Positions 1 to 64,000 of a stretch of 64,000 bases of DNA are shown here, piece after piece. Under the pieces are notes generated by a model. That model did no database searches and had not been told where the DNA came from. It was given only the letters and a program-made list of their open reading frames with translations. The stretch spans positions 4,340,001-4,404,000 of the forward strand of contig NW_027141093.1 in the NCBI RefSeq assembly GCF_036365525.1, given 5' to 3'. Source of the DNA: Heterodontus francisci (lineage: Eukaryota). Made by a program: the position numbers and the translations under genes. Position 1 is the first letter of the stretch; each line of letters starts with the position of its first letter.

Positions 1-79
1 GGCAGGCATCAAGATCGGCGCAGGCTTGGAGGGCCGAATGGCCTGTTCCTGTGCTGTACTGTTCTTTGTTCTTTGTTCT
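1..79 (+). mobile_element. 3' tail of CR1/HER1-type LINE
   Basis: gggccgaatggcctgttcctgtgctgtac followed by a (tgttctt)n tail; the same tail is seen reversed at ~37666-37720. Confidence 0.75.
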
Positions 80-545
80 AAGCTTCCCTGTGGTCCAGCC
101 TGGTTGAATGGAACTGAAGCAAACAAATCATCCAGAAGAGGAAAAGATGTATAAGGTCATGAAAGCACAGAATTCAGATGGATGCAATACCAGATGGTAT
201 GGCAAGAGTGTAAAACAGCAACAGACTGGTGAATAAAACTTTCCCATTGAATAAGACAAGAGAAGAGAAGGGTAATAATAGTGTCAGAGGTGAGTTGTGA
301 CACTATTCACATTCCACCTTGATCTGAATAGGACTGTGGAAGGGAGTGATTGAGAAGAATAGAGGAGAAATGAAAAGAAAGGAGAAATAAACAAAAGGTC
401 TTTTGATTTTAGAATGCTTGTTTTTGGAAATGACAGACTGTAAAGTGTATGTGTCAGAAGATATAGAGCGAAGTTGGGTATGACAAGATCACAGGAAAGT
501 TGTGCCCTGAGACAAGGTGTGTGTTGACAGGAAAGCTGCTTTCTT

Positions 546-913
546 TTGCACAAAATGTAATTTATTCATATAATTTGTGCAATTATATTGCAAAGCAGTT
601 CAATTTTAATATTACATAAGGTACAATACAGATCAGTTTCCTTCAATAAAGTACATGAGGTATCTCACTATCCCTGCCAGCACAGGTTATATTTACAGTA
701 TTTACATTACACATCAAACATTCTCTGGTGCAAACAGCCCGAGGGGTTTTACACAGGTTCCAGCCCCTCGCTGTACTAGGGCCTTAGTCTGTCGCCTTTC
801 CATTGAAGCTCCATGGTGGCTTCTCCAAGCTTTAATGCCATCCCACAGCACATATGATGGAATGTGCCAGTCTGCAACACTCGGTCATGGACAGCTCTTT
901 GCACTGGAATACC
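546..913 (-). mobile_element. Diverged Tx1-clade LINE 3' fragment (ORF2 C-terminus plus 3'UTR)
   Basis: Minus strand encodes VFQCKELSMTECCRLAHS, matching VFQRKELSTTECCRLAHS of the Tx1 copies; GAGGGG..CCCCTC hairpin and tatgaataaa end. Confidence 0.8.
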
Positions 914-995
914 TGTCCAACGGCCGGGCTCGTTCTCAAAAGAGAGCATTTCAAATGAACATTTCCTAAATCCGTGCTTTCTCTCTCGCAATAAG

Positions 996-1559
996 AGAAC
1001 AGGATGTCTGGCAGATTCAGTGTGAGACGATAACACTGCCGGGTAAAAGCCACTTTCCAACTCCAATCTTAACACAGGAGATTCCCCAAACAGCTGCAGT
1101 AAGGTGCTGTAAACTGCTGGAAGCGCATGTGTGTGGAAATGGTGATGTTACTGAGGAGGTTTCTTGGTATAGAATGGACTGTGTTTCGGTGGGAATATTA
1201 CTGAGTGTTAATTGTAGCGGGACCATATTTAAAAACTCTGTCTTTCTGGAAAGCCTTGAAAGGTCGAGTCTGGAAGGGTTTGCGTGGAGAGCTGGGTTTC
1301 GGTTCGACTGTTAATAAAGGGTTTGAAATTGGCAGCCCGGAGGAAACAGGAGGTGGAGCTGAAAGATAAGGGGCCGTTCTCTCTCTGTCTGTCACTCTGG
1401 GTGTCTCCTTCCCTCTCGCTCTCTGTTTAATCTTCACTCTTGTCTCCTCCCCTCCCTGCACTCACTCTGCCTTTCTCAGTCCGGGCGGCCTGTAAAAAAG
1501 AAGGAGGCTGACGGAATCAGTCTCTTTTATTGTGCACTGATTTGAGGCAAGAATTATCA
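996..1559 (+). promoter_or_regulatory. H4 upstream/promoter region and 5'UTR of unit A, ending at the A of the disrupted ATG
   Basis: Colinear with 51145-51719, which leads directly into an H4 ATG (gaattatcA here vs gaatcatcATG there). Confidence 0.85.
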
Positions 1560-2203
1560 GGGTGGCTGTTGTGGGGAAGAGACGGTCGCCCACCTCCTCC
1601 TGGAATGTGTCTTTGCAAAGCAGGTGTGGAAAGGGATGCAGTGGTTTTTGTCGAGGTTCATCCCAAGCAGCTCTAGAACACAGGAGTCTGTGCCCTACGG
1701 GCTGTTCCCAGGGACGCACACCGAGACAAACATCAACTGCTGCTGGAGGACTATCAATTCGGTGAAAGACGCCCTTTGGTCTGCCCGAAACTTGCTGGTC
1801 TTCCAGCGCAAAGAGTTGTCCACGACCGAATGTTGCAGACTGGCACATTCCAAGGTCCAGGACTACGTGGTGAGGGACGCACAAAAGCTTGGGGCAGCCA
1901 CAGCAAAGGCTCAATGAGGAAAGACCACTGTGTAAGGTCCACCCACCAAGCTGAGCGGAGGGGCTGGATCCATGGGAAACCCCTCGAACCTATCGGGAAA
2001 ATTTTGTGTGCTGTAAATGTAGAAATGTATATGGCATGACAATGAAATGGAAGAGTTGTGAGGCAACTCGTGATTGTATAGAAGGAAACTGATCACCTTT
2101 GCACTGTTTGTATTTTTTGACTTGATGCTGTTTTAAATTGTTTGGGAATGTAATTTTTACAGATTTTTATGAATAAAGTATATTTTGAAAAGTAAAAAAA
2201 AAA
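1560..2203 (+). mobile_element. Tx1-clade LINE, 5'-truncated copy Y, inserted in the H4 start codon
   Basis: ORF2 C-terminal zinc-knuckle region, 3'UTR, AATAAA and poly(A) ending at 2203, followed by H4 sequence GTCTGGCAG. Confidence 0.9.
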
Positions 2204-2212
2204 GTCTGGCAG

Positions 2213-4400
2213 TATACCAGAGTATGGTCCTGGTCGGCAGCATATTAGAATCCATGAGGAAAGGCATCATCACCCTCATCTACAAGCGGAAGGGGGAGGG
2301 GGCCGAAATCAGAAATTGGCGGCCCATCTCACTGCTTAACATCGACTACAAGATTCTGTCAAAAGTCATAGCCAGTCGAGTCAAGTCTGCTCTGGAGTTG
2401 GTGATTGACCCTGATCAGACCTGTACTATATTAGGCAGGAAGATCTCTGATAGTCTCGCGCTATTCAGGGATACGATCACCTATGTATGGGACAGGAGGG
2501 TGGCACCTGCCTCATCAGCCTGGACCAGGAGAAGGCTTTTGATAGGATATCGCACACCTACATGATGGACGTACTTTCCAATATGGTGTTTGGGGAGGGA
2601 ATCTGCAATTGGATCAAACTGCTCTACACAAACATCAGTAGCGCAGTCTCAATCAATGGGTGGGAATCAGAAAGTTTCTCGATCCAATCTGGAGTCAGGC
2701 AGGGCTGTCCTCTCTCCCCTGTCTTGTTTGTTTGCTGTATTGAACCCTTTTCTGAGTCTATTAGGAAGAATGCGAGTATCAGAAGGGTAACAATCCCAGG
2801 CAGTGGAGGCACTCAGGTTAAAACCTCCCTGTACATGAATAACGTCGCCATTTTCTGCTTGAACCCGCTGCCTGTGCGCAGACTGATGAGCATCTGTGAC
2901 CAGCTCGAACTGGCCTCGGGAGCCAATGTTAAACACGGCAAGAGCGAGGCCATGTTCTTTGGGAACTCAGCTGACCGATCCTTTGTCCCCTTCACCATTA
3001 GGTCAGACTACCTGAAGGTGCTGGGGTATGGTTTGGAAGGGCTGGGGCGTGCACCAAAACCTGGGAGGAACGAGTAGCCAGGGTACAACATAAGCTGAAC
3101 ATGTGGGAGCAGCGATCTCTCTCTATTGTGTCAGGTTACTGTACGTGGTGCAGGTCTGGCTCATACTGCACTCCTACACTGTGGTGATCACCTGAGCCAT
3201 TTTCCGTTTCATCTGGGGATCCAAAATGGACCAGGTCCCGAGGAACACGATGTTCAATCCTCTGGAGAAGGGCGGGAAAAATGTACCCAACATCGCCCTC
3301 ATCCTGATGGTTACCGTTGTGTGCGGCTGGATCAAGCTGTGTGTAGACCTCCAGTACGCAAACTCCAAGTGTCACTCCGTGCTGAGGTTCTATCTGTCCC
3401 CGGTGTTGCGAAGGATGGGCCTGGTCGCATTGCCATGGAACGCTCCATCCAGTTGGACTGTGCCGTACGTAACACCTATCCTTCATGGAAAAGTTTCTGC
3501 GGAAAAACACCTTTGACCACCAATCCATCAGGCACTGGTCTGCACAGAATGTTCTCAAGACCCTATGGGAAAAGAAGATGGTGGATCCTGTCGGATGGTT
3601 TCCCGAGCAGACTTCCAAAGTCATTTGGCGGAATGCCCCATCACCAGAACTTTCAAACAAGCACCAAGATGTAGCTTGGCTGATGGTGAGAAGAGCCCTC
3701 CCCGTCGGATCCTTCCTGCATGCCCGAAGTCTCACCCCCTCTGCACAATGCCCTCGAGATGGCTGTGGTGGGGAAGAGATGGTTGCCCACCTCTTTCTGG
3801 AATGTGTCTTTGCAAAGCAGGTGTGGAAAGAGATGCAATGGTTTTTGTCGAGGTTCATCCCAAGCAGCTCTGTAGCACAGGGGTCTGTGCTCTACGGGCT
3901 GTTCCCAGGGACGCACACCGAGATAAACATCAACTGCTGCTGGAAGACTATCAATTCGTTGAAAGATGCTCTTTGCTCTGCCCGAAACTTGCTGGTCTTC
4001 CAGCGCAAAGAGTTGTCCACGACCGAATGTTGCAGACTGGCACATTCCAAGGTCCAGGACTACGTGGTGAGGGACGCACAAAAGCTTGGGGCAGCCACAG
4101 CAAAGGCTCAATGAGGAAAGACCACTGTGTAAGGTCCACCCACCAAGCTGAGCGGAGGGGCTGGATCCATGGGAAACCCCTCGAACCTATCGGGAAAATT
4201 TTGTGTGCTGTAAATGTAGAAATGTATATGGCATGACAATGAAATGGAAGAGTTGTGAGGCAACTCGTGATTGTATAGAAGGAAACTGATCACCTTTGCA
4301 CTGTTTGTATTTTTTGACTTGATGCTGTTTTAAATTGTTTGGGAATGTAATTTTTACAGATTTTTATGAATAAAGTATATTTTGAAAAGTAAAAAAAAAA
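2213..4400 (+). mobile_element. Tx1-clade LINE tandem copy 2 (X body with Y tail), frameshifted RT
   Basis: RT motifs NWRPISLLNIDYKILSK, DQEKAFD, SGVRQGCPLSP, YMNN (for YMDD); CPRDGCGGEEMVAHLFLEC knuckle; poly(A). Confidence 0.92.
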
Positions 4401-4409
4401 GTCTGGCAG

Positions 4410-6597
4410 TATACCAGAGTATGGTCCTGGTCGGCAGCATATTAGAATCCATGAGGAAAGGCATCATCACCCTCATCTACAAGCGGAAGGGGGAGGGGGC
4501 CGAAATCAGAAATTGGCGGCCCATCTCACTGCTTAACATCGACTACAAGATTCTGTCAAAAGTCATAGCCAGTCGAGTCAAGTCTGCTCTGGAGTTGGTG
4601 ATTGACCCTGATCAGACCTGTACTATACCAGGCAGGAAGATCTCTGATAGTCTCGCGCTACTCAGGGATACGATCACCTATGTATGGGACAGGAGGGTGG
4701 CACCTGCCTCATCAGCCTGGACCAGGAGAAGGCTTTTGATAGGATATCGCACACCTACATGATGGACGTACTTTCCAATATGGTGTTTGGGGAGGGAATC
4801 TGCAATTGGATCAAACTGCTCTACACAAACATCAGTAGCGCAGTCTCAATCAATGGGTGGGAATCAGAAAGTTTCTCGATCCAATCTGGTGTCAGGCAGG
4901 GCTGTCCTCTCTCCCCTGTCTTGTTTGTTTGCAGTATTGAACCCTTTTCTGAGTCTATTAGGAAGAATGCGAGTATCAGAAGGGTAACAATCCCAGGCAG
5001 TTTAGGCACGCAGGTTAAAACCTCCCTGTACATGAATGACGTCGCTATTTTCTGCTTGAACCCGCTGCCTGTGCGCAGACTGATGAGCATCTGTGACCAG
5101 CTCGAACTGGCCTCGGGAGCCAATGTTAAACACGGCAAGAGCGAGGCCATGTTCTTTGGGAACTCAGCTGACCGATCCTTTGTCCCCTTCACCATTAGGT
5201 CAGACTACCTGAAGGTGCTGGGGTATGGTTCGGAAGGGCTGGGGCGTGCACCAAAACCTGGGAGGAACGAGTAGCCAGGGTACAACATAAGCTGAACATG
5301 TGGGAGCAGCGATCTCTCTCCATTGTGTCAGGTTACTGTACGTGGTGCAGGTCTGGCTCATACTGCACTCCTGCACTGTGGTGATCACCTGAGCAATTTT
5401 CCGTTTCATCTGGGGATCCAAAATGGACCAGGTCCCGAGGAACACGTTGTTCAATCCTCTGGAGAAGGGCGGGAAAAATGTACCCAACATCGCCCTCATC
5501 CTGATGGCTACCGTTGTGTGCGGCTGGATCAAGCTGAGTGTAGACCTCCAGTACGCAAACTCCAAGTGTCACTCCGTGCTGAGGTTCTATCTTCCCCGGT
5601 GTTGCGAAGGATGGGCCTGGTCATATTGCCGTGGAACGCTCCATCCAGTTGGACTGTGCCGTACGTAACACCTATCCTTCATGGAAACGTTTCTGTGGAA
5701 AAACACCTTTGACCACCAATCCATCAGGCACTGGTCTGCACAGAATGTTCTCAAGACCCTATGGGAAAAGAAGATGGTGGATCCTGTCGGATGGTTTCCC
5801 GAGCAGACTTCCAAAGTCATTTGGCGGAATGCCCCATCACCAGAACTTTCAAACAAGCACCAAGATGTAGCTTGGCTGATGGTGAGAAGAGCCCTCCCCG
5901 TCAGATCCTTCCTGCATGCCCGAAGTCTCACCCCCTCTGCACAATGCCCTCGAGATGGCTGTGGTGGGGAAGAGATGGTTTCCCACCTCTTTCTGGAATG
6001 TGTCTTTGCAAAGCAGGTGTGGAAAGAGATGCAATGGTTTTTGTCGAGGTTCATCCCAAGCAGCTCTGTAGCACAGGGGTCTGTGCTCTACGGGCTGTTC
6101 CCAGGGACGCACACCGAGATAAACATCAACTGCTGCTGGAAGACTATCAATTCGTTGAAAGATGATCTTTGCTCTGCCCGAAACTTGCTGGTCTTCCAGC
6201 GCAAAGAGTTGTCCACGACCGAATGTTGCAGACTGGCACATTCCAAGGTCCAGGACTACGTGGTGAGGGACGCACAAAAGCTTGGGGCAGCCACAGCAAA
6301 GGCTCAATGAGGAAAGACCACTGTGTAAGGTCCACCCACCAAGCTGAGCGGAGGGGCTGGATCCATGGGAAACCCCTCGAACCTATCGGGAAAATTTTGT
6401 GTGCTGTAAATGTAGAAATGTATATGGCATGACAATGAAATGGAAGAGTTGTGAGGCAACTCGTGATTGTATAGAAGGAAACTGATCACCTTTGCACTGT
6501 TTGTATTTTTTGACTTGATGCTGTTTTAAATTGTTTGGGAATGTAATTTTTACAGATTTTTATGAATAAAGTATATTTTGAAAAGTAAAAAAAAAAA
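4410..6597 (+). mobile_element. Tx1-clade LINE tandem copy 3 (X body with Y tail)
   Basis: Near-identical to copy 2 at a 2197-bp offset, with private SNPs and a 1-bp deletion near 5590. Confidence 0.92.
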
Positions 6598-6600
6598 GTC

Positions 6601-9141
<2,541 letters not shown>

Positions 9142-10142
9142 TGACCTGGAAACGGGAGCTGGGATAGGCTGTTCAGAACTGTCTGGAATAAATCTGTGCT
9201 GTATTCGGGTATAAAACTGGAATCCCCGAAATTGACATTTCATTTGCAGCAAGGATGTGCAGTGGATTTGATTTTCTAAACGGGCTGTGTAAACAGTGCC
9301 CGAGGCTCTGCAGTTAGTTATTTCCCCCGTCCACACATGACCTCAGTGCAAAGCCACATCACTCCTCCAGAATCACTCATTGTTTTCATAGAATTTCAAA
9401 ATGATTTCGCTGCAATGAGGGAATCCGGGAGTTCTGCAGCAGCCGTTGAATCGGTCACTGGAACCAGACCCACTTGTGATGTTACTTTTCACGAGACGGT
9501 GTTTCCTGCACTGAAACTGACAGGGTTTGTGAAACTGATCAGTTTCAGCTCATTCATTCAGGGACCTGGAATTCCCGCAGTTTGAGCCCGCGCGAACCCA
9601 TGCCCACTTCTGATTGGTCACCCTCTTCCCATTCGCATTTCTTAACCAATCGCAGAGCCTCGAATTAGGGAAAATGCAGCAAATCATTGGCTTAAATTGT
9701 CGAAATTGGCAGAACGTTTGAATTCGAAAAAGGCGCCAATTTCAGTGTCGGCAAAAAGCGAATTACTGGAAAATCTATTTAAAGTTGTTCGTAAAATATT
9801 TTCCACCAACCTTTAAAAACCTTTCTTTATTCCGCTATTATCGCCACAAATTCCTGGCGCTATTTTACGCACAGCTTTAACCTCTCATTTCCCCCCCCAC
9901 TGCTTATCTGTAACCGGCGGTAAAAGACTCCATTCAGCAATCCTTCAGGGACCAATAACTCAAACTCGGTGTGAAAAGGAATAAATTATACTATTGGTAG
10001 TTCCCCTTCACACAGGGATCAGGGGAACAGTGAGAAGCCACTGACATAGTTGCTCATAAACATTTTAAATAGTTCCTATTCTGTTCTGTTACTGACATGC
10101 TGGAATCAGACAGTAATCAGCCCTTTCACAGAGACTGTGGGT

Positions 10143-10158
10143 GGCTCTGAAAAGAGTC
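10143..10158 (-). promoter_or_regulatory. Histone 3' stem-loop of H2A-A (stem mismatch)
   Basis: GACTCT-TTTC-AGAGCC on the minus strand. Confidence 0.8.
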
Positions 10159-10167
10159 TTTGGTTTA

Positions 10168-10602
<435 letters not shown>

Positions 10603-11337
10603 TTACTTTACTTAAAGACTGAGAACTCTCCTCAATGGTCGGTACTTAATTCACCTCATTTGCCTATATTCTTCACCAATCAGGTCACTGACCAACAGAA
10701 GAGGGCGGGATTTACCCGCCACGACATCAGAAGCAGAGAATTTGTCAATTTCAAAAAGCCCGCCAATTTCATCGTCGGAAAGGAGCGGATTAAAATAAAT
10801 GTCATCCTTAGTCAAAGATTTAAAGTCCCTTCTCTTGATTTTGTTTTATTCAACTTGTAAAATGTTATTTAAATTGTGACTCATTCTACAATCGCTTTCA
10901 AACTGTCACGGGTGGGGCATTCATTGGCCTGAAGTGAAATACTCAGTTTAGCTTTGAATCAGAGCCCAGTGTCCTTCTCTGAAAAGAGGGAGCCGGATCA
11001 AGTCCTCAAACGGCCCTTAACTTGCTCTACAATAATCCCATCCCAGGCTGTTACACTGCGGAGAGTTGCTGTTAATAAAATGATTAATCAGTGAAGGGAT
11101 GAAGGTCTAATCCTTACCGCTGAAATCAGCTGTTAATGCGGTCATTCAGGGGCTGTGAAAAACGAGAATAAGAGCAGCTTTAAGCAAAACAAGTGAAGGC
11201 GGGTGATCAGATTATGGGTTCATGTTCGGTTAATAACAGGAGATACAAACACAGCATTGGGATCGTTATCATATTATACATTGTCTTCAAGTGATTTCAT
11301 AGAGATGTCGGATGCAGCTTTTTCAGAGATTGTTGGT

Positions 11338-11353
11338 GGCTCTTAAAAGAGCC
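11338..11353 (-). promoter_or_regulatory. Histone 3' stem-loop of H2B-A
   Basis: GGCTCT-TTTA-AGAGCC on the minus strand. Confidence 0.88.
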
Positions 11354-11390
11354 GTTGTGTTTGATCTGTTTTTCAGTCCATTGTGCAGTT

Positions 11391-11997
11391 TCACTTGGAG
11401 CTGACGTACTTGGTCCCTTCCGACACGGCGTGCTTGGCCAGCTCCCTGGGCAGCAGCAGGCGCACGGCGGTCTGGATCTCCCGGAGCTGATGGTTGTTGT
11501 AAGGGGCCAGGCGGGAAGCATCACCCGCGATACGCTCGAAAACATCGTTCACAAACGAGTTCATGATGCTCATGGCCTTGGAGGAGATGCCGGTCTCGGG
11601 GTGAACCTGCTTCATCACTTTGTAGATGTAGATGGAGTAACTCTCCTTCCTGCACTTCTTGCCGCCCTTTGTTGATGGTTTATTTAAGGTTTTCTTGGCG
11701 CCCTTCTTAGGAGCTGCTTTCTTCTCTTTTTTTATTTCCAAAATAGACTTTATTCATAAAAATCTGTTAAAAATACATTGCCAAAGTGTTTCAAACAGCA
11801 CCAAAAAATACAAACATTGCAAGGGAGATCAGGTTCCTTCAGCACAATCATGAGTTGCTTCACAACCCTTCCATTTCACATTTGTCATGCCAATTACATT
11901 TTTACATTTACAGCAAATGAAAATTTTCCCGATACAGTTCGAGGGGTTTCCCAGGGGTACAGCCCCTCAGTTCAGCTTGGTGGGGGGACCTTACCAT
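11391..11997 (-). pseudogene. H2B: Histone H2B pseudogene interrupted after the ATG by Tx1; several internal deletions
   Basis: ATG at 11997-11995 in the same leader as intact paralogs; body [25 protein letters not shown] resumes at 11726. Confidence 0.93.
11727..11994 (-). mobile_element. Tx1-clade 3'UTR-only insertion (268 bp) at the H2B start
   Basis: Starts gtaaggtccccccacc (at the ORF2 stop) and ends tttatgaataaagtctattttggaaat-A7; homologous to ~8510-8780. Confidence 0.92.
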
Positions 11998-12339
11998 TTT
12001 CAGTTTCAGATACAGAAATAAACCAAACCCCTTCCGAATGCGGATTAAATAGACAATCCCACACCTCTATGCTAATGAGGGATGGGAGAAAGTAAAGATT
12101 GTGATTGGGTGATTGGCAGTGATGTCACAATAGTTTTATATCTGCAACCAATCGCAAACTGCATTCAGGAATTCCATTTCCCAAAGACTCTCTCCAGCCC
12201 CAGTTTCTATTGAAAAATCCACAGGGAAATGACGCCTGGCTGCGAGGGTCTCTTATTCTCAGCCTCTAAGTTGAGCGCATTGTTGGGCGGAAATATTTAT
12301 TCAGGCAGTTTCAACAGCTCAGAGCCGACACTGGGTTAG

Positions 12340-12910
12340 AAACGAGAAATGGGAATACGGGTCACAAACAGGGAGTTTATGCTGAACCTTTATAAATCTC
12401 ACTGGTTATCGGCCTCAGCTGCAGCATTGTGTCTAATTCTAGGTTCCACATTTTAGCAGGGATATCAAGGCCTGAGAGAGAGTGCAGAGGAGATTGACTA
12501 GAATGGCACTAGAGATGCGTGAAAGAATAGTAAAGCTAGGGTCGTTCTTCTTGGTGCAGAGATGTTAATGTAATATTTAATAGTTGTGTTCTACATTGTA
12601 ATGGGTTTAAGAGGAACTGTTCCCACTGGCAGAAGGGTCTGTAACCAATGGACACAGAATTGTTAAAAGAATCAGGGGAAGATGAGGTGATATTTTAGCA
12701 CGCGTTCTGATGATCAGAAATGTACTGCTTGAAAAGGGAGGTGAAAACAGATTCAACAATAACTTTCCTGAGGGAATTGGATCATTATTTGATGGGGACA
12801 TTACAGGGCAATGTGAAAATGACAGGGAGGTGGGACTGATTGGATAGATCTTTCAAAGAGCAGCACAATTGTTCAAATGAACTCTTTCCGTGTTGTACAA
12901 TTGTGATTAT
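12340..12910 (+). mobile_element. Old CR1/HER1-type LINE 3' fragment
   Basis: Degenerate match to the CR1 ORF2 end and tail seen elsewhere in the window. Confidence 0.6.
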
Positions 12911-13134
12911 TGCTGTTCAGAAACATCCTGACACATCCTGAAACATCATGTCGCCTTTCAGTTCACCAGTTTTAAACACCTGGAACTGAGCTGAGTATTC
13001 TATTGGCTGTGATTATAGCATCAGAGACCAAAAGACAGCGGCCCAGTTCCAAAGTCCACAGAAAGACTCAATGTATTGCTCCATGTGAGCGATGCTGTTA
13101 GAGCAGTGAGCATAGCTGCTTTCCAAACAGCTGG

Positions 13135-13225
13135 AATAAAAACAGAAAATGCTGGAAATACTCAGCAGGTCAGACAGCATCTGTGGAGAGAGAACATAGT
13201 TAAGGTTTCAGGTCAATGACCTTCC
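13135..13225. repeat. MER6-like / Penelope pLTR-type short repeat
   Basis: aaaacagaaaatgctggaaatactcagcaggtcagacagcatctgtggagagaga; related to 15020-15230, 35450-35585 and 60930-61055. Confidence 0.6.
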
Positions 13226-13544
13226 AAGCAGCTGTGCCCGGGTTTGATTCCCATCCATTACAGTTTGGCGTTCCTTAAATTCCTCAGATGAGAAACTGAA
13301 AGATAGGAACGGAGTTGGGTGCTGTCTCAAAGGAATTTTGTTTCCCAAACCAAGAAGTGTATAATATGAATAAACATATTTCCAACACTGATTTCCTTCA
13401 AATTATAGTTAAATTGAACTCTGATTTTACACCTTTTTATTGATAATTATTATTTAACCTGAATCATACAGTGGACTCAGAATAGAATTACTCAGATTCA
13501 TTTTCCCACAGCTATTCCCGTTCCTTATAAGAAACAATTCCTGG

Positions 13545-14985
13545 ATTCTGGAAGCTGTGGATTGGAGGGTAACAAACATATCCACACTATTCAAGAAAGG
13601 AAGGATAGAGAAAGCAAGGAACTAGAGGCCAGTTTGCCTGACAGCAGCAATATGCTACAATCTATTATTACAGACATGGTAAAGGGTGATGTGGAATATC
13701 AGAATATGGTTGGGAAGAGTCAACATTGATTTATTAAAAGGAAATTGTCAATGACAAACTTATTAGAATTTGTTGATGTTGTAACTGTCAGGGTAGATAA
13801 GGGGAACCAGTGGATGTAGTCTGTTTGGATTTTCAAAAAGCATTCGATAAGTTATCAAACAAGTGGTTATTACACCAATGTAGGTCCCATGCAATTTGGG
13901 GATAATATATTAGTATAGATTGAGTAGTAGTTAACAGACAAAAAACAGAGAGCAGGAATAACCGAGTCATTTTCGGCAGGAAAGCTGTAGGTAGTGGGAT
14001 ACTGCAAGGATTGGTGCTCGGGACTCAGTTATTTCCATTCTGTATCAATGACTTTGATGAGGTGACCGAATGTAATGTTATCCATGTTTGCCGATGATAT
14101 AAAGTGAGGTGGCAAAGTAAACTGTGAGGAGGATGCAAAGGGGGAAAAAAGGGATTTAGACAGACTAAGTATGTGGGCAAGAATGTGAGAGATGGAATAT
14201 AATGGGGAGAAGTGTAAAGTTACACACTTTGGCAGGAAAACAGCAATACAGAACATTTTTGAAATTAGTGAGAGACTGGGAAATGTTTACATTCAGAGGG
14301 ACCCAAGTGTCCTTGTCCAGGAATCACAGAATGTTAACGTGCAGGTACTCAACCAATTAGGAAAGCAAATGATATGTTTGTTTTATTGCAAAGAGATTAG
14401 AGTATGAGTATTTATTGCAATTATACAGCGTGAGATCACATTTGGAGTGCTGTGCTGTTTTGGTCCCCTTATCTAAGAAAGGATATACTTTCCTTAGAGG
14501 GAGTACAGAGACGTGCCACTAGGCTGCTTCCCAGGATGAGGGGATTGTCCTATGAGAAGAGATTGAATAGACTAGGCCTCTATTCCCCAGAATTCAGAAG
14601 AGTGAGAGGTAATCTCACTGGCAGATAAAATGCTCAGTTGCTTGACATGGTAAATGCTGGGAGGATGTTTCCTTTCGCTGGGCAATCTGGAATGAAGGGT
14701 TACACTCTCAGTGTAAAGGCCTTGGTCATATTTGACTGAGAAGAGGAGATTTTTTTTCAGTCAAAGGGTTATGAATCTTTTGAATTCTCTATCCCAGAGA
14801 GCTCTGGATGCTCAATCATTGTGCATATTCAAGAGAGATCGATAGGTTTTTGGATACTAAGGGAATCACGGGGGCTGTGCCAGTGTGGTAAGATGGAGTT
14901 GAGGTAGGAGAACAGCTGTTATATTATTGAATGGTGGAACTATTTCGATGGGCAGAGTGGCCACTCCTGATCTTATTTCTTATGC
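13545..14985 (+). mobile_element. CR1/HER1-type LINE RT fragment
   Basis: DFQKAFDK-, FADD- and MEYNGEKCKVTHFGRK-like remnants. Confidence 0.8.
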
Positions 14986-15019
14986 AAACTTTCATTCCCT
15001 CCCAGGGATTGTTTTATTC

Positions 15020-15230
15020 TTCAAAAAGAGAAATACTGCAGCCGCTAGAAATCTGAATAACAGAAGATTCTGGAAACACTCAGCAGTTCCAGCAGTAGCT
15101 GCGGAGAGAGGAAGGGAGGAGCAATGTTTCAGGTCTATAGAAGGGTCACAGAACTGGACCATTAACCCGAGCTTCTCTTCTCCACAGTTGTTTCTGGACT
15201 GGCTGAGTGTTTCCAGTATTTTAGCTTTTT
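15020..15230. repeat. Palindromic MER6-like element
   Basis: ctggaaacactcagc (15070-15084) is inverted as gctgagtgtttccag (15202-15216). Confidence 0.7.
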
Positions 15231-16289
15231 TTCTTTCTATATGTTATCTCTTTCCCTTTTGACTGTTTGCTGTGAAACTTTCAGCATTGTGCTCAGTTCT
15301 TTGTGCAGTTCTGTTTTCTTTATTTGAAGTAATGCAAATAGTATCCGGAAAAATCAGACAGAAATACTGCTCAATGTAGTGTAATATATAACAGGGCACA
15401 TTTACAAATATCAGATCAATGTAGTAAACATTTTTATTAAGAATTGATTACTTTTATTTTCAGTATAAAAATGTGAAGCAATATGAGTTTATTACAAAGT
15501 TTATTACCTCACATTACCTGTTTATTAACCCTGACAGACTGTGCCAATTTCTGCTTCTATGTTGCAGTTCTCACTTTCAGCTAGCAAATGTCAGCAATCT
15601 GTGATACAGTACAGATCAGACAGTCAAAACAACATGCAATAATTGTTCAGATTATGTAGGACAGGTGGGATTTAGAAATACTGGGAATGGAGATGAGTTG
15701 TTATTACACTGAGTTTGCCCAAAGATTAGAGACACCATTGTGGCAAATCAGTCTGTTGTCCAGTACATGAGAATGAGAATCATTCTGTATTTGTGGCTAT
15801 CTGTAAGTCTCTATTACTGAGTGGGAGTGTGGGATTCATGCTGCATTGGTCAGTCTCTGGTACAAAGTGTGATATTCACTCTGAATGTATAAGGCTCTGG
15901 AACTGTTTGTGTGTGTGGAATTCATTCTGTATCTGTCAATCTCTGGTACTATATGTGAATGTGGCATATATGTTATAGCTCTCAGTGTCACTGTATGTGT
16001 GTGTGGGTTTCATTTTGATATCTGTCAGTCTCTGTTTCTGTACACGACTGTCAGATTCATACTGTGCCAAAATGTCCCTGATGCTGTATGTGACTGTGTG
16101 ATTCATTCTGTATCTGTCATTCCCTGGTACTATGTGTCAGTATAGACTCATTCTGTATCCCAGTCACATGCACTCTATTTGAGAGTGCGATTAATTCTGC
16201 ACCTTTAAGTCACTGGTATTATATGTAAGTGTTGGATTTCTGTTGGATCTCTCAGTTATTGTTTCTGTTGTGAATTTGGGATGGACATA

Positions 16290-16965
16290 ACATCTGTCAG
16301 TCTCTGGTACTGCCTGTGAGTGTGTGTTTTGTTCAGTATCTGTCAGTCTCAGGTACTGTCCGCGTGTGTACTTTTTGTTCAATATTTTCAGTTTCTGGTA
16401 CTGCCTGTGAGTGTAGGTTATGTTCAATGTCTGTCAGTCTCTGGCACTGCCTGTGAGTGTAGGTTATGTTCAGTATCTGTCAGTCTCTGGTACTTCCTGT
16501 GAGTGTGGGTTTTGTTCAGTATCTGTTAGTCTCTGGTACTTCCTGTGAGTGTGGGTTTTGTTCAGTATCTGTCAGTCTCTGGCACTGCCTGTGAGTGTAG
16601 GTTATGTTCAATGTCTGTCAGTCTCTGGCACTGCCTATGAGTGTAGGTTATGTTCAGTATCTGTCAGTCTCTGGTACTGCCTGTGAGTGTTGGTTTTGTT
16701 CAGTATCTGTCAGTCTCTGGTACTTCCTGTGAGTGTGGGTTTTGTTCAGTATCTGTCAGTCTCTGGTACTGCCTGTGAGTGTGGGTTTTGTTCAGTATCT
16801 GTCAGTCTCTGTTATTTCCTGTGAGTGTGAGTTTTGTTCAGCATCTGTCAGTCTCTGGTACTGCCTGTGAGTGTGGGTTTTGTTCAGTATCTGTCAGTCT
16901 CTGGTACTGCCTGTGAGTGTGAGTTTTGTTCAGTATCTGTCAGTCTCTGGTACTGCCTGTGTGTG
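16290..16965. repeat. 46-bp minisatellite, about 15 copies
   Basis: Unit gtctctggtactgcctgtgagtgtgggttttgttcagtatctgtca; degenerate copies extend from ~15770. Confidence 0.92.
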
Positions 16966-17974
16966 GGATGCATTCAGTAGCCATTAATCTCTGGGTTAGT
17001 TTGTCATTCTGGATTCACTCTACACAGAATTACATAGTATTTACAGCACAGTGACAGGCTTTTCTGCCCAAGTGCTGGTAGTTCCAATGAGGTTACTCCA
17101 ACCCTACTTCATCTAATCCTATCAGCAAATCTCTCAAATTGTTTCTGCCTCATTTAATCATTTAGCTTGACGTTAAATGTAACACTGTTCAGTAGCTCAA
17201 GTGCTGTCAAAGCAGGGTAAAGAAGATTCCCCTGAGTTATTTATTTAATTTATTACTGACTATTTCATATCGACAGCTTTGGACTCCACCACAAGTGGGA
17301 AACATCTCTACCTCTACCCTAACAAAACCCTTCATATTATTCAATGCTTCCATTAGGTGACCACTCAGAGAAAAGAGCCCAGGCTTGTTCAATAGTTTGA
17401 ACTCCTGTGGAACATATAGTTCGGTTTGCATTTATGGAATAAATACTGTATCTCAGTCTGAAACTGTATGTGATTTTAGATTGGCATATAATGTGTAGCT
17501 CAGGCTGCAACAAATAACTGAGACAATATCTGTCACTCGAAGACTATAGTTTTGTGGAGTGCTATGTTATCTGTCATTCAGTCTGTTCTGATAGAATATA
17601 TAATGATACCTTTAAGTCTGAGGCAATGGGGGGTCAGGTACAGGGTCCGGGGGTGCCCAATTGGGGCGGTTGGAGCTTTGAGGGTGGCCCTCCATGGGGA
17701 TCAGGGTGCCTAATCAGGAGGACCCCCACCCCCCCCCCGCAACCCGCAAGAAAGACGCCTGGTTTTATCAGGCAGGGTTCTTGGTGCCTTTGCCACACTG
17801 CCTCCCCGCCCCCAACCCAACCGAGGATAAAATACCTGCAGCAGAGAGAGGAGGCCCATAAGTGGCTGTTAATTGGCCAATTAAGGGCCTTGATTGGCCT
17901 GGGGCAGACAGGCTGTTTCTCCCCACCGCCGTTCCATGTAATATTGCAGTGGGTGTGGGAGGGGGTCAGAAAAT

Positions 17975-19402
17975 TTCCATCATATTGGAAGTTGGCAAAT
18001 GTTACACTGCTTTTCAGGAAAGGAGGGAGAGAGAAAACTGTGCACTACAGGCCAGTTAGCCTAACATCAGTCATTGGGAAAATGCAGGAAGTCTGAACAA
18101 TGCACTGAGAAAAGCATTCAAACAAGTCAACATGATTTTCCTGAAGGGAAATCTTGTTTGACAAATTTATGAGAGTTTTTTGTGGATGTAACTAGCAGGG
18201 TAAAGGGAAACGAGTCGTATTCCTGGATTTCCAAAAGGCATTCAATAAGGTGCTACATAAAAGGTTACTAGAGAAGATAAGGGACTCATGGAATTGTGGG
18301 TAATATATTAGCATGGACAGAGGATTGGTTAATGGACAGGAAGCAAAGAGTGGGTATAAACAGATTGGCAGGCAGTGAATAATTTAGTGTCGCAAGGATA
18401 AGTGTTGGGGTCTCAGCTATTTACAATCTAAATTAATGACTTAGATGAAGAGACAGAGAGTAATGTATCTAAGTTTGCTGATGATACAAAGGCAGGTGGA
18501 AAGGGAAGCTGTGGGAGGACATAGAGAGGCTGCAAAGAGATATAGACAAGTTCAGTGAGTGGGCAAGAAGATGGTAGATGGAGCATAATGTAGGGAAGTG
18601 TGAAGTTCTTCACTTTGGTCATAAGAATAGAAAAGTAGAATATTTGATAAAAGGTGTGAAACTTGTAACTGTTGGTGTTCAAAGAGACTTGGGTGTACTT
18701 GTGCAAGTAATACAGAAAGCTAGCATGCAGGTACAACAAGCAATTAGGAAGGCAAATGGCGTGTTGGCCTTTATTGCGAGGGGATTAGAATACAGGAATA
18801 AAGAAGTGAGTTACAATTGTACAGGATTTCGGTGAGACCACATCTGGAATACAGTGTGAAGATTTGGTCTGCACACTTAAGAAAGGATATATGTGCATTG
18901 GAGGCGGTGCAGCAAATGTTCACTAAATTAGTCCCTGGGATGAGGGGATTGTCCTGTGATGAGAGGCTGAGTAAATTGGGCCTATACTCTCGAGTTTAGA
19001 AGAATGAGAGGTGATTTCATTGAAACATACAAAATTCCGAAAGGGCTGGATAGGGGAGACACTGAGAGATTGTTTCTGCTGGTCAGAGAATCTAAAACAT
19101 GGGGACACAGTGCCACGATAAGGGCCTGATCATTTAGGACTGATATGGGGAGAAATTACTTCACTCAAAGGGTTGTGAATCTTTGGAATTATGTACTCCA
19201 GAGGATTGTGGATGCTCCATCATTGAATACATGTAAAGCTGCAAAAGACAGATTTTTGATCTCTCAGAGAATCAGGGGATAAGGCGAGCAGGCGGGAAAG
19301 TGGAATTGAAGCCTAAGATCATCCACGGTGGTACTGAATGGCGGAGCAGGCTCCACGGGCCACATGATCTAACCCTGCTCCCATTTTGTGTGTTTTTATG
19401 TT
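17975..19402 (+). mobile_element. CR1/HER1-type LINE RT fragment
   Basis: WKLANVTLLFRKGGREK..YRPVSLTSVIGK; MEHNVGKCEVLHFG; VRPHLEYSV. Confidence 0.85.
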
Positions 19403-21789
19403 CTGACCAGTTCTGCTGTCGGTGATTGTGGAATTGATGTCTCTGCTCTCTGTGAGTGATACTGTACTTACTGTGTGTGAGGGGCTGGCTGCACTTCCTC
19501 TTGTGTCGAGGAATCACCACATTTATTCAGCTTCCTCAAGTATTGCCTGTAGAAAGAAAAAGTATTTATTATCATTCAGGAAGAGATGTGGTGGAAGTTA
19601 CAAGAGAGACCAAAGCAATTTTTCAATGAATAATCATTGTGAACAATCACAAAGGAAACCCAGCAATACAAACAGAATCAGTGTCTGATTCCACTGCAGT
19701 CCTGCAGCCCCCAGCTACTGCATACCAGGGGCTTTGGCCATTTTACAACAATTAAATAACATCCAGAAACAATCCACTGGGCCATGAATGGGACTGACCG
19801 ACGGAACAGGGACTTTTACGCAGGTCGGATTTCCAGTTCCCGCTCCCATGGTCTAACCGTTCAAGTGAAACCAAACAGCCACTGTTTAAAATGTGTCCTT
19901 CACACTTCTCACCTAGTGCCGATAATAGATTCCCTTTGTGTAACTCCCCACATCCTGACTGTCTGCTTCTGTTTCCACACTTCACTGTCCAATAACAAGA
20001 AACTGTGGGAACAGGCTATATCCCTCTCATTCCGCTGGCGCGGACATGATGGGCCGAATGGACTCATTCTGTGCCGGAAGTTTTCCACGTTTCTGGCTGA
20101 AGTGTTGCAGAAATCTGGGCCTGCGCTCCCCTCCCCCAGCACTACCTGTGAGCGGAAGAAGATGGTTTAAAACAGCCGCGAATGGAGAGATCCCGGTCCC
20201 GGGGCAAGGCAGCAAACAGCAGCCTCCTTCCAGCAGCACATCGCTTTGGGAGCGTGTCCGCAGATAGACTCAGAGATCAGCATCGAGTCTGGGGAAAGTT
20301 CAGGGGGAGGCGGGGGCTGTTTGTAAGAGGCGGAGTGGATCTGGAACTGGTCTCGGACCATGGAGTGAGTGGAGAGGCCATTCTCCGGTTGTGTGTGGAC
20401 AAGGGGATGGAGACAGAATGGGAAGAAACTTATTGTAGTGGAGTGAAACACTGACAATATTTGTGTTGCGGTGGTTCTTTTGCGGGTATCAATAATGATT
20501 ATTATTTGAGAGATTAAATTCATTAAAACTCTATATCTTTGATCTCACCTGTATTTTAGTTACAAACATACTTTTGTTCAAACAGGCAAATGATTGAATG
20601 AACCAGAATAAATGTGATGTTTCCTCCACCCAAGTTACATGGAAGAGTGCCACCAGCTCCTTCTCACACACAATACGTACATTATCACTCACAGAGCGCA
20701 GAGACACAGTCTCAGACAGCAGAAATCGTTCCAGAGACACATTTTCAATCCATCAATCAAATAGAGCAGGAAAGACAGACGTTGTTTCCATGTCACCCCA
20801 ACTCATAACCACTGACAGGTAGATACATAAATCCCAGTCCAACCTCTCACCCACAATCAAATTATCAGTGTGTCAATGCCACAATAGTACAACCTCAGCT
20901 ACAAATTAAACACACAGAGAACTGACACGTGGTTCCTGTTTCAAAGTTACAGAATTAACCTCAATAATGTACTCTGAGATTCAAGTTAAATACCAGCCCA
21001 ATATTTACACAGGTTTTGAGTTTATTATCAGTATTAATTCCCATCATGTTTCCAGACATAAACATTAGACTCAAGTCCATAATCAGATTGAGAGATTCTG
21101 AAATATCATATAACCTGAGATCCAAACTCAGATTCCAGTTTAAAACTCATCCGGATTGTGAAACTAAAAGATACATTATAAATTTGATCAGTATAATCTG
21201 ACCTATAAATTACATAGCAGTCCTGAAACCTCATAGTGTCAGATGGAAGATACTGTACAATTCCAGACTGAGCTCATTTTACATGCAAGTCCAAGATACT
21301 CACTCAGACTGAATGGCACTGATCAAATTGATTAGTACAGCCTGAGTTACACTTGCACATCAATCCTGTATCAGATTGTAGGATACATTATCTTTCACTA
21401 TTGTGTTCACAGTGACAAATATTTAATACTAACCAAAACCTCAAATATATTGTCTGCTTAAAACTTACCACATCAGTGGCCTGTTGCTGTGCTGACATTT
21501 TATGGAGAATAAATCCAGACTTGCCATCAGTCCCAGGGACGGAAGATTATATAATGAATCCCACACTCACACAGAGTACCAGATACTGACAGATAGAGAG
21601 TGATGCTGAAACACATGCTCAGTGCCAGATGCTGAAAGATATAGGTTGATTACTGCACTCACTCACAGTACTTCAGCCTGAGTCATCTAAAGCAACCTAA
21701 CACAAAAAATAGCAGTGAGAGAGTAAGAAAGAGTCCAAAACTCAGATAGAGTACCAGACACTGATAGATACAAACTGAAAACTAAACAC

Positions 21790-22865
21790 ACATGGATATA
21801 GGATTGGCTAACTCACAGGAAACAGAGAGTGGGGATAAATGGGGCATTTTCAGATTGGCAAACTGTAACTAATGGAGTGTCACTGGGACCAGTGCTGGTG
21901 CCTGAACTATTTATGATCTATATTAATAATTGCATGAAGGGACTGAGTGTACTGTTGCCAAATTTATGGATGGTACAAAGATAGGTAGGAAAGAAAGTTG
22001 TGAGGAGGACATAAAGTGTCTGCAAAGAGATATAGATAGGTTAAGTCAGTGGGCAAATGTTTGGCAGATGGAGTATAATATAGGAAAATGTGAGATTGCC
22101 GACTTTGGCAGGAAGAATAGAAAAACAGAATATTACTTACATAGAGACAGACTGCAGAATGCTGCTGTACAGAGGGATCTGGGTGCCAGGTACATGAATT
22201 ACAGAAAAGTTAGCATGAAGGTATCGCAAGTAATTAGGAATGCAAATGGAATGTTGGCATTTTTAGCAAGGGGAATGGAGTATAAAAGTAGGGAAGTTTT
22301 GCTGTAACTGTACAGGGCATTAGTGGCATCCCAACTAAAGTACTCCATACAGTTTTGGTCTCCTTACTTAAGGAGGGATATACTTGTATTGGAATCAGTT
22401 CAAGGAATGTTCACTAGGCTGATTCCTGGGATGAAGGGTTGACTTGTGAGAAAAAGTTGAGCAGATTGGGCCTCTACCCGCTGGAGTTTAGAAGATTGAG
22501 AGGTGATCTTATTGAAACCTATAAGATTCTCAGTGGGCTGGACAGGTAGATGCTGGGAAGATGTTTCTCCTTGTGGGGGAATGTAGAATTATGGGCCACA
22601 GTTTCAAGATAAGTGGTCTCCCATTCAAGAAAGAGATGAGGAGGAATTTCCTCTGTCAGAGGGTTGCTCATCTTTGGAATTCTGTTCTCCAGAGGACTGT
22701 GGAGGCTGGGTCATTGAATATATTCAAGGCTGTGATAGACAGATTTTTTGATGTACAAGGGAGTCATTGGTCAATGGGCACAGGCAGGAAAGTGGAATTA
22801 AGGCCTCAATCAGAACAGGCATGATCTTATTGAATGGCAGAGCAGGATTTATGGGCCACATGGCC
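21790..22865 (+). mobile_element. CR1/HER1-type LINE fragment (duplicated at 31515-32620 and 56655-57755 on minus)
   Basis: VAKFMDGTKIG..LQRDIDRLSQWANVWQMEYN. Confidence 0.85.
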
Positions 22866-24190
22866 TTCTGGAAGCGATCCTGAGTGTCATTGTCGATATC
22901 TGCCCTTGGTGACAGGAGGTTCCCAAGGTATGAGCAGTGATCCACATTGTCCAGTGATTCGCCGTGGATCTTAATAGTCGGGGGCAGTGTCGGGGAGCAG
23001 GCTGGCAGAGGACCTTAGCTTTCCGGATGTTTTGCTTCAAGCCAATTCTTTCATACGCCTCCATGAATGCATCGATGAGGGTTTGAAGCTTGGCCTCTGA
23101 GTGTGCGCATATGCAAGCATTGTCAGCATACTGCAGCCCGATGACAGATGTTGGAGTGGCCTTGCTTCAGGACTGCAGGAAATGTAGTTTCAATAGTTTC
23201 CCACTTGTCCTGTAGAGTAGATCTGCTTACACGAACTAAAGAACAGCTGATGGGCTGAAAGAGTGCAGGAAATACAGCAACTTGCTGACAGCCACGACAT
23301 GTGTGGATTCTTCAGCACCATCAAGACCATTTATGGCCCAAATTATCAAGGACCTACCCTACTGAGAGTAAAGAATGGAGTGACACTGATCAAGGTCAGA
23401 GAGGCAGTCATCACTCGTTGGAAGTAGCACTTTTAAGATCTTCTCAATCGCAACTCAGTCCTTGATGCAAGTGCCACATTCCACAGCATGTTACCTACCA
23501 TGACGTCAGCACAATCCCAGCCCAACAGAAATTGAAAAGGCAATCTAACAGGTTAAAAAAAATGAAGACCACCGGCATAGATGGAATTCCCTCTGAAAAT
23601 CTAAAATACGACAGAGAAGAACACTTAACACAAATACATGGTCTCAGTTTCCTCAGCTGGAAGGACGAGAGCATGCCAGAGATCTCTGAGATGCCGTCAT
23701 TGTGATCATCACCAAAAATGGTGACAAGACCGACTGTGGTAATGACAGAGGGGTATCCCAGCTGTTCACTACAGGGAAGGTCATCATAAGAGTCCTTCTC
23801 AACTGTCTCCTCCCCGTGGCTGAAGATCTCCTACTGGAATCACAATGTGGATTCTGTCCATCAAGAGACACAGTGGACATGATCTTCACAGCAAGACAAC
23901 GCCAAGAAAATGTAGGGAGCAGCAGCAACCTTTCTACCTGGTCTTCTCTGACCTGACAAAGGCCTTCAACTCTACCAACCAGGAGGGATTATGGAACGTC
24001 CTCCTCAAATGTGGCTGCCGGAAAAATTCGTCACCTACCTCCAACAACTGCATGATGACATGCAAGCTGTAATCCTTCCCAACGGACCTACCACTGACCC
24101 AATCCCAATGCAAACTGGGGTCAACTAAGTCTGTGTCATCGCACCAACGCTCTTTTCCATCTTTCTCACCGCAACACTCCACCTCAACTC
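22866..24190. mobile_element. RTE-clade LINE with internal inversion (mirror of 28483-29810)
   Basis: DKTDCGNDRGVS..ESQCGF; DLTKAFN on plus, downstream RT on minus. Confidence 0.8.
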
Positions 24191-24271
24191 CTCACACTCA
24201 AACACAGCAACAGAGACTGACAGATACAGAATGGATGTCATACTCAAACACAGTACCAGAGTCTGACAGAT

Positions 24272-24562
24272 ACAGTGGTGCAGTGGTTAGCACTGCAGTC
24301 TCACAGTTCCAGGGACCCGGGTTCGATTCTGGGTACTGCCTGTGCGGAGTTAGCAAGTTCTCCCTGTGACCGCGTGGGTTTTCGCCGGGTGCTCTGGTTT
24401 CCTCCCACCGCCAAAGACTTGCAGGTAAATTGGTCATTGTAAATTGCCGCGAGTGTAGGTTGGGATTACTGCAGGGTTAGTATAAATAGGTGGTTGTTGG
24501 TAGGCACAGACTCGGTGGGCCGAAGGGCCTGTTTCAGTGCTGTGTCACGAAATAAATAAATA
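24272..24562 (+). mobile_element. HE1/V-SINE-type tRNA-derived SINE
   Basis: Box A/B head (gtggtgcagtggttagc; ggttcgattc), V-domain gcgtgggttt..ggtttcctcccac, LINE-like tail gggccgaagggcctgtttc, (aaat)n. Confidence 0.85.
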
Positions 24563-24819
24563 CGGAATAAATCCACACAGCACCAGAGACTGAGAACTGC
24601 TGAACGACAGAACACACTCAAACACAGGAGCAGAGAATAAAAGAAATGGAATTAATTGCACACTCACATGCAAAAGCAACGACACAGAATCATCAATAAG
24701 CGTGCTCTCAACAACATGCAGAACATTTCCAGAGAGCTTGACACAGGGAGCGGCTCTTTCAATGTAAACTGCAGCTGGAGAGAGTCTTTGTGAAACATAC
24801 TTCCTGATTGCAGTACGAA

Positions 24820-24975
24820 TGTTTGTGATTGGCTGCAAAGTTTGAATGTGATTGGATGGTGAAGGACACCAATTATAGTATTGCAATATAAAACCATTGT
24901 GACATCACTCCTAATCACAATCTTTACTTTCCCCCATCCCTCATTAGCATAGAGCTGTGGGATTGTCTATTTAAT
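24820..24975 (+). promoter_or_regulatory. H2B promoter: CCAAT boxes, octamer-like ATTAGCAT (24943-24950), TATA-like TATTTAA (24968-24974)
   Basis: Similar arrangement upstream of all four H2B copies; octamer next to TATA is the known vertebrate H2B promoter layout. Confidence 0.75.
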
Positions 24976-25027
24976 CCGCACTCGGAAGGGGTTTGGTTTA
25001 TTTCTGTGCATGAAATTGAAACTGAAG

Positions 25028-25405
25028 ATGGTTGAGGAGAATAAGAAAGCAGCTGCTAAGAAGGGCGCCAAGAAAACTGTGAGTAAACCGTCAGCAAAGG
25101 GCGGCAAGAGGCGGAGCAAGTCGAGGAAGGAGAGTTACTCCATCGAAATCTACAAAGTGATGAAGCAGGTTCACCCCGACACCGGTATCTCCTCCAAGGC
25201 CATGAGTATCATGAACTCGTTTGTGAACGATATTTTCGAGCGCATCGCGGGTGAGGCTTCCCGCCTGGCCCATTACAACAAGTGCAGCACCATCAGCTCC
25301 CGGGAGATCCAGACCGCCGTGCGCCTGCTGCTGCCCGGGGAGCTGGCCAAGCACGTCGTGTCAGAAGGGACTAAAGCGGTGACCAAGTACACCAGCTCCA
25401 AGTAA
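25028..25405 (+). CDS. H2B: Histone H2B, open frame with core substitutions (SIEIY, NKCST, KHVV)
   Basis: 125-aa H2B ending TKYTSSK; stem-loop GGCTCTTTTAAGAGCC at 25443-25458. Confidence 0.85.
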
Positions 25406-26262
25406 AACTGCACAATGGACTGAAAAACATTCCAAACACAACGGCTCTTTTAAGAGCCACCCACAATCTCTCTGAAAAAGCTACATCATCTCCCTGGTTT
25501 TGATTTGTTTTGTTTTTTTATACGAAGAGTCTGGAATTTTCTAATTGCCTTTCTGATCTTTTTTAACCCCATGGATTCTGGGTGATTCAGTTTCACTGTC
25601 TGAGATCTTTGTGTCTCTACTTAATAATGCCGCGTAAATTAATTACTGATCACTGAGCCCATGTGCGCTTTGATCTCGGACTATTCTCCATCCTTTTTGA
25701 AACAGTCTGTAAGCGGCGGCAGAAAGTCTCATTCACAGCATTCTGGAAGCGGATACATTTCAGATCAATCTTTGTCAAGATACCGCATCACTGATTCTAG
25801 ATTGAACCTATTTGTGGGAGACAAAAGCGGAGAGAAGTGTTTTACTGTCAGGAGTTGAAATGAGAGACTGAGGTTTCCTGCAACAGCAGGGTTTCTAGAA
25901 AATGTACTTATTATTGAGGCCGAGCTTGAACAAGGGAAACAAGTGTCTGAGAACTGATCTGTCAGCTTATTGACGAAATAGTACAATAGCGAAAATGAAC
26001 GCGCACATGGGGTCAGTGATCAGTAATTAATTTACACGGCATTATTAAGTAGAGACACAAAGATCTCAACAGTGAAAGTGAATCACCCAGACTCCATGGG
26101 GTTAAAACAGATATCACAAAGGCAATTAGAAAGTTCCAGACCCTTTGTATAAAAAAAAAAATTGATACCATCGGGATGATGTTGTAGCTTTTTCAGAGAG
26201 ATTGTGGGTGGCTCTTAAAAGAGCCGTTGTGTTTGGGATGTTTTTCAGTCCATTGTGCAGTT

Positions 26263-26640
26263 TTACTTGGAGCTGGTGTACTTGGTCACCACCTTTGTCC
26301 CTTCCGACACGTCGTGCTTGGCCAGCTCCCCGGGCAGCAGCAGGTGTACGGCGGTCTGGATCTCCCGGGAGCTGATGGTGCTGCGCTTGTTGTAATGGGC
26401 CAGGCGGGAAGCCTCACCCGCGATGCGCCCGAAAATATCGTTCACAAACGAGTTCATGATGCTCATGGCCTTGGAGGAGATACCGGTGTCGGGGTGAACC
26501 TGCTTCATCACTTTGTAGATGTAGATGGAGTAACTCTCCTTCCTCGACTTTCTCCGCCTCTTGCCGCCCTTTGCTGACGGTTTACTCACAGTTTTCTTGG
26601 CGCCCTTCTTAGCAGCTGCTTTCTTCTTCTCCTCAACCAT
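26263..26640 (-). CDS. H2B: Histone H2B, open frame with core substitutions (IFGR, AVHL, KHDV, TKVV)
   Basis: 125-aa H2B; stem-loop at 26210-26225. Confidence 0.85.
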
Positions 26641-27103
26641 CTTCAGATCCAATTGCAGACACAGAAATAAACCAAACCCCTTCCGAGTGCGGATTAAATA
26701 GACAATCCCACAGCTCTATGCTAATGAGGGATGGGGGAAAGTATAGATTGTGATTGGGTGATTGGGAGTGATGTCACAACGGTTTTATATTGTAATTCTC
26801 TAATTGGTGTCTTCCGCCATCCAATCAGAATAAATATTTGCAACCAATCACAAACACCCTTACTGCAATCCGTAAGTATATTTCACAAAGACTCTCTCCA
26901 GTCCCAGTTTATAGTAAAACAGCCGCTCCCTGTGAAAAGATCCCTGGAAATGTCCTGGCTGTTGTTGGGAGGACACTTTTTGACTGATTCTGTGTCGTTG
27001 TGTCTCTGCTATTGCATGTGAGTGTGCAATTAATTCCGTTAATTTTACTCTCTGCTACTGTGTTTGAGTGTTTTAAGTAATTTGGTAGCTCTCAGTCTCT
27101 GGT

Positions 27104-28337
27104 TCCGTGTCAGTGCGCCATTTTCCCACACTCTCTTGGCCAGTCAGGACATACCAGTGGAAGCCTTTCCCATGCACTTGTTGACTTTTGCATCGGGAGA
27201 CTGGTTACTGGTGATAGTTGAGCCTGGATAGGTAAACTCTTGAACCACTTCCAGAGCGTGTTCGCCCATATTGATGGATGGAGTATTTATAATGTCCTGT
27301 CCCATGATGTTCGTTTTCTTGAGGCTGATGGTGAGGCCAAATTCGTTGCAGGCAGCCGCAATGCTGTCAGTGAGTCTCTGCAGGCACTCTTCAGTGTGGG
27401 ATGTTAATGCAGCATCGTCAGCAAAGAGGAGTTCCCTGATGCGGACTTTCTGTACTTTGCTCTTCGCTCTCAGACGGGCAAGGTTGAACAAACTGCCATC
27501 TGATCTTGTGTGGAGGAAAATTCCTTCTTCTGAAGACTTGAACGCATGTGAGAGCAGCAGGGAGAAGAAGATCCCAAACAGTGTAGGTGCGAGAACACTG
27601 CTATGTCCAGACTGGCCAAGTGAGTGTGGGGAAATGGCACACTGACACGGAACACAAAAGTCCAAGTTATTAAAGCCTGTGTCCTCAGTACTTTGCTCTA
27701 CGGCAGCGAGGCCTGGACAACGTATGTCAGCCAAGAGCGACGTCTCAATACATTCCATCTTTGCTGCCTCTGGAGAATCCTTGGCATCAGGTGGCAGGAC
27801 CGTATCTCCAACACAGAAGTCCTTGAGGCGGACAACATCCCCAGCATATACACCCTACGGAGCCAGCGGCGCTTGAGATGGCTTGGCCATGTGAGCCGCA
27901 TGGAAGATGGCAGGATCCCCAAGGACACATTGTACAGCAACCTCGTCACTGGTATCAGAACCACCGACCATCCATGTCTCTGCTTTAAAGTCGTTTGCAA
28001 ACACGACATGAAGTCCTGTGACATTGATCACAAGTCATGGGAGTCAGTTGCCAGTGTTCGCCAGAGCTGGCGGACAGCAATAAATGCGGAGCTAAAGTGT
28101 GGTGAGTCGAAGAGACTTAGCAGTTGGCAGGAAAAAAGACAGAAGCTCAAGGGGAGAGACAACTGTGTAACAGCCCCGACAACCAATTTTATCTGCAGCA
28201 CCTGTGGAAGAGTCTGTCGCTCCAGAATTTGCCTTAATAGCCATTCCAGACGTTGCTTCACAAACCACTGACAAGCTCCAGGCGCTTACCCATTGTCTTT
28301 CGAGACAAGGAAGCCAAAGAAGAAGAAGAAGAAAGGA
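27104..28337 (+). mobile_element. RTE-clade LINE, 5'-inverted, with TSD
   Basis: LLFADDAAL on minus; VLSTLLYGSEAWT..RWLGHVSRM..CSTCGRVC..H on plus; (GAA)n tail; TSD agtctcYggt at 27094-27103 and 28338-28347. Confidence 0.9.
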
Positions 28338-28482
28338 AGTCTCCGGTGCTGTGTGGATTCATTCTGTATCTATCAGACTCTGGTACTGTGAGTGTGACAT
28401 CCATTCTGTATCTGTCAGTCTCTGGTACTGTGAGTGTGACATCCATTCTGTATCTATCAGACTCTGGTACTGTGAGTATGAG

Positions 28483-30542
28483 GAGATGAGGTGGAGTGTT
28501 GCGGCAAGGATGATGGAAAAGAGCATTGGTGCGATGACACAGCCTTGCTCGACCCCAGTTTGCATTGAGATTGGGTCAGTGGTAGGTCCGTTGGGAAGGA
28601 TTACAGCTTGCACGTCATCATGCAGTCGTCAGAGGATGATGATGAATTTCTCTGGGCAGCCAAATTTGAGGACGTTCCATAATCCCTCCTGGTTGGTAGA
28701 GTCGAAGGCCTTTGTCAGGTCAGAGAAGACCAGGTATAAAGGTTGCTGCTGCTCCCTACATTTTCTTGGAGTTGTCTTGCTTTGAAGATCATGTCCATTG
28801 TGCTACTTGATGGACAGAATCCACATTGTGATTCCAGTAGGAGCTCTTCAGCCACGGGGAGGACGCAGTTGAGAAGGACTCTTGTGATGGCCTTCCCTGT
28901 GGCGGACAGCAGGGATACCCCTCTGTAGTTACCACAGTCAGTCTTGTCACCTTCTTTAAAGATGATCACTATTACAGTGTCTCGGAGATCCCCTGTCATG
29001 CTCTCCTCCTTCCAAATGAGGGAAATGAGACCATGTATTTGAGTCAAGAGTGCTTCTCTGCCAGATTTTAGAATTTTGATGGGAATTCCATCTATGCCAG
29101 CGGCCTTATTGTTTTTTAGCTGTCAGATGGCCTTTTCAATCTCTGTCAGCCTGGGATTGTGCTGACAGCACGGTGGGTAGCATGCTGTGGAATGCGGTCA
29201 AGGGTACTCGCATCAAGGACTGAGTCACAATTGAGGAGATCTTCAAAGTGCTCCTTGCAACGAGTGCAGACTGCCTATATGTCCTTGATCAGTGTCACTC
29301 CATTCTTTTGCTCTCAGTAGGGTAGGTCCTTGGCTGCGTGGGCCGTGAATGGTCTTGACTGTGCTGAAGAATCCACACATGTCGTGGCTGTCAGCAAGTT
29401 TTTGTTGTTCCAGTGTTCTTTCAGCCCATCAGCTGTTCTTTAGGTCGCATGTGAAGATCTACTCTACAGGACGAGTGGGAAACTCTTTAACCTATGTTGC
29501 CTCCAGTCCAGATGTAAGGCCACTCCAACCTCTGTCATCAAGCTGCAGTATGCTGACGACGCCTGCGTATGTGCACACTCAGAGGCCATGCGTCAAACCC
29601 TGATCAATGCATTCACGGAGGTGTATGAAATAATTGGCCTTAAGCAAAACATCCAGAAGACAAAGGTCCTCTACCAGCCTGCTCCCCGACACTGCCCCTC
29701 GACTGTCAAGATCCACAGCGAACCACTGGGCAATGTGGATCACTGTTCATACCTTGGGAACCTCCTGTTACCAAGGGCAGATATCGACGATGACACGCAG
29801 CATCACGTCTAGTGTGTCAGGGCAGATTTCAGTCATCTGAGGAATAGAATGTTTGATGACAAAGAACTCAAATCAGCCACCAAGCTCATGGTTGACATGA
29901 CTGCAGTGTTACCTGCCCTCCTGTATGTGTCAGAAACATGGATACTGTACAGCAGACATCTCAAAGCCCTGGAGAGATATTACCGGTGGTGATTCCGCAA
30001 GATCCTGCAAATTCAGTTGCAGGACAGGCGCTGCAATATCAGTGTCCTCTCTCAGGCCAACATCCCCAGTATCGAGACACTGGTCATGGCTAGTCAGTTA
30101 TGTTGGACGGGCCACATCATCCCCATGCCTGATGCCAGAGTCCCAAAACAAGCTTTCTACTCTGAACTCCATCAGGGCAAGAAGCTACCAGGAGGGCAGA
30201 AGAAACAATACAAGAATTTCCTTCAAGACATCCTGAAAAAACGTGACATCTGCACTGATTCATGGGCATCTCTTGCCTGAGAACACCCAAAATGGAAAAG
30301 AAGCATGCGCGAAGGTGCCAGCCAGTTTGAAATTCGTCGACATGCCCAGGAAGCAACCAAATGCAAACAGTGGAAGGAGTATTTGGAAATTGGAGAATCC
30401 CATTCACCCACTTCACCATGCACCATCTGCCCCACCTGTGGCCGAGTGTGTGGATCAAGAATTGGACTATTCAGTTGCCTAAGGAACCACAACCCTGGAG
30501 TGGAAGAAAGTCATCCTCATTCCCGAGGGAGTTCCGAAGAAG
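28483..30542 (+). mobile_element. Second RTE-clade LINE, 5'-inverted
   Basis: TGVEQGCVIAPMLF and DCGNYRGVSLL on minus; QYADD..CPTCGRVCGSRIGLFS on plus; gaagaag tail. Confidence 0.85.
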
Positions 30543-30549
30543 TTGTTTA

Positions 30550-31500
30550 GTGTGACATCCATTCTGCATCTGTCAGTCTCTGGTTTTGAATATGAGTGTG
30601 GGATTCATTCAGTATCTGTCAGTCCCTTGTACTGTGTTTGAGTGCAGTTTTCAGGCTTTATCTATTAGTATCTTGTGTGTGAGTTCTGTATTCATCTGCA
30701 TCTTTCAACCTCTAACACATTATTTGAGTTTTGTAGTCATTCTGAACTGACCCTTGGTAATGTATGTGTGATTGAGGTTGATCGTTTACTTGTTAATCTG
30801 TTGTACTGTACATGAGTGTGAAATTCATTCTGTATAACTCTATCTCTGTTCCTGTTGTGGGTGTATGATTCATTCTGTATGCTCCATCTCTGGTATCGCA
30901 TATATGTGTGGTATCAATTCCATTTCTGTCATTTCTGGTACTGTATGTGAGTGTTTACTTCATTCTGTAACTATCAGTCTCTGGCACGGTCTGCACATTC
31001 TGGATCCATTTTGTAACTATCAGTCTCTCGCAGAGTGTGAATGTGGAATTAATTTTGTATCTCTCCATCTCTAGTGTCATGTGTAAATTTGGAGTTCATT
31101 CTGAATTGGTCATTGGTACTGGATCTGCCATTCTCTAGTACAGTTTGTGAATGTGGGATTCGTTCTGTACCTGTCACTCACTGGTACTTTGTGAAAGTGT
31201 GCGATACATTCTGTATCTGTCGGCCTCTGGTAGTGTGTGTGATTGTGGGATGAATTAATTAGCAGTCAGTGGTGCTCGATGTGAATGTGGAAATCATTCT
31301 GTAACTCAGTCTGATATTGTTCTGTGAGGGTGGGAATTACATGTATCTTTCAATCCCTGGTGCTGTGAGTGAGCATGGGATTCATTCTGTACCTGTCAGT
31401 CATACTGTATGTATCTGTGGGATTTATCCTGTACCTTTCAGTCGCTGGTATTTTGTACGAAAGTGGGAATAATTCTAGATCCACTGCCACACACTGGTTG
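30550..31500. repeat. Degenerate 46-bp minisatellite family
   Basis: Recurrent gggattcattctgta-ctgtcagtc-ctggtactgt motifs. Confidence 0.65.
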
Positions 31501-31514
31501 AGTGTGTGTGTGTG

Positions 31515-32620
31515 CAAGAAGAGAAAAAAGATACAAAATAGGAGCATGAGATGGCCATTTGGCCCATCGAGCCTGCTCCGCCATTCAATAAGATCGGGGC
31601 TGTTCTGATTGTGGTCTTAACTCCACTTTCCTGCCTGCGCCCATGACCATTGACTGCCTTTTAGATCAAAAATCTGTCTATCACAGCCTTGAATATATTC
31701 AATGACCTCCAGCCTCCACAGTCCTCTGGAGAACAGAATTCCAAAGATGAACAACCCTCTGAGCGAAGAAATTCCTCCTCATCTCCTTCTTGAATGGGAG
31801 GCCTCTTATCTTGAAACTGTGGCCCCTAATTCTACATTCCCCCACAAGGAGAAACATCCTCTCAGCATCTACCTGTCCAGCCCACTGAGAATCTTATAGG
31901 TTTCAATAAGATCACCTCTCAATCTTCTAAACTCCAGTGAGTATAGGCCCAACCTGCTCAACTGTTTCTCATAAGACAATCCAACTTCCCAAGTATCAGC
32001 TGAGTGAACCTTCTCTGAACTGATTCCAATGCAAGTATAGCCCTCCTTAAGTAAGGAGACCACAACTGTGTGGAGTACTTTAGTTGGGATGTCACTAATG
32101 CCCTGTACAGTTACAGCAAATCTTCCCTACTTTTAAACTCCATTCCCCATGCTAAAAATGCCAACATTCCAGTTGCCTTCCTAATTACTTGCGATAGCTG
32201 CATGCTAACTTTTTTGTAATTCATGTATCTGGACACACAGATCCCTTGGTACAGCAGCATTCTGCAGTCTCTCTCTATGTAAGTAATATTCTGTTTTTCT
32301 ATTCTTCCTGCCAAAGTAGACAATCTCACATTTTCCCATATTATACTCCATCTGCCAAACTTTTGCCCATTGATTTAACCTATCTATATCTCTTTGCAGA
32401 CACTTTGTGTCCTTCTCACAACTTGCTTTCCTACCTATCGTTGTCCCATCCATAAATTTGGATTTACACTCGGTCCCTTCATGCAAGTTATTAATATAGA
32501 CCATAAAGGTTGAGTCACCAGCACTGATCCCTGTGGCACTCCATTAGTTACAGTTTGCCAATTTGAAAATTCCCCAATTATCCCCACTCTGTTTCTTGTG
32601 AGTTAGCCAATACTATATCC
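31515..32620 (-). mobile_element. CR1/HER1-type LINE fragment
   Basis: LGLYSLEFRRLRGDLIETYKIL; WQMEYNMGKC. Confidence 0.85.
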
Positions 32621-35599
32621 ATGTGCGTGCAGTTTTTAGATTGTGTCTATCAGTGTCTGTTACTCTGAGTTTTGGACTCTTTCTCAATCTCTCAGTGCTA
32701 CTATTTGTGTGTTAGGTTGCTTTAGATGACTCAGGCTGAGGTACTGTCAGTGTGTGCAGTAATCAACCTAAACCTTTCAGCATCTGGCACTGAGCATGTG
32801 TTTCAAAATCACTCTCTGACTGTCAGTGTCTGGTACTCTGTGTGATTGTGGGATTCATTATATAACCTTCCGTCCCTGGGACTGGTGCAAGTCTGGAGTT
32901 ATTCTACATAAAAATTCAGCACAGCAACAGGCCACTGATGTGGCAGGTTTTAAGCAGACAGGTAGATACATAAATCCTGTTTGAGGTTTTGCCTAGTATT
33001 AAATAGTATCTGTCACTGTGAACACAATAGTGAAATATAATGTATCCTACAATCTGATACAGGATTGATGTGCAAGTGTAACTCAGGCTGTACTCATCAA
33101 TTTGATCAGTGCCATTCAGTCTAACTCTGAGTGAGAATCTTGGACTTGCATGTAAAATGAGCTCAGTCTGGAATTGTACAGTATCTTCCATCTGACACTA
33201 TATGAGGTTTTAGGACTGGTACGTAATTTATAGCTCAGACTATACTAATCAAATTTATATTGTATCTTTTAGTTTCACAATCCGGATGAGTTTTAAAGTG
33301 GAATCTGAGTTTGTACCTCTGCAATCTGATTATGCACTTGAGATTTGTATCTAATGTATATGTCTGGACACATTATCGGAATTAATACTGATAATAAAGT
33401 CAAAACCCGGGTAAATATTAGGCTGGTATTTAACTTGAATCTCGGAGCACTTCATTGAGATTATTTCTGTAACTTTGAAACAGCAACCATGTGTCAGTTC
33501 TATGTGTATTTAATTTGTAGCTGAGGTTGCTCTATTGTGGGATTGACACACTGATAATTTGATAGTGGCTGAGAATTTGGACTGGGATTTGTGTATCCTC
33601 CTGTCAGTGGTATTGAGTTGGGGTGACATGAAAACAACGTGCGTCTCTCCTGCTCCATTTGATTGATGGATTGAAAATGTGTCTCTGGATCTATTTCTGC
33701 TGTCTGAGACTGTGGAACTGATGACCTGTCTGTGTCTCTGCGCTCTGTGAGTGATAATGTACGGACTGTGTGTGAGAAGGAGCTGGTGACACTCTTCCAT
33801 GTAACTTGGTGGAGGAAACATCACATTTATTTTGGTTCATTCAATTATTTGCCTGTTTGAACAAAAGAATGTTTATAATTCAAATACTGGTGAGGTAGAA
33901 GATACAGGATTTTAATGAATTTAATCTCTCATGATAATTATAAACGCCCACAAAGGAAGCCCAGCCATACAAATATTATCATTGTTTGACTGCACTGCAG
34001 TAACAGTTTCTTCCCATTCTGTCTCCATCCCCTTATCCACACACAACCCGGGAATGGCCTCTCACTTCCCACACTCACTCCATGTTCCGGGACCAGTTCC
34101 TGCTACACTCCGCCTCTTACAAACAGCCCTCGCCTGCCCTTGAACTTGCCCCGGACTCGATGCTGATCTCTCAGTCCATTCGTGGACACGCTCCCAAAGC
34201 GATGTGCTGCTGCAAGGAGGCTGCTGTTTGGTCCCTTCCACTGGGACCTGGATCTCTCCATTGCCGGCTGTTTCAAACCATCTTCTTCCGCTCACAGGCA
34301 GTGCTGGGGGAGGGGAGCGCAGGCGCAGATTCAGGCAACAATTCCGCAAACAGAAAGATGGAAAACGTCCGGCACAGAATGAGGCCATTCGGCCCATCAT
34401 GTCCGTGCCAGCGCAAAGAGAGCGATCCAGCCTGATCCCACAGTTTCTTGTTATTGGACAGTGAAGTGTGGAAACAGAAACGGACAGTCAGGATGTGGGG
34501 ATTTACACAAAGAGAATCTAGTACAGGCACTAGGTGAGAAGTGTGAAGGACACATTTTAAACAGCGGCTGTTTGGTTTCGCTTGAACGGTTAGACCATGG
34601 GAGCGGGAACTGGAAATCTGACCTGTGTAAAAGTCCCTGTTCCGTCGGTCAGTCCCATTCATGGCCCAGTGGATTGTTTCTGGATGTCATTTAATTGTTG
34701 TAAAATGGCCAAAGCCTCTGGTATGCAGTAGCTGGGGGCTGCAGGACTGCAGTGGAATCAGACACTGACTCTGTTTGTATTGCTGGGTTTCCTTTGTGAT
34801 TGTTCATAATGATTATTCATTGAAAAATTGTTTTGGTCTCTCTTGGAACTTCCACCACACCTCTTCCTGAATTATAATAAATACATTTCCTTTCTACAGG
34901 CAAATACTTGATGGAAGCAGAATAAATGTCGTGATTCCTCGACACGCGGAAGTGCAGCCAGCTCCTCACACACAGTAAGTACAGTATCACTCACAGAGAG
35001 CAGAGACATCAATTCCAAAATCACCGCCAGCAGAAGTAGTCAGACTGGCACTGATCCCACGTTCCAGAGACCAACAGTCAATCCAACAGTCACACAGAGC
35101 AGGAAAGAGTGAACTTGTTTCCATTTCACCCCAACTCAGTCCCACTGACAGGTAGATACATCAATCCCAGTCCAAAATCACACCCACTATCAGATTGCAA
35201 GACACTGTGTCACTCTCACAAGACAGCATCCTGAACTACAAATTCAATGTCAGATGGAACAGCCAAACAGTACCTGATTGTAAAGTACAGAATTAATCTC
35301 AATAATGTACCCAGACTGCAGACTGAGCTCCATGTTACACACCATTCCACAAATTTCACAATTAGTCAGAGTGGAAGACACAGTATTAATTCCATTATTG
35401 CAATCTGAATGAACCTGACCATTACATACTAGGACATAAAACATATTGTAAGATGAAAGGACACAGACCTGAAATGTTAATTCTGTTTCTCTCTCCACAT
35501 ACGCTGCCTGAACTGTTGATTATTTTGAGCATTTTTGTTTTTTTAAACTTCATATTTCCTGAATCTGCAGAATTTTGCTTTTATTTTAGAGTGAAAGAA

Positions 35600-36770
35600 A
35601 CATTGCATTGTGAGGTGAGAGTGACTGCCCTTGACATCAAGGCAACCTTTGACCATTAATGGCACCAAGGAGCCCTAGCAAAACTAGTGTAAATGGGAAT
35701 CATGGCAAAACTCTCTGCTGGTTGGAGTCATACCTAGCACTAAGGAAGATGGCTGTGGTTGTTCAGGTCAATCATCTCAGTCTCAGGACATTACAGCTGG
35801 AATTCCTTAGGCTCGTGTTCTAGGCCCAACCATCTTCAGCTGCTTCATCAATGACCTTCCCTCCATCACAAGGCCGAAAGTGGGGATGTTCACTGATGAT
35901 TGCGCAATGTTCAGCACCATTCATGACTCTTCAGCTACTGAAGCAGCCCGTGCCCAGATGCAGCAAGACCTGGACAACATCCAGGCTTGGGCTGATAAGT
36001 GGCAAGTAACATTCGCGTCAGATAAGTGCCAGGCAATGACCATCTCAAACAAGAGAGAATCTAATCATCTCCTCTTGATGTTCAATGGCATTACCATCAC
36101 TGAATCCCCCACCATCAACATTGGGTGGGGGGGGGGTTACCATTGACCATAAACTGAACTGGACCAGCCACATAAATGCCGTGGCTACAAGAGCAGGTCA
36201 GAGGCGAGGAACTCTGTGGTGAGTAACTTACCTACTGTCTCCCCAAACCTATCCACCATTCACAAGACACAAGTCAGGAGTATGATGGAATACTCTCCAC
36301 TTGCCTGGATGAGTGCCGCTCCAACAACACTCAAGTAGCCTGCTTGATTGCCCCCAAGCACCAGCTTCAACAATCAGCCCATTCACCATTGATGCACAGT
36401 GGCAGCAGTGCGTACCATCTACAAGGTGCACTGCAGCAACGCACAATAGCTCCTTTGACAGTACCTTCCAAACCTGGAACTTCTACTACTGAGGAGGACA
36501 AGGGCAGCAGTTGCAAGGGAACACTACCACTTGCAGATTCCCCTCCAAGCCACACAACATCCTGACTTGGAACTATATCGCCATTCCTTCATTGTCGCTG
36601 GGTAAAAATCCTGGAACTCCCTTCCAAACAGCACTGTTGGTGTTCCTACATCTCAAGAACTGCAGCGGCTCAAGAAGGCAGCTCACCACCACTTTGTCAA
36701 GGGCAATTTGGATTGGGCAATAAATTCTAGCATAGCCAGTGATGCCTACATTCCACAAACAAATGAAAAA
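35600..36770 (+). mobile_element. CR1/L2-group LINE 3' part (copy at 61075-62240)
   Basis: VRVTALDIKATFD; MFTDD..QQDLDNIQAWADKWQVTF. Confidence 0.8.
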
Positions 36771-37665
36771 AGTGAGGAAATAGTGAAGGGCTTTTATAGA
36801 GTACATGGAGACATGTTTCCACTTGTGGTGGCGTCTGAAACAAGAGCCAAAATATAAAATCGTCATTCATAAAACCAATGAGGAATTCATGAAAAATGTA
36901 TTTACGCAGTGAATGGTTCGAATCTGGAATTTGTTATCACAGGGAGAGGTTGGGGTGAATAGTATCGATGCACTGAAGGGGAGGTGGAATAAATGAACAA
37001 TTGTATGTGGAAAAAGGAATCGAGGGATATACATATCGGGCTTCATTTTAAAAAAATTTTTGCATGTGAAGCAGGATGTCTGGAAATATATGTAGAGCAT
37101 AGAGCAGTTGGGACGATCCCAGTGCAGTGTTTTGTCTGGATGGATCTGCCCAGAACACTTGCGATGCAGGAGCTGGGAGCTTCAGTACTTCAGTGGAGGC
37201 AGATAATGACACCGGTTTTCATTTGTGGATGTTCTTAATGATTATTGATTGAGAAATTAAATTGACCTCTTTGATATTATGCACCGCATCTGTTCTTGAG
37301 TTATCAGATATATCTTTTTCTTCATACAGGCAAATACTTGAAGATATTGTGATGAATGTGATGGTTGCTGCACTCGAGGCACAAGGAACAGTGCAGCCAG
37401 CTCCACTCACACACAGTCGGTACATTATCACTCAGAGTGCAGAGGTACAGATAGTTCATCAGTTCCCTGGTCTCAGACTGCAGAAATAGTCAGGCTCACA
37501 TTGATCCCAAGTTCCAGAGACACATTTGCAATCCAACAACCAAACAAAGCAGGAGAGAAAGAGGTTTTTTCCATTTCACCCCGATTGAGTCCCACTGACA
37601 GTCAGATACTTCAATCCCAGGTCAAAATGACACCCACTAGCAGATTGAAATGCAATGTGTCAATA

Positions 37666-38360
37666 TAACAAAGAACAAAGAACAGTACAGCACAGGAACA
37701 GGCCATTCAGCTCTCCAAGCCTGCCTGCCTAAACTAAAACCTTCTGCAGTTCCGGGGTCCGTATCCCTCTATTCTCATCCTATTCATGTATTTGTCAAGA
37801 TGCCTCTTAAACGTCGCTATCGTACCTGCTTCCACCACTTCCCCCGGCAGCAAGTTCCAGGCACTCACCACCCTCTGTGTAAAGAACTTGCCTCGCACAT
37901 CCCCTCTAAACTTTGCCCCTCTCACCTTAAACCTATGTCCCCTAGTAACTGACTCTTCCACCCTGGGAGAAAGATTCTGACTATCCACTCTGTCCATGCC
38001 GCTCATAACTTTGTAAACCTCTATCATGTCGCCCCTCCACCTCCGTCGTTCCAGTGAAAACAATCCGAGTTTATCCAACCTCTCCTCATAGCTAATGCCC
38101 TCCAGACCAGGCAACATCCTGGTAAACCTCTTCTGTACCCTCTCCAAAGCCTCCACGTCCTTCTGGTTGTGTCGCGACCAGAATTGCATGCAATATTCTC
38201 AGTGTGGCCTAACTAAAGTTCTGTACAGCTGCAACATGACTTGCCTATTTTTATACTCTATGCCCCGACCGATGAAGGAAAGCATGCCATATGCGTTCTT
38301 GACTAGCTTATCCACCTTCAGTGACCTGTGGACCTGTACGCCCAGATCTCTCTGCCTGTC
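37666..38360 (-). mobile_element. Relatively young HER1/CR1 LINE 3' insertion
   Basis: Open 151-aa frame ALERVQKRFTRMLPG..LGLFSLERRR; (ttctttg)n tail; absent at the paralogous site ~63100. Confidence 0.88.
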
Positions 38361-38756
38361 AAATATAATGCAGACTGAGCTAGCAATTAAATATCAGATA
38401 GAATTGGCACACGCTACTGATTGAATGGCACAGAATCTAACCTAGTGATGTACCCTGAGATTTAAATTAAATATCATACCCAAAGCTCACACCCATTCAT
38501 TATAAAGGATGTTTAAACATCCCCATAGTGTACCCTGAGATACAAGTTACATACAAGTCCAACATTCATTGCAGTGAATGTTTCAAAGGTGCTGAAAGAT
38601 ATTGTAAGCTGAGACACAAATTAGATACCAGTTCAGACCTCGCCCACACTGTGAAATTGAAAGAGACAGAATCAATTCCATCAGTGTAGATTGATATAAA
38701 CATTATATACCATTCTAAAAAGTGATGCAATATCAAACTAAAATAAAGTATCAATT

Positions 38757-41700
38757 CCACCAGACCCCCACCACCCTCTGGCTAAAAAATCTTTTCCTCA
38801 TCTCCCCTGTGATCTTTCTGCCAATCACTTTGAATCTATTTCCCTAGTCACTGATCTCTTTGCTAAGGTAAACAGTCCCTTCACTTCAATTCTATCCAGA
38901 CTCCACAAATTTTGTACATGCCAGTCAGATCTCCCCTCAGCCTTCTCTGTGCCAAGGAGAATAGCTCCAGCCTATCCAATCTTTCCTCAAAGCTGCATTT
39001 TGCCAGTCCCAGCAACAATCCTCGTAAATCTCCTCTGTACCCTCTCTAGTGCAATTACATCCTTTCTGTAATGAGGTGATCAGAACTGCACACAGTACTC
39101 AAGTTGTGGCCTTACTAATGATTTATACAGTTCCAGCATAACCTCCCTGCTCATATATTCTATACCTTGGCTAATAAAGGAAAGGATTCCATATGCCTTC
39201 TTACCACCTTATCGACCTGCCCTGCTACCTTCAGGGATCTGTGGACATTTACTCCAAGGTACCTCACTTTCTCTACACCTCTCAGCATTTTCCTCTTAAT
39301 CGTGTATTCCTTTGCCTTGTTTGACCTCCCCAAATGCATCACCTCACACTTCTCTGGATTGAATTCCATTTGTCATTTTTCTGTGCATCTGACCAGACCA
39401 TGAAGATCTTCCTGCAGCCTACAGCTATCCTCCTTGCTATTTATCACACAGCCAATCTTTGTGTCATCTGCAACCTTCTTGATCATGCCCCCTACATTTA
39501 CATCCATGTAGACTACATCAACTGCACTCCCCTCATCTATTTTCCTTGTTAATTCATCAAAATTTCAATCAAGTTGGGCAGACAAGATCTTCCCTTAACA
39601 AATCCATGCTGACTATCCTTGATTAATCTGTGCCTTTCGAAGTGACATTTTATCCTGTCACTCAGAATTAGATTCCAATAATTTGCCCACTACTGAGGTT
39701 AGACTGACTGTCCTGTAATTATTCGGTCTATTCCTCACTCCCTTTTTAAACAGAGGTACAATGTTCACAGTCTTCCAATCCTCCAGCATCACACCTGTAT
39801 CCAGTGAGGTCTGGAAAACGATGGTCAAACCTTCCGCTGTTTCCTCTCTTGCTTCTTTTAACAGCGTGGGGTACATTTCATCCATCCCTAGTGATTTATC
39901 AACTTACAAATATGCTATTTGTATGTCCTGTCACTAATATGTCCTCTCTCCCTCTATTGATCACATCCAATACTTCATACAATTTTTCCTTAACTCCAAT
40001 ATCTGCATCATCACCCTCTTTTGTGAAGACAGATGCAAAGTATTTATTAAGAACAGTGCCAACATCTTCTGCCCCTACACATAGGTTACCTTCATGATCT
40101 TTTATGGGCCCTACTCTTTCCTTAGTTATCCTTTTTCTGTTAATGTATTGATAAAACATCTTTGTGCGAACCTTGATTTTGATTGCCAATATTCTTTCAT
40201 GCCCTCTCTTAGCTTTCCTAATTTCAATGTTGATTTCCCCCCTCCACATTCGATACACCTCTCGGCTTTCAGTGGTATTGAGTTCTCTGAGTCGGGCATA
40301 AGCTTTCCGTTACTGCCTTATAATACTACCTTATAAGATCCATGGGGCTCTATATTTGGCCTTCCCACCCTTTTTCTTGGTGGGAACATATTGACTCTGA
40401 ACCCCTGGAATCTCCCCTTTGAGTGCTTCCCACTGCTCTGACATTGATTTACCTTCAAGTAGTTGTTTCCAGTCCACTTTTGCTAACTCACTCCTCAGCT
40501 TAGCAAAGTTGTCCTTGCCCCAACTGAAAACTTTAACTCCTGTTCTATCCTTGTCCTTTACATAATTATGTTAAAACTGACTGAATTATGATCACTACCA
40601 CCAAAATGCTCTCCCACTGCCACTCCTTCCACCTGCCTATCTTCATTTCCTAAAACTACATCTAAAACTGCACCCTCTCTTGCTGGACTTGCTACATATT
40701 GGCTAAATAATTTCTCCTGAATGCACCTCAAGAATTCTGCTCCCTCAATTTCTTTCACACTAAAAGTATCCCAGTTCATGTTGGGGTGGTTAAAATCCCC
40801 TACTATTACTGCCCTATTGTTCTTGCACTTCTCAGAGATTTGCCTACATATCTGCTCTTCGATCTCCTGTTTGGGGGTCTATAGCACACTCTCAGCAGTG
40901 TGATTGCCCCTTTTTTGTTCCTCAGCTCAATCTATACGGCCTCATTTGATAAACCTTCCAACATATCATCCGTCTTCAGAGCTGTAATAGTTACTTTGAG
41001 CAAAACTGCCACTCCCCCTCCTTTCTTATCCCCCTCCCTATCACATCTGAAAACCCTGTAACCAGGAATGTTGAGCTGCTATTCCTGTCCCTCCTTAAGC
41101 CATGTTTCTATAATAGCTGTGATACCATGCTGCCACATGTCTATTTGTGCCCTCAGCTCATCTGCTTTATTTGCTATACTCCTTGCATTGAAATAGATAT
41201 GCTTGAGCACTGCCAAACTCTTTTTAAATTTTCTAACCTTTGTTTCCTCTTTCTTCCAGACTCATCCATTAATTTTCTTCCTTCCATTTTAATTTCTGAT
41301 TTTGTCCCATCTGACTCTACCTTCCGGTTACCATCCCCCTGCTAAATGGGTTTAAACCCTCGCCAACAGCACTAGCAAAATGTCCCGCAAGGAACTCTGT
41401 CCAGGCTCTGTTCAACTGCAATCCGTGCGACCTGTCCCAAGAATCTAAAGCCCTCCCTCCTGCACCATCTTTCCAGACACACCGTCATCTGTCTTATCCT
41501 TTTATTCCTGTACTCACTTGCACGTGGCACTGGGGATAATCCGGAGATTACTACTTTTGATGCCCTGCTTGCTAATTTCTTACCAAGCTTCATAAATTCT
41601 GACTTCAGGACAACATCCTTATTTCTACCTATGTTGTTGGTTCCGATGTGGACCACAAATGCTGGCTGTTCACCCTCCCCCTTCAGGATGCTCTGTAACT

Positions 41701-42170
41701 GCTCAATGACATCCTTGACCCTGGCACCAGGGAGGCAACACACCATTCCTGGATTCACGTCTGTGGCCACAGAAACAGCTGATTGTTCCCTTCACTATTG
41801 AATCATCTATCACTATGGCTTTTCCAATCTTCCCTGTACCCACCTTTGCAGCTGAGTCACCCATGGTGCCATGGACTTGGATCTGGCTGCACTCCCCATG
41901 TGAAGCATCACTGTCCTCCGTATACAGAACTGAATACCTGTTGGAGAGTGAGATGCGCTCAGTGTGTCCTGCATTACTTGCCTGATTCTTTTTGACTGCC
42001 TTGTGGTCACCCATTCCCTCTCTCCCTGCAAACTCTTAAGATCTGGGGTGACCGCATCTATGAACATGCTTTCCATGTAACTCTCCTCATGAATGCACAG
42101 CAGTGTCTCCAGCTGCTGCTCAAGTTCCAAACCCAGAGCTCAAGCAGCCGCAATTGACATCACTTACTTG
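38757..42170 (-). mobile_element. Degraded CR1 LINE with ORF1 SGNH-esterase, endonuclease and RT remnants
   Basis: IDDSIV, CCLPGARV, VVHIGTN (ORF1); LDVVLGN..GSDHN (APE); NYRTVSLTSVVGKLLES (RT). Confidence 0.85.
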
Positions 42171-42175
42171 AACAA

Positions 42176-45100
42176 TTTTTTTTTTATTTCCAAAATATAC
42201 TTTATTCATAAAGATCTGTAAAAAATACATTACAAAACAGTTCCAAACAGCACCAAGTCAAAAAATACAAACAGTGCAAAGGAGGTCAGTTTCCTTCAAT
42301 ATAGGAGTGAGTTGCCTCACAACCCTTCCATTTCATTTTTCATGCCATATACATCTTATGGCAAACGAAAATTTTCCTGCTGCAGTTTGAGGGGTTTTCC
42401 ATGGATCCAGCCCCTAAGTTCAGCTTGGTGGGGGGAGCTTACATGGTGGTCTTTCCCCATTGAGCCTTTGCTGCGGCTGCCCCAAACTTCAGTGCGTCCC
42501 TCAACACGTAGTCCTGGACCTTGGAGTGTGCCAGTCTGCAACATTCGGTCGTGGACAACTCTTTGCGCTGGAAGACCAGCAAGTCTTTGGCAGACCAAAG
42601 GGTGTCTTTCACCGAATTGATCGTTGTGCAGCAGAAGTTGTGGTTATCTCGGTGTGCGTCCCTGGGAACAGCCCGTAGGGCACAGACTCCTGTGTTACAG
42701 AGCTGCTTGGGATGAACCTCGACAAAAACCACTGCATCTCTTTCCACACCTCCTTTGCAAAGACACAGTCCAGAAGAAGCTGGGCAAGCGTCTCATCCCC
42801 AGCACAGACACTTCGAGGGCATTGTGCGGAGGGGGTGAGACTTCGGGCATGCAGGAAGGACCTGACGGGGAAAGCTCTTCTCACCACCAGCCAAGCTACA
42901 TCTTGGTGCTTCTTTGAAAGTTCTGGTGATGAGGCATTCCGCCAAATGACTTTGGCGGTCTGCTCGGGGAACCATCCGACAGAATCCCCCGACTCCTTTT
43001 CCCGTAGGGCCTTGAGGACATTCCGTGCAGACCACTGCCTGATGAATTGGTGGTAAAAGGTGTTTTCCGCAGAAACTGTTCCACGAAGGATAGGTGGTAC
43101 GGCACAGTCCAACTAGATGGAGCGTTCCACGGCAATGTGACCAGGCCCTTCCTTCACAACACTGGGGACAGATAGAATCTCAGCTCGTAGTGACACTTGG
43201 TGTTGGTGTATTGGGTATCTGCACACAGCTTGATGCAGCCGCACACGAAGGTAGTCATCAGGATGAGGGCCACGTTGGGTACATTTTTCCCGCTCTTGTC
43301 CAGAGATTTGAACACCGTGTCCTTCCGGACCCGGTCCATTTTAGATCTCCAGATGAAGCAGAAAATGGCTCGGGTGACTGCCACAGCACAGGAGTGGGAT
43401 ATGGGCCAGACCTGCGCCACGTGTAGCAACAACGTGAGCGCCTCGCACCTGATGACCAGGTTCTTGCCCACAATGGAGAGAGATCGCTGCCCCCACATTC
43501 CCAACTTTTGTCGTACCTTGGCTACTCGCTCCTCCCATGTTTTGGTGCACGCCCCGGCCCTTCCGAACCATATCCCCAGCACCTTCAGGTCGTCTGACCT
43601 GACGGTGAAGGGGACAAAGGATCGGTCAGCCCAGTTCCCAAAGAACATGGCCTCGCTCTTGCCGTGGTTAACATTGGCTCCTGAGGCCAGTGCGAAATGG
43701 TCGCAGATGCTCATCAGTCTGCGCACAGACAGCGGGTCCGAGCAAAAGACCGCGACGTCATCCATGTACAGGGACGTTTTAGCCTGAGTGCCTCCACTGT
43801 CTGGGATTGTCACCCCTCTTATACTCGCATCCTTCCGAATAGACTCAGCATAGGGTTCAATACAGCAAATAAACAAGAAGGAATAGAGGACAGCCCTGTC
43901 TGACTCCAGATTGGATCAGGAAACTTTCTGATTCCCACCCGTTGATTGAGTCTGTGCTACTGATGTTTATGGAGAGCAGTTTGATCCAATTGCAGATTCC
44001 CTCCCCAAACCCCATTTTGGAAAGTACGTCCATCATGCAGGTGTGCGATATCCTGTCAAAAGCCTTCCAGGCTGATGAGGCAGGTGTCCACCCTCCTGTC
44101 CCGTATGTGGGTGATCGTGTCCCTGAGTAGGTACAGTACAGGTCTGATCAGGGTGGATCACCAACTCCAGAGCAGACTTGATTCGACTGGCTATGACTTT
44201 TGACAGTATCTTGTCGTCAGCATTACCAGTGAGATGGGCCGCCAATTTCTGATTTCTGCCCTCTCCCCCTTCCCTTTGTAGATGAGGGTGATGATGCCTT
44301 TCCTCATGGATTCTGACATGCTGCCGGCTAGGAGCATACTGTCGTATACTTCCAGCAGGTCCGGGCCGACCCAGCCCCACAGGACCAAATACAACTCAAC
44401 CGGTAAGCCGTCGCTTCCGGGAGTTTTACTTATCTCGAAGGACTTGACGGCCTTAGTCAGCTCATCCAGAATTAGCGGTTTGTCCAGTCTCTCCCTCCTG
44501 CTGTCATCTAAGACCTCTGTGATAGATGACAGGAAGGACTGGGAGGCTCTGCTGTCTGTGGGCTTCACGTTATACAGCCCAGCACAAGAGGATTTGCTGA
44601 TCCTTAGTATGTCGGACTGCGAAGACGTTACCGAGCCGTCCTCTTCCTTCAGGCTGCTGATAACAGAGCTCTCTCTGTGTACCTTTTGGAAGAAGTAACA
44701 CGAGCACATCTCATCCTGCTCAATGGAGCGGACTCTGGACCGGAAGATGATCTTGTCGGCCTCTGTGGCAAAGAGCGAGGCCTGCTGGCTCTTCACCTCA
44801 TGAAGGTCCTCCTTGACCTTGACCCCCATCGACTGCAGCCAGAGCAGATTTTTCATACTTTTCTGGAGTCGTGACATTTCCATCAGTCTATCTCTCTCGC
44901 CCTCTGAACCCCTTTGAAGATAAAGAACCTCTTGATGTTCTGCTTGATCGCTTCCCACCAGTGAACTGGAGACTCAAAGGTGGGGTTTCACGTTCCACCA
45001 ACCTTTGTAATCCCTTTTGAGTTCCTCAACATTCTCTGGGGTTTGCAGTGCAGCATTGAGCTTCCATGTCCCCCTGCCAACCCGCTGGTCATCCTGTAAG

Positions 45101-45312
45101 TGAAAGTCAGCCAGTAAGAGGCAATGCTTGGAGAACACCGGCTTGACGTAGGTGGATCTGACCGTGAAACCACGGGACACAAATAGGAAGTCAATCCTGG
45201 AAAGGGCAGACCCGTCCGTTCTTGACCATGTGTATCTATGCTGCGCTCCGTCTGCAGGTTTGCTGAAGACGTCGTGCAGTTTGGCATCTTTTACTGTTTC
45301 TATTAAGAATCT
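42176..45312 (-). mobile_element. Tx1-clade LINE, ~3.1 kb, truncated in the endonuclease domain; not in a histone gene
   Basis: YTWSR..SRIDF..KH..GTWKLN, TPGSDGLPVELY, YMDD, C-terminal knuckle, same 3'UTR and poly(A) as the histone-inserted copies. Confidence 0.92.
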
Positions 45313-45317
45313 GTACA

Positions 45318-46835
45318 TAGCTCGTGGTGTTAACGGGTAATATATTATTTATTGTATTTATTTTGAGATACAGCACTGAAAAAGGCCCTTCAGGCACCGA
45401 GTCTATGCTGACCATCAACCACACATTTATACTAATCCTACATTAATCCCATTACCCTCTCACATCCCCAACTTCCCTCAATTCCCCTACCACCTACCTA
45501 TACTAGGGGCAATTTATAATGGCCAATTTACCTATCAACCTGCAAGTCTTTGGCTGTGGGAGGAAACCGGAGCACCTGACAGAAACCCACGCGGTCACAG
45601 GGAGAACTTGCGAACTCCGCACAGGTAGTACCCAGAATCGAACCCAGGTCGCTGGTGCATGCTTACTAACAAGAAACAGAGAATTAGGATAAATGGGTCA
45701 TTTTCAGGTTTGCAAACTGGAACTCGTGGAGTGCCGCAGGGATCAATGCTGGGGCCTCAACTACCTACAGCCTATATTAATGATTTGGATGAAGGGATCG
45801 AGTGTATTGTAACTAAATTTGCTGTTGATACAAAGAAAGGTGTGAAAGCAAGTTGTGCAGAGGACACAATGAGTCTGCAAAGAGATAAAGACAGGTTAAG
45901 TGTGTGGGCAAAATTTGGCATTTTAAGTATAATGTGGGAAAATGTGAAGTTATCCACTTTGGTATGATGGAGAGAAAAGAAGAATATTATTAAAATGGGG
46001 AGAGATTGCAGAATGCTGTGATATAGAGGGATCTGGGTGTCCTCTTATGTGAATCACAAAAAGTTAGCATGAAAGTACAGTAAGTAATTAGGAAGGCTAT
46101 TGGAATTTTGGCCTTTATTGTAATGGGGTTGGAGTAGAAATGTAGGGATGTCTTGCTACAACTGTACAGCGTGTTGGTGAGACCACACCTTGAGTGTGCA
46201 TACAGTTTTGGTCTCCTTATTTAAGGAGGAAAATACTTGCATTGGAGGTAGTTCAGGCAAACATCACTGGCTTGATTCCAGGGATGAAGATGTTGTCTTA
46301 TGAGGAACGTTTGACCTGGTTGTGCTACACTCATTGGAGTTTAGAAGAATGAGAGGTGATCCTATGAAACATATAAGATACTGAAGGGGCTTGACAGGGT
46401 ATTTACTGAGATGATGTTTCCCCTCAGTGGGGATGATGTTTCCCCTCAGACTCGGTGGGCCGAAGGGCCTGTTTCAGTGCTGTATCTCTAAACTAAACTA
46501 AACTAAAACTAAACTCATGAGGGAATCAAGAACAAGGGGAACAGTTTCAACATAAGGGGGCTCCCATTTTCGATGGAATTGAAGATGAATTTCTTCTCTC
46601 AAAGGGTTGTTGTTCTTTGGAATTCTCTACCCAAGAGGATGGTGGAGGCTGGTCATTGAATATATTCAAGGCTGAGTTTGACATACTTTTGGTCTCCAAG
46701 GGAGTGAAGTGTTATGGGGGCAGGCAGGACAGTGGAGTTGAGACTATGATCAGATCTGCCATGATCTTATTGAATGGTGGAACAGACTTGAGTGGCAGAA
46801 TGGCCTAATCCTGCTCCTAGTTATTATGTTCTTGC
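45318..46835 (+). mobile_element. CR1/HER1-type LINE fragment carrying SINE insertions
   Basis: KQRIRING..GVPQGSMLGP..YINDLDEG. Confidence 0.8.
45345..45655 (-). mobile_element. HE1/V-SINE-type SINE
   Basis: Reverse-complement homolog of 24272-24562. Confidence 0.85.
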
Positions 46836-47959
46836 ATTATAATGCCAGGTGGAATTAAAAACATGACTTGTGCAAATATCCCTGCTCCAGCAGGTATTCC
46901 CATTCATGGAGCAGTGCAGATGTTGGGTTGTTCCTGGATGTCACTAAATTGTTATAAAACTACCAAAGAAAACCTGATCAGCAGAAGCTGAGTGCTACAG
47001 TGGAATCAGACACTGACACTCTTTGTATTACTGATCATCCTTTGTGGTTGGTCATAATGATTATTAATTGAAATATTACATACATGTCTTTTCTAGCTTC
47101 CACTTCAATTGATCTTGAGTTACAAGAAATATTTATCTTTCTTTCTGTCGGCAAATACTTGAAGGAACCAGAAGGAATGTGATGATTCCCCGGCACAAGA
47201 ACATGTACAATCCACTCGTTCTAACACAGAGTAGGTACATTATCACTCCCAGAGAACAGAGACACAGACAGGCCATGAGTTCCACAGTCACAGAGAGCAG
47301 AAGCAGTCAGACTCACACTGATCCCAAGTTCCAGAGACACATTTTCAATCCAGCAGACAATCAACCAAAGCAGGAGATGCAGAAGTTGTTTCCAATTCAC
47401 CTCAACTCAGTACTGCTGAAAGCTAGGTCCATCAATCTCAGTTCAAAATCACACCCACTATCAGATTGAAAAGTACCAGATCTATCCCACAAGGGTGCAG
47501 CCTAAGCTACAAATTAAATATCAGGTAGAGCAGCTGATGGAAAGGTACAGAATGAATCCTAATAATGTAGCCCAGACTGCAGACTGAGTGACAGATTACA
47601 ATGTAGTACAAACATTTGATACAGTATCAAAAGGAAAGTTACAGTATTATGTCAATTAGTGCACACTGCACTACACATTACATACCAATCCAATAATCTC
47701 TCTAAGAGCTGTACTGAATGATATCATATCAATTGAATGATTCTGATTATACTGAGCATGCCATGAGTGAGTTTGAAATATCTGTTGTCATTCACAAATG
47801 TGTTCATACAGTTCCAGAAAAAATACTATTCCAAAAAGCTCAAACCACAACTCAGTAATACACACAGTTAAAATGTGCAGTGATCTATATTTTAAAATAC
47901 TAGTGAGACAAGAAAATGGTGATACATTATGGCATTAAACAAATAGTTCTCAACACCAT

Positions 47960-49420
47960 CCCATAGATACATATTAAGTACAGGTACAGAAGAATTCCAC
48001 ACTCATACAGCACCAGCGTCACATAGATACAGAATGTACACTTGCAGACATAACCAGCAGCTGAGAGATACAAAATTAATCCCACTGTAATGGACTGTCC
48101 AAGAGACAGACACATAAAAAATGAATTGTAACGCATATTTCGTACCAGAGACTGCCAAATGCAAAATGAGCCCTGGATATACGCACGCAGACTGTACCAG
48201 AAACTGACTGATACAGAATGAGACCCATACTCAAAAGCGGTACCAGAGGCTAACAAGTAAAGATTAAATACAATATACACTTCCAGTACCAGAAAATAAT
48301 ATATGCATGACAGATATCACTCACGTACAGTAGCAGAGATTGACAGACAACAGAATGAATCCCACAATCTCATGCAGTACCAGATACTGACAGGTACAGA
48401 ATGAATCCCATACACACTGTACTAGGCACTGAAAGACATAGGAGGAATTGCACATTCACATACAATAGAAAACACTGACAGATACTGTAGGAGTCACATG
48501 CTCACAGTCAGTACCAGATGCTGTTGAAAAGAGAGTTAATCCCACACTTGCATTCATTGCGAGAGACTGACAGATACATAAAAGGTATCCACACTCACAT
48601 AGAGTAACAGAGACTGACATGCAGAACTTGAAACACACATATGCATAGTAGCAAAGTCTGAAAGGTATTGAGTCAATCCCATAATCAGATACAGTGTCAA
48701 AGACTGACAGGCACATTCGAGTTCACTTGGATAGAATACCAGAGATTTTCACGTACAGAATGAACCTTATTTCTCATTCAGTCTGGATACTGATAGATAC
48801 ACAATGAATCCTACAATCATACTCGATACCAACTTCAGACAGACACCATATATATTCCCCTCTTATTCACAGTATCATAGACTGACAGGCACAGAGTGAG
48901 TCACAAAATCAATTAATTTCAAAGACCAGCAGATAGAGAATTAATCTCACTCTCACAGAAAGAACCAGAGATTGACAAATATACAGTGAGACCATAAAAT
49001 GACTCACATAAAATGACAGACACATAATTAAAACCACTGGCATATATAGTACCTTAGACTGACACATAGAGAATGAACCATACAGTCACATTCTGACTGT
49101 AAGATTGATGCATACACAATGAATCTCACACTCACATTTAGTTCTGGACACTGACAGATACAGAATGATATCCACATTCAGCCACAGTAGCAGATAGATA
49201 AAGAAGCTGCCACACATTCACATACAATACTCATGATTGACATACAGAATGAATCTCACACTCACATTTAGTTTCATAGACTGACACTGAAATAATCTCA
49301 CACTCAGACACAGTACCACAGACAGATGGATGTAGAATTAAACTCGCTGTCACATAATGTACCAGAAAGTGTCAAAATTAATCTCATACAGTCCAAAAGA
49401 TGGATTGAATTTGTCTCACA
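47960..49420. repeat. Degenerate 46-bp minisatellite family, opposite orientation
   Basis: Recurrent cagtaccagagactgacagatacagaatgaatcccacactcac-like units. Confidence 0.65.
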
Positions 49421-49424
49421 CTCA

Positions 49425-49905
49425 ATGTAATAGGTTTTAAGTAATTGAAGCGGGGGTGGGGGGGAGGTGGGGAAGAGAAGAAAAGGGAAGGTGTGTAATA
49501 GGGCAGAGGGCAGGAGAGATTAACTGACAAGGAGGTCATGGGGCAAAGGCAAAGGGAGTGTGCTAATGGTGTAGTGAAAGACAAAATATTAGTGCAGAGA
49601 GAGTGTTAATGACAGAATAATCAATAGTTCTGTCCAAAAGCACATACTTGAAAAACCAAGTTTAAGGCAGGCACATGGTTAAAAAAAAAAGATAAAATAA
49701 AATAATAAAAAGGGTTGAGAGCCCTGTCAACCACAGTGACAGGGAAATCGGAAACGATGTTGATGAAATTTTCAGTTCGGAGCGGGAGCAGGAAATGACA
49801 CTGATCCAGTCATCATTGTACCGGAAAAAGAGCTGGGGGTGGGGTCCTGAGTAGGACTGGAAAAAATAATGTTTGACATACCGCACAAAAAGACAGGCGT
49901 AACCA
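49425..49905 (-). mobile_element. Penelope-like element RT fragment
   Basis: YACLFV.YV.H..FQSYSGP.P.LFFRYNDD (for YIDD), typical of PLE reverse transcriptase. Confidence 0.75.
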
Positions 49906-51709
49906 TTTACAGAGATAGGGCACAAAGAATCATCATGGAAAGAGGCATGAGCTTCAGATCCAAAGCTGAAGTGACAGGATCAGAGGAACAGCTGTTTGTT
50001 CTGCAGTGTGGACTTCGGTCAGATCTGTAAACAAGCAGCTCCACAACAAAGGGAGAGAACTCAAAAATTAGAGTTCTGCCTTTCAGGAATATTGCCGGGA
50101 AGCACTTTTTCACACAAAGGGTAGCGGGAACCTAGAATTCTCTCCGAACAATCAGATAAACCTGAGGGTCAATTGACAATTTCCAACCTGAGATTGAGAG
50201 ATGTTTATCCAGTGACGGTCTGAGGGTTTATGAAATTACAGCAGGTAGCTGGAGTTAAGATACAGGTGAGCCAGGATCTAATTGAAAGGTGCAGCAGGCT
50301 CGAGGGGCTGAATGGCCGACCCCCATTTCTATGTTCCTATGGCTACAACAGGGCAGAAACAGCTGCGAACATACGTTGCATTTCACATTTAACAGCAAAA
50401 ATACCAGCAGTCAGGAGCTGAAAAGGGAAAGATGACCCCTCGATGACCTGAGAATAAGTACAGAATGGCCTCCTTCAGAACTGGTGATTTTATCAGGATA
50501 AGATGCCGAAAATTAGAAATTAATCCAACGGGAATCGCCATCCTCCGCCTCCAGGAATTGGACAATATAATGCTGGGTGTGGGAGTTTGGTTTGGGCAGG
50601 GGGTTGGCTGTGACATCACGAACACTCCCTCTCCACCTCCTCACTCCATCACCCCACCCCCTTCCCCTCTCCATCGGCCCCCGGCTTCATCCGATCCACA
50701 GATACTTTCCAGCAGACATTGCTGGGGAGTGGCCGGAGTCCTGGTTCTCTGTCTCCATTTTCCCTGTCCCACCCATGGCCACTGAGGCTCCTCTCCCCCC
50801 ACCCACCCTGAGAGCAACTAACCCACCTTGTCCATAAATTTAAAATGGAAAAGTGTCTCGTAAAGAGCAGGAGCAGAGGGGAGGCTGTAACCCATCAGAG
50901 AGGATTGTGTTCCTGAATCCCCAACTCTTTTTGCCATGTTTCCATTCAATGTCCACACTCTCTCCTTGGTCTGTCCCTGGAGACCTGTCATATCACGATT
51001 CTCTCCAGGGAATTTCTAAAGATATTTTCCCCATCCCTCCAGGATTGGCCTGGAGTTCCCAGCACTCCCTCCATTGCAGTACTTTCTGAAATACTACCCG
51101 TGCCATGTAATAGTCAAGAGAGACAGTGGGGAACGAGGCAGATCAACAGGATGTCTGGCAGATTCAGTGTGAGACGGTAACACTGCCGGGTAAAGGCCGC
51201 TTTCCAACTCCAATCTTAACACAGGAGATTCCCCAAACAGCTGCAATAAGGTGTTTGTAAACTGCTGGAAGCGGATGTGTGTGGAAATGGTGACGTACGT
51301 TACTGAGTAGGTTATTTGTTACAGAATGGACTGTGTTTAGGTGGGAATATTACTGAGTGTTAATTGTAGCGGAACCATATTTAAAAGCTCCGGCTTTCTG
51401 GAAAGCCTTGACTATGAAGGCCGAGTCTGGAAGGGTTTGTGTGGAGAGCTGGGTTTCGGTTCCACTGTTAATAAAGGGTTTGAAATTGGCGAACCAGAGG
51501 AAACTGGAGGTGGAACTGAAAGATGATGGGCCGTTCTCTCTCTGTCTGTCACTCTGGGTGTCTCCTCCCCTTCCTGCTCTCTGTTCAATCTTCACTCTGT
51601 CTCCTCCCCTTCCTGCTCTCTCTCTGCCATTCTCAGGCAGGTCCGGGCGGTCTGTGTAAAGTGGAGCCTGCAAGAGTCTGCTTCTTATATTGTGTAGTGA
51701 TCTGAGTGA

Positions 51710-52030
<321 letters not shown>

Positions 52031-53170
52031 ACAATTTGACCCTTTCCAGCAAACACAAAACAAAGGCTCTTCTAAGAGCCACCCACCGCCTCATAGAGAG
52101 AGCAGTGACCGAGAAATGGGAGCTGGGATAGGCTGTTCAGAACAGTTCAATCACTCTGAAATATTTCAGATTTCCAGCATCCGCAGTAGTTTGCTTTTAA
52201 TTCTTTGTTCAATCAATCTGCTGTGTCCGGGATTAAAAAAAACTGGAATCCCCGAATTTTACATTTCAATTGCAGCAAGGATGTGCAGTGGAATTGATTT
52301 TCTAAACGGGCTGTGTAAACAGCGCCTGAGGCTCTACACTTAGTTATTTCCCCAGTCGACACATGCCCTCAGTAAAAAGCCACATCACTCCTCCAGAATC
52401 ACTCATTGTTTTCATAGAATTTCAAAATGATTTCGCTGCAATGAGGGAATCCGGGAGTTTTGCAGCAGCTGTTGAATCGGTCACTGGAACCAGACCCACT
52501 TGTGATGTTATTTCCCCTGAGACGGTGTTTCCTGCACTGAAACTGACAGGGTTTGTGAAACTGATCAGTTTCTGCTCAATCATTCAGGGACCTGGAATTG
52601 CCACAGCTTGAGCCCGCGCTATCCAGAGCCCATTTCTGATTGGTCACCCACGTCTCATTCACATGTCTTAACCAATCGCAGAGCCTCCAATTAGAAAATA
52701 CAGCAAATCACTGGCTTAAATTGGCAGAAAGTTTGAATTCGAAAAAGGCGCCAATTTCAGTGTCGGAAAGAAGCGAATTAATGGTAAATCTGGCGTTAGT
52801 TTAAAGCTGTTCGTAAAATCGGGCCAGTACTTTGTGCTGATAAAAGCGGAATAAAAAAAGCTTTTGATGGATTATATATATTACGATGTTTTACTCTGTA
52901 ATTTTTTTGTCTACTTATCTGTACATGGCGGTAAGACTCTATCAGCAATCTGTAACGGGACAAATAACTCACTCAGTGTGGAAGTAATAAATTAGACAGG
53001 CTTTGGGGTGACAGTGGCAAATCACTGAAACAGATGCTTAAACATTTGAAATAGTTCTCATTCGGTCCTGTTACTGACATTTTGGAATCAGACAGTAACC
53101 AGCCCTTTCACAGAGACTGTGGGTGGCTCTGAAAAGAGCCTTTGGTTTATTAGGTGACATTTTGGCCGCT

Positions 53171-53599
<429 letters not shown>

Positions 53600-54448
53600 T
53601 TACTTTACTTATAGACTGAAAACTCTCCCCATTGGCCGGTACTTAATTCACCTCATTTGCCTATATTCTTCACCAATCAGGTCACTGACAACAAAAGTGG
53701 GCGGGATTTACCCGCCACAACATCAGAAGCAGAAAATTTGTCAATTTGAAAAAGACCGCCAATTTCATTGTCAGAAAGGAGCGGATTAAAATAAATGTCA
53801 TCCTTAGTCAAATATTTAAAATCCCTTGTCCTTATTTTGTTTTATTCAACTTTTTCCGTCACGAATTACAGACGCGGGTTTAAAATGTTATTTAAATTGT
53901 GGATCTTTCTCCAATTGCTTTCAAACTGTCCCGGGAGGTACTAAATCCCTGTTCACAGCATTTCCCTGAAGGGAAACATTCAGTTTATCTTCAATCAGAG
54001 CCCAGTGTCCTTCTCTGAAAAGAGGGAGCCCGATCGAGTCCTCAAACTGCCCTTAGTCTGCTGTGTAATAATCCCATTCCGGGCTGTTACAGTGCGGAGA
54101 GTTGCTGTTAATAAAATGATGAATCAGTTCACATTTCAGGAATAGAGTGAAGGGACTGAGGTCTGACTCTTACCGCTGAAAGCAGCTGTTAATGCGGTCA
54201 TTCAGGGGCTGTGCAAAACCAGAATAACAGCTTTAAGACAAGAAAGGAAAGGCGGATGAGCGGATTATGGGTTTGAGGTCGGTTTATGGGACAGCAGACA
54301 ATAACACAGGAGTGGGACATTTATTATGTTACACATTGTCTTAAAATGATTTCATAGAGATGTTCGGATGCAGCTTTTTCAGAGAGATTGTGGGTGGCTC
54401 TTAAAAGAGCCGTTGTGTTTGGGATGTTTTTCAGTTCATTGTGCAGTT

Positions 54449-54826
54449 TTACTTGGAGCTGGTGTACTTGGTCACTGCCTTTGTCCCTTCCGACACGGCG
54501 TGCTTGGCCAGTTCCCCGGGCAGCAGCAGGCGCACGGCGGTCTGGATCTCCCGGGAGCTGATGGTGCTGCGCTTGTTGTAATGGGCCAGGCGGGAAGCCT
54601 CACATGCGATGCGCTCGAAAATATCGTTCACAAACGAGTTCATGATGCTCATGGCCTTGGAGGAGATGCCGGTGTCGGGGTGAACCTGCTTCATCACTTT
54701 GTAGATGTAGATGGAGTAACTCTCCTTCCTCGACTTGCTCCGCCTCTTGCCGCCCTTTGCTGACGCTTTATTTAAGGTTTTCTTGGCACCCTTCTTAGCA
54801 GCTGCTTTCTTCTTCTCCTCAACCAT
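54449..54826 (-). CDS. H2B: Histone H2B, apparently intact (125 aa)
   Basis: Full frame with a single odd G>C (IACEA); stem-loop at 54396-54411. Confidence 0.9.
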
Positions 54827-55331
54827 CTTCAGTTTCAATTTCAGACACAGAAATAAACCAAACCCCTTTCCGAGTGCTGATTAAATAGACAATCCCACAG
54901 CTCTATGCTAATGAGGGATGGGGGAAAGTAAAGATAGTGATTGCGTGATTTGGAATGATGTCCCAACGATTTAATATTGTAATTCGACATTTGGTCTCTT
55001 TCGCCATCCAATCAGACTAAATATTTGCAACCAATCACAAATCCCCTTACTGCAATCAGGAAGTTTATTTCACAAAGACTCTCTCCAGTCCCAGTTTCTG
55101 TTGAAAGAGCTGCTCCCTGTGTGGAGCTTCCTGGAAATGTCCTGGCTGTTGTCGGAGGACACTTATTGACTGATTCTGTGTCGTTGTGTCTCTGCTATTG
55201 CATGTGAGTGTGCAATTAATTTCATTTTTAATCTCGGCTATTGTGTTTGAGTGTTTTATGTAATTTGGTAACTCAGTCTCTGGTACTGTATGGATTCATT
55301 CTGTCTCTGTCAGGTACTGTGTTTGAGTGTG

Positions 55332-55945
55332 AGGAGTTGAGGTGGAGTGTTGCAGCAAGAAAGATGGAAAAGAGCATTGGTGCCGATGACAGCCTTACTT
55401 GACCCCAGTTTGCACTCGGATTGGGTCAGTGATAGATCCGTTGGCAAGGATTACAGCTTACATGTCGTAGTGCAGTATGTTTGAGGAGGACATTCCATAA
55501 TCCCTCTCGGTTGGTAGAGTCGAAGGCCTTTGTCAGGTCAGAGAAGGCCATGTATGAAGGTTGCTGCTGCTCCTTACATTTTCTTGAAGTTGTCTTGCTG
55601 TGAAGATTATGTTCACTGTGCCTGTTGATGGACAGAATCCACATTGTGATTCCAGTAGGAGCTCTTCAGCCACGGGGAGGAGGCAGTTGAGAAGGACTCT
55701 TGTGATGACCTTCCCTGTGGTGGACAGCAGGGATACCCCTCTATCGTTAACACAGTCAGTCTTGTCAACTTTTTTAAAAGATGATCACAATTACCGCATC
55801 GCGGAGATCCCCTGTCATGCTCTCCTCCTTCCAGATGAGGGAAATGAGACATGTATTTGTGTCAAGAGTGCTTCTCTGCCATATTTTAGAATGTTTATGT
55901 GAATTCTATCTATTCTGGCAGTCTTATTGTTTTTTGGCTGTCCAT
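55332..55945 (-). mobile_element. RTE fragment (remnant of the duplicated 28483 element)
   Basis: Colinear with 28483-29125. Confidence 0.8.
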
Positions 55946-56654
55946 CTTTAACGTATTGTGTGAATGTGGGATTCATTCTGTACCTGTCACTCACTGGTAC
56001 TTTGTGTAAGTGTGAGATACATTCTGTATCTGTCAGTCTTCGGTATTGTATGTGAGTGTGGAATACATTCTGTCAGTGGCACTGTGTGTGAGTATTTGAT
56101 TCATTCTGTCAGTCTCTGGAATGTTATGTGATTTGGGACTTAGTCTGAATCTGTCAGTGGTTCTGCATATGTGGAATTCAAGCTATATCTGTCAGTATCT
56201 CAGTGTGTGTGTGAGTTCATTCTTTATCTGTTAGTCTCTGGTAATTTATGTGAGTTTGGCAGTCACTGAATCTGCCAGGTACTGTAGGAGTATTTGAGAA
56301 TGATTTTGTATGTGTCAGTCTTTGCTACTACATAGGAGTGTGGGATTAATTCTGTATCTGTCAGCCTTTGGTAGTGTGTGTGATTGTGGGATGAATTAAT
56401 TCGCAGTCATTGGTGCCCAGTATGAATGTGGAAATCATTCTGTAACTCAGTCTGATATTGTTATGTGAGGGTAGAAATCACGTGTATCTTTCGATCCCGG
56501 GTGCTGACTGTGAGCATGGGATTCATTCTGTACCTGTCGGTGGTACTGTATCTATCTGTGGGATTAATTCTGTACCTTTCAGTCACTGGTATTGTGTATG
56601 AAAGTGGGATTAATTCTAGATCCGCCACACATTGGTTGTGTGTGTGTGTGTGTG

Positions 56655-57755
56655 TAAGAACATAAGAAGATACGAAATAGGACAGGAGTAGACCATTTGG
56701 CCCATCAAGCCTGCTCTGCCACTCAATAAGATCATGGCTTTTCTGATTGTGGCCTTAACTTCTCTTTCCTGCCTGCCCCCATAACCATTGACTCTGTTGT
56801 AGATCAAAAATCTGTCTATCGCTGCGTTGAATATATTCAATGACACAGCCTCCACAGTCCTCTGGAGAGCAGATTTCCAAAGATGAACAACCCTCTGAGA
56901 GAGGAAATTCGTCCTCATCTCCTTCTTGAAAGAGAGACTGCTTATCTTAAACTCTGGCCCCTAATTCTATAATCCCCCACAAGGAGAAACGTCCTCTCAG
57001 CATCTACATGTCCAGCCAACTGAGAATCTTACTGGTTTCAATAAGATCACCACTCAATCTTCTAAACTCCAGTGAGTATAGGCCCAACCTGCTCAACTTT
57101 TTCTCATAAGACAATCCAACATCCCAGCAATCAGTCGACTGAACCTTCTTTGAACTGATTCCAATGCAAGTATATTCCTCCTTATCTAAGGAGACCAAAA
57201 CTGTATGGAGTTGGGATGTCACTAATGCCCTGTAAAGTTAGAGCAAAACTTCCTTACTTTTAAACTCCATTCCCCTTGCTAAAAATGCCAACATTCCATT
57301 TGGCTTCCTAATTACTTACTATAGCTTCATGCTAACATTTTTGTAAATCATGTACCTGGACACCCAGATTCCTTGGTGCAGCAGCATTCTGCAGTCTCTC
57401 TCTATGTAAATAATATTTTGTTTTTCTATTCTACCTGCCAAAGTAGACAATCTCACATTTCCCCATATTATACTCCATCTGCCAAAATGTTTTCCCACTG
57501 ACTTAACCTATCTATATCTCTTCGCAGACACATTGTGTCCTCCTCACAACTTGCTTTCCTACCTATCTTTGTACCATCTACAAATTTGGCAACAATATAC
57601 TTGGTCCCTTCATGCAAGTTACTAATATAGACCATAAATAGTTGAGGCCCCAGCACTGTCCCTGTGGCACTCCATTAGTTACAGTTTGCCAATCTGAAAA
57701 TGCTCCATTTATCCCAACTCTCTGTTTTCTGTGAGTTAGCCAATCCTATATCCAT
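56655..57755 (-). mobile_element. CR1/HER1-type LINE fragment
   Basis: Paralog of 31515-32620. Confidence 0.82.
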
Positions 57756-58597
57756 GTGCGTGTAGTTTTCAGTTTGTATCTGTCAATGCCTGGTACTCTA
57801 TGTGAGTTTTGGACTCTTTCTCAATCTCTCAGTGCTGCTATTTGTGTGTTAGGTTGCTTTAGATGACTCGGGCTGAGGTACTGTGAGTGAGTGCAATAAT
57901 CAACCTATACTTTTCAGCATCTGGCACTGAGCCTGTGTATCAGCATCACTTTATCTGTCAGTATCTGGTACTCTGTGTGAGTGGGGGATTCATTATATAA
58001 CCTTCCGTCCCTGGGACTGTTTGCAAGTCTGGATTCATTCTGCATAAAATGTCAGCACAGCAACAGGCCACAGATGTGGTCGGTTTTAAGCAGACAATAT
58101 GTTTGAAGTTTTGCCAAGTATTAAATATCTGTCACTGTGAACATAATAGCGAAAGATAATGTATCTTTCAATCTGATACAGGATTGATGTGCAAATGTAA
58201 CTCAGGCTGTACTAATCAATTTGATCAATGCAATTCAGTCTGACTCTGAGGGAGAATCTTGGACTTGTGTGTAAAATGAGCTCAGTCTGGAATTGTCCAG
58301 TATCTTCCATCTGACACTATGAGGTTTTAGGACTGGTATGTAATTTATAGCTCAGACTAAACTCATCAAATTTATAATGTATCTTTTAGTTTCACAATCC
58401 GGATGAGTTTTAAACTGGAATCTGAGTTTGTATCTCAGGTTATATGATATTTCAGAATCTCTCAATCTGATTATGCACTTCAGATTTGCACTTGTATCTA
58501 ATGTATATGCCTGGACACATTATGGGAATTAATACTGATAATAAACTGATAACATGTGTAAATATTGGGCTGGTATTTAACTTGAATCTCAGATTAT

Positions 58598-58943
58598 ATT
58601 AGTTTAGTTTAGAGATACAGCACTGAAACAGGTCCTTCGGCCACCGAGTCTGTGCCGACCATCAACCACCCATTTATACTAATCCTACACTAATTCCATA
58701 TTCCTACCACATCCCCACCTGTCCCTATATTTCCCTACCACCTACCTATACTAGGGGCAATTTATAATGGCCAATTTCCCTATCAACCTGTAAATATTTT
58801 GGTCATGTGGGAGGAAACCGGAGCACCCGGAGAAAACCCACGCAGACACAGGGAGACCTTGCAAACTCCACACAGGCAGTACCCAGAATTGAACCCGGGT
58901 CGCTGGAGCTGTGAGGTTGCGGTGCTAACCACTGCACCGCCCT
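58598..58943 (-). mobile_element. Near full-length HE1/V-SINE-type SINE
   Basis: Head gggcggtgcagtggttagc..gggttcaattc, V-domain and (taaac)n tail; absent at paralogous ~33450. Confidence 0.88.
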
Positions 58944-61074
58944 TAATTCTATAACTTTGAAAAGGGAACCATGTGTCAGTTCTATGTGTATTTAATTTGT
59001 AGCTGAGGTTGCTCGCTTGTGGGATTGACAGACTGATAATTTGATAGTGGGTGAGGATTTGGACTGGGATTTATGAATCTACCTGTCAGTGGTACTGAGT
59101 TGGGGTGACATGGAAACAACGTCTGTCTCTCCTGTTCTGTTTGATTGATGGATTGAAAATGTGTCTCTGGATCTATTTCTGCTGTCTGAGACTGTGGAAC
59201 TGATGACCTGTCTGTGTCTCTGCACTCTATGAGTGATAATGTACGGACTGTGTGTGAGAAGGAGCTGGTGACACTCTTCCTTGTAACCTGGGTGGAGGAA
59301 ACATCACATTTATTCTGGTTCATTCAATTATTTGTCTGTTTGAACAAAAGTATGTTTATAACTAAAATACAGGTGAGATAGAAGATACAGGATTTTAATG
59401 AATTTAATCTCTCGAATAATAATGAGCCCCCACAAAGGAAGCCCAGTCATACAAATATTATCATTGTTTGACTGCACTGCAGTAATAGGTTCTTCCCATT
59501 CTGTCCCCTTTCCCCGTCGACACACAGCCTGAGAATGGCCTCTCCCTTCCCCCACTCACCCCATGTTCCGGGACCAGTTGATTCTCCACTCCGCCTCTTA
59601 CAAACAGCCCCCGCCTGCCCCTGAACTTGCCCCGGACTCGAAGCTGATCTCTGAGTCTATCTGCGGACACGCTCCCAAAGCGATGTGCTGCTGCAAGGAG
59701 GCTGCTGTTTGCTCCCTTCCACCGGGACCGGGATCTCTCCATTCGCGACTGTTTTAAACCATCTTCTTCCGCTCACAGGCAGTGCTGAGGGAGGGGAGCG
59801 CAGGCGCAGATTCAGGCAACAATTCCGCAAACAGAAACATGGAAAAATTCCGGCACAGAATGAGGCCATTCGGCCCATCATGTCCGTGCCAGCGCAAAGA
59901 GAGCGATCCAGCCTCATCCCACAGTTTCTTGTTATTGGACAGTGAAGTGTGGAAACAGAAGCGGACAGTCAGGATGTGGGGAGTTACACAAAGAGAATCT
60001 ATTATAGGCACCAGGTGAGAAGTGTGAAGGACACATTTTAAACAGTGGCTGTTTGGTTTCACCTGAACGGTTAGACCATGGGAGCGGGAACTGGAAATCT
60101 GACCTGTGTAAAAGTCCCTGTTCCGTCGGTCAGTCCCATTCATGGACCAGTGGATTGTTTCTGGATGTCATTTAATTGTTGTAAAATGGCCAAAGCCTCT
60201 GGTATGCAGTCGCTGGGGGCTGAAGGACTGCAGTGGAATCAGACACTGACTCTGTTTGTATTGCTGGCTTTCCTTTGTGATTGTTCATAATGATTATTCA
60301 TTCAAAGATTGTTTTGGTCTCTCATGTAACTTCCACCACACCTCTTCCTGAATTATAATAAATACTTTTTCTTTCTGCAGGCAAATACTTGAAGGAAGCT
60401 GAATAAATATAATGATGCCTCAGCACAAGGGGAAGTGCAGCCGGCTTCTCACACACAGTAAGTACAGTATCATTCAGAGAGAAAAGAGACATCAGTTCCA
60501 CAATCACTGCCAGCAGTACTAGTCAGACTGGCACTGATCCCAAGTTCCAGAGACTAACAGTCAATCCAACAGTCACACAGAGCATGACAGACTGAAGTTG
60601 TTTCCATTTCACCCCAACTCTGTCCCACTGACAGGTAGATACATCAATCCCAGTACAAAATCACACCCACTATCAGATTGCAAGGCACTGTGTCACTCTC
60701 ACAAGACAGCAGCCTTAACTACAAATTCAATGTCAGATAGAACAGACAAACAGTACCTGATTGTAAAGTACAGAATTAATCTCAATAATGTACCCAGACT
60801 GCAGAATGAGCTCCATGTTACACACAACTCCACAAATCTCACAAGTGGTCAGACTGGAGGATACAGTATTCATTCCATTACTGCAAACTGAATGCACTGT
60901 TATCTACCAGGACATAAAACATATCGTAAAATGAAAGGACACAGACCTGAAATGTTAATTGTGTTTCTCCCTCCACAAATGCTGCCTGAACTGCTGAATA
61001 TTTCCAGAATTTTTGTTTATTTCATATTTCCAGCATCTGCAGACTTTTGCTTTTATTTTAGAGTTAAAGAAACA

Positions 61075-62240
61075 TTGCATTGTGAGGTGGGAGTGACTGC
61101 CCTTGACATCAAGGCAGCCTTTGACGTGTATGGCAACAAGTAGCCCTAGCAAAACCAATGTAAATAGAAATCGGGGCAAAATGCTCTGCTGTTTGCAGTC
61201 ATACCTAGCACTAAGGAAGATGGCTGTGGTTGTTCAGGTCAATCATCTTAGTCTCAGGACATTACAGCTGGAATTCCTTAGGCTAGTGTTCTAGGCCCAA
61301 CCATCTTCAGCAGCTTCATCAACGACCTTCCCTCCATCACAAGGCCAGAAGTGTGGATGTTTTCTGATGATTGTCCAATGTTCAGAACCATTCATGACTC
61401 CTCAGATACTGAAGCAGCCCATGTCCAGATGCAGCAAGACCTGAACAACGTCCAGGCTTGAGCTGATAAGTGGCAAGTAACATTCGCGTCAGATAAGTGC
61501 CAGGCAATGACCATCTGAAACAAGAGAGAATCTAATCATCTCCCCTTGATGTTCAATGGCATTACCATCACTGAATCCTCCACCATTAACATTGACCATT
61601 GGTTACCATTGAACAGAAACTGAACTGGACTAGCCATATAAATGCTGTAACTGCAAGAGCAAGGTCAGAGGCTAGGAATTCTGCGGCGAGTAACTGACCT
61701 CCTGTTTCCCCACATCCGTCCACAATTCACAAGACACAAGTCAGGAGTGTGATGGAATACTGCCCACTTGCCTGGATGAGTGCAGCTCCAACAACACTCA
61801 AGTAGCCTGTTTGATTGCCCACATCCACGACCTTCAATATTCACTCCATTCACCACTGATGCACAGTGGAAGCAGTGCGTACCAGCTAAAAGATGCACTG
61901 CAGCAACACACCAAGGCTTCTTCGACAGTACCTTCCAAACCTGGAACCTCTACCACCAACAAGGACAAGGGCAGCAGATGCATGGGAACACTACCACGTG
62001 CAAGTTCCCCTCCAAGCCACACACCATCCTGACTTGGAACTATATCACCATTCCTGCACTGTCGCTGGGTCAAAATCCTGGAACTCCCTTCCAAACAGCA
62101 CCGTTGGAATTCCTACATCTCAAGGACAACAGCATCTCAAGAAGGCAGCTCACCACCATTTTGTCAAGGGCAATTTGGAATGGGCAATAAATGATGTCAT
62201 AGCCAGTGATGCCTACCTCACATGAACAAATGAAAAAAGT
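61075..62240 (+). mobile_element. CR1/L2-group LINE 3' part
   Basis: Paralog of 35600-36770. Confidence 0.8.
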
Positions 62241-63874
62241 GAGGAAATAGTGAAGGACTTCTATAGAATACATGCAGATATGTTTCCTCTTGTGGTGGTG
62301 TCTGAAACAAGAGCCAAAAATATAAAATCGACATTCATAAAACCAATGAGGAATTCATGAAAAATGTATTTATGTAGTGAGTGGTTAGAATCTGGAATTT
62401 GCAACCACAGGGAGAGGTCGAGGCGATAATATCGATGCATTTAAGGGGAGGTGGAACAACTGTATGGGAAGAAAGGAATTGAGGCTTTATTTTTTTTTAT
62501 TTGTGCATCTGAAGCAGGATGGCTGGAAATATATGTAGAGCATAGAGCAGTTGGGACGATCCCAGTGCAGTGTTTTGTCTGGATGGATCTGCCCAGAACA
62601 CTTGTGATGCAGGAGCTGGGAGCTTCAGTACTTCAGTGGAGACAGATACTGACACTGGTTTTCATTTGTGGGTGTTTTTAATGATTATTAATTGCGAAAT
62701 TAAATTCACCTCTTTGATATTTTGCACCTTCCCGGTTCTTGAGTTAAGACATATTTTTTCTTCATACAGGCAAATACTTGAAGGTATTGTGATGAATGTG
62801 ATGGTTGCTGCACTCGACGCACAAGGAACAGTGCAGCCAGCTCCTCTCACACACATTAGGTACATTATCACTCAGAGTACAGAGGGATAGACAGTTCATC
62901 AGTTCCCTAGTCTCAGACTGCAGAAGTAGTCAGGCCCACATTGATCCCGAGTTCCAGAGGCACACTTTCAATCCAACAATCAAACAAAGCAGGAGAGAAA
63001 TAAGTTGTTTCAGTTTCACCCCAATTCAGTCCCATTGACAGTCAGATACCTCAATCCCAGGTCAAAGTCACCCTCATTAACAGATTGAAATACAATGTGT
63101 CAATCTAAATATAATCCAGACTTAGCTATCAATTAAATATCATATAGAATTGGCACACAGTATTGATTGAATGGCACAGAATCTAACGTAATGCTGTACC
63201 CTGAGATTTAAATTAAATACCATACTCAAAGCTCACATCCATTCATGATAAAGGATGTTTAAACATCCCCATAGTGTACCCTGAGATACAAGTTACATAC
63301 AAGTTCATCATTCATTGCAGAGAAAGTTTCTAAGGTGCTGAAAGATATTGTAACCTGAGACACAAATTAGATACCAGTTCAGAACTCCCCCACACTGTGA
63401 AATGGAAAGATACAGAATCAATTCCATTCGTGTAGATTGATCTAAATATTATATACCATTCTAAAAACTCATACAATATCAAACTGAAATACAGTATCAA
63501 TTCAATGAATGTAGATTGATCTAAACATTGCCAGTCCAAAAATAAAACAGTATTAGATTAAGTAATGCTGACAGAAAGTGCAAACTGTGATGTAAATTTG
63601 ATGCCTGAATTCACCCAGACTGCAGAATTTAAAAATACAGTCGACTGAGATACACATTATTTACCCGCCAAAAACATCTCAGACATTATCAGTGTGAAAT
63701 AGATTATCAATTCCATTTGTGTAGATTGAAATCCACAGAACAAACCAGTAAAAAATCTCGTACAGCGGTATGGTGGTTTTGTGGTGACATTACAGGACGA
63801 GTAATCCTGAAGTCTCCACTAACGGTCCAGAGAAACAAGTTCAAATTCCATTACAACAGCTGGGTAATTATAGT

Positions 63875-64000
63875 ATCATGGAATCAAAGAAAGTTTAAGG
63901 CACAGAAAGAGGCCACTTGGCCCACCCCGTGTCTGTGCCAGATGAAAAACTTTCCACCCATTCTAATCCCACTTTCTAGCATTTGGTCTGTAGCCCTGCA
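63875..64000 (-). mobile_element. CR1-type LINE 3' tail (continues beyond the window)
   Basis: ggcacagaaagaggccacttggccca, the reverse of a CR1-type tail. Confidence 0.55.

Follow-up and report, generated by a model that had tools for sequence, protein, structure and literature searches.

Two insertions of a Keno-like LINE at one base of a histone H4 start in Heterodontus francisci, and a likely role for distance from the transcription start

The 64,000-nt stretch of DNA analysed here (the window) lies in a cluster of histone genes in the 6.0-Gb genome of Heterodontus francisci; one H4 copy in it is split at its start, at AT|GTCTGGCAG. A preliminary description had proposed that two elements, first X and then Y, landed at this very base by target-primed reverse transcription (TPRT), as is typical of a site-specific element. 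Are these indeed two events, and what brought both of them to the same nucleotide?

Along the + strand, a remnant of the H4 promoter and 5' UTR (1301-1558), which is 82.6% identical to the region upstream of another H4 copy (51458-51719) and forms a flank common to loci with X alone and with Y and X, leads to the start codon (1559-1561), now AGG through a later T>G change. Y (1562-2203), a 5'-truncated 3' end of the LINE with poly(A), comes next, followed by the upstream copy of the 9-bp target duplication of X (2204-2212), which is also the 3' junction of Y and overlaps a microhomology with the element. The region 2204-8780, of which 2213-8780 had been taken for a single element X, in fact consists of three head-to-tail 2.2-kb units: unit 1 (2213-4400), unit 2 (4410-6597) and X proper (6601-8780), the first two separated by a duplicated GTCTGGCAG joint (4401-4409) and the last two by the remnant that a 13-bp deletion left of a joint (6598-6600). 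X proper is a 2.2-kb 5'-truncated copy with RT, zf-RVT (by Pfam), 3' UTR and decayed poly(A); the Pfam scan that gave RVT_1 for X-type sequence was made on unit 1. The downstream target copy (8781-8789), the rest of the H4 pseudogene and its stem-loop follow (to 9120). All these features lie on the + strand, as does the empty-site reference, an H4 copy with an unbroken start and an internal stop (51719-52030). An old 3' fragment of a related LINE, about 68% diverged, lies upstream of the H4 promoter (551-913, - strand).

The target copies at 2204-2212 and 8781-8789 are as first described, with poly(A) joined at both, the further copy at 4401-4409 having been missed, and the microhomology at the 5' joint (target CTGGCAG, element CTGGAAG) matches at 6 of 7 positions and is present in an intact copy as well. 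Y had been said to start at 1560, to have removed the T of ATG on insertion and to lack a target duplication. Its start is at 1561/1562, and the T was not lost: six of the eight other loci with Y and X read ATCATG|GTGG, the window and the remaining two carrying the later T>G. Because ATG is intact in those six, the duplication made by Y is 0-1 bp.

Units 1 and 2 are X/Y chimeras, of X type up to 3976 and of Y type from 4067 on, by the numbering of unit 1; the 90 bp in between (3977-4066) are the crossover zone. All 335 sites compared in their tails agree with Y, and their X parts differ at 21-28 of about 1,755 sites (1.2-1.6%). Both units stem from a later tandem duplication, which would have come about by unequal crossover or conversion between Y and X; the combination of Y-identical tails with X parts that are 1.2-1.6% off (2213-6597) suggests conversion, exchange with a paralogous locus or assembly collapse.

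X and Y themselves are separate insertions of different age at the same base of an H4 start. Y and X proper differ at 72 of 634 aligned sites, bearing out the early remark that they differ at many. Among 20 fetched stretches, 7 carry X alone, with ATG kept in 6 of them, and 8 carry Y and X without extra units. Trees built from 58, 90 and 66 copies show the family as a ladder, on which X of both allele types makes up one clade, X proper being sister to the X-only alleles, and Y sits on another rung, in a clade of its own, grouping with younger dispersed copies; as had been supposed, Y is no local duplicate of X. A clade of X and Y is rejected (AU p=1.3e-4), and one of X and V, a copy at an H2A start, is not (AU p=0.06), though X and V sit in different genes. 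Two TPRT insertions at one base are thus supported by the two allele types and by the AU test. A double insertion of X and Y in a single event was also considered and is ruled out by their different ages and by the X-only alleles. Junctions of an element tail with GTCTGG number 578 genome-wide, against 0 for a reversed control, most of them being amplified copies of few events; a search for a second poly(A) insertion at the plain H4 sequence GTCTGGCAGAGG gave 0 matches.

Which element is this? An intact copy residing in a U2 gene (K; L283) encodes an ORF2 of 1136 aa with Exo_endo_phos, RVT_1 and zf-RVT domains, and the 520-aa frame of its ORF1 shows zinc knuckles and RBDs of ZCCHC3 type. An endonuclease of the APE and not the restriction-like kind, joined to RT in ORF2, and a nucleic-acid-binding ORF1 mark an APE-type non-LTR element, and poly(A) 3' ends, 5' truncation and variable target duplications (6-22 bp, called in 29 of the 56 dispersed copies whose 5' end is visible) are those of TPRT. 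Identity to K is 90% for X, 92% for Y, 90% for V and 86.5% for W, a second copy at an H2A start. The only clade-named protein match is Xenopus Tx1 ORF2 (29% over 74%, E 9e-92), which makes a place in the Tx1 clade probable; no named Keno protein was among the matches, and a fragment match at 79% was to a horn-shark protein. Keno is reportedly a U2 snRNA-targeting member of the Tx1 clade. Its 3' junction site in U2 is TCTGTTCTTATCAGTTTAAT (PMC6136364), and at this site, after nt 37 and inside U2 genes recognized by Rfam, we found 240 junctions of the present element, in a search suggested by one U2 flank among 70 dispersed copies. Across 170 kb of U2 array, in regions picked for having the site and with array duplicates included, 42 of 44 3' ends fall at +33 to +39 (29 at the main site and 13 at +33 or +36), the other two at +48 and +58. 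Most U2 genes in these arrays (L281-L297, contig C41) are interrupted, many by intact 5.26-kb copies; the copies carry long poly(A) and some have 5' inversions. The family appears to have been active recently.

At least 9,157 exact matches to the 3' end occur genome-wide, a figure obtained with a different search pattern from that of the 240 U2 junctions. Target-specific elements have been defined as having >20% of flanks on target (PMC4494074); the U2 site appears in 1 of the 70 flanks sampled, all on contig C1, and we therefore call the family Keno-like, relaxed. Taken together, domains and junctions identify the element as a Keno-like LINE, probably of the Tx1 clade, with U2 as its main target and with copies also dispersed by the thousands. 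None of the 70 dispersed 3' flanks begins with GTC, and T, TC and TCT are enriched, TCT opening 7 of them where 1.7 are expected (p=0.0016). A TATA-like motif 60-74 nt upstream was found at 0 of 23 dispersed sites. Eleven of the 70 copies (L036, L041, L054, L213, L215, L216 and L235-L237) were inserted at the head of an older one: they share its orientation and stop no more than 56 nt away from its 5' end, the duplication often spanning the old joint. Z, a dispersed copy in the window (42176-45321, - strand), lies inside another repeat and not in a histone gene. Elsewhere (L069, 5573-6365), a dispersed copy is followed by 22 nt of an H2A start, an A-run and a 16-bp duplication of its own, and looks like a 3' transduction from an H2A-resident copy; at L001 and L004, two copies end at one GTCTGG position of similar sequence, which resembles an antisense relative of the element.

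H4 is not the only histone gene concerned. That H2A starts would also be hit elsewhere had been predicted, and 340 such junctions were found, representing at least two events: W, a full-length copy with a 12-13-bp duplication, and V, a truncated one. Further H2A events are a 50-bp insert at ATG-3 to +1, an insertion at +7 (L380) and a second double hit (L382) with the same anatomy as X and Y. At an H2B start within the window lies U, a copy of the same LINE (11727-11993, - strand; 5' joint at ATG+4, 3' joint at about ATG+10), the same event being found at L065, L070 and L073; H2B shows at least three young classes besides, at +3 to +13, and H3 one event at +1 with a 16-bp duplication. We also scanned for exact matches to element tails, in the sense orientation, at set distances upstream of the histone stem-loop. 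Gaps of 10-325 gave 5 matches, representing one event inside H2B and one in a flank. At about 326-364, for one tail type and with X excluded, all 27 matches lie at H4 ATG+1 and form a third H4 junction class, the comparison covering the tail junctions. Gaps of 365-396 gave 5 matches, all at H2B starts; 410-436 gave 124, of which the 100 listed all lie at H2A +3/+7 or H2B +3 to +13; and 437-499 gave 6, five at the H3 ATG and one in a flank.

A conservative tally comes to 3 events in H4, 6 in H2A (W, V, the 50-bp insert, L380 and two in L382), 4-5 in H2B and 1 in H3; L114, which may share its origin with W, and L384, 92% identical to V, are excluded, L379 and L383 count once, and so do L381, L387 and L388. 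The young H2A and H2B events are told apart by junction, tail and allele, their 5' ends being mostly out of view. At least 13 histone events thus lie at ATG-3 to +13, against one within a reading frame (L210, inside H2B, young and single); for seven events the binomial figure is 1.2e-8, the interval having been chosen after the fact. The copies at histone starts range from 86.5% to 99.3% identity to K. A histone-specific subfamily was considered and rejected: a single clade is excluded (AU p=2.5e-68; 15 rows, with W and the short inserts outside the alignment), and the hits in H2B, H3 and U1 have no common target motif.

U1 genes were searched in the sense orientation after the idea of a positional rule had been noted. 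They gave 175 matches, of which the 100 listed all lie at +40/+41, with one more at +38; a single event, amplified, accounts for most of them. Distinct from it are, among others, an insertion with a 16-bp duplication in a gene whose promoter is intact, and two young copies in tandem, at +38 and +40. No match was found at about +50 to +140 of U1, and none in U4 or U6, where few gene copies make the test a weak one. Histone cap sites had to be inferred from TATA-like and cap-site-like motifs, RNA runs, present only in contig form, having contained no more than 0.14 of the words; on this basis ATG lies at +31 in H4, +34 in H2A, +29 in H2B and +36 in H3, and the histone junctions fall at about +31 to +41 of the inferred start, those in U2 at +33 to +39. 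Because TATA and ATG are 61-65 nt apart in all four histone genes, these alone cannot separate a rule of about 35 nt behind the transcription start from one tied to the start codon, and it is U1 and U2 that carry the argument.

The 5' ends of the element point to the same genes. Older full-length copies have heads of up to 31 nt identical to the U1 5' end (L126-L136; U1 genes at L156-L185), closely followed by 5'-splice-site-like CAGGTAAG/CAGGTAGG, and younger copies have a U2 head, apparently a switch from U1 to U2 within one lineage. The U1 identity of the W head comes from direct comparison, Rfam having given nothing useful on it. Since full-length heads correspond to U1 nt 1-31 or to U2 5' sequence, and one copy carries a 22-nt H2A start, copies resident in snRNA genes and probably in H2A genes may have acted as sources; a full-length master joined at +31 of a U1 gene gave 0 exact matches. 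The U1 head was also considered as an RNA guide: it resembles the H2A start at 14 of 17 positions, but H2B, H3 and the young U2-headed copies do not fit. At L157, L169-L177 and other U1 loci, old, more distantly related Tx1-like fragments (67-78%) follow many of the U1 genes in the same orientation, some 170 bp further downstream.

The preliminary description had read repeat hits at one base as the mark of site-specific TPRT. Two TPRT events at one base there were, but the implied specificity for H4 and H2A sequence is contradicted by U2 as main target, by 70 dispersed flanks of which none begins with GTC and by hits in H2B, H3 and U1 without the motif. Nor does a repeat hit alone prove sequence specificity, since second hits at the 5' joint of an older copy are common anywhere. 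We consider it likely that the hot zone, comprising the H4, H2A, H2B and H3 starts and U1 +38 to +41, is set by distance from the transcription start, with local sequence likely picking the base, and that X and Y fall within it. Against such a positional rule stand the 9,157 exact tail matches, most copies being dispersed, the 23 dispersed sites without a TATA-like motif, the two U2 junctions at +48 and +58, the empty U4 and U6, though a weak test, and the dispersed repeat hits, which amount to re-targeting without a known promoter.

Generic open chromatin would have any very active promoter hit just behind its start, histone and snRNA genes standing out by copy number, and neither shared machinery nor nuclear bodies playing a part. 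All hit genes are indeed multicopy and typically highly transcribed, and the low-copy U4 and U6 show nothing. An open region, however, would suggest a peak broader than the roughly 10 nt seen, and the dispersed sites have no TATA signal, and we find this account unlikely. A slightly poorer prospect is targeting by sequence only, close to the view first taken of the locus and already weakened: an endonuclease tuned to U2 would cut near-cognate T^RTCTG, H4 and H2A starts being multicopy look-alikes. Hits in H2B, H3, U1 and at H2A +7 lack the motif, none of the 70 dispersed flanks begins with GTC, and non-histone GTCTGG junctions (about 8 of the first 100 listed) are near chance by estimate, although U2, H4 and H2A do have T^RTCTG in register, TCT is enriched at dispersed flanks, a second TATCTG in U2 (+58) was used once and two non-histone GTCTGG hits have T upstream. 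Equally doubtful is selection with amplification, whereby insertion is random, hits in frames and snRNA bodies are purged, and clean knock-outs of starts survive and amplify with the cluster. Most counts being amplified copies of few events, and the sole interior hit (L210) being young and single, would fit; yet 5' UTRs, where knock-outs are equally clean, are empty but for the one insert at ATG-3 to +1, U1 +1 to +37 is empty among the 100 matches listed, many histone copies here are pseudogenes, and uniform insertion predicts 0.002-0.02 hits at a given base of about 2,500 H4/H2A starts. Finally, derivation of Y from X by duplication or conversion, or an array that is an assembly artefact, agrees with units 1 and 2, which are duplicates with Y-identical tails and slightly diverged X parts, but is refuted for Y itself by the plain structures at 8 other loci with Y and X and 7 with X only and by the clustering of Y with dispersed copies, and is highly improbable.

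How might distance from the transcription start act? The endonuclease would nick the template strand where DNA lies exposed shortly after the start of these multicopy Pol II genes, whose transcripts are not polyadenylated; this would probably happen in Cajal and histone-locus bodies, at the machinery that snRNA and histone genes share. The preferred base would be that of T^RTCTG (T^ATCTG in U2, T^GTCTG in H4 and H2A), or reflect a weak preference for Y^RT. The promoter would remain upstream after insertion and keep the site a usable target, which would explain Y, and insertion in the sense orientation would hand the element a host promoter. Parts of the literature bear on this: in human cells, genes for snRNAs and histones cluster at Cajal bodies (PMC4802181), and CBC, NELF and LEC are described as serving both gene classes (PMC7462061). 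The latter source also states that pausing is not prevalent on histone genes, which counts against the proposal. Tentatively, and with less confidence than in the hot zone itself, we suggest that the LINE may be led to its targets by transcription machinery that snRNA genes share with replication-dependent histone genes, and may insert in sense about 35 nt behind the start to take over the promoter; the U2 sequence specificity of Keno might then come down to position, with a short motif adding precision, and a TPRT element would show at Pol II genes what Ty3-type targeting is elsewhere.

Ty3 and Ty1 of yeast and TRE of Dictyostelium are known to insert a fixed distance from transcription starts, relying on host machinery and not on sequence. 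Those elements target Pol III genes, and Ty3 and Ty1 use an integrase, whereas the snRNA and histone genes hit in the present case are transcribed by Pol II and any tether would be hypothetical. Keno shares with the present element an APE endonuclease and RT, the 3' junction TCTGTTCTTATCAGTTTAAT after U2 nt 37-38 and tandem copies in U2 genes (PMC6136364, PMC4640811, PMC4494074); the present element differs in being dispersed in thousands of copies and in its repeated hits at U1 +38 to +41 and at four histone starts, which the passages cited do not mention for Keno. Tx1-Mar of crocodilians, also a Keno-related Tx1 element, and SINEU carry heads that derive from U1 or U2 and prefer a shifted target less strictly, but the target described is a Mariner element and the heads are explained there by 5' additions (PMC4494074), whereas here the insertions lie inside U1 and U2 genes with promoters. 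Utopia uses the same U2 site, with tandem insertion and weak specificity in some families, by means of an unrelated, restriction-like endonuclease (PMC4640811). In the literature searched, which covered few subscription journals, neither Keno nor Tx1 was found described at histone starts or at U1 +40; Tx1 targets are listed in the supplements of PMC4494074.

The target choice of APE-type site-specific LINEs is usually attributed to sequence reading by the endonuclease (PMC4494074). Six gene families hit at nearly one distance and without a common motif suggest a second, positional layer of targeting, testable with an element that still has intact copies. The same data offer a simple origin for the U1 and U2 heads that SINEU and Tx1 elements carry, and show one way in which pseudogenes accumulate in histone clusters.

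Several H2A, H2B and H4 copies in the window look like pseudogenes, and its list of open reading frames has no H3 or H1 frame. Arrays of a 46-bp tandem repeat occupy 15841-17077, 30524-31256 and 55938-56661, and segmental duplicates of histone genes with flanking blocks (91-96%) pair 9213-11700 with 52239-54830 and 34036-38660 with 59517-63406. The histone-cluster repeat has been amplified together with a 57-nt U4 fragment (contigs C334, C712, C1047, C1806 and C1960) and with a U1 pseudogene that carries stacked insertions (L360-L365).
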